Part shown: one piece after another, positions 1-64,000 of the stretch
Numbering within the stretch: the stretch's first letter is position 1
How the letters are laid out: each line of letters opens with the position of its first letter
From: Bacillota bacterium
GTDB taxonomy: Bacteria; Bacillota; Dethiobacteria; DTU022
Direction of reading: 5' to 3'
DNA: 64,000 bases
Assembly: GCA_011389985.1 (NCBI GenBank)
Contig: JAABTH010000007.1
Coordinates: 21,769 to 85,768, forward strand
The notes under the pieces: generated by a model
The model's input: only the letters and a program-made list of their open reading frames with translations
What the model was told of the DNA's origin: nothing
Databases searched by the model: none
Position numbers and translations under genes: made by a program

Positions 1-1
1 C

Positions 2-1327
2 CTGGTCGGTTATAACTTAAGCCTTGTAGAAAACTGTTATGCAGCAGGGTTAGCCAAAGGCGGATCAAGTTTCGTTGGCGGACTGGTGGGAAAGAATTTG
101 GCCAGTTCAAAAGTTAAGGGAACTATAATTAACAGTTATTACGCTGTTGAGTCTGGTGGCCCTGCAGATATTTATGGCGAGCATCTTAATACCGCTGACA
201 TGAAGGAAATAGCTTCATTTACAGGTTGGAGTATGGCAGAAACTGGAGATTTCGACCCTGATGATGTTAAAGAGTGGTATATTTTTGCAGGGCAGGCCTT
301 TCCAAAACTTTTTTGGCAGTATGATATTTTGACAATCAAAGCGGCCAGCCATCAGAAAATCTATGGCTCGGCTGATCCTGTGTTTTCTTTTATCTATGCT
401 GGTTTCAGGCCCGGGGATAATGAGCAGATGCTTGACGGAAATCTGACTGCTAACCGGGAGCCAGGTGAGAGTGTGGGAAGCTACATTGTTAAATCATCAG
501 GAGTGACCGCGCTATGCAACAGTTACCTGCTGGTTTTTGAAGACGAACTGCTTGCTATCACTCCGAAAACCTTGGTTATAAAGGCTGACAGTTTTAAAAA
601 AGAGCATGGTCTGTTTTACAAATTTGAAGGCTCGGAGTATAGTTCTACAGGGTTGGTTGAAGGTGATCAGCTTTATTCAGTATTACTTGTCAGCGCCGGA
701 GCAGATGAGAGCGCTGCAGTAGGAGATTATCTTATCTCGGTCAGCGATGCTCTGGGTGTGGGACTTGAAAACTATAATATCCTTTATCTTGATGGAACTT
801 TAACTGTTTTTAAGGCAGGTATTACTAAAGCTCCTTCATTCGGGACCCCTGCTCAATCTTTCCCTGCTTATGAATATGACTGTGCATTACCGCCAAAGTT
901 TAATTCAATCCTACCCCTGGTTTTTGTACCCGAAAATTTAAAGCACATTCAGCAGCCGCTCATCACTACAGCTTTCATTAAGGAAGGTACAGCAGAAGAT
1001 CTTGCTACCGCTGCTGTAGTATACGAGAAAACCAGGCAGCAGTTTGAGGTAAACAGTTATAACCTGTCAGCCAGAGAATCAGCAATTGTCCAGGTAGAAC
1101 TTGCAGTTACGAAAGCGGCTGTGTATGCGCTTGATTACCTGCTTACAGCAGAAAAGGGCCTTCTTGATCTAATTGCTGAAGCTTATGCCGAGGCTGTCGA
1201 ACTCTTCTATGAGTACAAAGAATTCCTGACAGAGGAAGAATCGATGCTGGTTAAAGATTTACTAACTGCCGTGGAAAGGGTTCTTTTAAATGATGGATTT
1301 ATTGCGGAGGTTACCCTTACGCAATAA
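2..1327 (+). CDS. C-terminal part of a large surface/adhesin-like protein with GLUG motif and two MBG-type repeats. It is 5'-truncated by the window edge.
   Basis: The frame is open from nt 2 with no stop before the first Met at 86. An N-terminal GGLVGKN...YYAVESGG segment is GLUG-like. Two repeats match the MBG-domain pattern: LTIKAASHQKIYGSADPVFSFIYAGF and LVIKADSFKKEHGLFYKFEGSEY...NYNILYLDGTLTVFKAGI. The C-terminus is helical. Confidence 0.5.
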   Translation: MVGYNLSLVENCYAAGLAKGGSSFVGGLVGKNLASSKVKGTIINSYYAVESGGPADIYGEHLNTADMKEIASFTGWSMAETGDFDPDDVKEWYIFAGQAFPKLFWQYDILTIKAASHQKIYGSADPVFSFIYAGFRPGDNEQMLDGNLTANREPGESVGSYIVKSSGVTALCNSYLLVFEDELLAITPKTLVIKADSFKKEHGLFYKFEGSEYSSTGLVEGDQLYSVLLVSAGADESAAVGDYLISVSDALGVGLENYNILYLDGTLTVFKAGITKAPSFGTPAQSFPAYEYDCALPPKFNSILPLVFVPENLKHIQQPLITTAFIKEGTAEDLATAAVVYEKTRQQFEVNSYNLSARESAIVQVELAVTKAAVYALDYLLTAEKGLLDLIAEAYAEAVELFYEYKEFLTEEESMLVKDLLTAVERVLLNDGFIAEVTLTQ

Positions 1328-1359
1328 ATTGCAAAATACTATACTTAGCTTTATTATCT

Positions 1360-1397
1360 GTGACGAGTTTGGTAAAAGCCGATTCGTCACTTTTTCT
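1360..1397 (+). terminator. Rho-independent terminator after the surface-protein gene
   Basis: Inverted repeat GTGACGA ... TCGTCAC (1360-1366 / 1384-1390) followed by TTTTTCTACCTTT. Confidence 0.6.
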
Positions 1398-1475
1398 ACC
1401 TTTATGTCATAAATTATTTGACAAGATAAGAATAGAAAAATTCTTTCACTTTATAAAAATAATCGCTTAAGACCG

Positions 1476-1504
1476 TTGACACCCCCTTTTCCTTGTGATA
1501 ATAT
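1476..1504 (+). promoter_or_regulatory. Sigma-70-type promoter for rpoB-rpoC
   Basis: TTGACA, then a 17-nt spacer ending in TGa, then TAATAT. A ~170-nt leader follows before the rpoB ATG. Confidence 0.45.
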
Positions 1505-1680
1505 CTTAAGATGTCTAGTACTACCACTATGTGCTTTTTTAAGAATGATTCAGTCAGTCTTCTTGAATAATTTACATACCCTTAGGAGTAACAGTAGTAA
1601 CAGGGCTGTATTATGATTTCAGCCCGATTTATCTCGGTTTCTAAATCATAAACCAGGTAACAGGGGAGTGATTTTTTTTA

Positions 1681-4600
1681 ATGTCCAGTAGTGTTGCAGC
1701 AGTTAGTAACAATCGTCGTTCCTATGCCCGCATCACCGAAGTTCTTGATTTACCAAACCTGATTGAAGTTCAGAGCAGTTCCTTTGAATGGTTTTTAAGC
1801 CAGGGATTAAAAGAAATATTTGAAGATTTTTCTCCTATCCAGGATTTTACCGGCAACTTGGTTCTGGAATTTTTTGACTATACGCTCGGTGAACCGAAGT
1901 ATTCGGTTGACGATTGCAAAGAGCGTGATGCCACCTATGCCGTCCCCCTCAAAGTGAGGGTGCGCCTGATCAACCAGGAAACCGGTGAAGTTAAGGAGCA
2001 GGAAGTTTTCATGGGCGATTTTCCGATGATGACTGAAAACGGCACCTTTATTATTAACGGTGCTGAAAGGGTTATCGTCAGCCAGCTGGTTCGTTCGCCG
2101 GGGGTTTATTTTAAAAAGCAGCCTGATCCTACCGGTAGCACAGGCAAAGAGCTTATCAGCGCTACAATTATTCCGAATCGTGGAACGTGGCTCGAGTTTG
2201 AAACAGATGTATCAGACAATATTTTTGTCAGGGTCGACCGGACCAGAAAAATTCCGGTAACAGTCCTGCTAAGAGCAATTGGTTACGGCACTGACGAGCA
2301 GATTCTTGAGCTTTTGGGAAATGATTCGCGCCTGGCAGAGATTATTGAAAAGGACCATACCGATTCTGAAGATTCGGCTTTACTTGAGATATACAAGCGT
2401 CTCCGTCCCGGTGAACCTTTAAATGTTGATAACGCCCGCTCGCTTTTTGAGTCGCTCTTCTTTGACGGTAAAAGATATGATTTTGCTCATGTCGGCCGCT
2501 TTAAGGCCAATAAAAAGCTTTCAATGTCTAACCGTTTATTCGGCCAGGAACTTGCCGAAGATATTGTAGATCCCCTAAGTGGTGATGTTATTTACCCCGC
2601 GGGAACGGTTATTGATGAAGAAGCTGGCAAAATCATTGATGAACACGGGATAAAGCGAGCTAAAGTCAGGCATCGCGATGAAGTTCATCTTGTGATCGGT
2701 AACGGTACGGTTGAACTCTCAACCAGGCACCTGGTTGTTGCCGATATTATTGCTACAGTAAGCTATATTCTCAATCTTTTTGACGGTATCGGCTATATAG
2801 ACGATATTGATCACCTTGGGAACCGACGTTTGCGCAGTGTTGGTGAACTGCTGCAGAACCAGTTCAGAATCGGTTTGTCGAGAATGGAAAGGGTTGTCCG
2901 GGAGCGGATGACCATCCAGGATGTAGAAGCAATCACACCGCAGGCTTTGATCAACATCAGACCGGTAATTGCTTCAATCAAAGAATTTTTTGGCAGCAGC
3001 CAGCTTTCGCAGTTCATGGATCAGACCAACCCGCTGGCCGAGCTTACCCATAAACGTCGTCTTAGCGCTCTTGGTCCGGGCGGCTTAAGTCGTGAGCGAG
3101 CCGGGTTTGAAGTGCGCGATGTACATCACTCTCACTATGGTCGGATTTGCCCGATTGAAACTCCTGAGGGACCGAACATTGGTTTGATTGGTTCACTGGG
3201 CACTTATGCCCGCATTAACAATTACGGTTTTATTGAAACTCCTTACCGCCGCGTTGATAAAAAAGAAGGGCGGGTAACTTCTGAAATAGTCTACCTTACA
3301 GCCGACGATGAAGACCGTTTTGTAATTGCCCAGGCGAACGCTATCCTAAATGATGATGGCCGTTTTGCAGCCAACCGGGTTGCCTGTCGCTACTATTATG
3401 ATACGGTTATGCGAAGCCCTAACGATGTCGATTTTATGGACGTTTCACCGAAACAGCTGGTTAGTGTGGCCACCGCTCTAATTCCGTTCCTTGAGAACGA
3501 TGATGCCAACCGCGCCCTGATGGGTGCGAACATGCAGCGCCAGGCTGTGCCCCTTTTAAAGACCGAAGCACCCCTGGTGGGAACCGGCCTTGAATACAAG
3601 GCTGCTGTTGATTCCGGGGCAGTGGCAATCTGTTTGAATGACGGAGAGGTTGTAAGGGTTACAAGTAATGAAATCATAGTTCGTCGTGCTGAAGACGGTG
3701 AAGGCCAAAACTATATCATCAACGGACGAACACGTGAGAAATTTGAAACAGATCGCAAGCCAGGTCTTGATAACGGCCTGGATATATATGTATTGCAAAA
3801 GTTTAAACGTTCCAACCAGGGTACTTGTGTTAACCAGCATCCCATTGTCAGGCACGGTCAGACGGTAAAGGTCGGTGAAGTTATTGCCGATGGTTCATGT
3901 ACGAGCAAAGGTGAGATGGCTCTGGGCAGAAATGTGCTGGTGGCGTTCCTCCCCTGGGAAGGTTACAACTATGAGGATGCAATACTGATCAGTGAAAAAC
4001 TTGTTAAGGACGATGTGTACACTTCTATTCATATTGAAGAGTACGAGTCGGAAGCCCGTGACACCAAGTTGGGTCCTGAAGAGATTACCCGCGACATACC
4101 AAATGTTGGTGAAGAAGCGCTAAAAGATCTTGATGGGCGCGGTATTATTCGAGTCGGCGCTGAAGTAAGAGCCGGTGATATTCTGGTCGGCAAAGTGACC
4201 CCCAAGGGTGAAACAGAGCTGACTGCAGAAGAAAGGCTATTAAGAGCAATATTTGGCGAAAAAGCGCGTGAGGTTCGCGATACTTCTTTGCGTATACCTC
4301 ACGGTGAATCCGGTATAGTAGTTGATGTAAAAGTCTTTAACCGTGAAGAGGGCGATGAACTTTCTCCGGGAGTTAATCAGCTGGTGCGAGTTTATGTGGC
4401 CCAGAAGCGGAAAATTTCTGAAGGAGATAAAATGGCCGGCAGACACGGTAACAAGGGTGTAATCGCCCGTATTCTGCCTGAAGAAGATATGCCCTTCATG
4501 CCTGACGGCTCTCCCCTGGAGATTGTTCTTAATCCTCTCGGGGTTCCTTCAAGGATGAATATCGGCCAGGTGCTGGAGGCTCACCTTGGCTGGTCGGCAA

Positions 4601-5541
4601 AAGTTCTTGACATTGAGATTGCCTCACCAGTTTTTGACGGAGCATCGGAAGATGATGTATTTGCCGCATTTTCCGAGGCCGGACTTCCCGAGAACGGCAA
4701 AACTATTCTTTACGACGGCCGCACCGGTGAGCCTTTTGATGAGAAGATTACAGTAGGATATGTTTACATGTTGAAACTGGCCCACCTTGTTGATGATAAA
4801 ATTCATGCTCGTTCAACCGGTCCGTACTCGCTGGTTACACAGCAGCCGCTTGGCGGTAAAGCCCAGTTTGGCGGGCAGCGTTTCGGTGAGATGGAAGTTT
4901 GGGCTCTTGAAGCCTACGGCGCGGCTTATACATTACAGGAGATTCTCACTGTTAAGTCTGATGATGTCGTCGGACGGGTTAAAACCTATGAAGCAATTGT
5001 CAAAGGTGAGAATATTCCTGAACCGGGCGTGCCGGAATCATTCAAGGTTTTAATCAAGGAGCTGCAAAGTCTCTGCCTAGATGTTCGTGTCCTCAGCGAG
5101 GAAACAGGCGAGGTGGAGATTAAGGAAGGTGACGACGATACCGATTATCGTCGCCTTGATGTAAATATTGAAGGAATGGAATCAGATGAAGACGATCTTG
5201 ACCATTTCGTTTACCGTAAGGAATCTGCAGCCGATCCTACAAATGCAGAAAAGGTTAAATCAGGTAAAGTTGAAGAACCCGCCACTAAACCCGCCACTAA
5301 AGATGAAGATATTGTTGTTACAAGCGGGGAAAAAGAAGATCAGGTAGTGGTTTCGAAGGTAATAAAACCTGATGAAGTCGAGGAAGTATCCCTCGAACAG
5401 CTTGAAGAACTTGAAAAAAATGATGACGATGAAAGTGATGAAGAGCTGAAACCGAAGCGTGCGTCGAAAAAACCAAGAATTGAAGAAGAGCCGGATGAAG
5501 AACCGGACGAGCTTGATGAAGACGAAGAAAACATCTACTAG
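1681..5541 (+). CDS. rpoB: DNA-directed RNA polymerase subunit beta with an unusually long acidic C-terminal extension
   Basis: 1286-aa ORF. The N-terminal [15 protein letters not shown] and internal motifs are diagnostic of RpoB. SD-like GGGGAG lies upstream. Confidence 0.97.
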
Positions 5542-5578
5542 TAGCTCAGGCTGACCCCTGGCGAAAGGAGAGATCTTT

Positions 5579-8500
5579 TTGTTGGATGTTAATAATTTTG
5601 ATGCCTTAAAAATTGGTCTGGCTTCATCTGAACAAATTAGAGCCTGGTCGAGAGGTGAAGTCAAGAAACCGGAAACAATCAATTACCGGACTCTCAAGCC
5701 GGAACGTGAAGGGCTCTTCTGTGAAAAAATATTCGGTCCGCAAAAAGACTGGGAATGCCATTGCGGCAAATACAAACGGGTTCGTTACCGCGGTATTGTT
5801 TGTGATCGCTGTGGCGTTGAGGTAACCAGGGCTAAGGTGCGCCGGGAGCGGATGGGCCATATTGAGCTGGCCGCTCCGGTATCTCACATCTGGTATTTTA
5901 AGGGAATTCCCAGCAGGATGGGCCTTCTGCTCGATATGTCGCCGCGGGCTCTTGAAAAAGTACTCTATTTTGCCGCTTATGTGGTAATTGATCCCGGTGA
6001 TACCTATTTAAGCAAGAAACAGCTTTTGACAGAAGTCGAATACCGCGAGTATTTCGAAAAATACCAGGCGCTTTTTAAAAGCAATAAAGGTTTCAAGGCC
6101 GAGATGGGTGCAGAAGCGGTTAAAAAACTATTAACCGGCCTTGATCTTGAAGAGATTGCTTTAGAATTACGTGAAGAGCTGGCTACATCAAGCGGACAGA
6201 AAAAAGTGCGCGCAATTCGCCGTCTTGAAGTGGTAGAGGCGTTCAGACAGTCTGGAAACGATCCATCCTGGATGATCCTGGATGCTATACCGGTAATTCC
6301 ACCCGACCTGCGGCCAATGGTTCAGCTGGACGGTGGACGGTTTGCAACATCAGATCTAAATGATTTATACAGAAGAGTAATTAACCGCAACAATCGTCTG
6401 AAGCGGCTTCTTGATCTTGGCGCTCCTGATATCATTGTCCGTAATGAAAAACGAATGCTGCAGGAAGCTGTTGATGCATTAATTGACAACGGCCGCCGCG
6501 GCCGCCCGGTAACCGGACCCGGTAATCGCCCCCTTAAGTCACTCAGTGACATGCTTAAAGGAAAACAGGGACGTTTCCGTCAGAACTTGCTTGGCAAGAG
6601 GGTTGACTATTCAGGTCGCTCGGTTATTGTTGTTGGTCCCGAGTTAAAACTTTACCAGTGCGGCTTACCGAAAGAGATGGCTCTTGAACTATTTAAACCC
6701 TTCGTGATGAAGCGTTTGGTCAGTGACGGCCTTGCTCATAATATAAAGAGCGCAAAACGCATGGTTGAAAAGGTGCGTCCCGAAGTATGGGATGTTCTTG
6801 AAGAAGTAATTAAAGATCACCCTGTGCTGCTCAACAGGGCGCCTACCCTGCACCGTCTTGGTATCCAGGCTTTTGAACCTGTCCTGGTCGAGGGGCGCGC
6901 AATTCAGATTCACCCTCTGGTTTGTTCGGCTTATAACGCTGACTTTGATGGCGACCAGATGGCCGTTCACGTGCCGCTTTCTGCTGAAGCCCAAACTGAA
7001 GCGCGTTTATTAATGCTATCAGCACATAATATACTTAATCCAAAAGAAGGGCGTCCGGTAACCACCCCTACCCAGGATATGGTGCTTGGTTGCTATTACC
7101 TTACCCTTGAAAAAGACGGGGTAAAAGGTGAAGGAAAAGTTTTCCCCGATACGGATGAAGCAGTAATGGCTTATGAACTCGGTTATCTTGATCTTCATGC
7201 GCGTATTCTTATCAGGGCTGCCGGTTTTAAAGGTCGGGATTTTGCGCGCCGTAAAAAATATATTTTAACTACTGCCGGCAAGGTAATCTTTAACGAGGTC
7301 TTTCCGAAAGACTTCCCCTTCATGAATAATGCTGACTTTAACGATTCTCTGCCTGAAAATACTTTTGTTCCAATTAAAGGCCTTGATCCGACACAGTTGC
7401 TTAAAAACCAGCCGCGGAATAAGGCGATAAAAAAAGATTTTCTGGCGGAACTTATTGCCCGCTGTTATCGCATGTATGGTAACACTAAGACGGCAGAAAT
7501 TTTAGACCAGGTTAAAAAACTCGGATTCCATTATGCTACCCGCGCCGGGGTTACTGTCGCGGTCAGCGATATTCTGGTTCCGGAGCAAAAACAGGAAATT
7601 CTCAAAGATGCTGAAGAAAAAGTGGAAACTACTGAAACTCAGTACTCACATGGCCTGATAACGGAAAGCGAACGTTATGATCGGGTCATCGAGGTTTGGG
7701 GCAAGGCAAAAGACCAGGTTACAAAGGCCCTGATGAGTGGTCTTGATGAGTTAAACCCCATCTACATGATGGCTCATTCAGGGGCCCGTGGTAATGAATC
7801 GCAGATAACGCAGCTTGCCGGAATGCGCGGTCTTATGGCCGACCCGACCGGTAGGATTATTGACGTTCCCATTAAGGCTAACTTCCGTGAGGGACTGACA
7901 GTTTTGGAGTACTTCATTTCAACGCACGGCGCCCGGAAAGGGCTCGCCGATACGGCACTAAAAACTGCCGACTCAGGTTACCTTACCCGTCGTCTTGTCG
8001 ATGTTGTTCAGGATGTTATTGTCCGTGAAGATGATTGCGGCACCGGTCAGTCTATCGGATTAAGCGAATTTCTCGAAAGCGATGAGCCACTTGAGGAAGC
8101 AGTAAATCGTTTGATTGGTCGCTATACCATGGAGCCGGTTTATCACCCCGAAACAGATGAGGTTGTAATACCGGCTGATACCCTAATTACGGAAGAACTG
8201 GCTGTGAAAGTTGCTAAACTTAATATTACCGAAGTGCGATTCCGCTCGGTGCTTACCTGTAAAACACGTCACGGAGTTTGTGTCAAGTGTTATGGACGCG
8301 ATCTCGCTAACGGAAAGATTGTTAATGTAGGCGAAGCCGTCGGCATTATAGCCGCCCAGTCAATTGGTGAACCAGGCACTCAGCTGACAATGCGTACTTT
8401 CCACACCGGCGGTGTGGCCGGCGACGATATTACCCAGGGTTTACCCAGGGTTGAAGAGCTTTTTGAGGCTCGTAAACCTAAGGGACAGTCGCTGATTGCT

Positions 8501-9283
8501 GAAATTGCCGGTGAAATTGAACTAATGGAAACCCGCTACAAGCGTGAGATTAGATTAACGGCCGAACATGGTGAAAGCCGGGTCTATCCGATACCGTACG
8601 GAGCGAGGATAAAAATTGAAAACGGTCAGAATGTAAATGCCGGTGATGAGCTTACCGAAGGTTCGATTAACCCACATGAACTGCTTAAAGTTAAGGGTGT
8701 GCGTGGTGTTCAGTTATACCTGCTTAAAGAGGTACAGTGGGTATATAAGATGCAGGGTGTTGATATTAGCGATAAACACATCGAGATCATTGTGAGGCAG
8801 ATGCTTAAGAAAGTTAAGGTAGAAGATCCCGGTGATACAGATCTTTTGCCAGGAGGAATGCTTGACAGTCATGTCTTTGAAGAGATAAACTCAGCCGTGG
8901 TTGAAGAGGGCGGACAGCCGGCTTTAGCCCGCCCGCTGTTGCTTGGCATTACTAAGACATCTCTTGCTACCGAATCGTTCCTGTCTGCGGCTTCATTCCA
9001 GGAAACAACCCGGGTGCTTACCGAGGCGTCGATTAAAGGCCGCCAGGATCAGCTGCTGGGTTTGAAAGAAAATGTTATTATCGGAAAGCTAATCCCGGCA
9101 GGAACCGGTATGACCCGCTACCGCAACATAAATGTTCACCCGCTGGGTCTTGAAACCGAGGCGGATGAAGAAAATGTGATTGATATCGATCACGTGATTG
9201 ACTCTGAAGAAACAGTTGTATCGGCGCAAACCGATAACCGTTCTGAGAGTATTGAAGAAGATCCGGAAGTGCTCGAGGATTAA
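5579..9283 (+). CDS. rpoC: DNA-directed RNA polymerase subunit beta prime
   Basis: 1234-aa ORF with TTG start after GAAAGGAGAG. The N-terminus is [26 protein letters not shown]. The double-psi beta-barrel catalytic motif [12 protein letters not shown] is present. Confidence 0.97.
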
Positions 9284-9289
9284 TATTTT

Positions 9290-9311
9290 TGGACTTTAAT
9301 TGGACTTTAAT
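9290..9311 (+). repeat. Perfect tandem duplication of an 11-bp unit (TGGACTTTAAT x2) just after the rpoC stop
   Basis: Direct reading of 9290-9300 and 9301-9311. Confidence 0.8.
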
Positions 9312-9322
9312 AGAAGTTTTAA

Positions 9323-9351
9323 TTGACAAGCCTATGCTGCGGTGATAGAAT
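9323..9351 (+). promoter_or_regulatory. Promoter for the L7Ae-rpsL-rpsG-fusA-tuf (str) operon
   Basis: TTGACA (9323-9328), 17-nt spacer with TGa, TAGAAT (9346-9351). Confidence 0.5.
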
Positions 9352-9414
9352 CTTAAAGTGCGTCTGAAGGCGTGCCTGGGATAGGTATGGCAATAAGGAG
9401 AGTGTGCCTTTCCG

Positions 9415-9660
9415 GTGGAAGATTTACTAAAGAATACCAAACATAAAGTGGTTGGTACAAAACAGACGCTTAAAGCCCTGGAAAAAAGGGAAGCAAGTAT
9501 GGTTATCGTTGCCAGGGATGCAGAAGATAAAGTGATTCGACCCGTAATTTCTCTGTGCGAAGCGAATAATATCGAAGTTCAATATGTAGATTCGATGATT
9601 CAGCTCGGCAGGATATGCGGAATTAAAGTAAAAGCGGCAGTAGCTGCCATTACTGAATAA
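9415..9660 (+). CDS. Ribosome-associated L7Ae-family protein (YbxF-like). Uses a GTG start.
   Basis: 81 aa with the L7Ae/L30e fold signature (KQTLKALEKREASMVIVARDAED...). It occupies the conserved Firmicute position between rpoC and rpsL. AAGGAGAG SD lies 12 nt upstream. Confidence 0.85.
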   Translation: MEDLLKNTKHKVVGTKQTLKALEKREASMVIVARDAEDKVIRPVISLCEANNIEVQYVDSMIQLGRICGIKVKAAVAAITE

Positions 9661-9675
9661 AAAGGAGGTGGACTA

Positions 9676-10053
9676 ATGCCGACAATTAACCAATTAGTTC
9701 GTAAGGGCCGCAAGCAAATGACCAAAAAATCGTCTGCTCCGGCGCTTGAACGTTCCCCGCAGAAAAGGGGCGTTTGCACCCGTGTTTCGACAACCACACC
9801 AAAGAAACCGAACTCGGCCTTACGTAAAATTGCCAGAGTCCGCCTGACCAATGGGATTGAAGTAACCGCCTACATTCCAGGGATTGGGCACAACCTGCAG
9901 GAACACTCAGTGGTCCTTGTCAGGGGTGGAAGAGTAAAGGATTTACCTGGTGTGCGCTATCACCTGGTAAGGGGAGCTCTCGATGCGGCCGGTGTTGAAA
10001 ACAGGGCGCAGGGACGTTCGAAATACGGCACAAAGCGGCCGAAGGCGCAGTAA
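9676..10053 (+). CDS. rpsL: 30S ribosomal protein S12
   Basis: [12 protein letters not shown]...[10 protein letters not shown] is a canonical S12 sequence. Confidence 0.97.
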
Positions 10054-10072
10054 ATAAGTAAGGAGTGGATGA

Positions 10073-10549
<477 letters not shown>

Positions 10550-10667
10550 AAGCAATTTTATGATCCGGGCGGTTTAATCATGAAAATCAATCGATGTCAG
10601 GGTTTTGAGTTTATCCGGATTTCCGGTTCTCTGATTTCTGACTACCGTCTTTGGAAGGAGGGATGAA

Positions 10668-12743
10668 ATGAGCAAGGAAGCACAATTGAGCCAGATTAGA
10701 AATATTGGTATTGCTGCACATATTGATGCCGGCAAAACAACAACAACAGAGAGAATTCTTTTCTATACCGGGCGTTTGCACCGGTTGGGTGAAGTGCATG
10801 AAGGAACAGCTACTATGGACTGGATGGCTCAGGAACAGGAACGCGGTATTACGATTACTTCGGCTGCAACTTCCTGCCGGTGGCGCGATTTTTTAATTAA
10901 TATTATCGATACGCCCGGGCACGTGGACTTTACAGTTGAGGTTGAACGTTCATTGCGTGTTCTTGATGGAATGGTAGCAATCTTTTGCGCCAAGGGCGGG
11001 GTTGAGCCGCAATCGGAAACTGTTTGGCGTCAGGCTGATCGATACCATGTACCGCGATTGGCCTACATAAATAAAATGGATGCAGTTGGCGCAGATTTTT
11101 TCAGTGTGTTGGGCCAGCTTCAGGACAGGCTTCATGCTCATGCCCTTCCGCTTCAGCTTCCGGTTGGTACTGAAAGTGAATTTGCCGGGGTTATTGACCT
11201 TATTTCAGAGCGCGCAATTATATATGAAGATGATCTTGGCACGCGCAGTAACGAGAGCGATATTCCTGAAGATATGTTAGAATTGGTGGCTGAATATCGG
11301 GAGAAGATTCTTGAAGCAGTTGCTGATGTAGACGACTCTTTGATGGAAAAATACTTTAGTGGTGAAAAAATTAGTTCTGACGACATATATAAGGCATTGC
11401 GCAAGGCGGTTATCCATGATAATCTTGTGCCTGTTTTGTGTGGTTCATCATATAAAAATAAAGGTGTACAGCTGCTGTTGGATGCTGTTGTTAACCTTAT
11501 GCCTTCACCAGTTGACGTTGGCGCAGTAAAAGGGTTTAATCCCAACAACGGGGAGGAAGATTTTCGCTTGCCCGCAAATGATGCGCCTTTCGCTGCCCTG
11601 GTTTTTAAAATTATGGTGGATCCCTTTGTCGGTAAATTAGCTTTTGCCCGGGTTTATTCCGGTACGCTTGAAAAAGGATCGGTAGTCTACAACGCTGCGC
11701 GACAGAAGCGTCAGCGGATAGGACGCCTGATTCGCATGCATGCCAATTTCCGGGAGGAAATTGATCGCGCCACAACCGGTGATATTATTGGGATAATTGG
11801 TCCAAAAGAGATCAGTACCGGCGATACACTCTGTGCGCTCGATAAGCAGATTGTTTTAGAGAATATTCAATTTCCCGAGCCGGTTATTTCTATTGCTATC
11901 GAACCAAAAACTAAAGCTGACCAGGATAAAATGACTGTTTCTATGCAGCATCTGTCCGAAGAAGATCCGACTTTCCAGATTTACAGCGATAAGGAAACGG
12001 GACAGACAATTATATCCGGGATGGGCGAGCTTCACCTGGAAATCATAGTTGACCGTTTGCTGCGCGAGTTTAAAGTACAGGCTAATGTCGGCAATCCGCA
12101 GGTAGCTTACAAGGAAACTGTTTTAGGTGAAACATCTGCTGAAGGTAAATTTGTCCGTCAGTCAGGTGGACGCGGTCAGTATGGTCACGTTGTAATTGAG
12201 CTTTCACCGCTTGAATCAGGTGGCGGATTTGTTTTTGAAAACAAAATTGTTGGCGGAGCAATTCCGAAAGAGTTTATCCCTTCAGTGGAAGGCGGTTTGA
12301 AAGAATCAGCTTTAAACGGTGTTCTCTCCGGTTACCCGGTTGTAGATATCAAGGTTGTCTTGAAAGACGGTTCTTTCCACGAAGTCGATTCATCGGAAAT
12401 GGCATTCCGCATTGCCGCTTCAAAGGCGCTTAAAACTGCGCTATCCAAAGCGAAACCGGTACTTTTGGAACCGGTAATGAAAGTTGAAGTTACCGCTCCC
12501 GAGGAGTATGTTGGCGATATTATCGGAGATTTTACCAGCCGTCGCGGACGTATTCTCGGCACTGAGTTAAAAAGCGGGCTGCAGATAGTCAGGGGTGTAG
12601 TGCCTCTATCCGAAATATTTGGATACGCTACCGAACTACGTTCGCATACTCAGGGCCGTGGAGTATATAATATGGAGTTTTATCGTTATGAAGAGGTACC
12701 ACAGAGCATTGCTCAAAAAATTATCACTCAAAGCGGTGCTTAA
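10668..12743 (+). CDS. fusA: Elongation factor G
   Basis: 691 aa. The G1 motif [17 protein letters not shown], and EF-G domain IV/V sequences are present. Confidence 0.97.
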
Positions 12744-12765
12744 TAATAGTTGGAGGTGTATTTAG

Positions 12766-13968
12766 TTGGCTAAGCAGAAGTTTGAGCGGACGAAACCGCA
12801 CGTTAACGTAGGGACGATTGGTCACGTGGACCACGGTAAGACCACGCTGACGGCGGCGATGACTTATTGTTTATCGAGCGCCGGTTTTGCGAGCAAGACC
12901 TCGTTTGACGAGATTGACAAGGCGCCGGAAGAGAAAGAAAGAGGCATAACCATAGCGACAGCGCACGTGGAATATGAAAGTGAGCATCGTCACTATGCCC
13001 ATGTAGACTGCCCCGGACACGCAGACTATGTCAAGAACATGATTACCGGAGCGGCGCAGATGGACGGAGCGATTTTGGTAGTATCGGCGGCAGATGGGCC
13101 GATGCCGCAGACCCGCGAGCACATCTTGCTATCGCGTCAGGTCGGTGTTCCTTACATCATCGTCTTTTTAAACAAAGCCGATATGGTAGACGACCCGGAA
13201 CTCTTAGAACTGGTAGAAATGGAAGTAAGAGACCTGTTAAGCGAATACGAATTCCCCGGAGATGACACCCCGGTAATTATTGGTTCAGCCCTTAAAGCCG
13301 GCGAATGCGGTTGTGGTGGCAGAGAATGTGAATGCTGCAAGCCGATCTGGGACTTAATGGACGCGCTTGACAACTATATACCGATGCCCGAAAGAGAAAA
13401 AGACAAACCCTTCTCGATGCCGATCGAAGACGTCTTTTCGATTACCGGCCGTGGCACTGTCGTAACCGGCAGAGTTGAAAGAGGCCAGATTAAAGTAGGC
13501 GACGAAGTAGAAATTGTTGGATTTGAAGAAAAGCCCCGCAAGACCGTTGCTACCGGAGTTGAAATGTTCCGCAAGCTGATGGATTACGCTGAGGCAGGCG
13601 ATAACATTGGCGTACTGCTGCGCGGGATAGACCGTGAATCAGTAGAGCGCGGCCAGGTATTGGCCAAGCCGGGGACGATCAAGCCGCATACCAAGTTTAA
13701 AGCCGAAGTATACGTGCTGAAGAAAGAAGAAGGCGGTCGTCACACACCCTTTTTCCAGGGTTACCGTCCGCAGTTCTACTTCAGGACAACTGACGTTACC
13801 GGTAACATTACCCTTCCGGAAGGGATGGAAATGGTCATGCCCGGCGATAACGTCAACATGGATATTGAACTGATCACTCCCATCGCCATGGAAGAAGGTT
13901 TGCGTTTCGCTATCCGCGAAGGCGGTCGCACCGTCGGCGCAGGCGTAGTTACCGCTGTAAGCGAATAA
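12766..13968 (+). CDS. tuf: Elongation factor Tu. It has a TTG start and a Cys-rich insertion in domain 1.
   Basis: 400 aa with [21 protein letters not shown] and NKAD G-motifs. It carries the extra segment [13 protein letters not shown] at aa 179-191. Confidence 0.96.
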
Positions 13969-14073
13969 GTAATTTAAGTTAAGTAGCGATGAAGTAGAAG
14001 GTTGCCGGCAAAGCAGTCGGGGAATTTTTACGGAGCAGCTCTGATTTAATCAGGCGATAAGGAGGATTTGTTC

Positions 14074-14382
14074 ATGGCTAACCAAAAAATCAGGATCAGA
14101 TTGAGAGCTTTTGATCATCATTTACTAGATCAGTCTGCCGGTAAAATTGTTGAAACGGCGCGCCGCACCGGTGCAGATGTATCCGGCCCGGTTCCTTTGC
14201 CGACAGAAAGAAGCCTTTACACAGTTATACGTGCGCCGCATAAATATAAAGACTCCCGGGAGCAATTCGAAATGCGCACTCATAAGCGTCTGATTGACAT
14301 CTTAGAACCGACACCGAAGACAATCGACGCTTTGATGAGGCTTGATTTGCCTGCCGGTGTTGACATTGAGATTAAGCTCTAA
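14074..14382 (+). CDS. rpsJ: 30S ribosomal protein S10
   Basis: [15 protein letters not shown]... The ATG at 14074 sits 8 nt after AAGGAGGA. The ORF track's earlier TTG at 14068 is unlikely. Confidence 0.95.
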
Positions 14383-14410
14383 CTGATAGACGGGAGGTGC
14401 CTTAAATATA

Positions 14411-15040
14411 ATGACTAAAGCAATATTAGCGCGTAAAATTGGAATGACCCAGATCTATGATGAGCAGGGACGTGTAGTGCCGGTTACTGTTCTTGAAGCC
14501 GGACCCTGCCGGGTAGTTCAGGTTAAAAGTACGGATTCAGATGGTTACAACAGTATTCAGCTTGGATTTGTTGATCAGAAAGAGCAACGGGTAAATCGCC
14601 CCATGAAAGGACACTTTCAGCAGGCCAAGGTAAACCCACTGCGCTTTCTTCGCGAATTCCAGGTGGAGGATCCCGGCCAGTATAAACTAGGCCAGGAAAT
14701 CAAAGCTGATCGCTTTTCTGCCGGTGACTATGTTGATGTTAGCGCGGTTGCCAGGGGAAAAGGTTTCGCCGGTTCAATTAAAAAAATGGGATTCAGCAGG
14801 GGCCCGAAAACGCACGGTTCTCATTATCACCGAGGCCCTGGCTCTCTGGGTTCCGTAGCTCCGGCGCGAGTCTTTAAAGGCCGAAGATTACCGGGACGTA
14901 TGGGCGGTTGGCGGCGTACTATACAGCGCCTGCTGATTGTCGATTCCGATGCCGGTAAAAACCTGCTTCTTGTCAAGGGTTCAGTGCCCGGACCAAGAGG
15001 CGGCCTTTTAGAAATTAAAGAGTCGGTAAAAAGCCGGTAA
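14411..15040 (+). CDS. rplC: 50S ribosomal protein L3
   Basis: 209 aa with the L3 signature (GMTQIYDEQG..., FAGSIKKMGFSRGP). Confidence 0.96.
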   Translation: MTKAILARKIGMTQIYDEQGRVVPVTVLEAGPCRVVQVKSTDSDGYNSIQLGFVDQKEQRVNRPMKGHFQQAKVNPLRFLREFQVEDPGQYKLGQEIKADRFSAGDYVDVSAVARGKGFAGSIKKMGFSRGPKTHGSHYHRGPGSLGSVAPARVFKGRRLPGRMGGWRRTIQRLLIVDSDAGKNLLLVKGSVPGPRGGLLEIKESVKSR

Positions 15041-15073
15041 ACGGATAGCCCAAAGAAAGGAGATGCCCTGAAT

Positions 15074-15700
15074 ATGCCTAAATTATCTTTATACAATAGA
15101 GACGGTGAACAGGTAGAAGAGATCGAATTAAACGACGGTCTTTTCAGCGCTCCGCTTAAGCAGGGGGCACTTCACCAGACAGCCGTATCACAGGCGGCCA
15201 GGCGTAGGCTCGGTACTGCTTCAACCAAGGACCGCAGCGAAGTTAGAGGCGGCGGAGCAAAACCATGGCCGCAAAAAGGAACAGGACGCGCCCGTCACGG
15301 CAGCACACGTTCGCCCTTGTGGGCCGGCGGTGGTGTTACTTTCGGACCTCAGCCAAGGGATTATAACCCGAAGGTACCGAAAAAAATGCGCCGCGCAGCG
15401 CTTAAATCAGCTTTAAGCGATAAGGTAAATGAAGGAAAAATGGTTATAATTGATGACTATGCCATTGACACACCGCAGACCAAGAAAATGGTTTTATTAC
15501 TTGAAAATCTGAAGGTCAGCGGAGGAGCCCTGATAGTATTGGATCAGCCTGATCTCAATATTATCAAAGCTGCACGCAATCTGCCCAGGGTCAAGACAGT
15601 CATAGCCCGGCAGTTAAATGTGCTTGATATTCTTACTTACAACTACCTGGTAATGAATAAAACCGCGCTGCAGCAGGTTGAGGAGGTGTTTGGCGGATGA
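15074..15700 (+). CDS. rplD: 50S ribosomal protein L4
   Basis: 208-aa L4 family protein in the S10-operon position. Confidence 0.95.
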
Positions 15701-15990
15701 GAGATGCAAGAGAAGTAATCATTCGTCCCCTGGTTAGTGAGAAATCTTCCGACCTGATGGAAGAAAATAAGTATACTTTTGTCGTTTCCGGCAGAGCAAA
15801 CAAAATTGAAATAAAACGTGCCCTTGAAGAAATTTTTGACGTCAAGGTAAAGGCAGTCAACACAGCCAACTTCAAGGGTAAAAGAAAGCGCCTGGGTCGT
15901 TATCCTGAAGGCAAACAACCCAGTTGGAAAAAGGCTGTAATTACCCTGGCCGAAGGCAGCAAACCGATAGAGCTGTTTGAAAGCCGCTAG
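15697..15990 (+). CDS. rplW: 50S ribosomal protein L23
   Basis: 97 aa. It overlaps the rplD stop by 4 nt. L23 motifs are present. Confidence 0.95.
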
Positions 15991-16009
15991 TAGAAGGAGG
16001 GAAACATAA

Positions 16010-16840
16010 ATGGCTGTTAAACGTTTTAAACCCACTTCACCGGGGCGGCGGTTTGCCACCGTATCAACGTTTGAAGAAATTACAAAGTCGGAGCCGGAAA
16101 AATCACTTCTGGCACCTCTGAATAAACAGGCCGGACGCAACTCGTACGGCAGGATTACTGTCCGCCACCAGGGCGGAGGGCATAAGCGCGCTTACCGGAT
16201 TATTGATTTTAAACGTAATAAAGATGATGTGCCGGCTAAAGTTGCAGGTATTGAGTACGATCCGAACCGGACAGCAAATATTGCCCTGCTCCATTACGCC
16301 GATGGCGAGAAGCGTTACATTCTTGCTCCATTGGGTCTTCGTACCGGACAGACAGTAATTTCGGGCGTTAAGGTTGAAGTCAGGCCTGGTAACGCAATGC
16401 CGCTGCGATCGATTCCCGTTGGCACATTTGTTCACAACATTGAAATGAAGCGGGGTCATGGCGGCCAGCTGGCCCGTTCGGCCGGAACTGCCGCACAGCT
16501 TTCAGCGAAGGAGGGGGACCAGGCTTTTATACGCCTGCCTTCCGGTGAGGTAAGATTGGTGCCGCTTGAGTGCCGTGCAACTGTGGGGCAGATTGGCAAT
16601 ATTGAGCACGAAAACCTTACTATCGGTAAAGCCGGACGCAGCCGTTGGCTGGGTCGGAGGCCGACAGTTCGCGGTTCGGTTATGAACCCCTGTGACCATC
16701 CGCATGGTGGCGGTGAGGGTAGAGCGCCGATCGGCTTGAAACGACCGGTAACTCCCTGGGGCAAACCGACCCTGGGTTACAAAACCCGCAAGAAAAATAA
16801 AGATTCGGATCGGCTTATTGTCCGCCGCCGTAAGAAGTAG
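16010..16840 (+). CDS. rplB: 50S ribosomal protein L2
   Basis: 276 aa with [14 protein letters not shown]... and GGGHKRAYR. Confidence 0.97.
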
Positions 16841-16912
16841 TCGGAAGGCGCGTCCGGAATCGCCTGGTGCGGTAAACGGCGTGATTTCCGCCTGAAAGGG
16901 AGGTTATCTTAA

Positions 16913-17197
16913 TTGTCACGTTCACTGAAAAAGGGCCCTTATGTTGAGGGCAGCTTAATGAAAAGAATTGAGCAGATGAACGAAAAGGGAGACAAAAAGG
17001 TTATTAAGACCTGGTCCCGCCGTTCGACCATATTCCCTGATATGGTAGGGCACACCATTGCCGTTCATGACGGCCGCAGACATGTGCCGATTTACATCAG
17101 CGAAGATATGGTTGGACATAAACTTGGAGAATTTGCTCCGACCCGAACCTTCAGGGGGCACGGGCACCATACCGAGCGCTCTACTACTTTGAAGTAG
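16913..17197 (+). CDS. rpsS: 30S ribosomal protein S19 (TTG start)
   Basis: [11 protein letters not shown]... GGGAGG lies 9 nt upstream of the TTG. Confidence 0.95.
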
Positions 17198-17220
17198 GGC
17201 TTAAGGAGGCAAGGATATCA

Positions 17221-17562
17221 ATGGAAGCAAGAGCACAAGCCCGCTACGTGCGCCTGGCGCCGCGAAAAGTTAGAGCTGTTGTCGATCTTATTCGTAATAA
17301 AGATCTTGATGAAGCAATTAGCATCCTTCGCTATACACCGCGCCGTGCTGCCGAAGTGGTTACCAAAGTGGTTAAATCTGCGGCAGCCAATGCCGAGAAT
17401 AACCTGGAATTAAATCGCGGCAATCTTTATATCGATAAAGCTTATGTTGATGAAGGTCCAACCTTGAAACGGGTTCAGCCGCGGGCCAGGGGCAGGCGCT
17501 TTCTGATTTTGAAAAGAACCAGCCATATAACGGTTGTAGTCAAAGAGAGAAAGGGGGTCTAG
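17221..17562 (+). CDS. rplV: 50S ribosomal protein L22
   Basis: 113-aa L22 family protein. Confidence 0.95.
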
Positions 17563-17564
17563 TT

Positions 17565-18245
17565 GTGGGACAAAAAGTTAGCCCCATCGGATTTCGAATC
17601 GGAGTAATCCGTGATTGGGATGCCCGCTGGTTTGCCAGTAAGAACTATAAAGAGCTCTTACATGAAGATTTACAGATCAGGGAGTATGTCCAGAAAACTT
17701 TGCAGAGCGCTTCGGTGTCACGTATCGAAATTGAGCGGGCAGCGAATAACCTGAGGATTAATATTCATACCGCCAAGCCGGGTATGGTAATCGGCCGCGG
17801 CGGTGCCGGTGTTGAAGAGTTACGCAAGAAGCTCGAAGCGATGACTGATAAAAAAGTGCACTTAAATATTATTGAAATTAAGAAGCCCGAACTTGATGCA
17901 TTTCTGGTTGCTGAAAGTGTAGCATCTCAGCTTGAAAGACGTATCGCATTCAGAAGGGCTATGAAGCAGGCTGTATTCCGCACTATGCGCAATGGAGCCA
18001 AGGGCATTAAAATTGCCTGCAGCGGCAGGCTTGGTGGTTCCGAGATGGCTCGTAATGAGAGCTATCATGAGGGAACAGTGCCCCTGCAAACACTGCGCGC
18101 CAATATTGACTATGGTTTCACTGAAGCAAAAACTACTTATGGTCGTATTGGAGTAAAAGTATGGATTTACAAAGGGGAGATTTTACCCTCGAAGCCGGGT
18201 AAGGATAAGCCTGCGGAGGAGGTAGACGCCAATGTTAATGCCTAA
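17565..18245 (+). CDS. rpsC: 30S ribosomal protein S3 (GTG start)
   Basis: [14 protein letters not shown]... with KH and S3-C domains. Confidence 0.96.
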
Positions 18246-18660
18246 GCGGGTTAAATTCCGCCGTCAGCACCGTGGTCGGATGAAAGGCAAGGCCAAGGGT
18301 GGCACCGTTGTTCAGTTTGGCGAATACGGTATGCAGGCCCTCGAGCCTTCATGGATCAGCAGTCAGCAGATCGAAGCGGCTCGTATTGCAATGACCAGGT
18401 TTATCAAGAGGGGTGGAAAAGTATGGATTCGCATCTTCCCCGACAAACCTGTTACTGAAAAACCGGCTGAAACCCGAATGGGTAAAGGTAAAGGTTCCCC
18501 GGAATACTGGGTAGCTGTGGTTAAGCCGGGAAGAATAATGTTTGAACTGGCCGGGGTTAGTGAAGAACTTGCCAAAGAGGCAATGCGCCTGGCGGCGAAT
18601 AAGCTGCCGATTAAGACCAAGTTCGTGAAAAGAGCTGAATCAGGTGGTGTATCCGAATGA
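18232..18660 (+). CDS. rplP: 50S ribosomal protein L16
   Basis: [16 protein letters not shown]... It overlaps the rpsC end. Confidence 0.96.
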
Positions 18661-18848
18661 AAGTAAAAGACGTGCGTGAATTTAACGAGCAAGAATTGGA
18701 AGAAAAAGCTAAAGAGCTGAAGGAAGAGCTTTTTAACCTGCGTTTTCAGGAAGCCACCGGTCAGTTGGAAAATTATATGCGCATTAAAGAGGTCCGCCGT
18801 AGTATTGCCCGGGTTAAAACCGTGCTCAGGGAACGGGCCCTTAGCTGA
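18657..18848 (+). CDS. rpmC: 50S ribosomal protein L29
   Basis: 63 aa with a coiled-coil L29 sequence. Confidence 0.93.
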
Positions 18849-18876
18849 GCCTGAATAGGAAGGGAGGCCCATCGAT

Positions 18877-19134
18877 TTGGAAACTGGAAATCGTAAAGTT
18901 CGCAGCGGCCGTGTTGTTAGCGATAAAATGGATAAAACCAGGGTTGCTCTGGTTGAAAGAAGCACCAGACACCCATTATATGGTAAAATTATCCGCCGGT
19001 CGAAAAAGTATAAATTTCATGATGAAGCAAACGAATCCCGAGTAGGCGATGTAGTAAGAATTGTAGAAACCAGGCCGCTTAGCAAAGATAAAAGATGGCG
19101 CCTGGTGGAAATCGTTCAGCGATCGAAGCTGTAG
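18877..19134 (+). CDS. rpsQ: 30S ribosomal protein S17 (TTG start)
   Basis: [20 protein letters not shown]... GGGAGG lies 9 nt upstream. Confidence 0.94.
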
Positions 19135-19188
19135 GCAGATTCCCTTTCCGGATAGCCTGCCGGTTGGGGAATGAAAGGAGAGGCAACG

Positions 19189-19557
19189 ATGATTCAAAGC
19201 GAAACAATCTTAAATGTAGCCGATAACTCGGGAGCAAAAAAGGTCCTTTGCATCAGGGTCCTTGGAGGATCGAAGCGAAAAGCAGGCCATATAGGCGATA
19301 TAATTGTTGCTTCGGTTAAAGAGGCTACCCCGGGTGGAGTTGTTAAAAAAGGCGAAGTGGTCAGGGCTGTAATAGTGCGGACAAGAAGCCGGCTTAACCG
19401 CAGAGATGGCTCTCACATTCACTTCGATGAGAATGCTGCAGTTATTATTAATGAACAGAATAATCCGCGGGGGACTCGAATATTTGGCCCTGTTGCCCGT
19501 GAGCTGAGGGAAAAAGAATTTATGAAAATTGTATCCCTGGCCCCGGAAGTGATTTAG
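19189..19557 (+). CDS. rplN: 50S ribosomal protein L14
   Basis: [18 protein letters not shown]... The ATG at 19189 follows AAAGGAGAGG. The ORF-track start at 19171 lies inside the SD. Confidence 0.95.
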
Positions 19558-19586
19558 TTGTTCATTTTGGAGGTGGCGAAAAACCG

Positions 19587-19916
19587 GTGGAAGTAAAAAA
19601 GATGTCTGTTCGCCGGGGAGATAAAGTTTTAGTTCTCTCCGGGAAAGATAAAGGTAAAAAAGGTAAAGTGATCGCCACTTTTCCCCGCCTCGGCCGGGTA
19701 AAGGTGGAAGGGGTCAACATGATTAAAAAACATGCCAAGCCGACCCGAAAAGTTCCCCAGGGGGGAATCAGGGAGATGGAAGCGGCGTTTCCGGCGTCTA
19801 AGGTGATGGTTCTCTGCCCGGCTTGCAGTAAACCAACCCGGGTAGCCAAAAAAGTTCTTCCTGATGAGCGCCGGGTTCGTATTTGTCGGAAATGCGGCGA
19901 ATCGCTGGATAAGTAA
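19587..19916 (+). CDS. rplX: 50S ribosomal protein L24, carrying a Cys4 (CPAC...CRKC) C-terminal ribbon
   Basis: KOW motif GDKVLVLSGKDKGKKGKV. GTG start 9 nt after GGAGGTGG. Confidence 0.94.
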   Translation: MEVKKMSVRRGDKVLVLSGKDKGKKGKVIATFPRLGRVKVEGVNMIKKHAKPTRKVPQGGIREMEAAFPASKVMVLCPACSKPTRVAKKVLPDERRVRICRKCGESLDK

Positions 19917-19935
19917 GGAGGGTTAAAGCGCTAAG

Positions 19936-20478
19936 ATGTCACGAATGAAGCAGAAATACCTTGAAGAAGTGAGGCCCGCCCTTGTAAAGCGGTTTTCCTA
20001 CAATAACGTTATGCAGGCGCCGCGGATAGAAAAAGTAGTAATCAACATGGGTTTGGGTGAAGGAAAAGAAAACCCGAAAATACTGGATGCAGCGGTAAAT
20101 GAACTCTCGATTATAACCGGTCAAAAACCGATTATAACCAGGGCGCGTCGGTCAGTGGCCAGTTTTAAGGTTCGTGAAGGTATGCCTATTGGCTGTAAAC
20201 TGACTTTGCGCGGAATCCGCATGTATGACTTCCTGGATAAGTTTTTTAATATTGCACTTCCCAGGGTCAGGGATTTCCGGGGTATCTCGCCGCACTCTTT
20301 TGACGGGCGAGGAAACTTTACCATTGGCATTAAGGAACAGTTGATTTTTCCCGAAATCGAATATAGTCAAGTGGAACGGGTTCTCGGCATGGATATTACT
20401 ATAGTAACCAGTGCTGAGACTGACGAAGAAGCACGCGAGCTTCTTACTTTGATGGGGCTGCCTTTTAAGGCTGCTTAA
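19936..20478 (+). CDS. rplE: 50S ribosomal protein L5
   Basis: 180 aa with [16 protein letters not shown]...[10 protein letters not shown]. Confidence 0.96.
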
Positions 20479-20511
20479 AGAAGTTTTCGCGGAAGTATAA
20501 GGAGGAAAAGG

Positions 20512-20697
20512 ATGGCCAAGAAATCATTAATTGCCAAGGCCAAGAGAGAGCCCAAATTTGCGGTTCGCGGTTATAACCGGTGCCACATTTGCGGTCGCCC
20601 GAGGGCATATTTACGTAAATTCGGCCTGTGCCGCCTTTGCTTTCGTCATCTGGCCAACGAGGGAAAAATACCGGGAGTTAAAAAAGCCAGCTGGTAG
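20512..20697 (+). CDS. rpsN: 30S ribosomal protein S14, type Z (zinc-binding, 61 aa)
   Basis: [20 protein letters not shown] Zn-ribbon in the spc-operon position. Confidence 0.95.
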
Positions 20698-20732
20698 GAT
20701 GATGAAAGAATGAGAGGAGGTTGTGATTGCCA

Positions 20733-21128
20733 ATGATGACAGATCCGATTGCCGATATGCTGACACGTGTGCGTAATGCCAACAATGTACGGCATAAAAC
20801 TGTGGAAATCCCTGCTTCGAATGTGAAGCGCTCGATTGCGGCGATCATGAAGCAGGAAGGTTTCATCAAAGATTATGAGTATATTAAGGACAACAAACAG
20901 GGCCTTTTACGTGTTCATCTGAAATACGGGCCGAACCAGGAAAAAATTATAAGTGGCCTGAAAAGAATCAGCAAACCAGGTTTGAGGGTTTTTGTTAAGA
21001 AAGATGAACTGCCCAAAGTCTTAGGAGGTCTCGGAATAGCTGTTATTTCTACCTCACAGGGCTTAATGAGTGATCGCCAGGCCCGGGAAACCGGTAAAGG
21101 CGGCGAAGTTTTATGCTATATCTGGTAG
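20733..21128 (+). CDS. rpsH: 30S ribosomal protein S8
   Basis: [16 protein letters not shown]... The ATG at 20733 sits 12 nt after GAGGAGG. An alternative TTG lies at 20727. Confidence 0.94.
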
Positions 21129-21148
21129 CATAGCGAGGAGGTTTACCG

Positions 21149-21685
21149 ATGTCTCGAACCGGTAAAAAACCCGTCATTGTACCCGCTGATGTAGAGGTAC
21201 AGCTAGACGGTAGTAATATTACGGTTAAAGGTCCCAAGGGTCAGCTTTCACAAGATTTGCCCAGGGAAATGATTATCGAGCAGGAAGAGAACAAAATCCT
21301 GGTAAAAAGGCCTACCGACAACCCTCAGCACAGGGCGCTGCACGGTCTGACCAGGACGCTTATTGATAATATGGTTGTAGGTGTTACAGAAGGTTACAGC
21401 CATAACCTCGAGTTGGTTGGTGTTGGTTATAAAGCTGTTCTTCAGGGAAAGAAACTGGTTCTTAATATTGGCTTCTCTCACCCTGTTGAATTTGATCCCG
21501 GCGAAAATATGGAGATCGAAGTGCCCAGCCCCACTAAAATCACAGTCAGGGGTATCGATAAGCAAAAAGTAGGCAATCTTGCCGCGGTTATTCGCAGGAC
21601 CTACCCGCCTGAGCCTTATAAAGGTAAAGGTATACGTTATGAAAATGAAACTGTCCGTCAGAAAGTCGGTAAGGCGGGCAAATAA
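21149..21685 (+). CDS. rplF: 50S ribosomal protein L6
   Basis: 178-aa L6 family protein. Confidence 0.95.
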
Positions 21686-21705
21686 TCGCCTGGAGGTGTA
21701 AAATA

Positions 21706-22074
21706 GTGCTTAAGGCAAAATCACGTTTGATCAACCGGAAGCGGCGCCACCGCAGGGTGAGAGTTAAAATAAGCGGTACGCCGGAAAGACCCCGGTTAAA
21801 TGTTTTCCGCAGCAGCAAACATATTTATGCCCAGGTGATCAATGATTATACTGGAGAGACCCTGGCTGCCGCCTCCAGCCTGGATCCCGAGCTGCGCAAG
21901 GAGTTGTCTTACGGTGGCAACAAAGAAGCAGCCCATAAAGTCGGGACTCTGCTTGCTCGCAAAGCAGCCGATAAAGGCATAAAAGATGTTGTTTTTGATC
22001 GGGGCGGTTATCTTTATCACGGCCGTGTGAGAGAACTGGCCGAAGGAGCCCGTGAAGGCGGGTTAAACTTTTGA
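21706..22074 (+). CDS. rplR: 50S ribosomal protein L18 (GTG start)
   Basis: 122-aa L18 family protein. GGAGGTG lies 7 nt upstream. Confidence 0.94.
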
Positions 22075-22092
22075 CAAGGGGGTGTTGCAGGG

Positions 22093-22590
22093 GTGTCAAA
22101 GATCGAACCATCACAGGAATTAATTGAAAAAGTCGTTAAAGTAAATCGTGTGGCCAAGGTCGTTAAAGGCGGACGCCGTTTTAGCTTCAGCGCCCTGGTC
22201 GTTGTTGGTGATCAGAATGGTGTTGTCGGAGCCGGTATGGGTAAAGCCGGTGAAGTTCCTGAAGCTATCCGCAAGGGTATTGAGGACGCGAAAAAGAATC
22301 TGATCCGTGTTCCCATGGTTGGAACAACAATAACCCATCAGGTAACAGGACGTTTCGGCGCCGGCAAAGTTTTACTCAAGCCCGCTTCAGAAGGTACCGG
22401 AGTTATTGCCGGTGGACCTGTACGTGCGGTCCTCGAACTGGCCGGAGTCAGGGATATCCTTACAAAATCTCTCGGCTCTTCCAATGCGATCAATATCGTT
22501 AGTGCAACTATTGAAGGATTAAAGTCGCTCAAGAGAGCTGAAGAAGTGAGTAATCTGCGCGGTATTGAAGTAGAGAAGCTGCTCGGTTAA
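22093..22590 (+). CDS. rpsE: 30S ribosomal protein S5 (GTG start)
   Basis: 165 aa with the S5 dsRBD and C-terminal domain. Confidence 0.95.
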
Positions 22591-22605
22591 GGAGAGTTAT
22601 TAGTT

Positions 22606-22794
22606 ATGGCGAATAAAAAAATTCAAATTACCCTGGTCCGCAGTCCTCTGACCTGTAAACCTAATCACCGCCGTACAGTAAGGGCGCTTGGTTTAAGGAA
22701 GATCGGTCAGAGTGTCATTCATGATGATACTGATGTAATCAGGGGTATGACCAATACAGTTAATTATCTGATTAATGTTGAAGAAAGCAAATGA
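22606..22794 (+). CDS. rpmD: 50S ribosomal protein L30
   Basis: 62 aa with MANKKIQITLVRS... Confidence 0.93.
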   Translation: MANKKIQITLVRSPLTCKPNHRRTVRALGLRKIGQSVIHDDTDVIRGMTNTVNYLINVEESK

Positions 22795-22826
22795 TTTAAG
22801 AAGCGGCATAGAGGGAGGTGTAGCCA

Positions 22827-23267
22827 ATGCGTTTACACGAACTAAGGCCTCCTGAGGGAGCCAGGAAAGCGGCTAAACGTAAAGGAAGAGGAATGTCCTC
22901 GGGATTGGGTAAAACATCCGGTCGCGGACAAAAAGGACAGAAATCCCGTTCGGGTTCCGGTATCCGCCGTGGCTTTGAAGGCGGGCAGATGCCATATTTT
23001 CAGCGTTTGCCTAAGCGCGGATTTACCAATATATTTAAACAAAAGTGGAATATTGTTAATGTTAGCGACCTGAACGTATTTGATAAAGGAACAGCGGTCA
23101 CACCGGAAATGCTCGTTGAAGCGGGTTTGATCAGAAATATGCGCGATCCGCTCAAAGTGCTCGGAAACGGTGAGATCGATCGTAAACTTGAAGTTAAAGC
23201 AAATCGTTTCAGTAAGCAGGCACAGGATAAAATTGAAGCAGCCGGCGGGAAGGCAGAGGTGATTTAA
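22827..23267 (+). CDS. rplO: 50S ribosomal protein L15
   Basis: 146-aa Gly/Arg-rich L15 family protein. Confidence 0.95.
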
Positions 23268-23268
23268 A

Positions 23269-24525
23269 TTGCTGGAAACAATTCGTACTGCCTGGCGGAT
23301 TAAAGAGCTCAGACAACGTATCCTCTTTACTCTGGCCATGTTTGTGGTTTTCCGGGTTGGCTCTGCTATTCCGGTGCCAGGTGTGGATGCATCCTTGCTG
23401 GCTGAGTTTTTCCAGCAAGATACAATTTTCGGTTTTGTCAACATTATCGGTGGCGGAAACCTGGAGAATTTCACCATATTTGCACTGGGTATTATGCCTT
23501 ACATTAACGCCTCTATTATCATGAACCTGTTGACAATAGTTATCCCAAAACTGAAAGAGTGGAGCCAGGAAGGTCCGGAAGGCCGGAAGAAAATTTCACA
23601 GATTACCCGATATGGAACAATCGTTATTGCTGTAATACAGGCCCTTGGTCTTGCAACCCTGATTGCCGGTGAAGCTGTTGTAGATAAAACAACTCTATCT
23701 TATATAACGATTATCATCTCAATGACTGCCGGAACTGCTTTTCTGATGTGGATGGGTGAACTGATAACTGAAAAAGGTATCGGTAACGGTATATCACTAA
23801 TCATTTTTGCCGGTATTGTAGCCGGATTCCCGATTGGTGTGGCTATGGCGGCAGAGCAGTATCGTTTTGGGCAGATCAACATGCTGATCATCGGCATAGT
23901 CGTCTTGGTTCTTCTCGGTCTGATTGTCGGTATTATTGCTCTCGATCAGGGGCAGCGCAGAATCAATGTTCAGTACAGCAAGCGTGTGGTCGGACGTAAG
24001 ATGTACGGCGGCCAGGCGACACACATCCCGATGAAAGTAAACCAGGCAGGGGTTATTCCTGTAATCTTCGCGTCAGTGCTTTTGAGTTTTCCTCAGACAC
24101 TGGTCAGCTTCATTCAGCATCCGGTGGCGCAGAGAATTGCTGACATGCTTAGCTGGGGAAGCAACCTTAACCTGGTGTTATATATACTATTAATTATACT
24201 GTTCACCTATTTTTATACCGCAGTGCAGTTTGATCCTTTCCAGGTGGCAGGTAATATCAAGAAATACGGCGGTTTTATCCCGGGTCTGAGACCCGGTCGC
24301 CCGACAGCCGAATACCTGGCCAGGGTAACATCAAGACTGACTACAGCAGGTGCATTTTCACTTGCCTTTATTGCGGTTTTCCCGATATTACTGGAGAGAT
24401 TGTCAGGTATGAGTATAGTTTTTGGCGGCACCGGGCTGATTATTGTGGTCGGTGTTGTTCTTGAGACATTTAAGCAAATTGAAAGCCACATGCTGATGCG
24501 CAGTTATCGTGGCTTTATGAAGTAG
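23269..24525 (+). CDS. secY: Preprotein translocase subunit SecY (TTG start)
   Basis: 418 aa, 10 predicted TM segments, with SecY signature regions. Confidence 0.96.
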   Translation: MLETIRTAWRIKELRQRILFTLAMFVVFRVGSAIPVPGVDASLLAEFFQQDTIFGFVNIIGGGNLENFTIFALGIMPYINASIIMNLLTIVIPKLKEWSQEGPEGRKKISQITRYGTIVIAVIQALGLATLIAGEAVVDKTTLSYITIIISMTAGTAFLMWMGELITEKGIGNGISLIIFAGIVAGFPIGVAMAAEQYRFGQINMLIIGIVVLVLLGLIVGIIALDQGQRRINVQYSKRVVGRKMYGGQATHIPMKVNQAGVIPVIFASVLLSFPQTLVSFIQHPVAQRIADMLSWGSNLNLVLYILLIILFTYFYTAVQFDPFQVAGNIKKYGGFIPGLRPGRPTAEYLARVTSRLTTAGAFSLAFIAVFPILLERLSGMSIVFGGTGLIIVVGVVLETFKQIESHMLMRSYRGFMK

Positions 24526-24534
24526 TGAACAAGG

Positions 24535-25290
24535 ATGATCAAGTTTAAATCAGCCAGGGAAATTAGTATGATGCGCGATGCCGGCAAAATTGTTGCCGAA
24601 GTACTTGCGGAGATGGACACAGCAACCAGGGAAGGCGTAACCACCGCTATGCTTGACAAGATTGCTGAAAAAATTATCCGTAAAAGTGGAGCAGAACCGG
24701 CTTTTCTCGGTTATCATAATTTCCCGGCTTCAATCTGCACCTCTGTTAACAATGAGGTGGTTCATGGAATTCCCGGGTTGCGCAGGCTCGAAGAGGGCGA
24801 TATAATCAGCATTGACGTTGGTGCCCGATTAAAAGGTTACTATGGAGATGCAGCGGCAACTTTTCCGGTTGGTAAGATATCATCTGAAGCTCGGAAATTA
24901 ATTGATGTAACCAGGGGATCTCTGCAAGAAGCTATCAAAACAATGCAGGTCGGAAAAAGGCTCTCTGATGTTTCTTGTGCGGTTCAGGCTTATGTTGAGC
25001 ACAGCCACTTAGCGGTGGTGCGTAATTATGTGGGCCATGGAATCGGGCAGGATATGCATGAAGAACCACAGGTTCCGAATTTTGGTCTGCCGGGACGCGG
25101 CCCCGTGCTTCAGCAGGGAATAGTACTGGCCATCGAGCCAATGGTTAATCTAGGCACCTGGGAAGTTAAGGTCCTTAAGGACCAATGGACAGTAGTAACT
25201 GCCGATGGAAGCCTGTCTGCTCACTTTGAGCATACAGTGGCGTTGGGCGAAAACGGGCCCGAGGTGCTGACCTCTTCTGACCCGAATTAA
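24535..25290 (+). CDS. map: Methionine aminopeptidase type I
   Basis: 251 aa with pita-bread-fold metal ligands (D...D...H...E...E pattern). It directly follows secY with no adk in between. Confidence 0.93.
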   Translation: MIKFKSAREISMMRDAGKIVAEVLAEMDTATREGVTTAMLDKIAEKIIRKSGAEPAFLGYHNFPASICTSVNNEVVHGIPGLRRLEEGDIISIDVGARLKGYYGDAAATFPVGKISSEARKLIDVTRGSLQEAIKTMQVGKRLSDVSCAVQAYVEHSHLAVVRNYVGHGIGQDMHEEPQVPNFGLPGRGPVLQQGIVLAIEPMVNLGTWEVKVLKDQWTVVTADGSLSAHFEHTVALGENGPEVLTSSDPN

Positions 25291-25302
25291 GGGGGAGAAG
25301 CT

Positions 25303-25590
25303 ATGGTGGAACTGAAACCGGGACAGCTGGTCCGGTCTTTGGCCGGCCGTGACAAGGGAAAGCATTACCTGGTTCTCCGGGAGCTCGATCAAAATAATGT
25401 TCTTCTGGTTGACGGGCGCAGCCGACCAATAAGTCGGCCGAAAAAGAAGAATAAAGCCCATCTTCAGCATTACGAGCGCCAGGTAGAACTGGGCGAACCG
25501 CCTGAAGTCGACAACATCAGCGACAGCCATATAATCAAAGCACTTAAAGATCTGATGCCGGCAGGCGGTGTTTCTGAAGAGGAGGTTTAA
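25303..25590 (+). CDS. Small KOW-domain RNA-binding protein
   Basis: 95 aa. [19 protein letters not shown] is a KOW-like motif. It sits between map and infA, an arrangement seen in Clostridia. Confidence 0.7.
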
Positions 25591-25598
25591 CTGGTAAC

Positions 25599-25820
25599 AT
25601 GAGCAAGAAAAAAGATGTAGTTGAAGTTGAAGGCACAGTAGTTGAACCGTTGCCAAATGCCATGTTCCGGGTCGAGTTAAAGAACGGGCACAAGGTTCTG
25701 GCTCATGTATCCGGCAAAATAAGGATGAATTTCATTCGCATTCTGCCGGGCGACCGGGTCTTAATTGAACTATCGCCTTACGACCTGACTCGGGGGCGCA
25801 TTACCTACCGTTACAAGTAA
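25599..25820 (+). CDS. infA: Translation initiation factor IF-1
   Basis: 73-aa S1-like OB fold protein. Confidence 0.96.
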
Positions 25821-25834
25821 GGAGGTCTGTAATC

Positions 25835-25948
25835 ATGAAGGTGAGGCCTTCAGTAAAAAAAATGTGTGAGAAGTGTAAAATAATCCGGCGCAAGGGCAGG
25901 GTTGTGGTTATCTGCCAGAATCCGAAACACAAACAAAGACAGGGATAA
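25835..25948 (+). CDS. rpmJ: 50S ribosomal protein L36
   Basis: 37-aa [40 protein letters not shown] with a CxxC...CxxxxH zinc ribbon. It is absent from the ORF track because it is under 60 aa. GGAGGT lies 8 nt upstream. Confidence 0.93.
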
Positions 25949-26014
25949 CCTTTAAACTTAGCCTTAGCCGATCCTTGTCATTTTGGGGATTAACTTAAAG
26001 GAGGTGCTAATCGA

Positions 26015-26386
26015 TTGGCCAGAATCGCAGGCGTAGACTTACCGCGTGACAAAAGAGTTGAGGTTGCGCTGAGTTATATTTATGGAATAGGCAGAAACCG
26101 GGCGATAGAAATACTTTCGCATACCGGGGTCAGCCCCGAAACCAGGGTTAAAGACCTGACTGAAGATGAACTTGGCAGGCTGCGTGAATTTATTGACAAA
26201 AACTATAATGTGGAAGGCGATTTACGCCGGGAGGTTGCTTTAAATATTAAGCGCCTGGTGGAAATCGGCTGTTACCGTGGCATCAGGCACCGGCGCGGAA
26301 TGCCCGTACGGGGGCAGAAAACTAAAAACAATGCCCGCACCCGTAAAGGTCCCCGCAAAACTGTCGGTATTCGCCGCAAAACTTAG
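26015..26386 (+). CDS. rpsM: 30S ribosomal protein S13 (TTG start)
   Basis: [14 protein letters not shown]... Confidence 0.95.
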
Positions 26387-26417
26387 GATCCATGGAGAAG
26401 GGAGGAAGTAACAAAAA

Positions 26418-26810
26418 TTGGTCAAGAAAAAAGTTACCCGCACCAAACGTCGTGAAAGAAAAAATATTGAGCGCGGGGTTGCACATATTAAATCGACCTT
26501 CAACAATACTTTTATTAGTATAACTGATGTAGACGGCAATGCTATTTCATGGTCCAGCGCCGGAAACGTTGGTTATAAAGGATCCCGTAAATCAACTCCA
26601 TTTGCCGCTCAGCTTGCTGCTGAAGCAGCCGCAAAGGTAGCTATGGAGCATGGCATGAGACAGGTGGAAGTATTTGTAAAGGGCCCGGGGGCTGGCCGTG
26701 AAGCGGCAATCCGCTCACTGCAGGCAGCGGGGCTTGAGGTCAACGCAATCAGAGATGTAACTCCAATTCCGCACAATGGGTGCCGTCCACCAAAGAGACG
26801 AAGAGTATAA
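26418..26810 (+). CDS. rpsK: 30S ribosomal protein S11 (TTG start)
   Basis: 130-aa S11 family protein. Confidence 0.95.
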
Positions 26811-26842
26811 TTTATTTATGAGGAGGTGTAGCATAAGCTAAT

Positions 26843-27469
26843 ATGGGACGCCATACTGAAGCAGTTTGCCGTTTATGTCGCAGAGAAAATGATAAGCTTT
26901 ACCTTAAAGGAGATCGCTGTTTTTCAGATAAATGTGGAATAGTACGTCACGCTTACCCCCCTGGAGAACACGGTCAGGGTCGCCACAAGTTTTCAGAGTA
27001 CGGGCAGCAGCTGCGTGAAAAGCAGAAAGCCCGCCGCATTTATGGTGTTATGGAAAGACAGTTTCGCCGTTACTTTAAAGAAGCCGACCGCCGTAAAGGT
27101 GTTACCGGTGAAATATTAATGCAGCTATTGGAGAGCCGACTTGACAACACAGTATTTCGCATGGGTTTGGGCCGTTCACGGGCAGAATCAAGGCAGCTTA
27201 TAAATCATGGCCATTTTCAGGTTAACGGTCGTAAGGTTGATATCGCATCATACCTGACAAAGGTTGGAGATGTTATAACCGTTAGGGAAAATAGTAAAAG
27301 TAAGCCGGTCTTCAAGCTTATTGCCGAAGACAGAGGACAGCAGGGAATCGTAGACTGGCTGGAAGTTGATCACGAAAAGCTTGAAGGGCGAGTCTTAAGG
27401 ATTCCTCAGCGCGATGAGATCGACGTGCCTGTTACTGAGCACCTCATTGTCGAACTCTATTCACGCTAA
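26843..27469 (+). CDS. rpsD: 30S ribosomal protein S4 (zinc-binding form)
   Basis: 208 aa with an N-terminal CRLCRRE...CFSDKC Cys4 cluster and an S4 domain. Confidence 0.95.
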
Positions 27470-27521
27470 GTGAACAGTTAACCCTCAATAAATCAAGCGA
27501 GGAGGGTAAATCGAAAAAATT

Positions 27522-28469
27522 ATGATCGAAATTGAAAAGCCGAAAATAGAATGTATTGATAGGGATGAACAAAATAATTACGGCTGTTTTGTTGTAGAGC
27601 CTCTTGAAAGAGGTTACGGAACAACACTGGGTAATGCTCTGCGCAGGATTCTTCTTTCATCTTTACCCGGCGCAGCAATAACCAACGTTAAGTTTGATGG
27701 CGCTCTGCATGAATTTTCAAACCTTCCCGGTGTGCTTGAGGATACAATTGAAATAATCCTCAACCTAAAGGCAGTGTCACTGAAAATATATACTGAGGAG
27801 CCACAGACCCTGATCATTGAAACTGATAAAGCAGGTGCGGTTAAAGCCAAAGATATCAAGGCTCCGGCCGATGTTGAAATTCTTAATGAAGATCATCATA
27901 TCTGTACTCTTGAAGAAAGTTCAAGACTTTACATGGAGATGACCGCTATTAACGGACGGGGCTATGTACCAGCAGAGCGTAATAAAGCACCACAGCAGCC
28001 AATCGGGGTTATTCCTGTTGATTCGATGTTTTCACCGATACGAAAAGTAAATTACCATGTTGAAAATACCAGGGTTGGTCAGATAACTGACTACGACAAA
28101 CTTACCCTGGAAGTATGGACAGATGGAAGCATTAGGCCAGATGAAGCAATCAGCCTGTCGGCAAATATCTTAAATACACATATAGCGCTCTTCGTCAATC
28201 TGACTGATACAGCCGACAAGGTTGAGATTACTTCAGACAAGCCGGAAGAAGATCGCGAACGAATTCTTGATATGACAATAGAAGAACTGGACCTTTCTGT
28301 ACGTTCGTATAACTGTCTGAAACGGGCAGGAATAAATACGGTGGGAGAGCTTGTTCGCAAGACAGAAGAAGAGATGATGAAAGTACGCAACCTGGGCAAA
28401 AAATCGCTGGAAGAAGTGGAGCATAAGCTGATAGAGCTTGGTTTCGGCTTCAACAAGAGCGGAGAGTAA
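27522..28469 (+). CDS. rpoA: DNA-directed RNA polymerase subunit alpha
   Basis: 315 aa with N-terminal dimerisation and C-terminal alpha-CTD domains. Confidence 0.96.
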
Positions 28470-28491
28470 GCCTTCAAGGAGGAAATAAAGT

Positions 28492-28836
28492 ATGCCATAC
28501 CAGAAGCTGAGTCGTAAAAGCGGACCAAGGCGAGCCCTGTTGCGCGGCCTGGTTACATCTTTTTTAAAGGCAGGTCGTGTTGAGACTACAGAGGCCAGGG
28601 CAGCGGCAATTAGGCCGCTGGCTGAAAAAATGATTACCCTGGCGAAAAAGGGCGATCTGCATGCCCGCCGTCAGGCTCTGGCCTTTTTAATGGAAGAAGA
28701 TGTAGTTACCACCCTGTTTGAAAAAACTGGTCCAAAAATGGAAGGCCGTGAAGGTGGCTATACCCGTACAATACCGATTGGACCTCGCCGTGGAGATGGC
28801 GCGCCTATGGTAATTTTAGAGATAGTATCTGAGTAA
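28492..28836 (+). CDS. rplQ: 50S ribosomal protein L17
   Basis: 114-aa L17 family protein. Confidence 0.95.
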
Positions 28837-28843
28837 TGCTGAA

Positions 28844-29704
28844 ATGGTTAAGCATTCTGAAACAATTATCGAGGCCAAAGCTCTCGATTATAAGTACCAG
28901 GGAGACGAGTTTGATGTATCTCCTGCCTTAACAGGGATAAATATATCAGTACGCAGGGGAGAATACCTTGCGCTTATTGGCCCTAACGGTTCAGGTAAAA
29001 CAACACTACTCAAGCTATTTAATGCCCTGCTGGTTCCCTCTAAAGGAGAGGTTCTGGTTGAGGGCATTTCAACCGTTGATCACGATTATGTTCCCCATAT
29101 CCGCAGAAGCTGTGGGATGATTTTCCAGAATCCCGACAATCAGCTTGTTGCGACTACCGTAGAAGAAGATATAGCATTCGGGTTGGAAAATTTAGCTCTG
29201 CCCTCTGCCGAAATTCGGCAGAGGGTTACAGAGGTAGCGCAAAAGCTTCACCTCGACAAGCTCTTGCTGCATCCGCCTCACTTGCTTTCCGGTGGTGAAA
29301 AACAGCGAGTGGCCATTGCCGGGGTGTTAGCCATGCAACCTCACTGTATCCTTATGGATGAGCCAACTGCTATGTTGGATCCTGCAGGCAGACGCGAGGT
29401 ACTGGATACAGTTATGAAACTGAACAGGGAAGAGGATCTAGCCATAATTCATGTTACTCATTTCCCCGGGGAAGCAGCTCTTGCTGATCGTGTTGTTGTC
29501 TTAAATCAGGGCCAGATTGTAAAAGACGGGCCTTCAGAGGATATTTTGACAGATCTTAAAATGTTGCACAGATATAATCTGCAAGGACCGGCAGCAGTTG
29601 AACTTGCTTCTTTATTACGACTGGACGGTTTTAATCTGCCACCGCAAATACTTAGTAACCGGGAGTTGGTTAAAAGCCTGTGTCAATACGAACGGAAAAA
29701 CTGA
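28844..29704 (+). CDS. ecfA1: ECF transporter ATPase subunit EcfA1
   Basis: 286 aa with Walker A GPNGSGKTT, the ABC signature LSGGEKQR and Walker B. It sits in the Firmicute rplQ-ecfA-ecfA'-ecfT-truA position. Confidence 0.9.
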   Translation: MVKHSETIIEAKALDYKYQGDEFDVSPALTGINISVRRGEYLALIGPNGSGKTTLLKLFNALLVPSKGEVLVEGISTVDHDYVPHIRRSCGMIFQNPDNQLVATTVEEDIAFGLENLALPSAEIRQRVTEVAQKLHLDKLLLHPPHLLSGGEKQRVAIAGVLAMQPHCILMDEPTAMLDPAGRREVLDTVMKLNREEDLAIIHVTHFPGEAALADRVVVLNQGQIVKDGPSEDILTDLKMLHRYNLQGPAAVELASLLRLDGFNLPPQILSNRELVKSLCQYERKN

Positions 29705-30537
29705 CTCACATTTATATGCCCGGAACGCCCTTTGCGGCTAAAGCTTTGCATGACGTAACATTTGAACTGCAAAAGGGGCAGGTAGCCTTACTGATAGGCC
29801 CCAGCGGTTCGGGTAAATCTACCCTTATTCAGCATCTCAATGGTCTGCTTAAACCGACATCCGGGCAGGTTTATTTTGACGATCAGTCTATTGAAGGCAG
29901 TAAAGACAGGCTTCTTAAACTGCGTAGAAAAATAGGTTTGGTATTTCAATTGCCTGAAGAACAGTTCTTTTCTGAAACGGTATATGATGAAGTTGCCTTT
30001 GCTCCCCGAAATCTTGGTCTGGCCGAAGAAAAAATAAGAGATTCGGTATATGATGCGCTGAACTTGGTTGGTCTTGTTGCAGAAGAAATTAAAGATCGCC
30101 ATCCATTTAATCTTAGCTCAGGTCAGAAACGTCTTGTTGCAATTGCAGCTGTATTATCACTAAAACCCGAGGTATTAATCCTTGATGAACCTACAGCAGG
30201 TTTGGATCCGGCAGGCCGCCGAAACCTTTTCAACTTACTGGCCGGTTTTAACCAAAAAGAGGGCATGACAATTATAATAGCAACCCACCATTTTGATGAA
30301 GCTGTTGCCCTGGCCAACCATGTTTTAGTATTAAAGCAGGGCAAACTATTATTAAATGGTTCACGTGACGAAGTTTTTGCCAGGCGTGAAGATCTGGAAA
30401 AACTTGGGCTGGCTTTACCATCAGTCACTGAATTAATGCAGGATCTTGCTGCTGAAGGTTTGCCGGTAAGGACAGATCTATATACCATTAAAGAAGCGCG
30501 AGAAGAGATAAACAAAATGAAGGAGAAGCAGCAGTAA
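29680..30537 (+). CDS. ecfA2: ECF transporter ATPase subunit EcfA2
   Basis: 285 aa with Walker A GPSGSGKST and LSSGQKRL. It overlaps the ecfA1 end. Confidence 0.9.
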   Translation: MSIRTEKLTHIYMPGTPFAAKALHDVTFELQKGQVALLIGPSGSGKSTLIQHLNGLLKPTSGQVYFDDQSIEGSKDRLLKLRRKIGLVFQLPEEQFFSETVYDEVAFAPRNLGLAEEKIRDSVYDALNLVGLVAEEIKDRHPFNLSSGQKRLVAIAAVLSLKPEVLILDEPTAGLDPAGRRNLFNLLAGFNQKEGMTIIIATHHFDEAVALANHVLVLKQGKLLLNGSRDEVFARREDLEKLGLALPSVTELMQDLAAEGLPVRTDLYTIKEAREEINKMKEKQQ

Positions 30538-31334
30538 TGAGCAGAAGTATTACCCTGGGTCAGTATTTGCCTGGTAACAGTTATGTCCACAACTTAAACC
30601 CACGTCTTAAAATACTGGCGCTTCTGCTGCTGCTTGTGTTACTTTTCAGCCTTAAAAGTTTTACAGGTTTAATTACATTGCTGGCGATGGCTATGATTCT
30701 TCTATTTATGGCACGCATACCTTTTCGCTATTTCTTAAAAGGATTAAGGCCAATTTTGTATATTGTGTTGTTTGCTCTAGTTATCTATATCTTTTTTACT
30801 AAAGGTGGCGTGGTACTCCTTCGTATCGGTTCTTTTACAATCGAATCAGAAGGAGTAACTGAAGGCTTTTTTGTTATAACGCGTCTTGTCACACTTATTG
30901 TATTCTCGCTTATCGTAACACTAACCACAACGCCTCTGTCACTTACTTATGGAATGAGTTACTTTCTTAAACCCCTGAATAAAATCGGGTTGCCTACAGA
31001 TGAAGTTGCCATGATTATGGCAATAGCGCTTCGTTTTATACCAACCCTCATGGAAGAGAGCCAACGTTTGATGCGTGCGCAGGTATCAAGGGGGGCGGAT
31101 TTTGAAACAGGTTCGATATTTCGCCGCGCGAAGAGCCTTGTGCCGTTAATTGTTCCCCTTTTTGTAAGCGCTTTCCGGAGAGCAGATGATCTTGCCCTTG
31201 CTATGGAGGCTCGTGGTTATCGCCTGGGAGAGATCCGCACTCGTTTACATGAAGATATAATCTGTACCCGTGATTGGTTAGCGCTTCTATTTGTGGCTGT
31301 CTTAATTGCCATATCATTTTACTTCAAACTTTGA
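30537..31334 (+). CDS. ecfT: ECF transporter transmembrane subunit EcfT
   Basis: 265-aa polytopic membrane protein of the CbiQ/EcfT family. Its start overlaps the ecfA2 stop in an ATGA arrangement. Confidence 0.88.
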   Translation: MSRSITLGQYLPGNSYVHNLNPRLKILALLLLLVLLFSLKSFTGLITLLAMAMILLFMARIPFRYFLKGLRPILYIVLFALVIYIFFTKGGVVLLRIGSFTIESEGVTEGFFVITRLVTLIVFSLIVTLTTTPLSLTYGMSYFLKPLNKIGLPTDEVAMIMAIALRFIPTLMEESQRLMRAQVSRGADFETGSIFRRAKSLVPLIVPLFVSAFRRADDLALAMEARGYRLGEIRTRLHEDIICTRDWLALLFVAVLIAISFYFKL

Positions 31335-31425
31335 TCTTGCTTAATCAATGTTCGCAGTTTATACGAGACGCTTAAGAAGCATACTCGAGTAATCATGAAA
31401 TTTAGCAAATGACGGGGAGAAGCAA

Positions 31426-32175
31426 ATGCCCAATATACTAATTGTTATCAGTTATGACGGCACTAATTACAGCGGCTTTCAGATTCAGGCTAATGCACCA
31501 ACGATTCAGGCGGAAATTGAGCGTGCTCTTGCGGTTATCTATAAGGAGCCAGTGCGGATTGCCGGTGCCGGACGTACAGATGCGGGGGTGCACGCATATG
31601 GCCAGTCAGCCAGCTTTAAGGCACCTTTTACAATAGAGACCGATCAGCTTCCCAGTGCTTTAAATTCTCTACTTCCTCCGGATATAGTAGCATTAAAAGC
31701 ATATGAAGTTCCTGAAAGCTTTCATGCACGCTTTGATGCCAAAAGCAAAACATACAGTTATAGTATTGATCGTGCCCCTTATTCACAGGTGCTTTCAAGG
31801 TTATATAACTGGCATATGCCTGAACCGATCAATATGGAAAAGCTTCAAAGAGCGGCTAAGATATTTGAAGGTACTTATGATTTTAAATCTTTTCAGGCTT
31901 CAGGCGCCCGGGTTACAGATACTACCAGAACAATTTACCGGGTTGATATTGAAGAGAACTGTGATAACCGGCAGCTAAAGCTATATATAAGCGGCAGCGG
32001 CTTTCTGTACCGAATGGTTCGCATGATTACCGGAACAATTATCCGGGCTGGAAAAGGTGATCTTACACTTTCGGATATCGAAACAGCTTTGACCAGCCAT
32101 AATTCTAAAGTTATGGGTCCAACAGCTCCGGCGCATGGTCTCTGCCTGGAAGAAATAATATATGATATATTTTAA
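31426..32175 (+). CDS. truA: tRNA pseudouridine(38-40) synthase
   Basis: 249 aa with the catalytic Asp motif RTDAGVHA. Confidence 0.93.
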   Translation: MPNILIVISYDGTNYSGFQIQANAPTIQAEIERALAVIYKEPVRIAGAGRTDAGVHAYGQSASFKAPFTIETDQLPSALNSLLPPDIVALKAYEVPESFHARFDAKSKTYSYSIDRAPYSQVLSRLYNWHMPEPINMEKLQRAAKIFEGTYDFKSFQASGARVTDTTRTIYRVDIEENCDNRQLKLYISGSGFLYRMVRMITGTIIRAGKGDLTLSDIETALTSHNSKVMGPTAPAHGLCLEEIIYDIF

Positions 32176-32284
32176 AAACCGTAAAAAACAATTTTAAGAG
32201 GCTTTGTTTAGCTTGACAGGGTAGCCCCGGTATATTAAAATGTAGTTTGTGGCTTTATGGAAGAGTTTAAAGGAGAGGGTAGAA

Positions 32285-32728
32285 ATGCGCACTACTTACA
32301 TGGCTAAACCTCAGGATATAAAACGCAGCTGGTATATCATAGACGCCGCCGATCGCCCACTGGGCAGGGTGGCAACTGAAGCAGCACGTTTGCTGAGAGG
32401 AAAGCACAAACCAGAGTTCACTCCGCATATTGATACCGGAGATCATGTGATCATTTTGAATGCTGAAAAGGTAGTTCTGACAGGCCGTAAACTTGAGCAG
32501 AAATTCTATTACAGGCATTCCGGTTATCCCGGCGGGTTGAAGAAAATTGATTACGCAACCATGCTTGAAAAACAGCCTGAAAAAGCATTATACATGGCTG
32601 TTCGGGGCATGCTTCCTCATAATCGTCTGGGGAGGGCAATGCTTAAAAAATTACGGGTTTACAGAAACAACCAGCATTCTCACCAGGCACAGCAACCACA
32701 GACCTGGGGAGCAAATTCGGATGAATAA
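32285..32728 (+). CDS. rplM: 50S ribosomal protein L13
   Basis: [11 protein letters not shown]... The ATG at 32285 follows AAAGGAGAGGG. The ORF-track start at 32249 is too early. Confidence 0.94.
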
Positions 32729-32749
32729 GACGGAAGGAGGCCCTGGCTC

Positions 32750-33142
32750 TTGAGCGAAGTCCAATATATAGGTACCGGACGCCGTAAAGAATCGGTAGCA
32801 CGAGTAAGAATGCTGCCGGGAAACGGTAAGATTATAATTAACGGAAAAGAGATGGACCAGTATTTCGGCCTCGAAACATTGAAGCTGATAGTCAGGCAGC
32901 CTTTAGTGGCCACCGAAACCGACGGAAGCTTTGATGTTATCGCCAAAGTCGAAGGGGGCGGTTTTTCGGGACAAGCCGGTGCTATAAGGCACGGTATTGC
33001 GCGCGCACTGCTTCAGGCTGATGGCGAATACAGGCCGGTTCTTAAGAAGAACGGTTATCTCACCCGCGATCCACGGATGAAAGAACGTAAAAAGTGTGGC
33101 TTAAAAAAAGCCCGCCGCGCACCTCAGTTTTCAAAACGGTAA
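32750..33142 (+). CDS. rpsI: 30S ribosomal protein S9 (TTG start)
   Basis: [12 protein letters not shown]...[18 protein letters not shown]. Confidence 0.95.
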
Positions 33143-33173
33143 ATTTTCTACCATTTTCTTATTGCTAATAAAA

Positions 33174-33226
33174 AACCCGCTGCAGGATATTCAATCCATC
33201 GGCGGGTTGATTTATAATTTTTTTTA
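33174..33226. terminator. Bidirectional rho-independent terminator between rpsI (+) and the acyltransferase gene (-)
   Basis: Stem AACCCGC / GCGGGTT flanked by an A-run upstream and a T-run (ATTTTTTTTT) downstream. Confidence 0.6.
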
Positions 33227-33236
33227 CACTCTTTCT

Positions 33237-33827
33237 TTAGCCGGAGCAAATAGCATTTTCATCTGGTTCATATATCTGTAAACTGAATTTGTCAGGATAT
33301 TTTGGGACTGGATTCTGATAATACTCTTTCACTATGATCATATCTCTTTTAAAACAACCCGTTGGCATAAAAGCCGGGCCTATATGAGCCAGTTTTTTTG
33401 AATAATCGAGTGAACTTAAAACCAGTGGAACCTTTGCTTTTAATGCGGCGTAATAAAAACCGGTCTTCCATCTTTTGGTTAATTTGCGGGTACCTTCCGG
33501 AGATATCATAATATGCAGATTATCTTCATGAGAGGTTATTAAATCGGCAATAGCATCGACCATAGAGTTATTTTTATTTCTTTCAACCCCGAGCGCGCCG
33601 GAGTTGTTGAATATCTTACTCAGGAAAAAATTATCAAGCCATTCTTTCTTAAGAAGGTATTTAACAGGAAGTTTAAGTCTATAAAAGCCGGCCATGGCAA
33701 ACAGGAAATCAAAATTACTGGTGTGGGGTCCGGCAACTACTATAGATTTTTTAATATTTTGTGGTATTTCCCCCCGGACTTTCCATCCGCAAATCCTGAA
33801 TAAAAACAGGGTAAAATATTTAAGCAA
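33237..33827 (-). CDS. Lysophospholipid (1-acyl-glycerol-3-phosphate-type) acyltransferase
   Basis: 196 aa with the HTSNFD (HxxxxD) catalytic motif and a PEGTR motif typical of PlsC-family acyltransferases. Confidence 0.75.
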   Translation of the reverse strand: MLKYFTLFLFRICGWKVRGEIPQNIKKSIVVAGPHTSNFDFLFAMAGFYRLKLPVKYLLKKEWLDNFFLSKIFNNSGALGVERNKNNSMVDAIADLITSHEDNLHIMISPEGTRKLTKRWKTGFYYAALKAKVPLVLSSLDYSKKLAHIGPAFMPTGCFKRDMIIVKEYYQNPVPKYPDKFSLQIYEPDENAICSG

Positions 33828-33998
33828 TGATTTTCCTCCTTATAAAAACAAAGTTTTTTAATTTTAACATTAATAATGTAAGAATACAATTAAGTGATTT
33901 TTTCTGGCGGATAGCTGCAACAATACAAGCAAAAGGATATTAAACGGAAGGTAAAGAATGAAAGCTGCATAGAAAACGTTCTGAAGGAGATGAGCTGC

Positions 33999-34868
33999 TT
34001 GCTTAAAGTAAAACCTGGAATATGGTTTATTGAAGGAGAAAATCGGGGTCGTTACCCTTATGCCCACTCTTTATATATTGAAGGAGATAATAACATACTG
34101 ATTGATACCGGCGCCGGCGCTGGTTTGGAACCTTTAACTGAAAAGACAAGCCATGTTTTGTTAACTCATTATCATCGTGATCATGTTACTTTTAACCCTT
34201 TATTTCATAAAGCATTCTTTGCAATTCATAGCAAAGATGCCCCAGGGGTCGAATCACTGGAAGGTTTTTACCAGCTCAGCGGTCTTGACCGGGTTGAACT
34301 AGAAGCATATTGGAAAATGGTCAGACAGTCCGGTTTTACGGCAACTAAAATTGCTCACTACCTGGCGGATGGCGATATTATAGATAACGGCCGATTTAAG
34401 CTTAAAACACTTCACCTTCCCGGTCATACAGCCGGACATTGCGGTTTTCTGCTTGAGGATTACGAACTAGTTTTTGCTGCTGATATTGACTTAACTTCAT
34501 TTGGTCCATGGTATGGCAACATTGACTCTGATCCGGATCAATTTCGTCAATCGATTAAACTTTTGCGTTCACTTAACCCGAAATTATTAATAACCGGTCA
34601 TAGCAGGCCAACAACAAGCAGAATCAGTGAAAAACTATCTCTTTACGAAAGTGTTTTAGATCAGCGCGAAGAAATAATCATAAATGAGTTGAAAAAAACT
34701 CCCTTAACTGCTGATCAACTGGCCGAGAAAAGAATAATTTACCGGCGCCATAACGGTCAGGAAATTCTTTTCTTTTTCGAAAAGGTCATGATCAATAAAC
34801 ATCTTGAAAGCCTGGCTAACCGGGGAGTTGTTGTTAAATCAGATGATCTGCTTTATACCCTGGCTTAA
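33999..34868 (+). CDS. MBL-fold metallo-hydrolase
   Basis: THYHRDH (HxHxDH) metal-binding motif plus downstream His/Asp ligands. The ORF-track ATG at 33990 abuts the SD GAAGGAG with no spacer. An in-frame TTG at 33999 has a 9-nt spacing. Confidence 0.75.
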   Translation: MLKVKPGIWFIEGENRGRYPYAHSLYIEGDNNILIDTGAGAGLEPLTEKTSHVLLTHYHRDHVTFNPLFHKAFFAIHSKDAPGVESLEGFYQLSGLDRVELEAYWKMVRQSGFTATKIAHYLADGDIIDNGRFKLKTLHLPGHTAGHCGFLLEDYELVFAADIDLTSFGPWYGNIDSDPDQFRQSIKLLRSLNPKLLITGHSRPTTSRISEKLSLYESVLDQREEIIINELKKTPLTADQLAEKRIIYRRHNGQEILFFFEKVMINKHLESLANRGVVVKSDDLLYTLA

Positions 34869-35020
34869 GAGCCTGTTGACCATAATTTGGTTAGTTGTCA
34901 AACCGGCTAAACTCAATTATAATGAATTTAGAGTTATGTTAAAAACAAACTACTCAGGGACCGTCTATATCGGTCCGAATTTTTATGCTGCTGGTACAAA
35001 TTATAAAGAAGGTTACAATT

Positions 35021-35755
35021 ATGGAAGTTAAAAAATATATTGCTGGTAAATTAAATAAGGGTGCTGTCCATGTTACCTTGATTGATCCTGCCCGCCAGGC
35101 CCCTGAAGCTGCCGGCAGATTGGCTGAAACTGCTCAGGAAGTTGGAAGCGATCTTATTTTTGTCGGTGGCTCGTCAGGAATTACCCAGAGGACACTTTCT
35201 GAAACTGCGGAAGCGGTTAAAGAAAGAGCTTCTATACCGGTTCTCTTCTTCCCAACCGGAACAGATTCAATATGCCTAAATTTAGATGCATTTTTATTTT
35301 TGAGCCTGCTTAATTCTCGTAATTCACAGTTTGTCAGCGGAACTCAGTCAAGAGTTTCTTCATTGCTTAAAAGACTTGATGTAGAAGTTCTTCCGATAGG
35401 CTATATTTTGGTTGAGCCCGGCATGAAGCTTGGTGAAATTGGGGAGGCTGATTTAGTGGCCAGGGATAACTTCTGGCAGGCTATTGGTTATGCCCTGACC
35501 GCACAGTTTATGGGAATGTCCTATGTTTACCTGGAGGCTGGTAATGGCGCTGCTCAGCCTGTTCCGGCTGGTATGATCAGAGCTGTAAAGCGTGAGGTTG
35601 ATATTCCCCTGATTGTCGGTGGAGGTATCCGTACTGCTATTGATGCCCGCCGGGTTCGTCAGGCAGGGGCCGATATTGTTGTAACAGGCACGGTAATTGA
35701 AACTGCCGGTTATCGGGAAAGGCTTCGTTCAATTTTAAGCGCACTGAAAGATTAG
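35021..35755 (+). CDS. Geranylgeranylglyceryl / heptaprenylglyceryl phosphate synthase family (PcrB/GGGPS TIM-barrel)
   Basis: VHVTLIDPA, IFVGGSSG and IVGGGIR motifs are characteristic of the GGGPS/PcrB family. The start is taken at MEVKKYIAGKL, with 12 codons of the ORF-track upstream extension discarded. Confidence 0.7.
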   Translation: MEVKKYIAGKLNKGAVHVTLIDPARQAPEAAGRLAETAQEVGSDLIFVGGSSGITQRTLSETAEAVKERASIPVLFFPTGTDSICLNLDAFLFLSLLNSRNSQFVSGTQSRVSSLLKRLDVEVLPIGYILVEPGMKLGEIGEADLVARDNFWQAIGYALTAQFMGMSYVYLEAGNGAAQPVPAGMIRAVKREVDIPLIVGGGIRTAIDARRVRQAGADIVVTGTVIETAGYRERLRSILSALKD

Positions 35756-35868
35756 AAGGACAGGAAAGAGAAATCAGGTGTAAAAGAACAGGGAAAAGCG
35801 CGGAATGTTACTCTGTTATTCAGTTCACGAGTTTGGTTCTATTTATTTGCAGGATTAGTTGAAAACGG

Positions 35869-35888
35869 GGCAGGCCTGATGGCCTGCC
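35869..35888. terminator. Bidirectional terminator hairpin between the PcrB-like gene (+) and the mog-like gene (-)
   Basis: Perfect 8-bp stem GGCAGGCC / GGCCTGCC with a TGAT loop and A/T-rich flanks. Confidence 0.55.
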
Positions 35889-35891
35889 TGA

Positions 35892-36809
35892 TCATTTCCT
35901 TGCGCATTCTCCGCCGCGTCCTGTAACTGTCTCTAAGGCATGGTCAAGCACGGGATTTATCACCGCGAAACATTCAGTTACTGCCTTGGGGCTTCCGGGC
36001 AGGTTTATAATTAATGTGTTGCCGCTAATTCCGGCCAGGGCTCTAGATAACATTGCTTTTGCTGTAACAACTGATGTTTCGCGGCGTATTGCTTCCGGTA
36101 TTCCCGGTACTAGGCGGTCGATTACATCGAGGGTTGCCTCTGGAGTAACATCGCGTGGGCTTAAACCAGTGCCGCCAGTGGTGAAAACAGCATCTATACC
36201 TTTGCCTGCCATATTACGCATGACCTTGGCCAGAGCTACTCTGTCGTCAGGCACAATTACATAATCAACCACATCGCCGAAAGGAAGCAACAGTTCAGTA
36301 ATAGCAGGGCCGCTTAAGTCGTCTCTTTCGCCTTTGGCTCCCTTATCACTGGCGGTGATAACACCAAATTTATATGCATGTTTAATTACGAGCTTGTCGC
36401 CAACTTTAATTTTACCGCCGGTTAAAACCTCAGTAAAAATGCCTTCTTTGGGCATTACGCAGTCGCCGGCCTGGTAATAAATTGCACAGCGAGTATGGCA
36501 TTCTTTGCCAATTTGGGTGACTCTTATAATTGAATTACTACCGGCCTGAAGTCTGGTGCCTAGAGGCAAATTGACCAGGTCAATTCCCCTGGTTGTAAGA
36601 TTTTCAGCGAAATCGCCGGGTCCGACATCAAGTCCTTTGGTTGTCATTTTGGCAATGCTTTCTTCTGCCAAAAGGCTTATCTGACGGTGTCCAAAACCGG
36701 CATGAGCGTCGTTTTCAAGCCCCTGTCTTTTTATCAAAAGGCTTTCACCTACATTGGTTTTTCGTTGACCTTTTTCGGGGCTGGTGCAAACTGCAATAAT
36801 TTCAGCCAT
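35892..36809 (-). CDS. mog: MOSC domain fused to MogA/MoaB-type molybdopterin adenylyltransferase
   Basis: N-terminal ~140-aa MOSC beta-barrel. C-terminal MogA/MoaB fold with a GGTG motif. Confidence 0.8.
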   Translation of the reverse strand: MAEIIAVCTSPEKGQRKTNVGESLLIKRQGLENDAHAGFGHRQISLLAEESIAKMTTKGLDVGPGDFAENLTTRGIDLVNLPLGTRLQAGSNSIIRVTQIGKECHTRCAIYYQAGDCVMPKEGIFTEVLTGGKIKVGDKLVIKHAYKFGVITASDKGAKGERDDLSGPAITELLLPFGDVVDYVIVPDDRVALAKVMRNMAGKGIDAVFTTGGTGLSPRDVTPEATLDVIDRLVPGIPEAIRRETSVVTAKAMLSRALAGISGNTLIINLPGSPKAVTECFAVINPVLDHALETVTGRGGECARK

Positions 36810-37807
36810 TATAGCTGCTCACGGCAGTAATGACCGGAGCGCCCTCCTTTCTTTTCAACCAGACGTATATTCTGTATAATCATATTTTTGTCGACGGCTT
36901 TACACATATCATAGATAGTAAGGGCGGCAATACTCACACCGGTCAAAGCTTCCATTTCAACACCGGTCTGTCCGGTTAACTTTACCCTCACTCCTATTTC
37001 AATTTTCGGCTGCGGAGTGTCAACAGGCTCGAAATCCACTTCAACACCTGAAACTCCAAGTGGATGGGCCATAGGTATCAGCCGTCCGGTTTCTTTTACG
37101 GCCATTATTGCGGCAACCTGGGCTACCCCGAGAACATCGCCTTTGCTCATACTTCCTGCTTTGACCTTAGTGAGGGTTTCAGCAGACATTAAGATTTCTC
37201 CGCGGGCATATGCTTCCCGTAAAGTTTGGTCTTTGGTTGAGACATCAACCATGCGCGGTCTGCCTCTTGAATCAAAGTGAGTTAATTTATCGGGACCAAC
37301 CTGGTTGGTCTTTTTATTTTCAAAATACTTAGCCATAATAAAATTTGCCAGAGCCTCGCTATCTTCAATATTAATAACTGGAATATCAATCTGCAGATCG
37401 AGTCTGTCGCTTACAACAGCAATTGTATTTTCATTCAAGAGTGGATCAAAGTTAATATTACTGCGCAGCACTTCAATTTTGGGCCTTCTGCTACTTTTAT
37501 TTCCTTCTACTATTAAGAGGTCAAAGTCTTTAAGTATTGATGCCGCAGCCTCAATGCCGCTTTTACCCTTTTCAGATCCTGTTAAAACATAGTTCTCAGG
37601 GGTAGTAACTCCTGCTATATCGGCACCGGCCCTGGCAAAACGCCAGCTGTCTTTTCCAGGCAGGTCAAAATCATAATGCTGCAGATTTCCTTTTAGGGCA
37701 GCTACGAGCAGACCTTTTTCTTTCAAAGCCGGTAGAAGCTTTTCCACTATAGTCGTTTTTCCAGTCCCTGATTGAGCAGCAACAAGGTGAATAATTACAG
37801 GCGGCAT
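36809..37807 (-). CDS. MobB (molybdopterin-guanine dinucleotide biosynthesis adaptor) fused to MoaC (cyclic pyranopterin monophosphate synthase)
   Basis: N-terminal P-loop AAQSGTGKTT (MobB). C-terminal MoaC core. It overlaps the downstream gene by 1 nt. Confidence 0.8.
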   Translation of the reverse strand: MPPVIIHLVAAQSGTGKTTIVEKLLPALKEKGLLVAALKGNLQHYDFDLPGKDSWRFARAGADIAGVTTPENYVLTGSEKGKSGIEAAASILKDFDLLIVEGNKSSRRPKIEVLRSNINFDPLLNENTIAVVSDRLDLQIDIPVINIEDSEALANFIMAKYFENKKTNQVGPDKLTHFDSRGRPRMVDVSTKDQTLREAYARGEILMSAETLTKVKAGSMSKGDVLGVAQVAAIMAVKETGRLIPMAHPLGVSGVEVDFEPVDTPQPKIEIGVRVKLTGQTGVEMEALTGVSIAALTIYDMCKAVDKNMIIQNIRLVEKKGGRSGHYCREQL

Positions 37808-37873
37808 ATTAGTTTCACTCCAATCTTTGGTTACCGTTTTTACATCAGTTTAGTGGTAATCTGACTCCTATTC

Positions 37874-38869
37874 TTATCCTCCCGTTTTTGACATGGAGCG
37901 CATTGACCCCGGTTTTAACGATCCGCATTTGCCATCGCAACCCATCTGATGTTCAACAGGTTTGTTATTCAGCACTTCCTGAATCAACTTTTTTAAAGCT
38001 TTGTGATCGTCAATGAAAGGTTTTACCGATTTTTCGTCCTGCCAATAGAGGCAGGCTTTTAAGTTGCCTTCTGCAGTAAGTCGCAGTCGGTTACAGGTAT
38101 CACAAAAGTGTTTGCTGATCGGATGAATAAGTCCGATTGTGCCCTGCCCGCCGGGAATAGTATATGATTCTGCAGGTCCGGCACCGCCGGGAAGAGGAAC
38201 CGGGGTTAGTGGAAGCCCTGCTTTCGCCGCAATTTCCTCAATATAGGTAAGGGGCAGATAGTGATCTCTGTAACCGCAGTCATGATCTCCAATGGGCATG
38301 TATTCAATGAAACGCACATGCAGCGGTTTACTCCTCGCAAGCTCTAAAAAATCTAGTATTTCGTCATCATTTATTCCTTTCATCAAAACAACATTTAATT
38401 TAACGGGATGCAGGTTAAACTCGATTGCAGTGTTAATTCCACTTAATGCCTGTTCCAGCTTGCCGCAGCGTGTAATTTTATTAAATTTTTCCGGTTGCAT
38501 TGAATCAAGGCTGATATTGACACGTTTTAGCCCGGCTTGTTTAAGCTTTGCAGCATATTTATCCAGGAGAATTCCGTTTGTTGTCATGGCCAGATCGTTA
38601 ATCCCCGGTATGGCTGTTATGCTCCCGATTAGGTCTACTACACCCTTACGGACCAGGGGCTCACCGCCGGTTACCCTGATTTTACTAATTCCAAGCTCGG
38701 CTCCGGCACGGACAACCTTGAGGATCTCTTCATAACTTAATATATTCTCATGAGTAATCTGTTCGATACCTTCTTCTCCCATACAGTATATGCAGCGAAG
38801 GTTACATCGATCAGTAACTGAAATTCTTAAATAATCATGTTTCCTGCCCTGTCCGTCAATTAATGGCAT
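37874..38869 (-). CDS. moaA: GTP 3',8-cyclase MoaA (radical SAM)
   Basis: CNLRCIYC radical-SAM cluster motif near the N-terminus. A C-terminal second Cys cluster is typical of MoaA. Confidence 0.9.
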   Translation of the reverse strand: MPLIDGQGRKHDYLRISVTDRCNLRCIYCMGEEGIEQITHENILSYEEILKVVRAGAELGISKIRVTGGEPLVRKGVVDLIGSITAIPGINDLAMTTNGILLDKYAAKLKQAGLKRVNISLDSMQPEKFNKITRCGKLEQALSGINTAIEFNLHPVKLNVVLMKGINDDEILDFLELARSKPLHVRFIEYMPIGDHDCGYRDHYLPLTYIEEIAAKAGLPLTPVPLPGGAGPAESYTIPGGQGTIGLIHPISKHFCDTCNRLRLTAEGNLKACLYWQDEKSVKPFIDDHKALKKLIQEVLNNKPVEHQMGCDGKCGSLKPGSMRSMSKTGG

Positions 38870-38871
38870 TA

Positions 38872-40770
38872 TTACAGCTCCTTTTTACCGGCATCACGCA
38901 TACTGTATCCACCCATTGCTTCCACCTGTTCTTTAAAAAAAGGATCTTCGATTATTTCTAGCAGGGTTTTACAATCTTTGCTTTTGAAAAAATCGTCGCT
39001 CATCAAAAGGTCGTACCTTTCTTCAACCAGGGGAATAAAATCAAGATCGAATGCTTTGGCGGCCGGCAGAATACCTAAACCAACCTTTGCTGTTCCGGCT
39101 TTAACAGAAGCGGCAACGTTTAAGTGAGTATGCTCTTCGCGTTCGTAGCCATATACCTGGTCGGGTTTAAAACCAGCTTCTCCCAGCATGTGATCAAATA
39201 GTAGGCGAGTACCTGCGCCACGCTGGCGGTTGACAAAGCCCAGCTTATTATTGACCAGGTCGCTGATATCTTTTAACTTGTCAGGATTGCCTTTCGGTAT
39301 AATCCAACCCTGCATTCGGTAGGCCAGGTTAACCAGGTGTAACTTTTGCCCTGGCAGTATTTTATTAATATATGGCAGATTATAGGTTTTTGTTTCAGGA
39401 TCAAATAGGTGTATCCCGGCCAAATGAGCCTGGCCTCTTCCTATTGCGGCTATGCCACCCATGCTTCCTAAGTGTGAAGAAGAAAGATTCATTAGGGGGT
39501 TACGTTCTTTAAGGGTAGTGGCAAGCAGATCAATTACAAGGTCATGGCTTCCGGCGGCCAGCAGGTTATGCCTGAGTTCGTTTTCAGGGCGGTACAATTC
39601 AAGTTCTACGGTTTGATCCTGTTCATAGCCAAGTGAGTTGGCCGGAATAACTAAAAGGCCATCGGCCCGCACCAGGGACATTGTAACGCCTGCTCCCCTG
39701 GTTAGAGGGTTGGCAATGAAGCGATCTTTTACATAGCCTATTGTCATTCTTACATACTCTTCGACACCTGTTTCTGATACAACCCGCCTCCCCAGGATTA
39801 CACTAAGTTTTTGGCGTTTCGGAACCGGAAGGCCTAAATAATCAAAGATAAGTGGTTGCACAAACCATTCCAGGCTCATGTAAGCCGAAACGGGGTAACC
39901 GGGTAGTCCGATTACAGGTATTGATCCAATTTTACCAAGTATAGTAGGTTTACCGGGTTTTGTAGCCACTCCATGCAGAAATACTTCACCCATTTCTGCG
40001 ATAACCGGGTAGGTGTAATCTTTTTCTCCTGCTGATGATCCTGCATTAATAATGATCAAGTCAGCTTTTTCAGTCGCTTCAGATACAGACTGGCGGATTT
40101 TTTCGGGTTTATCCGGGACAATGGAAAAAATAACAGGTTCAGCTCCCCATTCAAGCAGGTAAGATGCAATAACGGTGCTGTTAAAGTCAGGAATGCTGCC
40201 CTGGCCTCTTTCAATACCGGGATCAACCACTTCTGATCCGGTTGGTATTATTACTGCTACCGGTTTTGCCTTAACCTCGATTTTGGTTATACCGCCTGCT
40301 AAAAGAGCGCCTAAATCAGGCGGTCTCAGTTTGTGCCGCGCTGGAACGATAAGTTCGCCTGTAACTACGTCTTCTCCTACAGGGCGAACATGCTGCCATG
40401 GTGTGGCCGGGGCAATAATTTCAGCTTTTAGGTCAGATAGAAGCTGGATATCTTCGATTTTTATCACAGCGTCGAAACCGGGAGGAAGGGGATTTCCCGT
40501 GTTTACGTTAATATATTTATCACCGGAAGTAAGTTTAAGGGGATTCTGATCAGAAGCGGAAAAAGTCAATTCTGCCTTTACCGCTATGCCATCCATGGCA
40601 GCAGCATGATAACCGGGCATGGAAAGCCTTGCAAAAACAGGCTTATTGGTCACACGACCAAGCGCGTCGGTAACTCTTACTGTTTCCGGGTGTCCCGCGA
40701 TGGGAGCATTATTTAGTAATAATTCAAGTGCTTTCTGCCGGGGAGTATTGCTTAAGTAAACTTTTCTCAT
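38872..40770 (-). CDS. moeA: Molybdopterin molybdotransferase MoeA fused to a C-terminal periplasmic-binding-protein-like (molybdate/tungstate-binding type) domain
   Basis: 632 aa. The N-terminal ~400-aa MoeA core is followed by a ~220-aa PBP-like domain, the COG1910 architecture. Confidence 0.8.
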   Translation of the reverse strand: MRKVYLSNTPRQKALELLLNNAPIAGHPETVRVTDALGRVTNKPVFARLSMPGYHAAAMDGIAVKAELTFSASDQNPLKLTSGDKYINVNTGNPLPPGFDAVIKIEDIQLLSDLKAEIIAPATPWQHVRPVGEDVVTGELIVPARHKLRPPDLGALLAGGITKIEVKAKPVAVIIPTGSEVVDPGIERGQGSIPDFNSTVIASYLLEWGAEPVIFSIVPDKPEKIRQSVSEATEKADLIIINAGSSAGEKDYTYPVIAEMGEVFLHGVATKPGKPTILGKIGSIPVIGLPGYPVSAYMSLEWFVQPLIFDYLGLPVPKRQKLSVILGRRVVSETGVEEYVRMTIGYVKDRFIANPLTRGAGVTMSLVRADGLLVIPANSLGYEQDQTVELELYRPENELRHNLLAAGSHDLVIDLLATTLKERNPLMNLSSSHLGSMGGIAAIGRGQAHLAGIHLFDPETKTYNLPYINKILPGQKLHLVNLAYRMQGWIIPKGNPDKLKDISDLVNNKLGFVNRQRGAGTRLLFDHMLGEAGFKPDQVYGYEREEHTHLNVAASVKAGTAKVGLGILPAAKAFDLDFIPLVEERYDLLMSDDFFKSKDCKTLLEIIEDPFFKEQVEAMGGYSMRDAGKKEL

Positions 40771-40792
40771 TGTAGCGCTCCTTCATCTTGTT

Positions 40793-42019
40793 CTAATCCC
40801 ATAAAATAATCTCTACGGGGGTGCCTTCAATCAAGCCTTCGCTTTCAGCCGGAATAACCAGCAAACCATCAGCTTCAGCCAGTGTTCGCAGCATTCCTGA
40901 TCTTCCGAAAACCGGGATAGCCGTAACACCCTTATCATCAGGCTCCAAGATAACTCTTACATATTCAGTACGCCCTGAACGTGAGGAAATATTACGGCTT
41001 AATACAGCCCTGACGGTTGGGCTGAATAATTTGTCTTTATGTCCTGCCAGGCGGTGTATAATTGCTTTGCCGAATATAGCGAATATATTCAGAGCAGAAA
41101 CAGGGTGGCCCGGCAAACCAAGTACCGGCTTTACGTTGCAGTTAGCAATTAATGTAGGTTTACCTGGTTGAATGGCAATACCTTCAACCAGAAGGCCTGG
41201 TTTGCCCAGTTCGTTCATGGTCGCGGCAGTGAAATCCCGGCTGCCGACAGAACTGCCGCCTGAAAAAACCAGGAAATCAACTTTTTCAAGCATTGATTTG
41301 CTTTTTTCTAAAAAAATATCAAATATGTCCGGAAGAATTCCTCCATATACAATGTCGGCTTCCAACTGTGAAGCCAGGTAAAACAGTGCCGGTGCATTGC
41401 TGTCGCGGATCTGTCCAGGTTTGAGACTGGCGCTATGGTAATCAACAAGTTCGTCGCCGCTGGAAAAAAAACCTATTTTAGGGCGGCGATAAACATTTAC
41501 ACTGGTTATGCCAAGGGAAGCCAGCATGCCTATTTCCGGCGCACGAAGACGATGGTTGCTGGAAAGAACCGCGGTGCCTTTTTTTATGTCTTCTCCCCGG
41601 TGTATTACATTTTCACCGGGGGCAACCTGGCGGAAACTTTGAATCAGTGAACCGGTTGCTTCAGTGTCTTCTATCATGATGACGGCATCGGATCCTTCAG
41701 GCAGCATCCCTCCTGTATGAACCAGACAGCACTGTCCTTCACGGATCTGCGGCGCTGTTTCACCCATGAGAACTTCACCTATGCACTCAAGCATAGCCGG
41801 TATACCTTCTCCTGAGCCAAATGTGTCACGGGCAAATACTGCATACCCGTCAACAGTTGATCGATCAAAACTAGGTACATCTTCAGTAGCGCAGATAGTT
41901 TCAGCCAGAGAGCGGCCCCCTGATTTTTCAAGAAGCACTTCTTCCGGTTCAAGTGGCAAAAAGTTATCGTTGATCAGTTTAAAAACATCTTCAGGGGCTG
42001 TGACCCTCATAAGTTTCAT
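40793..42019 (-). CDS. moeA: Molybdopterin molybdotransferase MoeA (second paralogue)
   Basis: MoeA core MKLMRV... The ATG at 42019 sits 5 nt after GAGGTG. The ORF-track TTG at 42022 is one codon upstream. Confidence 0.88.
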   Translation of the reverse strand: MKLMRVTAPEDVFKLINDNFLPLEPEEVLLEKSGGRSLAETICATEDVPSFDRSTVDGYAVFARDTFGSGEGIPAMLECIGEVLMGETAPQIREGQCCLVHTGGMLPEGSDAVIMIEDTEATGSLIQSFRQVAPGENVIHRGEDIKKGTAVLSSNHRLRAPEIGMLASLGITSVNVYRRPKIGFFSSGDELVDYHSASLKPGQIRDSNAPALFYLASQLEADIVYGGILPDIFDIFLEKSKSMLEKVDFLVFSGGSSVGSRDFTAATMNELGKPGLLVEGIAIQPGKPTLIANCNVKPVLGLPGHPVSALNIFAIFGKAIIHRLAGHKDKLFSPTVRAVLSRNISSRSGRTEYVRVILEPDDKGVTAIPVFGRSGMLRTLAEADGLLVIPAESEGLIEGTPVEIILWD

Positions 42020-42034
42020 CAAAACACCTCGGTT

Positions 42035-42215
42035 TATTACAAATTAGCTGCAATTGAAAAGCCACCCCTCCAGATACATGGAAACGTGGCCTGTCGGCAT
42101 AGTCTCCTTTCCAATTACGGGAGGCAGGAGGATTTCTCCCCCAGCCCAGGCCTGTCACCATAGCGGGCTTAATGCTGTAGGTAAAAAGGCTCGGAGGCTG
42201 CTATTAATATACAGC
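42035..42215 (-). promoter_or_regulatory. Candidate molybdenum-cofactor (Moco) riboswitch in the leader of the moeA-moeA-moaA-mobB/moaC-mog operon
   Basis: The minus-strand transcript reads ...AGCAGCCUCCGAGCC...GACAGGCCUGGGCUGGGGGAGAAAUCCUCCUGCCUCCCG...GGAAAGGAGACUAUGCCGACAGGCC...CUGGAGGGGUGG. Distal segments CCUCC/GGAGG can close a P1 stem. GACAGGCC occurs twice. An extended -10 (TGTTATAAT) lies just upstream. It sits ahead of Moco-biosynthesis genes, which this riboswitch class is reported to control. Confidence 0.5.
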
Positions 42216-42351
42216 AGTATTATAACATATATTGTTGATTTCGGCATTTCAATACAGCAATTTGTTTAAACAAACTGCCGGCATCGGGAGCGTGAAACTC
42301 AAGGACAGGATTGTTGTGAAAGAAAATGTGCTGGTAATGATCGAAAGTGTG

Positions 42352-42888
42352 CTAGTAAGGATAAAGAATTAAACCCAGAATAGCGCCCAGGCCAATGAAA
42401 TAAAGCGGGCTGATTCTAAGAAGCAGGCTTAATAACAATACCAGTCCGAATACAAACGCAGTGGGCAGATCGATAATTGCATTATGGCCAAGGGTATATG
42501 AAGCCAGAAGGATTAGGGCAATCAGGGCGGAGCGTAAGCCGTTTAAAAAACTTTCAGTCTTGGGATTTTGGATTACCCTGAACAATATGCGAGATAAAAG
42601 AAGCAGCAAAACGAGTGATGGAGTGATTACTCCCAGCGAAGCAACAAGTGATCCTGTAACCCCAACCAGCCGGTAACCGATAAATGTAGCAGCGTTGATT
42701 GACACAGGGCCTGGAGTCATTTCGGCAACTGCAATGATATCAAGAAATTCAGCGGGGCTGAGCCAACTATGAACATTTATAACTTCGGCTTCCATTAGGG
42801 GAATCATCGCATATCCTCCACCAATGGTGAAAAGTCCAACCTTTAGGAAGGACCAATAAAGTGATAAAAGAATATTAACCATCGGCAT
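42352..42888 (-). CDS. chrA: Short-chain CHR-family (chromate-ion-transporter-like) membrane protein, downstream half of a pair
   Basis: 178-aa, 6-TM-like protein. The GGGYAMIPLM motif is shared with ChrA. Confidence 0.8.
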   Translation of the reverse strand: MPMVNILLSLYWSFLKVGLFTIGGGYAMIPLMEAEVINVHSWLSPAEFLDIIAVAEMTPGPVSINAATFIGYRLVGVTGSLVASLGVITPSLVLLLLLSRILFRVIQNPKTESFLNGLRSALIALILLASYTLGHNAIIDLPTAFVFGLVLLLSLLLRISPLYFIGLGAILGLILYPY

Positions 42889-43447
42889 TACTCCTGCAGA
42901 TAATTAAACCGGCCAGCCCGCCCGCAACCAAAATCAGAATCGGGTGAAGTTGGGTAATAATTGCTATGGCAAGTAAGGCTGCGCACAGTAATATACCCCG
43001 CCAACCGTGCAATATGTCACGGCCCATTTTAACGGCGGCAAATGCGATTAGAGCTACCACGGCGGGCCTCAGACCATAAAAAGCCGCCTGAACATAAATA
43101 TTATCGTGCATTATGGGATAAAGCCAGGCGGCAATTATTAATAAAATAATTACTGACGGAGCTGTAACGCCAAGGGCTGCAACCAGACCGCCGGCAGTAC
43201 CGCGCAGTCTGATGCCAATCTGAATAGCGCTGTTCAGGGCAAGCTGTCCGGGCATCCCCTGGGTGATAATCAGTATGTCAGAAAAAACAGACTGGCTTAC
43301 CCACTTTCTTTTGTATACTACTTCTTGTTGAACAACCGGCAATATGGCATAGCCACCACCAAAAGTAAAAGCGCCCACTTTAAAAAAGGTGAGCATAATT
43401 GTCAATAGCGATTCTTTTTTATCAGTTGATGACTCAAGGGCCGGCAA
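42875..43447 (-). CDS. chrA: Short-chain CHR-family (chromate-ion-transporter-like) membrane protein, upstream half of a pair
   Basis: 190 aa with a GGGYAILPVV motif. It overlaps its partner by 14 nt. Confidence 0.8.
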   Translation of the reverse strand: MPALESSTDKKESLLTIMLTFFKVGAFTFGGGYAILPVVQQEVVYKRKWVSQSVFSDILIITQGMPGQLALNSAIQIGIRLRGTAGGLVAALGVTAPSVIILLIIAAWLYPIMHDNIYVQAAFYGLRPAVVALIAFAAVKMGRDILHGWRGILLCAALLAIAIITQLHPILILVAGGLAGLIICRSNADG

Positions 43448-43485
43448 CAGGTTGTCCTCACTTTCTTTTTCTTTTAAAAAGATGT

Positions 43486-43983
43486 TTAAAGCTGCTTTTC
43501 ATTGTTATTATTGCTTAGGGACTCATCTTTAGGATCAAGTTCCTCAAAAACGCGTATAATCGATTGAAGTGAAACTATGAGGTTTTCTCTTTCAGCCGGG
43601 TCTAAATGCTGAGCCAGGTTATTAAACCTGTAGGAGCGCCTTTCAAAAACGAGTCGTGAAAGTTGTCGGCCATATGATGTTAGAGTAACCCTTACCACCC
43701 GGCGGTCTTTATCATCACCACGTCGTTTAACCAGGTTAAGGTTAACCAGCCTATTTACAAGTCGTGTTGCTGCGCTTTCAGCCAGGTATATTTCCGAGCT
43801 TAACCTACCCATTGTCAGATCATCATGAATATAGAGGACCAGAAGTGCATTGACTTGGCTCGGAGTGATCCCCAGTCCGGTTAGCTCACGGTTTTCCTCT
43901 GCGCTGAGGTAATGCATGATTTTAGGAAAAATAGCCTGGATGGCTGAAGTAAATCTTTCAGGATCTCTGTAATCACTGCTCAT
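43486..43983 (-). CDS. MarR-family transcriptional regulator
   Basis: 165 aa with a winged-helix MarR core (TPSQVNALLVL...DRRVVRVTLT). Confidence 0.85.
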   Translation of the reverse strand: MSSDYRDPERFTSAIQAIFPKIMHYLSAEENRELTGLGITPSQVNALLVLYIHDDLTMGRLSSEIYLAESAATRLVNRLVNLNLVKRRGDDKDRRVVRVTLTSYGRQLSRLVFERRSYRFNNLAQHLDPAERENLIVSLQSIIRVFEELDPKDESLSNNNNEKQL

Positions 43984-44021
43984 TTATTTTACTCCTTAAT
44001 GTCAGAGGCGTTCAGGTCTGT

Positions 44022-44073
44022 GACAAAACTTGATCATAGGTTAGGCTATTTGCATAAATCTGTCAAGTTTTAC
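44022..44073. promoter_or_regulatory. Inverted repeat in the marR / Memo-AMMECR1 divergent intergenic region (candidate MarR operator)
   Basis: AAAACTTGA (44025-44033) and its perfect reverse complement TCAAGTTTT (44063-44071), with flanking partial matches. Confidence 0.4.
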
Positions 44074-44212
44074 CGTTTGCATCTTTTCAACTATTGTTGA
44101 CAGTTCGTCTATTTGGTATACTGATAACAGGTAATTACTCTGACGGCCGGAGTTAATGACGGCCCTAACCCTCAACATTCAAACCTCCGGTTTTAAGGCA
44201 GGTGTTTAATTT

Positions 44213-45592
44213 ATGCTTTCAATAATTGGTATTGCTCCCCATCCGCCGATCATTATTCCCGACATTGGCCGCGGCGAATTAAGCAAAGTGAGCAAAACTA
44301 TAGACGGTATGCAGCAATTAAGTCAAAAAATTAAAGATAAATCACCGGAACTGTTAATTTTCATCACTCCACATGGGAATGTATTAAGAGAAGGTCCTGC
44401 TCTGTTAACCGAAAAGTATCTTACCGGTAATTTTGGACGCTTTGGTTTTCCGGACCTAAAAATGGAATTTGAAACTGACCAAAAATTGATTGATATCCTG
44501 CGAGAAGAAACATCTTCAGAACCAATTCAGCCGGTTTTCCTTGACAATGAAAATCATGCTATTAAGAATGATAATGCTTTAGATCACGGTGTTATGGTGC
44601 CTCTTTATTACCTGAAGAAGGCCGGAGTGAATCTGCCAGGTTTACATATAACATTTAGCTTTGACGCAAACAGAGATTTGTACAGTTTTGGTACTGCCCT
44701 CAGAAAGTCTATCGATAAAAGAGGTTTAAATACTGCAATATTAGCCAGCGGCGATCTTTCGCATCGCCTTATTCCGGGCGCCCCGGCCGGCTATACACCA
44801 CGCGGGGTTAAGTATGATCAATTATTGATAGAATTGCTTCGTGAGGGAAAGGTAGAAGAAGTATTAAATATTGATCCGCATTTAGTCGAAGATGCGGGTG
44901 AATGCGGTCTGCGTTCTTTCATAATTGCCCTTGGCACAATCGACGGTCAGGAATTCAGTACCGATATTATTTCATACGAAGGTCCTTTTGGGGTTGGTTA
45001 TCTGGTTGCCTCAATCGAACCGTTAAATAATAAAGGCGATACTTTGGCAAACGATGATAGTGAGAAGGTAAAGAGTCTTCCTGAACCGAATCCGGCATAT
45101 TTCGCCCGCCAGGTTTTGGAGAGCTACTACAGATATGGTCATATTCAAGAGCCTCCGGGCGAGTTGTCTTCACATTACCTGGATAAGGCAGGAGTCTTTG
45201 TTTCACTTAAAAAACAAGGAAGGTTGCGCGGTTGCATAGGGACATTTGAACCGGTCAGAAAAAACCTGGCCGCAGAAATTACCGCCAATGCTGTAAGTGC
45301 GGCAACAAGAGATCCCCGGTTTTCACCTGTTCGTGCAGACGAATTGCCTGAACTAGATGTATCTGTTGATCTTTTAAGCCCATTGGAAAAGGTTAGCAGT
45401 GAAAGTGAGCTTAATCCGAAAATATATGGGGTGTTTATTCGCAGCGGTCACCGCACTGGTCTTCTACTGCCGGATCTCGAAGGAGTAGATACTGTTGAAG
45501 AACAGCTTGGTATTGTCCGTCAGAAAGCAGGAATAAGACCTGCTGAAACGGCTGAATTATTCCGCTTTAAGGTTAGTCGCTACAGGGAATAA
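44213..45592 (+). CDS. AmmeMemoRadiSam system fusion protein: Memo/LigB-superfamily (class III extradiol-dioxygenase-like) domain plus AMMECR1 domain
   Basis: 459 aa. The N-terminal ~270 aa have the Memo/LigB-like pattern (IGIAPHPPIIIPD..., ITPHGNV). The C-terminal ~190 aa are clear AMMECR1 (GRLRGCIGTFEP...SAATRDPRFSPV...GLLLP). Confidence 0.8.
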   Translation: MLSIIGIAPHPPIIIPDIGRGELSKVSKTIDGMQQLSQKIKDKSPELLIFITPHGNVLREGPALLTEKYLTGNFGRFGFPDLKMEFETDQKLIDILREETSSEPIQPVFLDNENHAIKNDNALDHGVMVPLYYLKKAGVNLPGLHITFSFDANRDLYSFGTALRKSIDKRGLNTAILASGDLSHRLIPGAPAGYTPRGVKYDQLLIELLREGKVEEVLNIDPHLVEDAGECGLRSFIIALGTIDGQEFSTDIISYEGPFGVGYLVASIEPLNNKGDTLANDDSEKVKSLPEPNPAYFARQVLESYYRYGHIQEPPGELSSHYLDKAGVFVSLKKQGRLRGCIGTFEPVRKNLAAEITANAVSAATRDPRFSPVRADELPELDVSVDLLSPLEKVSSESELNPKIYGVFIRSGHRTGLLLPDLEGVDTVEEQLGIVRQKAGIRPAETAELFRFKVSRYRE

Positions 45593-45640
45593 ATCTGGGA
45601 TAAGTTTGACGGATTCTATTGTTTCGTGAGGAGAGATAAT

Positions 45641-46654
45641 TTGCACAAAGCGCTCTATTACCAGTATGAAGAAAATAAAATTCGCTGCCTTCTTTGTCCG
45701 AAATATTGCCTTCTTGGAGAAGGTCAGGTTGGGGTATGTGGAGTGCGGCTGGTTGAAGAAGGAGAACTCTATACGGCTAATTATAGCTGCCTGGCTGCTG
45801 CAAACTGGGATCCTGTGGAAAAGAAACCCCTGTATCATTATTATCCGGGTTATAAAATATTATCGCTTGGAACTATAGGTTGTAACTTTCACTGTACATT
45901 CTGTCAGAATTGGTCTCTGGCCCGTGGCAAGCAGGAACAGTGCGTAGAGATGATCAAGCCAGCGGCCGTTCTGGCCATGCTTGAACGCGAAGGAGACCCG
46001 GAACAGGTCCTGGGTGTAGCTTACACTTATAATGAACCGATGATCTGGTATGAGTTTGTTCTTGAAACTGCAAAACTTTTACACAGACATGGTTACAGGA
46101 ACGTGCTTGTTACCAACGGCTATGTAAATCCTGAACCGCTGAACGAACTTTTGCCTTATGTTGATGCCATGAATATTGATGTTAAAGGTTTTTCTGACCG
46201 TTTTTACCGTAAGTACTGTAAAGGTGAGAAAGAGCCGGTGATCAAAACAGTTGAAACTGCAGTAAAACACTGTCATGTAGAAATAACCTGCTTACTGATT
46301 CCAACCCTAAATGACGATATTGCCGAGCAGGAAGAACTGGCCCGTTGGATGGCCGGCCTTAGCCCGGATCTTGTTTTACATTATTCGCGTTATTTCCCGC
46401 AATACAAACTTGAATTGCCACCAACTCCTATTAGTGTCATGGAAGAATCAGTTAAAACCGCCAGGAAATATTTACGTTATGTCTACGCCGGTAATATTGA
46501 TTTGCCTGGAGCTTCTGATACATCCTGTCCGTATTGTAATAACCTGCTTATTTCCCGAAGCGGTTACAAGACGACGATTACGGGTGTTAAAGATGGGCAC
46601 TGTAACAATTGTGGCAATGCGGTAAAAATAATTATGCCTGAAGTGAGCGCTTAA
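45641..46654 (+). CDS. AmmeMemoRadiSam system radical SAM enzyme
   Basis: CNFHCTFC (CxxxCxxC) radical-SAM motif plus an N-terminal CLLCPKYC...C..C cluster typical of this system's SAM partner. The TTG at 45641 sits 5 nt after GAGGAGAG. The ORF-track GTG at 45626 is embedded in the SD. Confidence 0.8.
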   Translation: MHKALYYQYEENKIRCLLCPKYCLLGEGQVGVCGVRLVEEGELYTANYSCLAAANWDPVEKKPLYHYYPGYKILSLGTIGCNFHCTFCQNWSLARGKQEQCVEMIKPAAVLAMLEREGDPEQVLGVAYTYNEPMIWYEFVLETAKLLHRHGYRNVLVTNGYVNPEPLNELLPYVDAMNIDVKGFSDRFYRKYCKGEKEPVIKTVETAVKHCHVEITCLLIPTLNDDIAEQEELARWMAGLSPDLVLHYSRYFPQYKLELPPTPISVMEESVKTARKYLRYVYAGNIDLPGASDTSCPYCNNLLISRSGYKTTITGVKDGHCNNCGNAVKIIMPEVSA

Positions 46655-46871
46655 ATTGATTTATTTATCCAGAGTTGAATAATTTAGTGCGGGATAATAA
46701 CCCGGGGTTACCTGGTTAAAATCTATCGACTAAAATTTTTGTGAATTTGTTTTGGCAGCGTATCTAATATTTGAAGGTATTACTGCTTATTAAAGCGAAT
46801 AATAACAAGGTTAACCCGGAAAAACAGACAGCCTGTATAAGCTGAAAAACCTACAGAGGATCTAAAAGATT

Positions 46872-47705
46872 GTGGCCATTTGGGAACGTATTATTGCAGC
46901 AGTTTTACAGTTAAATGTTGAATGGCGTGATGTTGTTGATATAGTGATCATGTCATATGTCTTCTATCGTTTGATCCTCATAATCCGCGGAACCAGGGCG
47001 GAACAACTGGTTAAGGGCCTCATAGTTCTTCTACTGGCTATGGTTGTGAGTGATCAGGCTGGCCTCGATACACTTCACTGGACTCTCAGACAAACGATGA
47101 CTGTTGGTCTTATAGCTATTCCGATTGTATTTCAACCGGAGTTAAGGCGCGCCCTTGAGCATTTAGGCCGGGGGAAAATATTTAAATCGACCTATTGGAA
47201 CTGGAGCGTCCAGGATTTTGATAACATGCTTGATGAACTGACTAAGGCTATTGCTGTTTTGGTAAAAAAAAGAATTGGTGCTCTCATGGTTATCGAACGT
47301 TCTACGGGTTTAAAAGATTGGATCAACACCGGAATACCTGTTGAAGGTGTAGTAACGGCTGAACTTCTAATTAATATATTTTTCCCGCGAAGTCCCTTGC
47401 ACGATGGTGCAGTAATCATCCAGGAGAACCAAATAGTTGCCGCCGGTTGTTATCTGCCACTGACTGAAGATCCGAATCTTGGCAAAGAACTTGGTACCAG
47501 GCATCGCGCAGGAATTGGCATTACAGAGAATTCAGATGCTGTTGCGATAATTGTATCCGAAGAAACAGGCGTTATTTCTATTGCTCATGACGGGGTCTTA
47601 ACCCGTTATCTCGATGAGAAAAAATTAAGGGCCGTGATTGCCGAGTTGCTGTCACCTGAGCAAAGCGAGGGTTTTAACCTCTGGTCATGGAGGAATAACA
47701 AGTAA
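46872..47705 (+). CDS. cdaA: Diadenylate cyclase CdaA (GTG start)
   Basis: Three N-terminal TM helices and a DAC domain with the motif SPLHDGAVII plus RHRAG. Confidence 0.9.
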   Translation: MAIWERIIAAVLQLNVEWRDVVDIVIMSYVFYRLILIIRGTRAEQLVKGLIVLLLAMVVSDQAGLDTLHWTLRQTMTVGLIAIPIVFQPELRRALEHLGRGKIFKSTYWNWSVQDFDNMLDELTKAIAVLVKKRIGALMVIERSTGLKDWINTGIPVEGVVTAELLINIFFPRSPLHDGAVIIQENQIVAAGCYLPLTEDPNLGKELGTRHRAGIGITENSDAVAIIVSEETGVISIAHDGVLTRYLDEKKLRAVIAELLSPEQSEGFNLWSWRNNK

Positions 47706-47707
47706 CT

Positions 47708-48406
47708 ATGGAGAAGTTTTTACGCAGCAATAACTTAGCCCGGATTATAGCAATATTTCTTGCTGTGATTCTCTGGCTTTTTGTTACAGGAGATAAGATT
47801 ACCCGTACAACACCCACCCGTATATCATACGAAGTGCCTTTGCAGGTAGAAGGCCTTGCTCCGGAATATGTGGTCACTGATATTCCATCAAGCGTTGAAA
47901 TAATGCTTGAGGGTTTGCCCGAATATTTTGTTGATCTTACCCTGGAAGAAATATATGCCTTTGTGGATCTAAGCGGGTTAGATTCCGGAAACCACCTTAT
48001 TCGTGTTCAGGATAAGCCGCCACGTGGTTTAAACACTGTTCTGCTTGATCCGGAACAAGTCAGGGTTTCGATTGAAGGGTATATCAGTGAGGATTTCGAG
48101 TTGGAAGTAGAGATAATCGGTGAACCTGCAGACGGTTGGAAACTTGCCGATTACTCAATTGTACCTGAAACGGTATTGATCGGCGCTCCGGAATCGATTT
48201 TTGAGCAAGTTGCCCGAATGGTCCTTCTGATAGACATTACCGGTATGCGTCTCATTGAAAGTGTTGAGTTAACTCCCGTAGCATATAATGAAGAAGGAAA
48301 CAGGGTTAATGGTTTGGTTATTGATCCTTCCCTGATTACAGTGCGTCTTGAATTTGAACGAATTGTTGAACCGGAACAGCCGGAAGAACAGGAAAATGAG
48401 GAGTAG
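47708..48406 (+). CDS. cdaR: CdaA regulatory protein CdaR (YbbR-like domains)
   Basis: 232 aa with an N-terminal signal anchor and YbbR-like repeats. It immediately follows cdaA. Confidence 0.8.
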   Translation: MEKFLRSNNLARIIAIFLAVILWLFVTGDKITRTTPTRISYEVPLQVEGLAPEYVVTDIPSSVEIMLEGLPEYFVDLTLEEIYAFVDLSGLDSGNHLIRVQDKPPRGLNTVLLDPEQVRVSIEGYISEDFELEVEIIGEPADGWKLADYSIVPETVLIGAPESIFEQVARMVLLIDITGMRLIESVELTPVAYNEEGNRVNGLVIDPSLITVRLEFERIVEPEQPEEQENEE

Positions 48407-48440
48407 AGAACCTTTTTTACCTTATTAAGGAGGCATTTTA

Positions 48441-49781
48441 TTGGGTAAACTATTTGGAACAGACGGAATCAGGGGAGTGGCAAACAGAGATTTAACTCCT
48501 GAGCTTGCGTTTAAGATTGGAAGAATAACAGCCTGGTTGCTGGGCAGTGATCATAACAGCCCGGTTTTTTTAATAGGTCGTGATACGCGCCTTTCCGGTT
48601 CAATGCTTGAAGGTTCATTAACGGCCGGAATTACATCAGCTGGTGGTGAAGTAAGGCTGCTGGGAATTGTATCGACACCTGCTGTGGCCTATCTGACCAG
48701 GCACCTTAAGGCATCCGCCGGGGTAGTTATATCAGCTTCTCATAATCCTATTGAAGATAACGGTTTAAAGATATTTGACAGCAGGGGTTACAAATTGCCC
48801 GATGCTTTGGAAAACCAAATAGAGGAGTATTATTTTAATGAACCAGATAGTTTGCCCAGGCCGGAAGGTCCTCAGCTCGGCCAGGCCCGAATTGATCAAG
48901 ATGCTTTGAATAATTATATAACCTATCTTCAAGGCATTTCAGTACCTTTAAAAGGACTTAGTATCGCCGCTGATTGCGCTCATGGAGCTGTATGCCGGGT
49001 TGCCGGAGAACTATTACAAAAACTTGGTGCAGATGTGATGATGCTCCACGATGACCCTGATGGAAACAGAATTAATGTCAATTGCGGAGCGACGGATACT
49101 GCTGATTTGCAAAAAGCGGTCATAGATAAGGGGGCTTCGCTGGGTCTCGCATTCGATGGCGATGCCGACAGGCTTATAGCAGTTGATGAAAATGGCGCTA
49201 TTGTCGATGGTGATGCGGTTATGGCCATTTGCGCTCTCGATATGGTTCAGAAAGATCTACTCAGTAAAAAAACTTTGGTAACAACAGTCATGAGTAATGG
49301 CGGCCTTGACATATTGGCAGAAAAACACGGAATTAATGTAATCCGTACAGCTGTTGGTGATCGTTATGTCCTCGAAAAAATGGTTGGAGGTGGCTTCAAC
49401 CTGGGTGGAGAACAGTCGGGCCATGTAATTTTTTCTAATCATGCCACAACCGGCGACGGTTTATTAACTGCTTTGCAGCTTTTGAAAGTGGTTCAGGAAC
49501 AACAGAGACCGCTATCTGAGTTGGCTTCGGTTTTGGAAAGACTTCCCCAGGTACTGGTTAATCAGAAAGTTGGCACTAAAGAGGGTTGGTCAGATAACAA
49601 AAAAATTAAAAAAGCGATTGATCAGGTTAATCACGACCTGGGGCACCATGGTCGTGTTCTTATCCGGCCATCAGGAACAGAACCTAAGATCAGAATAATG
49701 CTTGAAGCACAATTGCCAGAGAAAAGTTTGCAGGAATATGCACAATCTTTGGCTGAAATAATTGCTGAAGAACAGGCTTAA
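48441..49781 (+). CDS. glmM: Phosphoglucosamine mutase (TTG start)
   Basis: GTDGIRG at the N-terminus and the active-site SASHNP motif. AAGGAGG lies 8 nt upstream. Confidence 0.93.
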   Translation: MGKLFGTDGIRGVANRDLTPELAFKIGRITAWLLGSDHNSPVFLIGRDTRLSGSMLEGSLTAGITSAGGEVRLLGIVSTPAVAYLTRHLKASAGVVISASHNPIEDNGLKIFDSRGYKLPDALENQIEEYYFNEPDSLPRPEGPQLGQARIDQDALNNYITYLQGISVPLKGLSIAADCAHGAVCRVAGELLQKLGADVMMLHDDPDGNRINVNCGATDTADLQKAVIDKGASLGLAFDGDADRLIAVDENGAIVDGDAVMAICALDMVQKDLLSKKTLVTTVMSNGGLDILAEKHGINVIRTAVGDRYVLEKMVGGGFNLGGEQSGHVIFSNHATTGDGLLTALQLLKVVQEQQRPLSELASVLERLPQVLVNQKVGTKEGWSDNKKIKKAIDQVNHDLGHHGRVLIRPSGTEPKIRIMLEAQLPEKSLQEYAQSLAEIIAEEQA

Positions 49782-49982
49782 AATGATTCAGGGCAAAAGA
49801 TTATTTGGCTGTTAAGTTATTTATAGCGGGGGGAGACCTGTACTCCTCCTTAATTCTGTGACGGAAGTAGTTCTAACTTTTATTTTATACTGCCTCTGAG
49901 ACTTACATAGGTATAATGATCGATAAGCATTTGAAAAGAGTAGGTTTTTACTTACATATACAGGTAAACAGGGGGTTATAGA

Positions 49983-51821
49983 ATGTGTGGCATAGTCGGT
50001 TATGCAGGCAATAAAGAAGCTCTGGCTGTTATCATAGATGGTTTAAAAAAACTTGAATATCGTGGGTATGATTCAGCCGGTGTAGCATTTCAGAAAGGCA
50101 ATGATCTGGTCATTACCAAGGCGGCTGGTTCTGTTGCTTCTCTTGAAACAGCTCTGGGAGAGCAGAACAGCAGTATTAATGTTGGTATTGGCCATACCCG
50201 CTGGGCAACTCACGGGCGCCCAACCGATGAGAACGCTCATCCTCACAGCAGCTGTTGCGGAAAAATAGCGCTGATTCATAATGGTATTATAGAAAATTAC
50301 CGGGCGATCAGGCAGAGAATGACAAGCGAAGAAAGCCATAAATTTATTTCTGAAACAGATACTGAGGTGCTGGTTCACCTGGTTGAAGAAAATTATGAAG
50401 GAGATCTCCTTCAGGCTGTGCGCACAGCGCTTAAAGATGTTAAAGGATCTTACGGGCTTGTAGTTATCTCATCTGCTGAACCGGGTCGAATGATATGTGC
50501 GCGTCAGGACAGCCCCCTGATTATCGGCCTGGGTGAGGGAGAAAACTTTATTGCTTCTGATATCCCAGCTCTTCTCGCGCATACCCGCAGGACAATTGTT
50601 CTTGAAGATGGAGAGTTTGCTTCAATTACTATGGATAAGGTAGAGGTATTTGATCATAAAGGCCAGCCTGTAGAAAAAGAAGTCTTAGAAATAACCTGGG
50701 ATATTGAAGCGGCTGAAAAAGGTGGCTATGAGCATTTTATGCTCAAAGAGATCATGGAACAACCAACCGCGGTAAAAGAAACAATGCGGCAGCGTATTGA
50801 TGTCGAGAAAGGGCGAGTTGATTTAAGCGAATTGGCGTTTACATCATCTCAGCTTGAATCACTTGATAAGGTTTATATTGTAGCATGTGGCACGGCCTAT
50901 CATGCCGGTCTTCTTGGAAAGGCAATAATTGAAAAGCTGGCGAATCTGCCGGTTGAGGTTGACGTAGCCTCTGAATTTCGCTATCGTGAACCATTGTTTA
51001 AGAAAAACCAGCTTGTTATAGTAATCAGTCAATCAGGCGAAACGGCAGACACCCTGGCTGCTCTGCGCCTTGCCCGCCAGAAGAGTTTACAAGTTTTAGC
51101 AATAACGAACGTTGTTGGCAGTACAGTATCCCGTGAAGCTGATCATGTTCTTTATACCTGGGCCGGGCCTGAAATAGCAGTGGCATCTACGAAAGCATAC
51201 TTAACCCAGTTAATATCAATCTACTTGGTTGCGCTCTACTTTGGAGAGGTACGGGGGGCAATCGAAAAGGAATATCTGTCTGAAATAGTAAAAGGTCTTA
51301 ACCGCTTACCGTCTCAGCTTAAGGATGTTCTTTCTGAAGAAAGTGTAAACAGGCTTAAGGCTTACTGTGAACACCTGGCAGGATGGGAAAGCGCTTTTTT
51401 CGTCGGGCGTAACCTCGACTATCCTGTTGCCATGGAAGGAGCCTTAAAATTAAAAGAGATATCCTATATTCATGCTGAAGCTTACCCTGCAGGAGAACTT
51501 AAACATGGTCCCCTGGCTTTGATCGTGGAAGGTATACCGGTCATAGCTTTAGCTACTCAAAAAGCTGTCCTAGATAAAACTCTGAGCAATATCCAGGAGG
51601 TAAACGCTCGCGGTGGTGCAGTATTTGCCATAACCCAGGAAGGATTTGAAGATGTCTCACGACAGGTTGAGTCTATATTTTATCTGCCCCCGATTGAAGA
51701 TATATTAGCGCCTGTATTAAGTGCTGTTCCTACCCAGCTGATTGCCTATTATGCAGCAATAGCGCGCGGGAGCTCGGTTGATAAACCCCGAAACCTGGCA
51801 AAAAGCGTAACGGTGGAATAG
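49983..51821 (+). CDS. glmS: Glutamine--fructose-6-phosphate aminotransferase
   Basis: 612 aa with an N-terminal MCGIVGY Ntn amidotransferase domain and two SIS domains. Confidence 0.95.
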   Translation: MCGIVGYAGNKEALAVIIDGLKKLEYRGYDSAGVAFQKGNDLVITKAAGSVASLETALGEQNSSINVGIGHTRWATHGRPTDENAHPHSSCCGKIALIHNGIIENYRAIRQRMTSEESHKFISETDTEVLVHLVEENYEGDLLQAVRTALKDVKGSYGLVVISSAEPGRMICARQDSPLIIGLGEGENFIASDIPALLAHTRRTIVLEDGEFASITMDKVEVFDHKGQPVEKEVLEITWDIEAAEKGGYEHFMLKEIMEQPTAVKETMRQRIDVEKGRVDLSELAFTSSQLESLDKVYIVACGTAYHAGLLGKAIIEKLANLPVEVDVASEFRYREPLFKKNQLVIVISQSGETADTLAALRLARQKSLQVLAITNVVGSTVSREADHVLYTWAGPEIAVASTKAYLTQLISIYLVALYFGEVRGAIEKEYLSEIVKGLNRLPSQLKDVLSEESVNRLKAYCEHLAGWESAFFVGRNLDYPVAMEGALKLKEISYIHAEAYPAGELKHGPLALIVEGIPVIALATQKAVLDKTLSNIQEVNARGGAVFAITQEGFEDVSRQVESIFYLPPIEDILAPVLSAVPTQLIAYYAAIARGSSVDKPRNLAKSVTVE

Positions 51822-51887
51822 CCCGATGAGAAAAAATTTGCATGAGCTTGCCTGGAAAAGAATAAATCAGCAGCGAAGGAGATTTAT

Positions 51888-53594
51888 ATGAGAGAGAAAA
51901 TCGAAGCCGATATAAAAACAAATTTCATTTATACTATGATCAGAGATGATCTGGAAAAGGGATCACTTGGTAACAACCCTGTTCATACCCGTTTCCCTCC
52001 CGAGCCAAATGGCTATCTTCACATCGGACATGCAAAGGCAATTCTGTTGAATTATGGCATTGCCAAAGATTTTAATGGATTCTTTAACCTTCGCTTTGAT
52101 GATACCAATCCGATCAAAGAGGAACAGGAGTTTGTCGATTCAATAATCGAAGATATTCGCTGGCTTGGAGCTGACTGGGACGACCGCCAATTTTTTACAT
52201 CAGATTACTTCGAAACAAAATATGAATTTGCTACCCGGCTTATTAAAGCAGGCCAGGCATACGTCTGTGATTTGAGTCCGGAAGAGATTAGAGAATACAG
52301 AGGCACCCTGACTGAACCGGGGCAGGAAAGTCCATATCGTAACCGCTGCACGGAAGAGAATCTCGATCTGTTTGAAAGAATGCGCCGGGGCGAATTTCCC
52401 AATGGCAGCCGGGTATTAAGGGCTAAAATAGATATGGCTTCGGGCAATCTGAACATGCGCGATCCCGTGCTTTATCGTATTTTGCATGCTGATCATCATC
52501 GCACTGGAGACAAGTGGTGTATCTATCCGATGTATGATTTTGACCACCCCTTTTCCGACGCCCTGGAAGGAATAACTCACTCGTTATGCTCTATTGAATA
52601 CAGTGATCATCGGCCTCTTTATGATTGGATCGTAGAAAATGCTCTCGAGCTCATGCCTGATGAGATCAAGTTTCGATCCCGTCAAACAGAATTTGCGCGC
52701 CTGAATATGACTTACACCGTAATGAGTAAGCGTAAATTAAGACGTCTGGTAGAAGAAAAATATGTTTCCGGCTGGGATGACCCACGCATGCCCACAATAG
52801 CCGGCTTGCGCCGCCGGGGGGTAACCCCAGAAGCTATAACGGACTTTCAGGATAGAGTAGGAGTATCAAGGGCTGACAGTACCGTTGATCTTGCCCTCTT
52901 TGAGCACTGTATCCGTCAGGATCTGGAAACAAGGGCCCCGCGTTTGATGGCAGTGTTAGATCCGCTTAAAGTTGTAATCACAAACTGGGCTGAAGGAAAA
53001 ACTGAAATGGTCGATATGGAAAATATGCCCGGAGACGAAAGTGCAGGAATACGTCAGGTTCCATTTGCTAGAGAAATATTTATTGAGCGTGACGATTTTA
53101 TGGAAGAACCGTTAAAAAAATTTTTCAGGTTGGCTCCTGGTAAAGAGGTTCGCCTTAAAGGAGCGTACATTATTTGTTGTGAAAAAGTGATAAAAGACGA
53201 AAAGGGCAACGTTACCGAACTGCACTGTAATTATGATCCCCGGACTAAAAGCAATGAAGATACAAGCGGCAAAAAAGTAAAGGGAGTAATTCACTGGGTT
53301 TCGCAGAATCATGCGGTTAGAGTCGATGTTAATCTTTATAATACACTTTTTACAGTGGAGAATCCTGAAGAAGACGATGAAAAAGATTTTACGGGTCACA
53401 TTAACCCTGAATCGCTGATTGTATGTAAAAATGTTCCGGCCGAACCGGCGGTTAATGAAGCTCTTCCGGGAAGCCGTTTCCAGTTTTTGCGGAAAGGATA
53501 TTTCTATTATGATCCGGTTGCAAGCAGAGAGGGCTCACCTGTTTTTAACCGCGTTGTAGCTTTGCGTGACAGCTGGGCTAAATTTAAAAAGTAA
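51888..53594 (+). CDS. glnS: Glutamine--tRNA ligase
   Basis: 568 aa with [18 protein letters not shown] (HIGH) and VMSKR (KMSKS-like). The C-terminal anticodon-binding beta-barrels are typical of GlnRS rather than GluRS. Confidence 0.88.
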
Positions 53595-53698
53595 TTACAT
53601 CAAGCTTTCTTCTTATTTTAGGTTAAGTGAAAGCATGCAAGTTGGTTGTTCTTAAATCAGATAAAAAAATGTTATGTTTTTGAGGGAAAGGAGTATAT

Positions 53699-55099
53699 AT
53701 GAATATGGCACATTATGATCTTTTAATTCGTGGCGGTCAAGTTGTTCTGCCTGATGATATCTTGCATGCTGATATCGCTGTGAAAGACGGGAAGATAATC
53801 GCTTTAGCAAAACCGGGTGAGATTGACAGCGCCGTCGAGGTTATTGAAGCAGATGGATTAACAGTTATGGCCGGGGTAATTGATCCTCACGTGCATATGA
53901 GAGATCCGGGATCAAACGATCGCGAAGATTTTATAACCGGAACAAAGGGCGCTGCTGCCGGTGGTGTTACCACAATCCTTGATCACCCTAATACAGTTCC
54001 TTCAATCAGCAGTGTTGAAAATCTTTGTGCCAAACGAGATCATCTGGCCCAAAGAGCAATCGTCGATTTTGGTCTTTACGGAGCAGCCGGTGCAGGCAAT
54101 TTGGATGTTATCGTTAAGCTCGCTGAGGCAGGGGCGGTGGCATTTAAAACTTTTCTGCATGGCGCTCCTGCCGGTCGTGAGGAAGAATTTGTTGGCCTTT
54201 GTGCCACAGATGATGGCGAGCTCTACAGTGTACTGGCTGCAATTGCCAAAACCGGCTTAATGTCTATTATCCATGCCGAAAATGATTCAATTATCAACAG
54301 TTTAATAGCACAGATGAAAGAGAATGGTGATATCTTAGGAGACGCTCATGAACGTTCACGCCCGGTAGCAACGGAGATGGAAGCAGTAGCCCGTGTAACT
54401 ATTCTCGCCCAGACTGTCGGATGCCGGGTTAACATTGCTCACCTCAGTTCCGGTTCGGCAGCAAAGATGATCAGGATGTTTAAGGATAACGGTTATACTC
54501 TCACTGTGGAAACCTGCCCACAGTACCTTTTTGCCACGGTTGAAGGATTGAACAAGTACGGGCCTTATGCCAAGATTAACCCACCGCTCCGATCACAGGA
54601 AGAACAGAATCTGCTCTGGGAACATGTTCAGAATGGCACCATCGATATGATTGGCAGTGACCATGCCCCTCACCGTCCGGCTGATAAAGAAAAAGGTAAA
54701 ACCAATATTTTTGATGCCGGTTCGGGACTGCCCGGAATTGAAACAATGCTGCCTCTTTTTCTTACTGCAGTTAACCAGGGGCGAATTGATCTCAACCGCC
54801 TGACAAAGATTATGTCCCTGAACAGTGCAAAAAATTACGGATTATACCCGCGTAAAGGTGTTATTCGTCCCGGTTCAGATGCTGATTTTGTCCTCGTCGA
54901 TTTGAATAAAACGCATAAGTTGGAAAAAGAAAAGCTTTTCACCAAACAAAGAGAGCAGGCTCTGCTATTTGATGGTTTCGAAGCAAAAGGCGCTCCGGTG
55001 ATGACAATTATAAGGGGCAGCAGGGTTATGGAAGAAGGAAAAATTCTTGTCGACCCGGGTTTTGGTAAATTTCAGCCTGGACCGCTTTTTAAAGGATAA
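53699..55099 (+). CDS. Cyclic amidohydrolase (dihydropyrimidinase/allantoinase/dihydroorotase superfamily)
   Basis: 466 aa with the metal-binding DPHVHMRDPG motif and a carbamylatable Lys in VAFKTF. Confidence 0.8.
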   Translation: MNMAHYDLLIRGGQVVLPDDILHADIAVKDGKIIALAKPGEIDSAVEVIEADGLTVMAGVIDPHVHMRDPGSNDREDFITGTKGAAAGGVTTILDHPNTVPSISSVENLCAKRDHLAQRAIVDFGLYGAAGAGNLDVIVKLAEAGAVAFKTFLHGAPAGREEEFVGLCATDDGELYSVLAAIAKTGLMSIIHAENDSIINSLIAQMKENGDILGDAHERSRPVATEMEAVARVTILAQTVGCRVNIAHLSSGSAAKMIRMFKDNGYTLTVETCPQYLFATVEGLNKYGPYAKINPPLRSQEEQNLLWEHVQNGTIDMIGSDHAPHRPADKEKGKTNIFDAGSGLPGIETMLPLFLTAVNQGRIDLNRLTKIMSLNSAKNYGLYPRKGVIRPGSDADFVLVDLNKTHKLEKEKLFTKQREQALLFDGFEAKGAPVMTIIRGSRVMEEGKILVDPGFGKFQPGPLFKG

Positions 55100-55123
55100 T
55101 CTACTCTTTTTTAAAGGAGATTG

Positions 55124-55185
55124 GGGGCAGTAGTAGCGTCTCATTCCTAACCGGTGAGACAGACCACTGTCCCCGTTTCGTTTTA
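55124..55185 (+). terminator. Rho-independent terminator after the amidohydrolase gene
   Basis: Nested stems GGGGGCAGT...ACTGTCCCC and GTCTCA...TGAGAC, followed by GTTTCGTTTT. Confidence 0.55.
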
Positions 55186-55284
55186 AGATGGTAAAAGTGA
55201 AAGTTCATGAATTTTAAGTTACAATGTTATAATAGCACCAGGCTGATGAGATGTGACGATTATGATTACACTGAGGTGAAGAAG

Positions 55285-56733
55285 ATGTTAACTGCCGATC
55301 AATACCTTGATTCATTACGACAGTTGAATTTTAAATTATATCTTTTTGGAGAACAGGTTGATAATGTAGTTGACCACCCAATAATTCGGCCATCTTTAAA
55401 TGCTGTTGCAAAAACATATGAACTAGCTGAAGAGGCTCAATACAAAGATTTAATGACAGCCGAATCAAGCCTGACCGGTAAGAGGATTAACCGTTTTACC
55501 CATCTCCATCAGAGTAGCGAAGATCTGATCTTGAAAGTTAAAATGCAGCGCTTACTGGGGCAGAAAACTGCTGCATGTTTCCAGCGCTGCGTCGGCTTTG
55601 ATGCCTTTAACGCAGTTGACAGTGTTACCTATGAAATTGATAAAGAACTTGGGACAGAATACTATAAACGTTTTAGGACATTTCTAAAGCGGGTCCAGGA
55701 AGAGGATCTTGTTGTCGACGGGGCTATGACAGATCCTAAGGGAGACCGTTCACTGCGTCCATTTCAACAGTCTGATCCTGACATGTACCTTCATGTAACC
55801 AAGCGTTTAAAAGATGGCATAGTTGTCAGGGGGGCGAAGGCTCATCAAACTGGTGCGCTTTCCTCTCATGAAATACTGGTGATGCCTACCGTGGCCATGG
55901 GAGATGAAGATGCTGCCTACTCTGTCTGCTTTGCACTGCCAAGTGATACGAACGGGATTATCTATGTTTACGGTCGTCAGTCTTGTGACACCCGCAAGTT
56001 TGAAGAGGGAAGCATTGATATGGGTAACTGCCGTTACGGAGGGCATGAATGCCTGGTTATCTTTGAAGATGTTTTTGTCCCCTGGGAGCGAGTGTTCATG
56101 TGTGGCGAACATCAATATACAAGTGCTCTGGTAGAGCGCTTTGCCGGTTATCATCGTCAGAGTTACGGCGGCTGCAAGGTTGGAGTCGGAGATGTCCTGA
56201 TTGGGGCTGCTGCGCTGGCGGCAGATTACAATGGGGCAGCGAAAGCTTCTCATATTAAAGACAAAATAATTGAAATGCTTCATCTCAACGAAACTCTATT
56301 TGCCTGCGGAATTGCCTGTTCCAGCCAGGGCGGTCCAACAGCTTCTGGCACCTTCCTGATAGATCTCCTGCTTGCCAATGTCTGCAAACAAAACGTTACC
56401 CGGTTCCCCTATGAAATTGCCCGTCTTGCAGAAGATATAGCAGGTGGTTTGATGGTTACAATGCCTTCGGAAAAAGATCTGCGACATCCTGAAATCGGTG
56501 CTTATCTGGAAAAGTATCTTAAAGGTGTTAACAGCGTACCGACGGAGGATCGCTTGAGGATTCTCCGGCTGATTGAAAACATGACTCTCGGTGCGGCTGC
56601 GGTAGGTTACAGGACTGAATCAATGCATGGAGCCGGCTCGCCACAGGCACAGCGAATCATGATTCAGCGACAGGGCAACCTTGATCAAAAGAAGAAATTG
56701 GCCAGAATAATAGCTGGGATTGAGAAAGAATAA
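55285..56733 (+). CDS. abfD: 4-hydroxybutyryl-CoA dehydratase / vinylacetyl-CoA isomerase family (AbfD; HpaB-like flavoprotein)
   Basis: Strong family-level resemblance: KMQRLLGQKTAACFQRCVG, FAGYHRQSYGGCKVGVGDV, LLANVCKQNVTRFPYEIARLAEDIAGGLMVTMPSE. The ATG at 55285 (MLTADQYLDSL) follows GAGGTG. The 26 upstream codons in the ORF track are unlikely to be coding. Confidence 0.75.
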   Translation: MLTADQYLDSLRQLNFKLYLFGEQVDNVVDHPIIRPSLNAVAKTYELAEEAQYKDLMTAESSLTGKRINRFTHLHQSSEDLILKVKMQRLLGQKTAACFQRCVGFDAFNAVDSVTYEIDKELGTEYYKRFRTFLKRVQEEDLVVDGAMTDPKGDRSLRPFQQSDPDMYLHVTKRLKDGIVVRGAKAHQTGALSSHEILVMPTVAMGDEDAAYSVCFALPSDTNGIIYVYGRQSCDTRKFEEGSIDMGNCRYGGHECLVIFEDVFVPWERVFMCGEHQYTSALVERFAGYHRQSYGGCKVGVGDVLIGAAALAADYNGAAKASHIKDKIIEMLHLNETLFACGIACSSQGGPTASGTFLIDLLLANVCKQNVTRFPYEIARLAEDIAGGLMVTMPSEKDLRHPEIGAYLEKYLKGVNSVPTEDRLRILRLIENMTLGAAAVGYRTESMHGAGSPQAQRIMIQRQGNLDQKKKLARIIAGIEKE

Positions 56734-56771
56734 CCAGGTTAGCATTCGGATATTCTGATTAAAAGGGGAAC

Positions 56772-57494
56772 ATGAAAGAGTACACAATAAATTGCGGTGA
56801 TCAGAAAATAACTTTTTCCCTGATCAGGAAGAAAGTAAAAAACGTTAACCTGAGAGTAAAAGCAGATTCAACGGTTGTTGTTTCCGCTAACAGGTCTGTA
56901 CCTTATATTTTTGTTGAAGAACTGGTTAGGGATAAAGCGCCGTGGATTATTAAAAATCTGGCGCGGATAGATGAAAAAAAACTATTAAATATGGAGAGAA
57001 AATATATTACCGGGGAAATAATCAACTACCTGGGGAATAATTTTATGCTGCAGGTATTTCAGGCAAATCATGCCGAGAAAATAGAGTTAAATGGTAGGAT
57101 CATCGCACTTTTTGTGAAAAATAGTGAGGACATTGAACGAAAGCAAGCTTTGATCAGAAAATGGTACAAAGAACAGGCAAAGATAGAATTGGGCGAGTCT
57201 CTAGAAAGAATTTATCCCCTGGTTGAAAGTTTTGGTATAGAGAAGCCGACTATTACAATACGAACAATGAAAACAAGATGGGGTTCCTGCTCCTGGAAGA
57301 GGGGTAAAATTACTATCAATACGGAATTACTTAAAAAATCACGTGATTGTATCGATTACGTTGTCCTCCATGAACTTGCTCATTTCAAATTTCACAAGCA
57401 CGATGCAGATTTTTATGGTTTTCTGTCGGCCCTGATGCCCGAGTGGCAGGTTCGAAGAAAACTTCTAAAAAAAGAAACAGGGGTAGATGATTAA
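56772..57494 (+). CDS. DUF45/YgjP-like (M48/WLM-type) zinc metallopeptidase-fold protein
   Basis: RWGSCS...HELAHF..HKH motif region at the C-terminus. The composition is noticeably AT-rich relative to its neighbours. Confidence 0.65.
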   Translation: MKEYTINCGDQKITFSLIRKKVKNVNLRVKADSTVVVSANRSVPYIFVEELVRDKAPWIIKNLARIDEKKLLNMERKYITGEIINYLGNNFMLQVFQANHAEKIELNGRIIALFVKNSEDIERKQALIRKWYKEQAKIELGESLERIYPLVESFGIEKPTITIRTMKTRWGSCSWKRGKITINTELLKKSRDCIDYVVLHELAHFKFHKHDADFYGFLSALMPEWQVRRKLLKKETGVDD

Positions 57495-57641
57495 TTAGCA
57501 GAAGATATTTGTCTGAAGGGATGTGTCAGCTAAGTGAAAGCTGACCAGGTCCGGCGATCAAAAATTGCAGAACAGTACAAAGGCAGGTTTAACCTGACTG
57601 TTGACTAGATCGAAAGCAATCTGAAAACTGAATTAAATATT

Positions 57642-57779
57642 CTATTCGTCTTCGCCGTTTTTCAGAAGCTCAATTTCATTCTTCAGACCAATAACCTCTT
57701 TCTTTAGGGCGCCTATCTGCGCCAGTGCTGCCAAAGCAAAAACAAAGGCAATCGGTGCCAGTAAGCCGATAACTTCCAT
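57642..57779 (-). CDS. Unannotated small membrane protein (45 aa) with a perfect Shine-Dalgarno
   Basis: Minus-strand ORF MEVIGLLAPIAFVFALAALAQIGALKKEVIGLKNEIELLKNGEDE. AAGGAGGTG lies 8 nt upstream of the ATG. It has one TM helix plus an amphipathic tail. It lies downstream of the MATE gene on the same strand. Confidence 0.6.
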   Translation of the reverse strand: MEVIGLLAPIAFVFALAALAQIGALKKEVIGLKNEIELLKNGEDE

Positions 57780-57866
57780 ATAATCTACACCTCCTTATTA
57801 GCCTATTTTACGCGCTTTCATTGCAATTCTCATTACTTCTATTGTGCATTTATCAGGTTTTTTATT

Positions 57867-59240
57867 TCAGTAAACTCTTCGCTGTTTCCATTTCCCCTGC
57901 CAGTAGTAGAAATAGAGGATTACCGATTCGGCGGTGTCTGCTATTGCATAAGAAATCCAGACGACGATTATCGGTAAATGAAGCAAATAAACCGCTGTTA
58001 TCAGTAGTGGCAGCTGAATGAACCAGCGGGCGACCAGACTGGCTATAGCGTAAGGGCTGTTGTAACCTGATCCCCCAAAGCAGGCTGAGAGGGCAAAGGT
58101 AAATCCCAGCGGAACCAGTCCGGCGGCAGCGCATTTTAGGAGTGTTGAACCCATTGTAATGATCTCGGGCGTGGCATCAAAGATTGCAATGAGCTCTTGG
58201 CCGAAAACAATACAGATTGACCCAAAAGCGAACATGAATAGAGCTCCGAAAAGGCCGGCAGTTTTTGCCGAGTGAATAGCCCGGCCCAGATTGTTTATGC
58301 CGAGATTTTGACCAATCATTGCCGATGCCGCCATTTCCAGGCCGAAAAGGGGAATAAAAGCAAAACCAATTATACGTGTGCCGATTCCACCGGCAGCGAG
58401 AGCATGAGTTCCGTAAAGGGCAACAAACTGCAGTACAACCAAGCCAGAAAGGTGGCGAAGAAGGGAATGCACTCCAATTGGCAAGCCGATTGTCATTAAC
58501 TTTACATCAGTAGGCCAGTGTAATCTGAAAAGCCCCCTTAACATTGGTTTAACCCCTATTTTGCCGCTAAACAGGTAGATTATTCCGATCAGGAATGCCA
58601 GGCTCTCCGCAATCACCGTTGCAACAGCAGCCCCAAAAACCCCCAGTCCGGCGCCGGGGAAAGTTGTGAAGGGCACTGTGTCAAAAATTAAAAGCGGGTC
58701 TAGGATCAAATTGAGTGCACTGGAAAAAAGCATAATTTTCATCGGTGTTTTGGCATTACCGGTGCAGCGTAGGACTGTGCCGATAGAGTAGGAAGAAAAC
58801 ATAACCGGCAGAAAAAAAAGACGTAAATATCCGTAATCGGTTGCCGCCTCAATAACGGCGGGAACGTCTGAATAGAGATTTAGAATGGGTCGCATGAAGA
58901 TGGCAATTAAGGCTGCTGCCAGGAAGGCTACGAAAAACTTAAAGGTGATTGTTTGTTCAATAGAAACTATGGTAGCTGCTTTATCTCCACGGCTGTGGTT
59001 TTGTGAGATCAGTGATATCGAACTCTGGCCGATGACGTCATTAAGTGCGCTTACAACCCAGAATAAGGCCGAAAATACTGTAACTCCGGCAATCGCTTCT
59101 GTGGAGATCATGCCAATCCAGAAAAGATCGACCAGGTCATAGACCATATAAAAAGCCATTCCGAGCATGGAGGGAAAGGCCAGGGAAAAGAGGGTTCCGG
59201 GTATGCTGCCTTCAGTAAGAGACAAAGGTTGTTTGCGCAT
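57867..59240 (-). CDS. MATE-family multidrug/sodium efflux transporter
   Basis: 457 aa, 12 TM segments, with the MATE N-terminal pattern (GSIPGTLFSLAFPSMLGM). Confidence 0.85.
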   Translation of the reverse strand: MRKQPLSLTEGSIPGTLFSLAFPSMLGMAFYMVYDLVDLFWIGMISTEAIAGVTVFSALFWVVSALNDVIGQSSISLISQNHSRGDKAATIVSIEQTITFKFFVAFLAAALIAIFMRPILNLYSDVPAVIEAATDYGYLRLFFLPVMFSSYSIGTVLRCTGNAKTPMKIMLFSSALNLILDPLLIFDTVPFTTFPGAGLGVFGAAVATVIAESLAFLIGIIYLFSGKIGVKPMLRGLFRLHWPTDVKLMTIGLPIGVHSLLRHLSGLVVLQFVALYGTHALAAGGIGTRIIGFAFIPLFGLEMAASAMIGQNLGINNLGRAIHSAKTAGLFGALFMFAFGSICIVFGQELIAIFDATPEIITMGSTLLKCAAAGLVPLGFTFALSACFGGSGYNSPYAIASLVARWFIQLPLLITAVYLLHLPIIVVWISYAIADTAESVILYFYYWQGKWKQRRVY

Positions 59241-59361
59241 ATATCATGTCCTCTGCAGGGAAAAATCATCTTCCGCTTGAAAATTTCTGTTAAATCCGCA
59301 AGATAATGTTTACAAATCAACACCCTGTAACCGGATATATTTAGTTGTAAAGGTTACCTAC

Positions 59362-59664
59362 TTACAGCTTATCTTTAACTGATTTAACTTTCTGGGTGAT
59401 TGAGCCTGCCTTGTCGCGGCGATCGTCAATTTTAATGTAAGTGCTTACCCTGAGAGCTCCTTTTTTAAAGGGAACTTCATGAAGGGATCTTATTACTGCC
59501 AGGATGCGGTCCAGGTCACCTTCAATTATCGTTCCCATTGCTGTAAGTTCATAATTAAGGTCCTTACCGCGATTCTGAAGTTCTTTTTCGCAGGCAGCAA
59601 CATATTGGCTTAAACTTGTGTTTCCTGTTCCTAATGGAACAATTGAAATTTCAACAACAGCCAT
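59362..59664 (-). CDS. MTH1187/YkoF-family (DUF77) small ligand-binding protein
   Basis: 100 aa with MAVVEISIVPLGTG... typical of the YkoF/MTH1187 ferredoxin-like fold. Confidence 0.7.
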   Translation of the reverse strand: MAVVEISIVPLGTGNTSLSQYVAACEKELQNRGKDLNYELTAMGTIIEGDLDRILAVIRSLHEVPFKKGALRVSTYIKIDDRRDKAGSITQKVKSVKDKL

Positions 59665-59770
59665 TTCTTCCCCCTCCTTTTACTGGTTATTTCTTCATTT
59701 GGCGCTTTTAACCTGCAGGAAAGCCGATCTAATAATGTATATTTCAATTTTAATATAATGAATTTTGTCC

Positions 59771-59799
59771 TTGACATTCAGCAGATCAGTTTGTAAAAT
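59771..59799 (+). promoter_or_regulatory. Consensus-like sigma-70 promoter for the cadC-cadA operon
   Basis: TTGACA (59771-59776), 17-nt spacer, TAAAAT (59794-59799). Confidence 0.55.
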
Positions 59800-59804
59800 A
59801 ACAA

Positions 59805-59842
59805 TTGAGCAACTATTCATATGTTCAATTATATGTGAGGTG
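59805..59842 (+). promoter_or_regulatory. Imperfect palindrome between the -10 and the cadC start (candidate ArsR/SmtB operator)
   Basis: ATTGAGCA...TGTTCAAT and TCATATGT...ATATGTGA dyads overlapping the transcription start region. Confidence 0.4.
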
Positions 59843-59850
59843 ATTACAGG

Positions 59851-60216
59851 ATGCGGGGCAAATCAGATGAAAACCTTCGCTGTGATTGCAGTATTGTCCA
59901 CCAGGATATTGTTAAAAAAGTTCAGGGAAAAATGCCGCCGGAAGAAATGCTTTATGATCTTGCCGAGCTGTTCAAGGTTTTTGGAGACTCAACCAGGATA
60001 AAAATCATCTGGGCTTTATTCGAAGAAGAGATGTGTGTATGCGACATCGCTTATCTGCTGAATATGACTCAATCGGCGATATCTCACCAACTGAGGGTGC
60101 TCAAGCAGGCACGCCTTGTGAAACCACGGCGCGATGGTAAGAATGTCTATTATTCACTTGATGATCAGCACATAGAAGAAATATTTAACCAGGGTTTAAA
60201 ACACATTAATGAATGA
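59851..60216 (+). CDS. cadC: ArsR/SmtB-family metalloregulator, CadC-like
   Basis: Winged HTH (DSTRIKIIWAL...ISHQLRVLKQARLV) with an alpha-3 CVC metal site plus an N-terminal CDC pair. Confidence 0.85.
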   Translation: MRGKSDENLRCDCSIVHQDIVKKVQGKMPPEEMLYDLAELFKVFGDSTRIKIIWALFEEEMCVCDIAYLLNMTQSAISHQLRVLKQARLVKPRRDGKNVYYSLDDQHIEEIFNQGLKHINE

Positions 60217-62156
60217 AAAGCATCCCGGAGGATGATCTGCACATGAGTAAAAATAGCAATACAAGTTGTTCTGTTAATGGTAGTTGTGAATGTGATCTAC
60301 CGGTAAGCATCATAAATTTACGAAATCCACAGCAGATTATTTTATATCTGGCCGGGGTTTTATTATTTATCGCCGGAATAGTATTTTCACCCGGAGGATA
60401 TCTTGAGTTCAGCCTTTTTGCACTCTCATATCTTATATTTGGCGGAGGGGTGTTGCTCAGAGCTGTCCGTAACATTGCAAAAGGCAGAGTATTTGACGAA
60501 AACTTTCTGATGGCAATTGCTACGCTGGGTGCATTTGCTATTGGTGAGTACCCCGAAGGAGTAGCAGTCATGGTGTTTTACCAAATTGGCGAGCTGCTGC
60601 AGGATAGCGCTGTGGGGCGATCACGAAGATCAATCGAACAACTCATGGATATCCGCCCTGATTATGCCAACCTAAAAGAAGGTGAGCAAACTCGAAAAGT
60701 TTCTCCCGAGCAGGTAGCTGTCGGATCATTTATTATCATACGTCCCGGTGAGAAAGTTCCCCTTGATGGTTTTATCGTTGAAGGCAGCTCTGCCCTCGAT
60801 CTATCTGCGCTCACAGGAGAATCGCTTCCGCGTGAGGTCGAAACCGGTGACGAGGTGCTCTCCGGTTCAGTGAATAAAACAGGATTGCTTAGTGTCAGGG
60901 TCACCAGGGAATACATGGACTCCACGGTGAGCCGGATATTATCACTTGTGGAAAATGCATCCTCCCGTAAAGCCCGTACAGAGCAATTTATTACTCGTTT
61001 TGCGGCTTATTACACTCCTGTTGTAGTTATAGCAGCATTATTTCTGGCGTTCATACCACCACTTGTTATTCCCGGTCAGGAATTCCAGGTATGGACATAC
61101 AGAGCGTTGGTCTTTCTCGTTATATCCTGCCCCTGTGCGCTGGTCATATCAATTCCGTTAGGATTTTTTGGCGGAATTGGAGGAGCTTCGCGAAAAGGTA
61201 TCCTGGTCAAGGGCGGCAATTACCTGGAAGCATTAAGTCATGTCGAAACAGTCATTTTTGATAAAACTGGAACGCTTACCCATGGAAAATTTTCTGTTAA
61301 TAAAATCGAACCATCTGGTGGCTACAGCACAGGTGAGTTGCTGAAGCTTGGCGCAGCTGCTGCTTATCACTCCAACCATCCTGTTTCAGTATCAGTTCTG
61401 CAGGCATACGATGAACAGATAGATGAAAAAAGCTTAAAGAATTATGAAGAGATACCCGGTCGGGGGGTAAAGGTTAGCTATGAAGGCAAAAAGATTCTTA
61501 TGGGTAATGGGAAGATGTTATCTGAAAATGGAGTGGAAGCATTAAATGATTCTGATCATAAAACCCGTGTTCATATTGCTCTTGATGGCCGCTATGCCGG
61601 CAGTATCGTAGTTGCTGATCAAATCAGGGAGGATGCAGAGTCAGCTATCAGGCAGCTGAGGGATTTAGGAGTAAAGAAGATAGTATTATTGAGTGGAGAT
61701 AAAAAAAATGTGGCTGATGAAGTCGGTCGCAGGCTTAAACTTGATCAGGTTTATGCCGAACTTTTACCGGATCAAAAAGTAGGAATAATCGAAGAACTGG
61801 AAAGGCAAAGCACCACCGGCAAGAAACTGGTCTTTGTTGGTGATGGTATTAATGATGCACCTTCACTTGCCAGGGCAGAAATCGGGGTTGCCATGGGTGG
61901 GGTGGCATCTGATGCGGCTATAGAAGCAGCCGATGTGGTTTTAATGACCGGCCAGCCCTCTAAGCTTGCCGAAGCAATTAGAGTTGCCATGAAAACCCGG
62001 ACTATAGTTATACAGAATATAGCTCTTGCCCTTGGGGTTAAAGGAATAGTGATGAGTTTGGGTCTATTCGGCCTGGCTTCAATGTGGGGGGCTGTTTTTG
62101 CCGATGTCGGTGTGGCTCTGTTGGCGGTACTCAATGCTATGAGAGCAATGAAATAA
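60213..62156 (+). CDS. cadA: P1B-type heavy-metal (Cd/Zn/Pb-type) translocating ATPase
   Basis: CPC in TM6 (SCPCALV), the DKTGTLT phosphorylation site, and a GDGINDAP hinge. Its start overlaps the cadC stop in an ATGA arrangement. A Cys-rich N-terminus (CSVNGSCEC) stands in place of a canonical GMxCxxC HMA domain. Confidence 0.88.
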   Translation: MKSIPEDDLHMSKNSNTSCSVNGSCECDLPVSIINLRNPQQIILYLAGVLLFIAGIVFSPGGYLEFSLFALSYLIFGGGVLLRAVRNIAKGRVFDENFLMAIATLGAFAIGEYPEGVAVMVFYQIGELLQDSAVGRSRRSIEQLMDIRPDYANLKEGEQTRKVSPEQVAVGSFIIIRPGEKVPLDGFIVEGSSALDLSALTGESLPREVETGDEVLSGSVNKTGLLSVRVTREYMDSTVSRILSLVENASSRKARTEQFITRFAAYYTPVVVIAALFLAFIPPLVIPGQEFQVWTYRALVFLVISCPCALVISIPLGFFGGIGGASRKGILVKGGNYLEALSHVETVIFDKTGTLTHGKFSVNKIEPSGGYSTGELLKLGAAAAYHSNHPVSVSVLQAYDEQIDEKSLKNYEEIPGRGVKVSYEGKKILMGNGKMLSENGVEALNDSDHKTRVHIALDGRYAGSIVVADQIREDAESAIRQLRDLGVKKIVLLSGDKKNVADEVGRRLKLDQVYAELLPDQKVGIIEELERQSTTGKKLVFVGDGINDAPSLARAEIGVAMGGVASDAAIEAADVVLMTGQPSKLAEAIRVAMKTRTIVIQNIALALGVKGIVMSLGLFGLASMWGAVFADVGVALLAVLNAMRAMK

Positions 62157-62367
62157 AAATAGACCAAACTTTAAATAATTGAACTGATTCAGGTTAAACT
62201 TAAGCCAGTATTCCATATCCACTATTGTAAGTTTTATTATTTTTGATGATATGTTAATATCGTACTATATAAATCAAGAGATACTAAGCAAATTATTCTT
62301 AAAGCTTTTGATTACATGAGAATTCATAAGGAGGTGGCCCGTTAAGGATTGATACGGGCACAGTAAA

Positions 62368-62844
62368 ATGGCAAAAATTCTTATAGTATATTACAGCCGA
62401 ACTGGCCATACTAAGAAGATGGCTGAAGAGATAGCTGTGGGGGTCAAATCTGTAGGCGCAGAAGCTGTTCTTTGTAATATTGATGACTGTTCGCTGGATC
62501 AGTTGCCGGATTACGATGGCATTATAGTTGGTTCGCCAACTTATTACGGTTTGGTTTCCGGGCCGATCAAAGTACTATTTGACCGAAGTATAATCCATCA
62601 CGGTAAATTGGAAGGAAAAGTGGGCGCCGCATTTTCCAGCGCCGGTGTTATAGGTGGAGGCAGCGAAACAGCAGTTATCAGTATTATTCAAATGATGTTG
62701 GTGCATGGGATGGTTGTTCAGGGACAGGCCAAAGGGCACCACTATGGAGTTGTATCGATCGGAGCGCCGGATGAGGAAGTTATCGAGCAATGCAGACAGA
62801 TCGGAAAAAGAACGGGAAACCTGGCAATAAAGCTTTTTGATTAA
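62368..62844 (+). CDS. Flavodoxin-family / NAD(P)H-dependent FMN-binding oxidoreductase
   Basis: KILIVYYSRTGHTKKMAE FMN-binding loop, 158 aa. Confidence 0.75.
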   Translation: MAKILIVYYSRTGHTKKMAEEIAVGVKSVGAEAVLCNIDDCSLDQLPDYDGIIVGSPTYYGLVSGPIKVLFDRSIIHHGKLEGKVGAAFSSAGVIGGGSETAVISIIQMMLVHGMVVQGQAKGHHYGVVSIGAPDEEVIEQCRQIGKRTGNLAIKLFD

Positions 62845-62903
62845 TAAAGCTCAATTATTCACGACCGGTATTAAGGATTGCCTGTTTTATAGGAGGAATT
62901 TAT

Positions 62904-63152
62904 ATGGGAGTTTTTATGCTTATAGTTGTGCTGGTTTCTATATTGCTCTATTACTTTTGGAAAAAGAACCGCTGGGGTTTCGGGAAAAAATACGTTTTAA
63001 GGCAGGAAGCGCGCCGACTGCTGAATATGGATCATGCAGAAGCAGATGAAACGATTGATAGATTAATGAAAAGTTTACGGGAACGTCATCCGAACCGCTC
63101 AGAAGAATGGTACATGGAAAAATTAATTTATGATTTGGAGCGGGATCGCTAG
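62904..63152 (+). CDS. Small hypothetical membrane-anchored protein
   Basis: 82 aa. AGGAGG lies 7 nt upstream. It has one N-terminal TM helix, then a charged helical tail. Confidence 0.55.
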   Translation: MGVFMLIVVLVSILLYYFWKKNRWGFGKKYVLRQEARRLLNMDHAEADETIDRLMKSLRERHPNRSEEWYMEKLIYDLERDR

Positions 63153-63297
63153 ACTGTAGGTTGTTTAGATATTTGTTATAGAATAATACAGAGGCTGTGA
63201 GATATAGCTCATTGAACAGCAGAGAGCTTATTCTGATCCCCTGTGGCGGTGCTATTAATCGATACGTCAAAAATAAGAATAAGCGGCCTTAGCAAGA

Positions 63298-64000
63298 TTA
63301 GAGACCGTAACCAAGCGGCATATCTGTCTGCCCGGCCAGAATCTGCAGCTTTCCTACCTGCTCTTCTTGGCCTAATACGATCAGGACATCATTATTTGAC
63401 AACCTGAAGCCTGAGCCTGGGTTAATCTCTGTTTCCCTGTTAGCTCTTTTAACTGCCATAACAATTAATCCTGTTTGTTCCGGGATCCTTGCCTCTGAAA
63501 GGCTTTTACCTACCAGTGATGAGTTTTTCTTAACCGTAACTTCTTCCAGATCGATTACAACCTCACCTGCCCGTGTGATAACATCTAAGAATGATACCAC
63601 TGCCGGGCGCAAAACCAAAGAAGCCATTCGCGTACCGCCGATTTCGTTAGGTGAAACTACCTTGTCAGCGCCGGCTTTAAGTAGTTTTAGATCTGCTTTA
63701 TCGTCAATAGCACGTGATACAATCAGAAGATCCGGTTTGATTTCCCGGGCGGTCAGCACGGTAAAAACATTATCAGCATCATTTGAAAGACAGCAAACCA
63801 AACCTTTAGCTTTGTCAATGCCGACTTTTAACAGGTCTTCTTCAACAGTAGCATCGCCTAAAACAGCAAGGCCGCCGATGTCAATAATGTGTTCGACTTT
63901 AGTCCGGTCTGCTTCAATTACAACATGCGGAACTCCTCTTTTTTTAAACTGGCTTACTACATGCTGGCCGGTTTGTCCGGCTCCACATATAATGTAATGA
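63298..64000 (-). CDS. TrkA/RCK-domain K+ transport/channel regulatory protein (TrkA-N Rossmann plus TrkA-C). The N-terminus lies beyond the window edge.
   Basis: The minus-strand frame is open from the window edge with no stop upstream of the ORF-track start at 63801. The translation gives IICGAGQTGQHV (GxGxxG) followed by a TrkA-C domain. Confidence 0.75.
   Translation of the reverse strand, partial: HYIICGAGQTGQHVVSQFKKRGVPHVVIEADRTKVEHIIDIGGLAVLGDATVEEDLLKVGIDKAKGLVCCLSNDADNVFTVLTAREIKPDLLIVSRAIDDKADLKLLKAGADKVVSPNEIGGTRMASLVLRPAVVSFLDVITRAGEVVIDLEEVTVKKNSSLVGKSLSEARIPEQTGLIVMAVKRANRETEINPGSGFRLSNNDVLIVLGQEEQVGKLQILAGQTDMPLGYGL

What the first reader, a model, noticed from the sequence alone, without database searches (positions are those of the whole stretch)
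13303..13344. Five-cysteine insertion ([13 protein letters not shown]) inside domain 1 of EF-Tu
Relative to canonical EF-Tu (…ALKALEGDAEWE.KI.EL…), this tuf gene replaces the acidic helix segment before the WE/IW motif with a cluster of five cysteines in 12 residues. A CxC…CxCC arrangement is reminiscent of a metal-binding knuckle. The protein is also 400 aa and starts with TTG. If conserved, it could couple translation elongation to zinc or redox status.
Basis: seen in the sequence. Interest (0 to 1): 0.5.

Follow-up and report, generated by a model that had tools for sequence, protein, structure and literature searches.

The report
Conserved four-cysteine metal knuckle in EF-Tu
This bacterium's translation elongation factor EF-Tu carries a real, conserved four-cysteine loop that probably holds a zinc ion; the loop occurs in EF-Tu of many bacterial phyla, is absent from every solved EF-Tu structure, and was not described in any paper I could search.

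Summary
The str-operon tuf gene (12766-13968, 400 aa, TTG start) encodes [13 protein letters not shown] at residues 179-191 (nt 13300-13338).

Four of the five cysteines (C181, C183, C188, C191) form a conserved motif, C-x-C-G-x3-C-x2-C. The fifth (C190) is specific to this lineage.

The motif is intact in 115 of the 120 closest homologues. Four others have His or Asp at one ligand position. A DNA-pattern scan found it in tuf genes of at least 120 species genomes across a dozen or more phyla. About 4-5% of an arbitrary metagenomic sample of tuf genes carry it.

It sits right after the G5 guanine-recognition motif, in a loop 5 residues longer than in E. coli EF-Tu. No PDB EF-Tu has it, and eight literature searches found no description.

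A related genome has two tuf copies and both carry the motif. So this is not a zinc/zinc-free paralogue pair.

Best reading: a structural Cys4 (probably Zn2+) knuckle, an old "C+" form of EF-Tu that has been disrupted repeatedly, as happened to zinc-ribbon ribosomal proteins. Metal binding is inferred, not shown. A zinc- or redox-sensing role is untested.

The parts
12766..13968 (+). tuf, elongation factor Tu, 400 aa, TTG start, stop included
   Evidence: ORF list and translation. TIGR00485 EF-Tu equivalog scores 738.5 bits against a cutoff of 522.4. Pfam GTP_EFTU, D2 and D3 all match. The gene lies between fusA (10668-12743) and rpsJ (14068-14382).
12752..12768 (+). Shine-Dalgarno GGAGGTG (12752-12758) and TTG start codon (12766-12768)
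   Evidence: Read directly. The same TTG and GGAGGTG are seen in str-operon tuf of relatives L019, L121 and L126. TTG is rare overall: 3 of 71 C+ tuf genes.
13285..13293 (+). G5 guanine-recognition motif S174-A175-L176, immediately before the knuckle
   Evidence: Sequence; invariant in the alignment.
13300..13338 (+). Cysteine cluster [13 protein letters not shown] (aa 179-191). Conserved ligand codons: C181 13306-13308, C183 13312-13314, C188 13327-13329, C191 13336-13338. Lineage-specific C190 is 13333-13335.
   Evidence: The ligand quartet is CCCC in 115/120, HCCC in 2, CDCC in 2 and absent in 1 of the closest homologues. The same motif occurs in all 120 pattern hits in species genomes. AF2 pLDDT is 89-93 for residues 171-200.
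13339..13377 (+). Last helix of the G domain ([15 protein letters not shown]2 helix 192-204), which the second cysteine pair caps
   Evidence: AF2 secondary structure; alignment to PDB EF-Tu.

Best explanation
The segment is a compact Cys4 metal-binding knuckle, most likely holding one structural Zn2+. Its ligands are C181, C183, C188 and C191, in the motif E-C-G-C-G-K-x-[DE]-C-x-x-C. It is built into the surface loop that joins the G5 (SAL) guanine-recognition motif to the last helix of the EF-Tu G domain. The first pair (CxC) lies in a 5-residue insertion. The second pair (CxxC) caps the N-terminus of the helix. The inferred job is to rigidify and stabilise this loop and the adjoining nucleotide-base pocket; in other lineages the site holds metal-free loops of different lengths, such as the 10-residue Thermus insertion. 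It is an old 'C+' form of EF-Tu, inherited mostly vertically and disrupted repeatedly to 'C-' forms. This parallels the zinc-ribbon ribosomal proteins, whose C+ forms this organism also keeps. The protein otherwise works as ordinary EF-Tu. Shown here: presence, position, conservation, distribution and absence from solved structures. Inferred: metal binding, identity of the metal and the stabilising role.
For: Four ligand positions are invariant or nearly so, while the residues between them vary. The rare replacements are His or Asp, which can also bind metal. The pattern is all-or-none: among 107 arbitrary metagenomic tuf genes, 4 have the full motif, 1 has a different Cys4 at the same site (CxxC-x5-CxxC, L176), and the rest have 0-2 Cys there. 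TGT and TGC are both used at each ligand codon across 120 genomes, so selection acts on the amino acid. All 120 pattern hits in species genomes are tuf, from Bacillota, Desulfobacterota, Actinomycetota (Thermoleophilia), Patescibacteria, anammox Planctomycetota, Nitrospirota, Omnitrophota, Chloroflexota, Armatimonadota, Aquificota, Gemmatimonadota and Leptospiraceae. C+ sequences group by taxon and diverge to 67% identity. With the loop masked, C+/C+ identity (0.76) is about the same as C+/C- (0.745). An NJ tree needs at least 18 state changes, against 64 for shuffled labels. C- nearest neighbours often keep the loop length with the cysteines replaced. The window's own RNA polymerase beta' zinc-binding domain, [21 protein letters not shown], uses the same E-C-x-C-G-K...C-x-x-C-G signature; that this beta' site binds Zn through four Cys is established knowledge. 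Window S14, L36 and S4 are all Cys4 (C+) forms, and all 18 L33 genes next to C+ tuf genes are C+. The taxa overlap with the groups that keep C+ ribosomal proteins (PMC3087516, Table 2). AF2 is most confident at residues 171-200, pLDDT 89-93. Aerobic and facultative lineages such as Sulfobacillus, Thermoleophilia, Gemmatimonadota and Armatimonadia also carry the motif, which favours an oxygen-stable metal such as zinc.
Against: No metal was measured or modelled. The structure tool returns no coordinates, so S-S distances could not be checked. The AF2 model is poor overall (mean pLDDT 65.3). A 4-residue spacer between the cysteine pairs is unusually short, and I know of no solved example of exactly CxCx4CxxC. 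The stabilising role is inferred from position only. The overlap with C+ ribosomal-protein lineages has no matched control set of C- tuf genomes. The NJ tree is crude and sampling is biased: C+ sequences came from a motif search and C- sequences from a random sample.
Confidence: 0.65

Rival explanations
1. Regulatory switch. The zinc-thiolate site senses oxidants or zinc supply. Oxidation or zinc loss unfolds the loop next to G5, lowers nucleotide binding and slows elongation. It could coexist with a structural role.
For: The CxC plus CxxC ligand layout recalls the Hsp33 zinc centre (my own knowledge). The site adjoins the G5 motif. Many carriers are strict anaerobes. This lineage has an extra cysteine inside the knuckle (C190).
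Against: Nothing here bears on regulation. In the related genome both tuf copies carry the motif, so no zinc-free backup exists there. Aerobic lineages also carry it. Most Cys4 sites in the translation apparatus are considered structural.
Confidence: 0.15
2. The four cysteines bind iron, either a rubredoxin-like Fe(Cys)4 or a small Fe-S cluster, rather than zinc. This would suit the anaerobic lifestyle of many carriers.
For: Fe(Cys)4 and Zn(Cys)4 need the same geometry. CxC pairs ligate 2Fe-2S in CDGSH proteins, and sulfate-reducer adenylate kinases bind Co, Zn or Fe at their Cys4 site (both from my own knowledge). Carriers are enriched in anaerobes.
Against: The motif also occurs in aerobic or acidophilic lineages (Sulfobacillus, Thermoleophilia, Gemmatimonadota, Armatimonadia). 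EF-Tu is among the most abundant cell proteins, so a cluster needing assembly machinery would be very costly (inference). Eleven residues is tight for a cluster.
Confidence: 0.08
3. There is no metal. The cysteines form disulfides, or they are simply a conserved loop sequence with another role such as a contact with a partner.
For: Metal binding has not been shown. This loop is a general hot spot for lineage-specific insertions of unrelated sequence.
Against: Disulfides are unlikely in the reducing cytoplasm of anaerobes. All-or-none conservation of exactly four Cys, His/Asp substitutes and an alternative CxxC-x5-CxxC version at the same site are typical of metal sites.
Confidence: 0.07
4. The cluster is a sequencing or assembly artefact, or a chance cluster.
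For: None found.
Against: The reading frame is intact. The motif is present in 115 of the 120 closest homologues and in at least 120 species genomes from independent projects. The shuffle probability is about 2e-5.
Confidence: 0.01

Closest known systems
Canonical bacterial EF-Tu (E. coli TufA/TufB; Thermus thermophilus/aquaticus EF-Tu)
   Same: About 71-74% identical over the full length, with the same three domains, G1-G5 motifs and str-operon position. Thermus also has a lineage-specific insertion at exactly this loop.
   Different: E. coli has 'EGDAEWE' here with no cysteines and 5 fewer residues. Thermus has a 10-residue cysteine-free insertion. None of the PDB EF-Tu chains matched (about 58 distinct sequences) scored as carrying the Cys4 motif.
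C+/C- zinc-ribbon ribosomal proteins (L31, L32, L33, L36, S14, S18, L28, S4; Makarova et al. 2001 from my own knowledge; Chen et al. 2009, PMC3087516)
   Same: One orthologous translation protein exists as a Cys4 form and a cysteine-free form. The pattern is all-or-none and patchy across phyla, with apparent repeated disruption. The C+ lineages overlap (Clostridia, delta-proteobacteria, Aquificae and others). This window's S14, L36 and S4 are C+.
   Different: EF-Tu is not on the published lists. The site is an 11-residue knuckle in a loop of a large GTPase, not a zinc-ribbon domain. In the one related genome with two tuf copies both are C+, so no Zur-type C+/C- pair was seen.
RNA polymerase beta' N-terminal zinc-binding domain (Cys-x-Cys-x12-Cys-x2-Cys)
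   Same: It has the same ligand signature, E-C-x-C-G-K ... C-x-x-C-G, and is present in this window's own rpoC at nt 5756-5812. It is a structurally proven Zn(Cys)4 site (my own knowledge).
   Different: The spacer is 12 residues rather than 4. The protein and fold context are unrelated. This is a resemblance, not homology.
Adenylate kinase LID-domain Cys4 zinc site in Gram-positive and anaerobic bacteria, versus the hydrogen-bond network in E. coli AK (my own knowledge)
   Same: A structural Cys4 metal site in an abundant nucleotide-binding housekeeping enzyme. It is kept in Clostridia-like, thermophilic and sulfate-reducing lineages and replaced by non-metal residues elsewhere.
   Different: A different protein and motif (CxxC-x16-CxxC/D). 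Metal binding is shown experimentally for AK but not for EF-Tu.
Zinc knuckle of archaeal/eukaryotic initiation factor 2 gamma, an EF-Tu paralogue (my own knowledge)
   Same: A Cys4 knuckle inserted into the G domain of an EF-Tu-family GTPase.
   Different: From memory it is inserted elsewhere in the G domain, not after G5, so it is an independent acquisition. The position was not tested here.
Hsp33 redox-switch zinc centre (CxC ... CxxC)
   Same: The same two ligand pair types.
   Different: The pairs are about 30 residues apart in Hsp33. Hsp33 has a demonstrated redox function; EF-Tu has none shown.

Membership tests
Elongation factor Tu (TIGR00485 equivalog) | Whole-protein score above the curated cutoff | tested here: met
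   738.5 bits against a cutoff of 522.4.
Elongation factor Tu | Three-domain architecture (GTP_EFTU, D2, D3) and G1-G5 motifs | tested here: met
   Pfam PF00009, PF03144 and PF03143. GHVDHGKT, T62, DCPGH, NKAD and SAL were read in the translation. Foldseek top hits are all EF-Tu.
Elongation factor Tu | str-operon context rpsL-rpsG-fusA-tuf-rpsJ | tested here: met
   S12 at 9676-10053, S7 at 10079-10549, EF-G at 10668-12743, tuf, then S10 at 14068-14382.
Structural Cys4 zinc knuckle | Four Cys/His ligands in two closely spaced pairs | tested here: met
   C181-x-C183 and C188-x-x-C191.
Structural Cys4 zinc knuckle | Ligands conserved while the residues between them vary; substitutions only to other ligand residues | tested here: met
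   CCCC in 115/120, HCCC in 2 and CDCC in 2. Positions between the ligands are variable.
Structural Cys4 zinc knuckle | Metal bound with tetrahedral geometry | not testable with these tools
   The AF2 output gives pLDDT (89-93 locally) but no coordinates. No solved structure has the motif.
C+/C- translation-apparatus proteins (Makarova 2001; Chen 2009) | Cys4 and cysteine-free orthologues both widespread, all-or-none, patchy across phyla | tested here: met
C+/C- translation-apparatus proteins | A C- paralogue alongside the C+ gene in one genome (zinc-starvation backup, Zur-regulated) | tested here: not met
   The related genome GCA_050951985.1 has two tuf copies 16 kb apart and both are C+. 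The window has a single tuf. Zur boxes were not searched.
RNA polymerase beta' zinc-binding-domain-like motif | E-C-x-C-G-K...C-x-x-C-G ligand signature | tested here: inconclusive
   The signature is shared with the window's rpoC, but the spacer is 4 rather than 12 residues and there is no evidence of common origin.
Hsp33-type redox switch | Oxidant-triggered zinc release that changes activity | not testable with these tools
   There is only the motif resemblance.

The most novel reading that the evidence does not exclude
EF-Tu, one of the most abundant cytoplasmic proteins, is a stoichiometric zinc protein in a sizeable minority of bacteria (Clostridia-like Bacillota, Desulfobacterota, anammox bacteria, CPR, Thermoleophilia and others). 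That would make it the dominant cellular zinc pool. The knuckle next to G5 would also act as a zinc- or redox-sensitive brake on elongation. The Cys4 form would be ancestral to Bacteria, and its repeated loss part of the same zinc-economy trend seen in ribosomal proteins.
Probability: 0.12. Interest if true: 0.8.

Novelty: new variant of a known kind. Interest (0 to 1): 0.55.

Why it matters
EF-Tu is among the best-studied and most abundant bacterial proteins. Yet every solved structure and, as far as I know, all biochemical work come from cysteine-free forms.

- If the knuckle binds zinc one-to-one, EF-Tu would add a very large term to the zinc budget of Clostridia-like, sulfate- and metal-reducing, anammox and CPR bacteria.
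- **Zinc economy.** It would extend the C+/C- zinc-economy story from ribosomal proteins to a translation factor.
- **Ancestral reconstructions.** It bears on reconstructions of ancestral EF-Tu used to infer ancient temperatures. Those in the PDB lack the motif.
- **Redox target.** It would give a defined site to test for redox control of elongation in anaerobes.

The test is simple: measure metal in a purified protein.

Tried and rejected
- **Literature.** Eight full-text searches found nothing on a Cys or zinc site in EF-Tu. They combined EF-Tu with zinc, Cys4, CXXC, zinc ribbon or knuckle, the string 'ECGCG', anaerobe genera, and the Thermus loop. The library holds open-access papers only, so this is not proof of absence.
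- **Source genome.** An exact-sequence look-up of the window's EF-Tu found no record. The source genome and any second tuf outside the window could not be examined.
- **Structure prediction.** AF2 with a shallow 49-sequence alignment gave a mediocre model: pLDDT 65, TM about 0.54 to PDB EF-Tu. No coordinates are returned, so ligand geometry could not be measured.
- **Lineage peculiarity.** I considered a Clostridia-only feature and rejected it.
- **Recent horizontal spread.** I considered a recent spread of one C+ allele and rejected it. C+ sequences group by taxon and are as diverged from each other as from C- forms.
- **C+/C- paralogue pair.** Not found in the one relative that could be checked.
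- **Single Cys in C- forms.** Many C- EF-Tu have one Cys just before the helix ('KCIWELM'). I considered it a remnant of the fourth ligand, but it aligns two positions later, so I did not count it.

Full report
**What is in the window**

The ORF at 12766-13968 (+) encodes a 400-aa protein that lies between fusA (10668-12743) and rpsJ, downstream of rpsL and rpsG. It scores 738.5 bits on the TIGR00485 EF-Tu equivalog, against a cutoff of 522.4. It has all three EF-Tu Pfam domains. It starts at TTG 12766, seven bases after GGAGGTG.

Residues 179-191 read [13 protein letters not shown], which is nt 13300-13338. Cysteines lie at 181, 183, 188, 190 and 191. Shuffling the protein's own residues gives five Cys in 11 residues in only 4 of 200,000 trials. 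The window holds no second tuf.

**Is the cluster conserved?**

The 120 best homologues from a 5.8-billion-protein collection are 84-96% identical. They come mostly from uncultured Bacillota labelled Dethiobacteria or Syntrophomonadaceae.
- 115 of them have Cys at all four of positions 181, 183, 188 and 191.
- Two have His at 181, two have Asp at 183, and one lacks the motif.
- Position 190, the 'fifth' cysteine, is Cys in only 24 of 119. Otherwise it is S, D, A, N or H.

The conserved unit is therefore C-x-C-G-x3-C-x2-C. G184, C188 and C191 are invariant and C181 and C183 are at least 90% conserved in a 49-sequence alignment, while the residues between them vary.

**How widespread is it?**

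All 120 hits are tuf genes with the motif at the same site.

By record title the hits break down as follows:

| Group | Hits |
|---|---|
| Bacillota (Moorella, Sulfobacillus, Pelotomaculum, Desulforudis, Caloramator, Syntrophomonas, Negativicutes and others) | 39 |
| Desulfobacterota / 'delta-proteobacteria' (Pelobacter, Geobacteraceae, Desulfocarbo, Thermosulfurimonas and others) | 26 |
| Actinomycetota (mostly Thermoleophilia) | 11 |
| Patescibacteria / CPR | 8 |
| Planctomycetota (Scalindua, Jettenia, Kuenenia) | 6 |
| Nitrospirae, Omnitrophota, Chloroflexota, Armatimonadia, Aquificota, Gemmatimonadota, Leptospiraceae and others | remainder |

The cross-phylum consensus is E-C-G-C-G-K-x-[DE]-C-x-x-C-[GK]-x-I. 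G at the second position (114/120), K (83/120) and D/E (111/120) were not imposed by the pattern. Both TGT and TGC are used at each of the four Cys codons.

For a sample unbiased with respect to the loop, I scanned metagenome contigs for the G3 motif DCPGHADY. Of 107 evaluable tuf genes:
- 4 have the canonical motif.
- 1 (L176) has a different Cys4 at the same site, ECTTCDVSGACEWC, which is CxxC-x5-CxxC.
- 102 have 0-2 cysteines there.

So the C+ form is a minority, roughly 4-5% in this arbitrary sample, and the pattern is all-or-none.

**Where it sits**

Alignment to PDB EF-Tu sequences places the cluster directly after the G5 motif S174-A175-L176. The loop is 5 residues longer than in 394-aa EF-Tu ('ALEGDAEWEAKI') and 5 shorter than in Thermus ('ALEEMHKNPKTKRGENEWVDKIW'). 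The second pair, C-E-x-C, aligns with 'AEWE'/'NEWV' at the start of the last G-domain helix.

None of the PDB EF-Tu chains matched, about 58 distinct sequences, scored as carrying the cysteines. A motif-centred query ranked cysteine-free sequences first. These chains include four reconstructed 'ancestral' EF-Tu proteins.

The AF2 model is poor overall (mean pLDDT 65.3). Its best-defined part is residues 171-200 (pLDDT 89-93), with helix 175-181, loop 182-191 and helix 192-204. Foldseek returns only EF-Tu structures, at 71-79% identity. No coordinates are available, so thiol distances could not be measured.

**Second copy**

The window's exact protein is not on record, so its genome cannot be searched.

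In a related Dethiobacteria assembly (GCA_050951985.1, contig JBMNKC010000003.1) there are two tuf genes 16 kb apart. One lies before rpmG-secE-nusG-rplK and one after fusA. Both read ...ALECGCGSRDCESCSPIW.... This is unlike the zinc/zinc-free paralogue pairs of ribosomal proteins.

**Evolution**

Full-length C+ EF-Tu sequences find their nearest neighbours within their own taxon: Thermoleophilia with Thermoleophilia, Pelobacter with other 'delta' sequences, Sulfobacillus together, Nitrospirae together. They diverge to 67% identity, with a median of 76%.

I then compared 104 C+ and 90 C- sequences with the loop masked.
- Median identities are C+/C+ 0.762, C+/C- 0.745 and C-/C- 0.735.
- A neighbour-joining tree needs at least 18 changes of state, against a mean of 64 for shuffled labels.
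- So the state is heritable, but C+ and C- lineages are interleaved.

C- sequences whose closest relative is C+ often keep the loop length with the cysteines replaced. L171, 'EGEKSELGEDSV', is 89% identical to Pelobacter C+. L192, 'EEVEAKKIDGEWF', pairs with Leptospiraceae 'ECGCGKPDCEWC'.

Because the motif is so specific, one origin with many disruptions is more plausible than many gains. This is an inference from a crude tree with biased sampling.

**Why a metal site, and why zinc**

- The four positions behave like ligands. They are all-or-none, substituted only by His or Asp, and replaced in one lineage by another Cys4 arrangement.
- The signature E-C-x-C-G-K...C-x-x-C-G also occurs in this window's RNA polymerase beta' subunit, [21 protein letters not shown] at nt 5756-5812. 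From established knowledge, that is the Zn(Cys)4 zinc-binding domain. These were the only two CxC...CxxC matches among ORFs of 100 aa or more in the window.
- The organism keeps the Cys4 forms of S14 (20512-20697), L36 (25835-25948) and S4 (26843-27469).
- All 18 L33 genes found beside C+ tuf genes are Cys4 forms.
- Chen et al. 2009 (PMC3087516, Table 2) list Clostridia, delta-proteobacteria, Aquificae, Acidobacteria and Thermotogae as the groups keeping C+ forms of all or nearly all the zinc-binding ribosomal proteins they tabulated. The first three of these overlap with the C+ EF-Tu carriers.
- The motif in aerobic or facultative lineages argues for an oxygen-stable ion.
- The very high copy number of EF-Tu argues against a cluster that needs assembly machinery (inference).

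**Mechanism proposed**

One Zn2+ ties the inserted CxC turn to the CxxC cap of the last G-domain helix. This stiffens the loop that follows the guanine-recognition SAL motif. Other lineages fill the site with metal-free loops.

Presence, position, conservation and distribution are shown. Metal binding, the identity of the metal and the stabilising effect are inferred. A redox- or zinc-sensing role is possible but has no evidence. Iron binding and a metal-free loop are less likely rivals. An artefact is excluded.

**Novelty and score**

Eight searches of open-access full text found no description of a cysteine or zinc site in EF-Tu. A zinc-homeostasis review and the 'Zinc world' survey of metals in universal proteins do not list one. 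Such sequences have probably sat in public databases for years, so an unindexed mention cannot be excluded.

I class this as a new variant of a known kind: an EF-Tu with an uncharacterised Cys4 knuckle that extends the known C+/C- pattern of translation proteins. Interest is moderate (0.55). The feature is real, widespread and easy to test, but the function is inferred and most likely structural.

Noticed in passing
window 59851-62156: An ArsR/SmtB-family metalloregulator (121 aa) overlaps the start of a Zn/Cd-type P1B heavy-metal ATPase (647 aa; TIGR01525, TIGR01512). This is a likely metal-efflux pair in the same window as the putative zinc EF-Tu.
   Followed up: partly
window 5756-5812 (rpoC, aa 60-78): The beta' zinc-binding domain [19 protein letters not shown] has the same E-C-x-C-G-K...C-x-x-C-G signature as the EF-Tu knuckle. 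It is the only other CxC...CxxC hit among ORFs of 100 aa or more in the window.
   Followed up: partly
window 20512-20697, 25835-25948, 26843-27469: Ribosomal proteins S14 (61-aa type, CxxC...CxxC), L36 (CxxC...C...H) and S4 (C9, C12, C26, C31) are all the zinc-binding C+ forms.
   Followed up: partly
window 86-1327 and 1681-5541: rpoB is preceded by a 413-aa ORF with MBG (YGX-type) domains rather than the usual rplJ-rplL. In the related genome rplJ-rplL sit there, with a second tuf further upstream.
   Followed up: no
window 23269-25290: secY is followed directly by methionine aminopeptidase. The adenylate kinase gene usually found between them is absent from this position.
   Followed up: no
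window 38872-42022 (- strand): Two adjacent MoeA-family molybdopterin molybdenumtransferase genes. One is fused to a C-terminal PBP-like (periplasmic-binding-protein-type) domain.
   Followed up: no
L176 (metagenome contig Ga0074195_1027413): This tuf gene has a different four-cysteine arrangement at the same loop: ECTTCDVSGACEWC (CxxC-x5-CxxC). It is a second type of putative knuckle.
   Followed up: no
L069 and L060: A 'Woesearchaeota archaeon' MAG contig carries a bacterial-type C+ tuf. A 'Deltaproteobacteria' MAG tuf is 94% identical to Thermoleophilia tuf. Both look like mis-binned contigs or wrong labels.
   Followed up: no
L121/L124 (GCA_050951985.1) and L019, L126: The str-operon tuf copy of Dethiobacteria relatives also starts with TTG behind GGAGGTG, while the copy upstream of rpmG-secE-nusG starts with GTG. 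TTG is rare among C+ tuf overall (3 of 71).
   Followed up: partly
metagenome loci L128, L133, L148, L168, L185 and others: Many cysteine-free-loop EF-Tu carry one conserved Cys just before the helix ('KCIWELMDAVD'). Seven of 120 C+ forms have an extra Cys at the same spot ('KCKCI'). Its meaning is unknown.
   Followed up: no

Follow-up and report, generated by a model that had tools for sequence, protein, structure and literature searches.

A P3-lacking Moco RNA motif as a probable feedback switch of a pterin-cofactor operon in uncultured Bacillota

The leader of a five-gene pterin-cofactor operon in a Bacillota bacterium carries a P3-lacking riboswitch of the RF01055 family, which very probably serves the operon as a feedback OFF switch. 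The DNA analyzed was a stretch of 64,000 nucleotides, referred to here as the window, in which a sequence-only reading had called a candidate Moco riboswitch in front of two tandem moeA genes. We found that the leader belongs to the RNA family in question, that both its aptamer and a downstream terminator covary across orthologous leaders, that its promoter is conserved, and that the genes of the operon serve pterin-cofactor synthesis. In the mechanism that we propose, an antiterminator would compete with the terminator, and the ligand would be a metal-pterin cofactor, somewhat more probably the tungsten form (Tuco). The coordinates of the features are listed in Table 1.

Table 1 Features of the riboswitch leader and of the operon in the window.
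Feature	Coordinates	Strand	Basis or description
Extended -10 promoter TGTTATAAT	42227..42219 (TATAAT 42224..42219)	-	direct reading
Aptamer, RF01055, P3-lacking	42088..42208	-	covariance model and alignment
P1	42198..42193 with 42107..42102	-	GCCUCC with GGAGAC
P2	42190..42180 with 42159..42150	-	aptamer helix
P2a	42176..42173 with 42165..42162	-	aptamer helix
P4	42147..42137 with 42132..42122; GAAA loop 42136..42133	-	G-rich hairpin
P5	42121..42120 with 42112..42111	-	aptamer helix
Antiterminator segment (predicted)	42079..42108	-	inferred from folding
Intrinsic terminator	42052..42091	-	hairpin and U-tract
Terminator 5' arm GGCCACGUUUCCA	42091..42079	-	loop UGUAUC
Terminator 3' arm UGGAGGGGUGGCU	42072..42060	-
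Terminator U-tract UUUUCAAUU	42060..42052	-
Shine-Dalgarno GAGGUG and moeA ATG	42030..42025; 42019..42017	-	direct reading
moeA, 408 aa, first operon gene	40793..42019	-	MoeA_N, MoCF_biosynth, MoeA_C (Pfam)
moeA with C-terminal PBP_like, 632 aa	38872..40770	-	PF12727, 232 bits, and MoeA domains
moaA (GTP 3',8-cyclase)	37874..38869	-	TIGR02666, 375 bits
mobB-moaC fusion	36809..37807	-	Pfam and NCBIfam
MOSC-mogA/moaB fusion, last operon gene	35892..36809	-	Pfam and NCBIfam

Aptamer structure and its conservation in orthologous leaders

A covariance-model search with Rfam 15, the check that the sequence-only reading had proposed, bore out its riboswitch call. The Moco RNA motif (RF01055, molybdenum/tungsten riboswitch aptamer) matched the minus strand at 42208..42088 with 68.6 bits and an E value of 2e-14, well above the gathering score of 36 bits. 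The match spanned model positions 1–135, which is the full model without truncation. Between 30 and 64 kb, no RNA family other than RF01055 matched at E ≤ 1. A second copy of the riboswitch was found neither with RF01055 at E ≤ 1 (30–64 kb) nor with a model built from the leaders of the clade.

All 15 P3 columns of the model were deleted in the alignment of the window RNA to RF01055. The junction between P2 and P4 was only one or two nucleotides long, here and in all 62 aligned leaders of relatives. All core nucleotides of the window aptamer were intact, and the core was otherwise identical to the RF01055 consensus. The single-stranded core and the P5 mini-hairpin were present in the form GCCUCCC-N6-GGAAAGGAG. 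The window leader is therefore a genuine and ordinary member of the Moco RNA motif, showing every defining structural feature of a motif in which P3 is optional. Judged by its sequence, it belongs to the P3-lacking subtype, and this absence of P3 places it in the group that the literature assigns to Tuco by correlation only (PMC2408646, PMC11725836).

Direct reading of positions 42400..41900 located every string listed in the sequence-only reading on the minus strand, within a leader of ~190 nt as that reading had described; CCUCCGAGCC was at 42197..42188 and GGAAAGGAG at 42112..42104. The G-rich internal hairpin that it had noticed is P4 (42147..42122). A long-range P1 does close the aptamer (CUCC with GGAG), but CUGGAGGGG (42073..42065), which had been offered as a second partner of P1, was rejected in that role as it belongs to the 3' arm of the terminator. 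The repeat of GACAGGCC is likewise present in the window (42156..42149 and 42095..42088), but the duplication is not conserved and was discarded as a functional motif; the relatives L009 and L012, for example, have AAGGCC and AAGCC at its two sites.

Close homologues of the window MoeA number in the hundreds and come from uncultured Bacillota under the labels Dethiobacteria or 'Syntrophomonadaceae'. With this protein, an alignment-based scan of reference genomes yielded 80 loci of relatives, and the same aptamer was located directly upstream of moeA in 63 of them. In ~60 loci, the distance from the CYCCGAR motif to GGAAAGGAG was 82–86 nt, indicating that P3 is lacking there as well. A model built from the leader alignment scored the window RNA at 116.9 bits and found, besides a single copy ahead of moeA in 63 loci, two divergent copies. 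P3 was absent from all ~64 copies in the clade.

The comparison of orthologous leaders, which had also been suggested, showed a conserved aptamer in which P2, P2a, and P4 have undergone compensatory changes. We aligned 62 leaders by MAFFT without fitting the alignment to any structure, and then counted the Rfam structure on it. Paired cells amounted to 83%, versus at most 59% when the partners were slid. A total of 21 pairs changed on both sides, and none of 500 shuffles reached the observed values. This covariation was carried by P2, P2a, and P4, with 89% of P2 cells paired (both-sided change in 8 of 10 pairs) and 90% of P4 cells paired (6 of 11 pairs). The inner four pairs of P1 (C-G, U-A, C-G, C-G) were near-invariant, being kept in 61–62 of the 62 leaders, and its outermost pair covaried (GC in 22, AU in 10, and UA in 4 leaders). 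We dropped the outer extension that the Rfam model gives to P1, as only 34% of its cells were paired in the clade. The P2 tetraloop receptor (CCUA...UAUGG, conserved as CCT and TATGG) and the P4 GAAA loop were invariant or at least 90% conserved. CCTCCC and GGAAAGGAG were identical in all 62 leaders, and CCGA was also part of the conserved core.

Not all relatives retained the aptamer. The leaders upstream of moeA in four anaerobic-digester MAGs (L043, L050, L063, and L064) gave no RF01055 match at E ≤ 1, and their sequences may represent either decayed or strongly reduced aptamer variants. Two of these leaders (L063 and L064) kept a terminator-like hairpin and pieces of the 3' half of the aptamer. 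In another relative (L069), a P3-less aptamer at 6742-6864 on the minus strand (72.7 bits with the clade model) was situated ~100 nt from moeA and pointed away from it. Downstream of this divergent aptamer, no ORF of at least 60 aa was found on its strand before the convergent nadD-yqeK-rsfS cluster.

Promoter, terminator, and the proposed switch

The extended -10 promoter that the sequence-only reading had recognized, TGTTATAAT (42227..42219 on the minus strand), recurs in the relatives. Scanning the orthologous leaders for TGnTATAAT with at most one mismatch in the hexamer, we found it in 57 of 61, where it precedes the CYCCGA motif by 15–37 nt. The sequence comparison thus points to a real and conserved promoter, from which transcription would start at ~42213–42211. 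At the other end of the leader, GAGGTG followed by ATG was kept in the orthologues, with a varying distance from the terminator.

Downstream of the aptamer, the leader forms a hairpin with a folding energy of -18 to -21 kcal/mol (z-score -2.65), followed by a U-tract. In the 62 leaders, 92% of the cells of this stem were paired, 8 of 13 pairs showed compensatory changes, and 0 of 500 shuffles reached the observed values for most measures; the tail had a median of six U across leaders. Together, the covarying stem and the U-rich tail identify the hairpin as an intrinsic terminator. A simple consensus scan for terminators missed it because of an internal G.G mismatch.

The 5' arm of the terminator could also pair with the aptamer. 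In the window, AGGAGAC at 42108..42102, which includes the 3' strand of P1, is complementary to GUUUCCA at 42085..42079, and the predicted helix is extended by GCC at 42098..42096 with GGC at 42091..42089. Throughout the clade, the 5' arm reads GUUUYCY, a complement of the invariant AGGAGAC. When the nascent transcript of the window was cut before the 3' arm of the terminator, this antiterminator was the minimum free energy (MFE) structure, with a local hairpin of -12.7 kcal/mol. The pairing was also found in the MFE structure of 60 of the 62 leaders cut at the same point. It had 84% of its cells paired, with no excess over shuffles; covariation cannot be scored for this helix because one of its strands is the invariant aptamer core. 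We infer from these folds that the antiterminator forms. For the full-length RNA without ligand, the aptamer plus terminator was computed to be ~13 kcal/mol more stable than the antiterminator state, so the switch would be kinetic, or else the antiterminator model would be incomplete and involve additional contacts.

In the proposed mechanism, transcription would begin at the conserved extended -10 promoter. A plentiful metal-pterin cofactor would bind the aptamer and lock P1 (GCCUCC with GGAGAC). With P1 locked, the hairpin of GGCCACGUUUCCA and UGGAGGGGUGGCU and its U-tract would form, and transcription would end before moeA. Under cofactor shortage, AGGAGAC of the P1 3' strand would pair with GUUUCCA of the terminator 5' arm as an antiterminator, and RNA polymerase would read through. 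In this read-through state, CUGGAGGGG might pair with the freed 5' strand of P1. An aptamer-stabilized terminator with a competing antiterminator is the standard design of an OFF switch and agrees with the proposal made for terminator-type members in E. limosum (PMC11725836).

Translational control, with the 3' part of the leader sequestering the moeA Shine-Dalgarno sequence GAGGUG as in the E. coli moaA riboswitch, is very unlikely here, even though such sequestration was the mode of action put forward by the sequence-only reading. The MFE structure of the whole leader does pair the P1 5' strand GCCUC with GAGGU of the Shine-Dalgarno sequence, and anti-Shine-Dalgarno sequences of the CCUCC type occur three times in the aptamer. 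However, this pairing uses a strand of P1, so that the Shine-Dalgarno sequence would be hidden only without ligand, and a biosynthesis operon would thus be regulated in the wrong direction. The pairing is also not conserved, with ACUCC in most orthologues. Moreover, the covarying terminator and its U-tract lie between the aptamer and the Shine-Dalgarno sequence, which lies ~22 nt beyond the U-tract in the window, and the spacer between terminator and Shine-Dalgarno sequence ranges from ~10 to ~230 nt among orthologues with neither its length nor its sequence conserved. That the leader resembles a riboswitch by chance, or is the decayed relic of one and without function, is less probable still, with a probability close to nil. 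Decay does occur in the lineage, as shown by the four distant relatives above (L043, L050, L063, and L064) that lost a recognizable aptamer, but the window RNA matches RF01055 over the full length of the model at E 2e-14, its core nucleotides are intact, compensatory covariation extends across the 62 leaders, and promoter and terminator are both conserved. Most likely, the leader works by an early stop of transcription and not by hiding its ribosome-binding site. The sequence-only reading had thus spotted a real riboswitch, and its working mode is corrected here from Shine-Dalgarno masking to termination.

Operon content and the candidate ligand

Pfam and NCBIfam searches supported the operon content that had been read from the translations, namely moeA, moeA-PBP_like, moaA, mobB-moaC, and MOSC-mogA/moaB. 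The gene after MOSC-mogA is convergent, encoding a PcrB family protein on the plus strand, and no consensus terminator was found after MOSC-mogA at the end of the operon. Between 31 and 64 kb, the annotated ORFs included no moaD, moaE, or mobA, in agreement with their reported local absence, and no tupA, wtpA, modA, or recognizable W/Mo enzyme. The fusions had been described as unusual, but NCBI family models exist for such fusions, with moeA-PBP matching NF011068 at 720 bits against a cut-off of 534. The tandem arrangement of moeA genes has been published as well (PMC11733289). The pair of moeA and moeA-PBP was present in every one of the 71 loci of sufficient length. The closest solved MoeA structures to the N-terminal part of the window MoeA-PBP were archaeal (1uz5, 1xi8, and 1wu2), and the contiguous bacterial MoeA/MoeA-PBP pair has been described as archaeal-type and as probably connected with tungsten (Megrian et al. 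2025, PMC11733289).

The last two genes of the operon, mobB-moaC and MOSC-mogA, overlap at 36809. Their halves match the MoaC-MOSC and MoaC-MoaB fusion families (PRK14499 / PRK03604), so the same domains are joined here in a different order.

Previous studies provide several links between P3-less Moco RNAs and tungsten. Of 176 Moco RNAs, 58 were without P3, and this class tracked tungsten-cofactor metabolism, a correlation for which the authors named exceptions (Regulski et al. 2008, PMC2408646). The P3-containing Moco RNA of E. coli did not respond to tungstate (PMC2408646). P3-less members in E. limosum have been treated as Tuco riboswitches, and their terminator-type operons were derepressed under W limitation (PMC11725836). 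On the protein side, TupA accompanies bacterial MoeA-PBP in 86% of cases, and MoeA-PBP has been proposed to act in W insertion (Megrian et al. 2025, PMC11733289), and a 2026 study placed MobB with a W-specific MoeA1 in Methylorubrum (PMC13197769). The literature searched contained no report of an RF01055 member that binds Moco or Tuco directly in vitro.

Relatives of the window locus carry tungstate-transporter-like genes under the same type of riboswitch. In L065 and L066, TupA/TupB-like genes are located inside the riboswitch-controlled operon, and in L060 a divergent copy of the riboswitch precedes a TupA/TupB-like operon. In a Peptococcaceae MAG (L059, 8241-11571), MoeA-PBP is directly followed, within the operon under riboswitch control, by a TupB-like permease and an ABC ATPase. 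A separate TupA-like binding protein was not found within 7 kb to either side and may be encoded elsewhere. TupA was the sole NCBIfam family matched by the TupA-like proteins of the relatives, at ~240 bits, which is below the equivalog cut-off of 400.

We lean toward the tungsten form (Tuco) as the ligand because the aptamer lacks P3, because the operon includes MoeA-PBP, a fusion found together with TupA, and because TupA/TupB-like genes of relatives are placed under this type of riboswitch. It is rather unlikely, on the evidence at hand, that the same aptamer and terminator respond to Moco or to either metal form, with P3 loss being a lineage-specific variant that has no effect on specificity. 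In favor of this alternative, both cofactors require moaA, moaC, mogA, and moeA, no W-specific gene occurs among the ORFs annotated from 31 to 64 kb, the aptamer core shows no other departure from the family consensus, and the link between P3 and Tuco is correlative, with stated exceptions (PMC2408646). Yet P3 is absent from every one of the ~64 clade copies, the operon includes the TupA-associated MoeA-PBP fusion (PMC11733289), four relatives (L059, L060, L065, and L066) place TupA/TupB-like genes under the same riboswitch type, and the P3-less examples of E. limosum respond to W limitation (PMC11725836). Going further with the Tuco assignment, we tentatively suggest, from sequence comparison, that this leader and its ~60 orthologues are tungsten-cofactor-specific riboswitches over a dedicated W-insertion module, although we would not yet call this the expected outcome. 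Such a module could consist of the archaeal-type MoeA, MoeA-PBP, and MobB, with TupABC embedded in some relatives. If true, the clade would be a natural test bed for the discrimination of W and Mo by P3-less Moco RNAs, because two independent, correlative predictors of tungsten use, P3 loss and the MoeA-PBP fusion, coincide in it.

The closest known systems are the P3-lacking Moco RNAs of Clostridia and Deltaproteobacteria (PMC2408646). They share with the window RNA P1, P2 with its tetraloop receptor, P4 with its GAAA loop, and P5, as well as the core CCGAG, GCCUCCC, and GGAAAGGAG, the lack of P3, and a location upstream of pterin-cofactor biosynthesis genes. There is no structural difference between them; the window instance comes from an uncultured Dethiobacteria-like lineage and heads a moeA/moeA-PBP operon. 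The Tuco riboswitches of E. limosum fetABC1 and focA (PMC11725836) also have a P3-less aptamer followed by a hairpin and poly-U terminator, and an antiterminator that overlaps an aptamer helix, as predicted for the window RNA. The E. limosum examples, which were derepressed in vivo under limiting W, control iron transport and a FocA-like channel, in contrast to the window RNA, which is known from its sequence and leads cofactor-biosynthesis genes. The E. coli moaA riboswitch (PMC2408646) belongs to the same family and controls cofactor biosynthesis genes with the OFF logic that we propose for the window leader. It differs in having P3, in its lack of response to tungstate, and in a ribosome-binding site within the P1 region that makes it translational, whereas the window RNA lacks P3 and has an intrinsic terminator. 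The bacterial archaeal-type MoeA2/MoeA1-PBP tandem (PMC11733289) likewise consists of a contiguous moeA pair in which the second gene carries a cytoplasmic PBP-like domain as a fusion. Riboswitches are not mentioned in that paper, while here the pair is directly under a P3-less riboswitch in ~60 genomes.

The RNA family, the P3-less subtype, the type of terminator platform, the gene fusions, and the tandem moeA pair are therefore already known. What is new is only the instance in an uncultured lineage and the physical coupling of the P3-less riboswitch with the MoeA-PBP pair in ~60 genomes. Most of the genomes with this coupling came from soda-lake and other anoxic sediments, and in some relatives it includes TupABC-like transporters. 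Biologically, this is a routine annotation to which the coupling adds modest value: it strengthens two tungsten hypotheses that had each been proposed separately, for the P3-less subtype and for the MoeA-PBP fusion, and it identifies compact constructs for tests of W-versus-Mo selectivity.

Genes surrounding the operon

Directly upstream of the riboswitch promoter, a MarR gene and two half-size genes of the ChrA (chromate-transporter) family occupy 42352-43983 on the minus strand. The order MarR-ChrA-ChrA-riboswitch-moeA was found in 38 of the 80 loci, and MarR alone was kept in some. Because chromate, molybdate, and tungstate resemble one another as oxyanions, these genes could conceivably be tied to W/Mo homeostasis, and one possibility is that they represent an unrecognized tungstate/molybdate homeostasis transporter and not a chromate pump.

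Further upstream, the stretch 44213-46654 on the plus strand encodes a 459-aa fusion of a LigB/Memo-like domain with AMMECR1 and, after it, a radical-SAM protein. These genes resemble the AmmeMemoRadiSam trio, with two members fused here. An ArsR-family regulator followed by a P-type (E1-E2) ATPase at 59851-62156 on the plus strand is a typical metal-efflux pair, apparently unrelated to the riboswitch. The remainder of the window is an rpoBC and ribosomal-protein region. There, an S10-Clostridia ribosomal-protein leader (RF03136) at 13981-14060 on the plus strand scored 36.4 bits, just over the gathering score of 35.1; it precedes the S10 ribosomal-protein operon and is consistent with a Bacillota host.

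What the first reader, a model, noticed from the sequence alone, without database searches (positions are those of the whole stretch)
44213..46654. Compact AmmeMemoRadiSam system with the Memo/LigB-like and AMMECR1 components fused into one protein
Two adjacent same-strand genes encode (i) a 459-aa protein whose N-terminal half is a Memo/LigB-superfamily (class III extradiol-dioxygenase-like) domain and whose C-terminal half is an unambiguous AMMECR1 domain (LRGCIG...DPRF...GLLLP), and (ii) a radical-SAM enzyme with CNFHCTFC plus an extra N-terminal CxLCPxxC...C..C cluster. This trio co-occurs across bacteria and archaea (AMMECR1, the human Memo1 orthologue family, and a dedicated radical SAM), and its substrate and biological role are unknown. 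Here the B and A proteins are fused, which argues for a physical complex acting on one substrate. The operon sits between a marR/chrA unit and the cdaA-glmM-glmS cell-wall/c-di-AMP block. It is the best candidate in the window for an uncharacterised biochemical system.
Basis: partly seen in the sequence, partly recalled or inferred. Interest (0 to 1): 0.8.

Follow-up and report, generated by a model that had tools for sequence, protein, structure and literature searches.

The report
LigB–AMMECR1 fusion with radical-SAM partner
Two neighbouring genes encode a widespread enzyme pair of unknown function: a metal-binding LigB-type domain fused to an AMMECR1 domain, plus a dedicated radical-SAM enzyme. 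It is an ordinary member of a system that is already catalogued and annotated in hundreds of anaerobic bacteria.

Summary
ORF1 (44213-45592, 459 aa) is a LigB-type domain, a disordered linker and an AMMECR1 domain. ORF2 (probable start 45641, end 46654) is the AmmeMemoRadiSam radical-SAM enzyme, with three conserved cysteine clusters. Both pass NCBI's curated cut-offs (TIGR04335 130 vs 99 bits; TIGR04337 287 vs 220 bits).

The interpretation needs two corrections.

First, the N-terminal domain is not the Memo ("B") component. It scores 11 bits against TIGR04336 (cut-off 26) and gives no Pfam Memo hit. Its closest structures are TK2203, aminophenol dioxygenase and LigB, with MEMO1 at rank 37. 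It carries the LigB-type His/His/Glu metal triad. True Memo–AMMECR1 fusions exist elsewhere (Segatella, Ideonella), so this is a parallel variant without Memo.

Second, the fusion is not special:
- at least 8000 clusters at 90% identity share it
- 962 clusters at 50% identity match at E ≤ 1e-30
- at least 572 species genomes carry it, mostly strictly anaerobic Bacillota and Chloroflexota
- PGAP already names it
- the fusion was reported in 2007

No Memo gene and no third conserved partner lies in the window or in 87 related loci. No biochemical function has been found for the system. The mechanism I propose, an oxygen-independent, radical-initiated modification of one shared substrate, is inference. 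Interest is low to moderate.

The parts
44094..44122 (+). Putative sigma-A promoter: TTGTTG, 17 nt, then the extended -10 TGgTATACT
   Evidence: Read from the sequence. The block ATTGTT...ATTTGGTATACT is conserved at the same distance from the start codon in L007, whose protein is 58% identical. The consensus scan missed it because the -35 hexamer matches only 3 of 6 positions. Inferred, not shown.
44196..44205 (+). Ribosome-binding site of ORF1 (AGGCAGGTG)
   Evidence: Sequence. Conserved as AAGGAAGGTG in L007.
44213..45592 (+). ORF1: 459-aa LigB-type–AMMECR1 fusion protein. PGAP would name it 'AmmeMemoRadiSam system protein A'.
   Evidence: ORF. Pfam LigB 155 bits and AMMECR1 157 bits. TIGR04335 130.3 bits vs cut-off 99. 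AlphaFold2 model with mean pLDDT 89.9.
44213..45028 (+). N-terminal LigB-type (class III extradiol-dioxygenase-like) domain, residues 1-272. Conserved residues: H10, H54, D124-H125, D181, H184, E230, C231.
   Evidence: Pfam PF02900 covers residues 8-265. Invariant columns are listed. A profile alignment to aminophenol dioxygenase beta (3VSG/3VSH) places H10, H54 and E230 on its iron ligands H13, H62 and E251 (ligand identities from PMC11081632). Best Foldseek match is 5HEE (TK2203), E 7e-19, TMt 0.87.
45029..45082 (+). Variable, disordered interdomain linker, residues 273-290
   Evidence: pLDDT below 50 for residues 273-290. This region is unalignable and variable in length across 40 homologues. 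It is where five related loci carry a true gene fission.
45083..45589 (+). AMMECR1 domain, residues 291-459, with LRGCIG (C341), DPRF and LLP motifs
   Evidence: Pfam PF01871 covers residues 297-456 at 3e-46. PDB sequence matches to 1ZQ7 and 1VAJ. Foldseek matches 1ZQ7 and 1VAJ at E about 1e-15 to 1e-16. The motifs are invariant. A catalytic cysteine in RGChG was predicted in PMC2034487.
45628..45635 (+). Ribosome-binding site of ORF2 (GAGGAGAG), 5 nt before TTG 45641
   Evidence: Sequence.
45641..46654 (+). ORF2: AmmeMemoRadiSam system radical-SAM enzyme (amrS type), 337 aa. The longest ORF starts at GTG 45626.
   Evidence: TIGR04337 286.7 bits vs cut-off 220. Pfam Radical_SAM 75 bits. The gene call on the 99% identical contig L001 gives 337 aa. 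The closest solved relative is PFL-activating enzyme.
45686..45739 (+). N-terminal C-x2-C-x3-C-x9-C motif of ORF2, a candidate auxiliary metal or Fe-S site
   Evidence: Translation. All four cysteines are present in 62 of 62 orthologues. The motif is shared with amrS of Segatella and Ideonella.
45881..45904 (+). Canonical radical-SAM C-x3-C-x2-C motif (CNFHCTFC)
   Evidence: Translation. Conserved in 62 of 62 orthologues.
46526..46612 (+). C-terminal C-x2-C-x21-C-x2-C motif, resembling a zinc ribbon
   Evidence: Translation. Conserved in 58-59 of 62 orthologues. Present in Ideonella amrS and absent from Segatella amrS.

Best explanation
This is a two-gene operon, probably co-transcribed, of the AmmeMemoRadiSam type. 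It belongs to the common subtype that has no Memo protein. Protein 1 joins a LigB-clade metal domain to an AMMECR1 domain through a floppy linker. The metal domain carries a His10/His54/Glu230 triad, a catalytic-type His184 and an invariant Cys231. The AMMECR1 domain carries the conserved Cys341 of RGCIG. Protein 2 is the dedicated radical-SAM enzyme of the system (amrS type). It is related to PFL and NrdG activases, and has the canonical CX3CX2C cluster plus two further Cys4 sites.

The LigB-type domain occupies exactly the position that Memo holds in genuine Memo–AMMECR1 fusions, which are followed by the same radical-SAM enzyme. I therefore take it to be Memo's functional counterpart.

Proposed mechanism (inferred, not shown):
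1. The three modules form one complex acting on one substrate.
2. The radical-SAM enzyme cleaves SAM and abstracts a hydrogen atom.
3. The AMMECR1 cleft holds the substrate, and Cys341 serves as a covalent or thiyl relay.
4. The LigB-type Fe(II) site chelates and transforms a (hetero)aromatic or enediol-like group without O2, since the hosts are strict anaerobes.

The most likely substrate class is a nucleobase in RNA or a nucleotide-derived metabolite, in a housekeeping role.

My probabilities:
- identity and architecture: about 0.9
- one complex acting on one substrate: about 0.6
- O2-independent chemistry: about 0.5
- a nucleobase or RNA substrate: about 0.25

The single confidence value given (0.55) is a compromise between the well-supported identity and the weakly supported chemistry.
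For: Identity:
- Curated models are passed for protein A and the radical-SAM enzyme. Pfam finds LigB, AMMECR1 and Radical_SAM.

Catalytic residues retained:
- H10, H54, H184 and C231 are invariant in 40 homologues, and E230 is present in 37 of 40. RGCIG, DPRF and LLP are invariant.
- The triad aligns with the iron ligands of 3VSH.
- The three cysteine sets of the radical-SAM enzyme are conserved in 58-62 of 62 orthologues.

Genetic coupling:
- The two parts are fused in 83 of 88 loci, and are adjacent genes in the other 5.
- A radical-SAM orthologue lies within the fetched flanks in 79 of 88 loci, and on the same strand as the fused gene in 75 of the 83 fused loci. Most lie directly downstream, with a median gap of 23 nt.
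- No third conserved partner gene was found.

Co-transcription here:
- The gap is 33-48 nt with its own ribosome-binding site. No terminator and no stable hairpin lies between the genes.

Functional equivalence with Memo:
- Segatella hominis and Ideonella dechloratans encode Memo(TIGR04336)–AMMECR1(TIGR04335) fusions directly followed by amrS. That amrS has the same N-terminal CxxCPxxC...C motif.

Anaerobic hosts:
- Named carriers include Moorella thermoacetica, Desulfofundulus, Syntrophomonas, Pelotomaculum, Natroniella, Fuchsiella, Dehalococcoidia and Ca. Formimonas. That these are strict anaerobes is my own knowledge.

Nucleobase idea:
- The AMMECR1 RAGNYA fold, its predicted catalytic cysteine and the radical-SAM/dioxygenase context led Balaji & Aravind to propose an RNA base modification (PMC2034487; PMC4075521).
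- TYW1 and RlmN are among the weak PDB hits of the radical-SAM enzyme.
- In Bacillota the cassette sits at a conserved position after the ribosomal-protein, truA and rplM-rpsI block.
Against: - No experiment on any member was found. Only two papers in the searchable library mention both AMMECR1 and radical SAM, and both are computational.
- The ribosomal-gene neighbourhood is shared synteny within one phylum and may carry no functional signal.
- The nearest relatives of the radical-SAM enzyme are protein-directed activases: NrdG at 55 bits, PflA at 53 bits, and PFL-AE in the PDB. Related radical-SAM domains occur in peptide-processing systems (PMC7159879). This favours a protein or peptide substrate.
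- An intact 2-His-1-Glu site is what a real O2-dependent dioxygenase would have.
- The interdomain geometry is not confidently predicted (pTM 0.62, disordered linker). A physical channel between the sites is therefore unproven.
- Five loci with ample flanking sequence lack a nearby radical-SAM gene.
- Whether a Memo gene exists elsewhere in this genome is unknown.
Confidence: 0.55

Rival explanations
1. Protein-directed activase model. The radical-SAM enzyme acts on the fusion protein itself, as PFL-AE and NrdG act on their partner enzymes. It would either install a radical or post-translationally modify a residue such as Cys341, Cys231 or a neighbouring Gly. The modified LigB–AMMECR1 protein would then be the actual catalyst.
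For: - The next-best families for ORF2 are glycyl-radical activases: NrdG2 5.7e-15, PflA 2.5e-14 and YjjW activase 3.5e-12.
- The best solved relative is PFL-activating enzyme.
- The gene pairing is strictly one-to-one with no third partner.
- Related radical-SAM domains occur in peptide-processing systems (PMC7159879).
- Invariant Cys-Gly pairs are present in both domains of protein 1: RGCIG and ECG.
Against: - All activase models score far below their cut-offs (55 vs 131 bits, 53 vs 232 bits).
- Protein 1 has no RVxG-type glycyl-radical motif at its C-terminus.
- The same activase-like clade includes enzymes that act on small molecules and RNA. QueE appears and TYW1.
Confidence: 0.2
2. Canonical three-component system. 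A separate Memo (protein B) gene lies elsewhere in the genome and is still required. The LigB-type domain would then be an additional fourth module, not a replacement for Memo.
For: - The TIGRFAM definition of the system has three proteins.
- The window covers only 64 kb of the genome.
- Some family members give weak Pfam Memo hits, so annotation alone could hide the distinction.
Against: - No Memo homologue was found among 3352 ORFs from the whole window and 87 related loci. Queries were human MEMO1 and two bacterial Memo domains.
- In canonical and Memo-fused systems the Memo part is adjacent or fused.
- The LigB-type domain occupies exactly Memo's position in the otherwise identical architecture.
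Confidence: 0.15
3. Lipid or isoprenoid-modifying system. The three modules modify an aliphatic isoprenoid or membrane lipid rather than a nucleobase.
For: - To my recollection, Burroughs et al. 2019 (J Biol Chem) link Memo-clade contexts to isoprenoid modification. I could not retrieve the paper.
- A polyprenyl synthase lies two genes downstream in Calderihabitans.
- PcrB lies within ±8-10 kb in 4 loci, including the window.
Against: These neighbours occur in only 1-4 of about 84 loci. The polyprenyl synthase association did not recur in the clustering.
Confidence: 0.08
4. Ordinary aromatic-catabolic extradiol dioxygenase. The N-terminal domain cleaves a catechol or aminophenol with O2, and its linkage to AMMECR1 and the radical-SAM enzyme is incidental.
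For: - The LigB-type metal triad and catalytic histidine are intact.
- The best named NCBIfam model is HpaD, 3,4-dihydroxyphenylacetate 2,3-dioxygenase.
Against: - HpaD scores 38 bits against a cut-off of 316.
- No aromatic-pathway genes recur nearby.
- The hosts are overwhelmingly strict anaerobes.
- The fusion to AMMECR1 and the adjacency to the radical-SAM enzyme are conserved across phyla, so they are not incidental.
Confidence: 0.04

Closest known systems
LigB–AMMECR1 fusion proteins annotated 'AmmeMemoRadiSam system protein A' in Bacillota and Chloroflexota, with their adjacent radical-SAM gene. Examples: Calderihabitans maritimus P0112, Moorella thermoacetica L039, Dethiobacteria P0026.
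   Same: They have the same two-domain architecture, length (about 440-470 aa) and invariant residues, and the same downstream radical-SAM gene. The window's proteins are plain orthologues, 45-65% identical.
   Different: There is no difference in kind. Only the flanking genes differ. This lineage has marR-chrA upstream and cdaA downstream, a context seen in 9 loci. The more common context is cwlD upstream with argC or peptidase M29 downstream.
Canonical AmmeMemoRadiSam system (TIGR04335 A, TIGR04336 B = Memo, TIGR04337 radical SAM), and its Memo–AMMECR1 fused form ('amrB' + 'amrS' in Segatella hominis and Ideonella dechloratans)
   Same: The AMMECR1 module and the radical-SAM enzyme are the same, including the N-terminal CxxCPxxC...C motif. 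The layout is also the same: a PCAD/Memo-superfamily domain N-terminal to AMMECR1, with the radical-SAM gene next.
   Different: The N-terminal domain here belongs to the LigB clade, not the Memo clade:
- TIGR04336 scores 11 bits here, against 231-255 bits in the true fusions.
- Glu occupies the third metal-ligand position, where Memo has Cys.
- No Memo gene was detected nearby.
TK2203 of Thermococcus kodakarensis (PDB 5HEE) and class III extradiol dioxygenases (aminophenol dioxygenase 3VSH/8IHG, HpaD 8IQ8, LigB 1BOU)
   Same: The fold matches (Foldseek E 7e-19 to 9e-12; TMt 0.87 for 5HEE). The positions of the two histidines, the glutamate and the catalytic histidine also match.
   Different: - The domain here is fused to AMMECR1 and coupled to a radical-SAM enzyme.
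- It has an invariant Cys-Gly immediately after the Glu ligand, which none of those enzymes has.
- It is found in strict anaerobes.
- TK2203 is not next to the Thermococcus AMMECR1 gene, TK0174.
Archaeal and eukaryotic stand-alone AMMECR1 (PH0010 1VAJ, MM0484 1ZQ7, human AMMECR1)
   Same: The fold and the RGChG and DxRF motifs match.
   Different: Those proteins are single-domain. In archaea they are linked to NFACT and a PIN-type RNase rather than to a radical-SAM enzyme.
Pyruvate formate-lyase activating enzyme and NrdG (glycyl-radical activases)
   Same: They are the closest characterised relatives of ORF2, with the same CX3CX2C core.
   Different: ORF2 scores far below their cut-offs. It has extra N- and C-terminal Cys4 modules, and no glycyl-radical enzyme is its partner.

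Membership tests
AmmeMemoRadiSam system | Protein A: AMMECR1-family protein above the TIGR04335 cut-off | tested here: met
   130.3 bits against a cut-off of 99, residues 297-456
AmmeMemoRadiSam system | Dedicated radical-SAM enzyme above the TIGR04337 cut-off | tested here: met
   286.7 bits against a cut-off of 220, covering profile positions 5-329 of 349
AmmeMemoRadiSam system | Protein B: Memo homologue (TIGR04336 / Pfam PF01875) encoded in the system | tested here: not met
   - The N-terminal domain scores 11.3 bits against a cut-off of 26.
- No Pfam Memo hit at E ≤ 10.
- No Memo homologue in the 64-kb window or in 87 related loci.
- The rest of the genome could not be examined.
AmmeMemoRadiSam system | Components encoded adjacently on one strand | tested here: met
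   The gap is 33-48 nt with no terminator. A radical-SAM orthologue lies within the fetched flanks in 79 of 88 loci, and on the same strand as the fused gene in 75 of 83 fused loci, mostly directly adjacent.
AMMECR1 family (Pfam PF01871) | Pfam model above the gathering score, and the AMMECR1 fold | tested here: met
   157.3 bits against 25. Foldseek matches 1ZQ7 and 1VAJ at E about 1e-15 to 1e-16.
AMMECR1 family (Pfam PF01871) | RGChG motif with the predicted catalytic Cys, and the DxR-aromatic motif (Balaji & Aravind 2007) | tested here: met
   R339-G340-C341-I342-G343 and D367-P-R369-F370 are invariant in 40 homologues. The motif definition comes from PMC2034487.
LigB / class III extradiol dioxygenase (Pfam PF02900) | Pfam model above the gathering score, and the LigB fold | tested here: met
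   155-157 bits against 26.3. Foldseek matches 5HEE, 8IHG, 3VSH, 8IQ8 and 1BOU.
LigB / class III extradiol dioxygenase (Pfam PF02900) | 2-His-1-carboxylate iron ligands and the catalytic His | tested here: met
   H10, H54 and E230 align with H13, H62 and E251 of aminophenol dioxygenase beta. H184 lies in the SH motif aligned with its SHW (ligands from PMC11081632). E230 is Gln in 3 of 40 homologues.
LigB / class III extradiol dioxygenase (Pfam PF02900) | O2-dependent extradiol ring-cleavage activity | not testable with these tools
   This needs an enzyme assay. The best specific model, HpaD, scores 38 bits against a cut-off of 316.
Memo family (Pfam PF01875) | Pfam or TIGR04336 model above cut-off | tested here: not met
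   - No Pfam hit.
- TIGR04336 scores 11.3 bits against 26.
- hhalign against verified human MEMO1 gives probability 0.4%.
- No Memo chain was found in the PDB with the family profile at E ≤ 10.
Memo family (Pfam PF01875) | His-His-Cys metal site (MEMO1 H49/H81/C244) | tested here: inconclusive
   The profile alignment puts Glu230 at the position equivalent to C244. The next residue is an invariant Cys231-Gly232, which resembles the ACG of bacterial Memo.
Radical SAM superfamily | CX3CX2C cluster motif and the Pfam PF04055 core | tested here: met
   CNFHCTFC is conserved in 62 of 62 orthologues. PF04055 scores 75 bits against 29.5.
Radical SAM superfamily | Reductive SAM cleavage to 5'-deoxyadenosine | not testable with these tools
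   This needs anaerobic biochemistry.
Glycyl-radical enzyme activases (PflA, NrdG) | Score above the curated cut-off of an activase model | tested here: not met
   NrdG2 scores 55.2 bits against 131. PFLA scores 53.2 against 232. YjjW scores 46.3 against 250.

The most novel reading that the evidence does not exclude
The LigB-type, Memo-less form found in strict anaerobes is an oxygen-independent metalloenzyme. A 2-His-1-Glu iron site with an adjacent invariant Cys would work with a radical-SAM enzyme and the AMMECR1 cysteine. Together they would carry out chemistry not yet described, such as anaerobic opening or rearrangement of a heteroaromatic ring or nucleobase. Solving this would give the first biochemical function for both the AMMECR1 and the Memo families, which include human disease-linked proteins.
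Probability: 0.2. Interest if true: 0.7.

Novelty: already known. Interest (0 to 1): 0.25.

Why it matters
AMMECR1 and Memo are ancient, widely conserved protein families with human disease links and no established biochemical activity. Their bacterial partnership with a radical-SAM enzyme is the best available handle on what they do. That open question is real.

This window adds only one more ordinary copy of an arrangement that is already described, modelled and annotated in hundreds of species.

The one useful clarification concerns which two-gene form this is. There are two parallel forms: Memo–AMMECR1 + AmrS, and LigB-type–AMMECR1 + AmrS. This locus is the LigB-type form. That supports treating Memo and this LigB-clade domain as interchangeable metal modules. 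Because the carriers are strict anaerobes, it also argues against an O2-dependent role.

Tried and rejected
- A genome-collection scan with patterns from the single protein found nothing. It worked only with the alignment.
- The key survey paper (Burroughs et al. 2019, J Biol Chem) could not be retrieved by DOI or by a guessed PMC id. What I say about it is from memory.
- hhalign of the family alignment against human MEMO1 gave no signal.
- phmmer with MEMO1 and two bacterial Memo domains gave only noise-level hits. The best were to the fusion proteins themselves.
- One 288-aa ORF (L084) with a weak MEMO1 score turned out to be a YitT membrane protein.
- I considered that TK2203, the closest structure, might be the archaeal split form next to AMMECR1. 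I rejected this because the Thermococcus AMMECR1 gene is TK0174.
- I looked for a third conserved partner and found none:
  - Amidase_3, ribosomal proteins, truA, ecf, argC/J and cdaA recur only as phylum-level synteny.
  - Peptidase M29 (9 loci), MGMT (5), Moco genes (4), PcrB (4) and polyprenyl synthase (1 genome) are sporadic.
- I found no riboswitch or structured leader. Rfam gave no hits, and fold z-scores ran from +0.5 to -0.8.
- I checked whether the five 'split' loci were frameshift artefacts or recoding. They are true fissions, with TAA or TGA in the linker followed by a ribosome-binding site and ATG.
- I checked plasmids for mobility. No full-length match was found.

Full report
**Observation**

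The two ORFs are real and lie where stated: 44213-45592 (+, 459 aa) and 45626-46654 (+, 342 aa from GTG). ORF2 more probably starts at TTG 45641. A GAGGAGAG ribosome-binding site ends 5 nt before that codon, and the gene call on a 99% identical metagenomic contig (L001) gives 337 aa.

**Family tests**

- The C-terminal half of ORF1 matches Pfam AMMECR1 (157 bits) and the curated AmmeMemoRadiSam protein A model TIGR04335 (130.3 bits, cut-off 99).
- ORF2 matches the radical-SAM model of the system, TIGR04337 (286.7 bits, cut-off 220), and Pfam Radical_SAM.
- The N-terminal half of ORF1 matches Pfam LigB (155 bits), not Memo.

**The N-terminal domain belongs to the LigB clade, not the Memo clade**

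- Tested alone at E ≤ 10, it hits only LigB in Pfam.
- It scores 11.3 bits (E 0.15) on the protein B model TIGR04336, whose cut-off is 26.
- A PDB sequence search finds TK2203 (5HEE), HpaD and aminophenol dioxygenases, but no Memo.
- A profile of 37 such domains finds the same set more strongly (5HEE at 9e-27). It still finds no Memo at E ≤ 10.
- hhalign against human MEMO1 gives probability 0.4%. I first verified that MEMO1 sequence as identical to PDB 7KQ8.
- An AlphaFold2 model was built (mean pLDDT 89.9, linker 273-290 disordered, pTM 0.62). By Foldseek it matches 5HEE best (E 7e-19, target-normalised TM-score (TMt) 0.87), then aminophenol dioxygenases, HpaD, DOPA dioxygenases, DesB and LigB. 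MEMO1 appears only at rank 37 (TMt 0.59).
- The profile alignment places family residues H10, H54 and E230 on H13, H62 and E251 of aminophenol dioxygenase beta. Those are its iron ligands, and they are equivalent to LigB H12/H61/E242 and MEMO1 H49/H81/C244 (PMC11081632).

So the site is the LigB-type 2-His-1-Glu triad. There is one family-specific feature: the residue after the Glu is an invariant Cys231-Gly232. This resembles the 'ACG' of bacterial Memo domains. Which of Glu230 or Cys231 faces the metal could not be settled without model coordinates.

**The other two modules**

In 40 homologues the AMMECR1 motifs R339-G-C341-I-G343, D367-x-R369-F370 and L418-L-P420 are invariant. These are the predicted active-site motifs of Balaji & Aravind (PMC2034487).

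In 62 orthologues of ORF2, three cysteine sets are conserved:
- C16/C19/C23/C33, in 62 of 62
- the radical-SAM set C81/C85/C88, in 62 of 62
- a zinc-ribbon-like set C296/C299/C321/C324, in 58-59 of 62

The closest characterised relatives of ORF2 are glycyl-radical activases, all far below their cut-offs. PFL-activating enzyme is its closest match in the PDB.

**Operon structure**

- The gap between the genes is 33-48 nt and contains a ribosome-binding site.
- No plus-strand terminator was found between or after the genes.
- No stable hairpin was found (z-scores +0.48 for the gap and -0.78 downstream).
- No Rfam family matched.
- A plausible extended -10 promoter (TTGTTG-17-TGgTATACT, 44094-44122) is conserved in the 58%-identity relative L007.

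Co-transcription is therefore likely but not shown.

**How common the arrangement is**

All 120 listed hits have the same LigB+AMMECR1 architecture at about 440-520 aa. Many are already named 'AmmeMemoRadiSam system protein A'.
- Against representatives clustered at 50% identity there are 962 hits at E ≤ 1e-30. Nearly all of the best 150 are full-length fusions.
They are mostly Bacillota: Syntrophomonadaceae, Peptococcaceae, Moorella, Desulfofundulus and Halanaerobiales. Also represented are Chloroflexota/Dehalococcoidia, Actinomycetota, Armatimonadota and Desulfobacterota-like MAGs. As far as they are named, these are strict anaerobes (my own knowledge).

**Survey of 88 loci**

- The two domains are fused in 83 loci.
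- In 5 loci they are adjacent genes, created by an in-frame TAA or TGA in the linker followed by a ribosome-binding site and ATG. These are true fissions.
- A radical-SAM orthologue lies within the fetched flanks in 79 of the 88 loci. In 75 of the 83 fused loci it is on the same strand as the fusion gene, usually directly downstream (median gap 23 nt). In the Chloroflexota loci it lies directly upstream.
- No Memo homologue was found in any of the 3352 ORFs, including the whole 64-kb window. Queries were human MEMO1 and two bacterial Memo domains.
- No third gene is consistently linked. The recurrent neighbours reflect the conserved Bacillota gene order that the window also shows. These are cwlD-like amidase, rplM-rpsI, truA, ecfAAT, argC/J, and in 9 loci cdaA or chrA.

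**A parallel architecture**

A plasmid search turned up genuine Memo–AMMECR1 fusions in Segatella hominis and Ideonella dechloratans.
- They score 231 and 255 bits on TIGR04336, and 158 and 188 bits on TIGR04335.
- They are annotated amrB, and amrS follows directly.
- Their amrS shares the N-terminal CxxCPxxC...C and CNFxCxxCQN motifs with ORF2.

In this window a LigB-clade domain occupies Memo's slot. This is the strongest argument that the two metal domains are functionally interchangeable in this system.

**Literature**

Balaji & Aravind (2007) already reported AMMECR1's persistent neighbourhood with a radical-SAM enzyme and a ring-opening dioxygenase. They also reported gene fusions with the latter, and proposed an uncharacterised RNA base modification using the conserved cysteine. 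This was repeated in 2014. AMMECR1 is listed among top-priority uncharacterised archaeal families. In the searchable library only two papers mention both AMMECR1 and radical SAM, and both are computational. 'AmmeMemoRadiSam' appears only as an annotation label. I found no experimental characterisation.

**Mechanism**

Shown by sequence:
- a radical-SAM core that looks catalytically competent, with two extra Cys4 sites
- an intact LigB-type metal site
- an intact AMMECR1 motif set
- very tight genetic coupling of the three modules, with no further partner

Inferred:
- The three modules form one complex on one substrate (about 0.6).
- The radical-SAM enzyme initiates the reaction by hydrogen abstraction.
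- The AMMECR1 cleft and Cys341 hold or relay the substrate.
- The Fe(II) site binds and transforms a chelating (hetero)aromatic group without O2, because the carriers are anaerobes and radical-SAM enzymes are oxygen-labile (about 0.5).
- The substrate is a nucleobase or nucleotide-derived molecule (about 0.25).

Rivals, in order of weight:
- The radical-SAM enzyme is a protein-directed activase acting on protein 1 (0.2).
- A Memo gene elsewhere in the genome is still required (0.15).
- The substrate is a lipid or isoprenoid (0.08).
- The N-terminal domain is a plain aerobic dioxygenase (0.04).

**Verdict**

The system assignment is correct. The claim that Memo is fused to AMMECR1 is inaccurate at family level, and the implied rarity is wrong. 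This is an ordinary orthologue of a known, annotated and functionally unsolved system. It is not novel, and its interest is low to moderate because the underlying biochemical question remains open.

**Limits**

- Only 64 kb of this genome, and ±8-10 kb of the others, could be examined.
- The 2019 J Biol Chem survey of the PCAD–Memo superfamily could not be read.

Noticed in passing
window 42088-42208 (- strand): A Moco (molybdenum/tungsten cofactor) riboswitch scores 68.6 bits against a gathering score of 36. It lies upstream of the minus-strand genes moeA, moeA-PBP, moaA, mobB-moaC and MOSC-MoCF, and directly downstream of the split chrA pair. The 'chromate transporter' pair next to a Moco regulon might be related to oxyanions such as molybdate or tungstate.
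   Followed up: no
window 44025-44033 / 44063-44071: A perfect 9-nt inverted repeat, AAAACTTGA-N29-TCAAGTTTT, lies in the divergent marR–ORF1 intergenic region. It is a candidate MarR operator. MarR is adjacent to the cassette in only 3 loci.
   Followed up: partly
window 44147-44152 / 44185-44190 (5' leader of ORF1): CCGGAG and CTCCGG lie at -66 and -28 from the start codon. They are conserved at identical positions in L007 (58% protein identity) and absent from the other 84 loci. They could form a leader stem ending just before the ribosome-binding site. Folding is not better than shuffled sequence (z-score +0.45), and no Rfam family matched.
   Followed up: partly
L010, L022, L047, L065, L073 (linker region of the fusion gene): In five genomes the LigB-type and AMMECR1 parts are separate adjacent genes. 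An in-frame TAA or TGA in the linker is followed by a ribosome-binding site and ATG. These are natural fission variants of the fusion.
   Followed up: yes
L023, L034, L041, L043, L047, L058, L074, L081, L085: In the Chloroflexota/Dehalococcoidia loci the radical-SAM gene lies directly upstream of the fusion gene, not downstream. L023 also has a short extra AMMECR1-like ORF at 10741-10971.
   Followed up: partly
L031, L051, L056, L057, L063: Five loci have at least 5 kb of sequence downstream of the fusion gene but no radical-SAM orthologue within the fetched flanks. The partner gene may lie elsewhere or be absent in these genomes.
   Followed up: no
L088 3056-5473 (Segatella hominis), L089 3044-5536 (Ideonella dechloratans): These are true Memo–AMMECR1 fusion proteins on large non-mobilizable plasmids or chromids. 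PGAP names them only 'amrB', and amrS follows directly. The Segatella amrS lacks the C-terminal zinc-ribbon-like Cys4 module.
   Followed up: yes
database entries P0005, P0008, P0015, P0021 and others: JGI names several LigB–AMMECR1 fusion proteins 'MEMO1 family protein'. The window orthologue fails the Memo models. This looks like a propagated misnomer.
   Followed up: partly
window 49782-49982: No glmS ribozyme, nor any other Rfam family, was detected upstream of glmS or around cdaA-glmM, even at E ≤ 1. Many Bacillota carry a glmS ribozyme at this position (my own knowledge).
   Followed up: partly
window 1-33000: The window opens with rpoB and rpoC, followed by the ribosomal-protein operons, ecfAAT, truA and rplM. 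These assignments rest on ORF sizes and on synteny with annotated loci. An S10-Clostridia leader lies at 13981-14060. The cassette sits in the origin-proximal housekeeping region typical of Bacillota. No species genome in the collection is closer than about 57% identity for the fusion protein.
   Followed up: no
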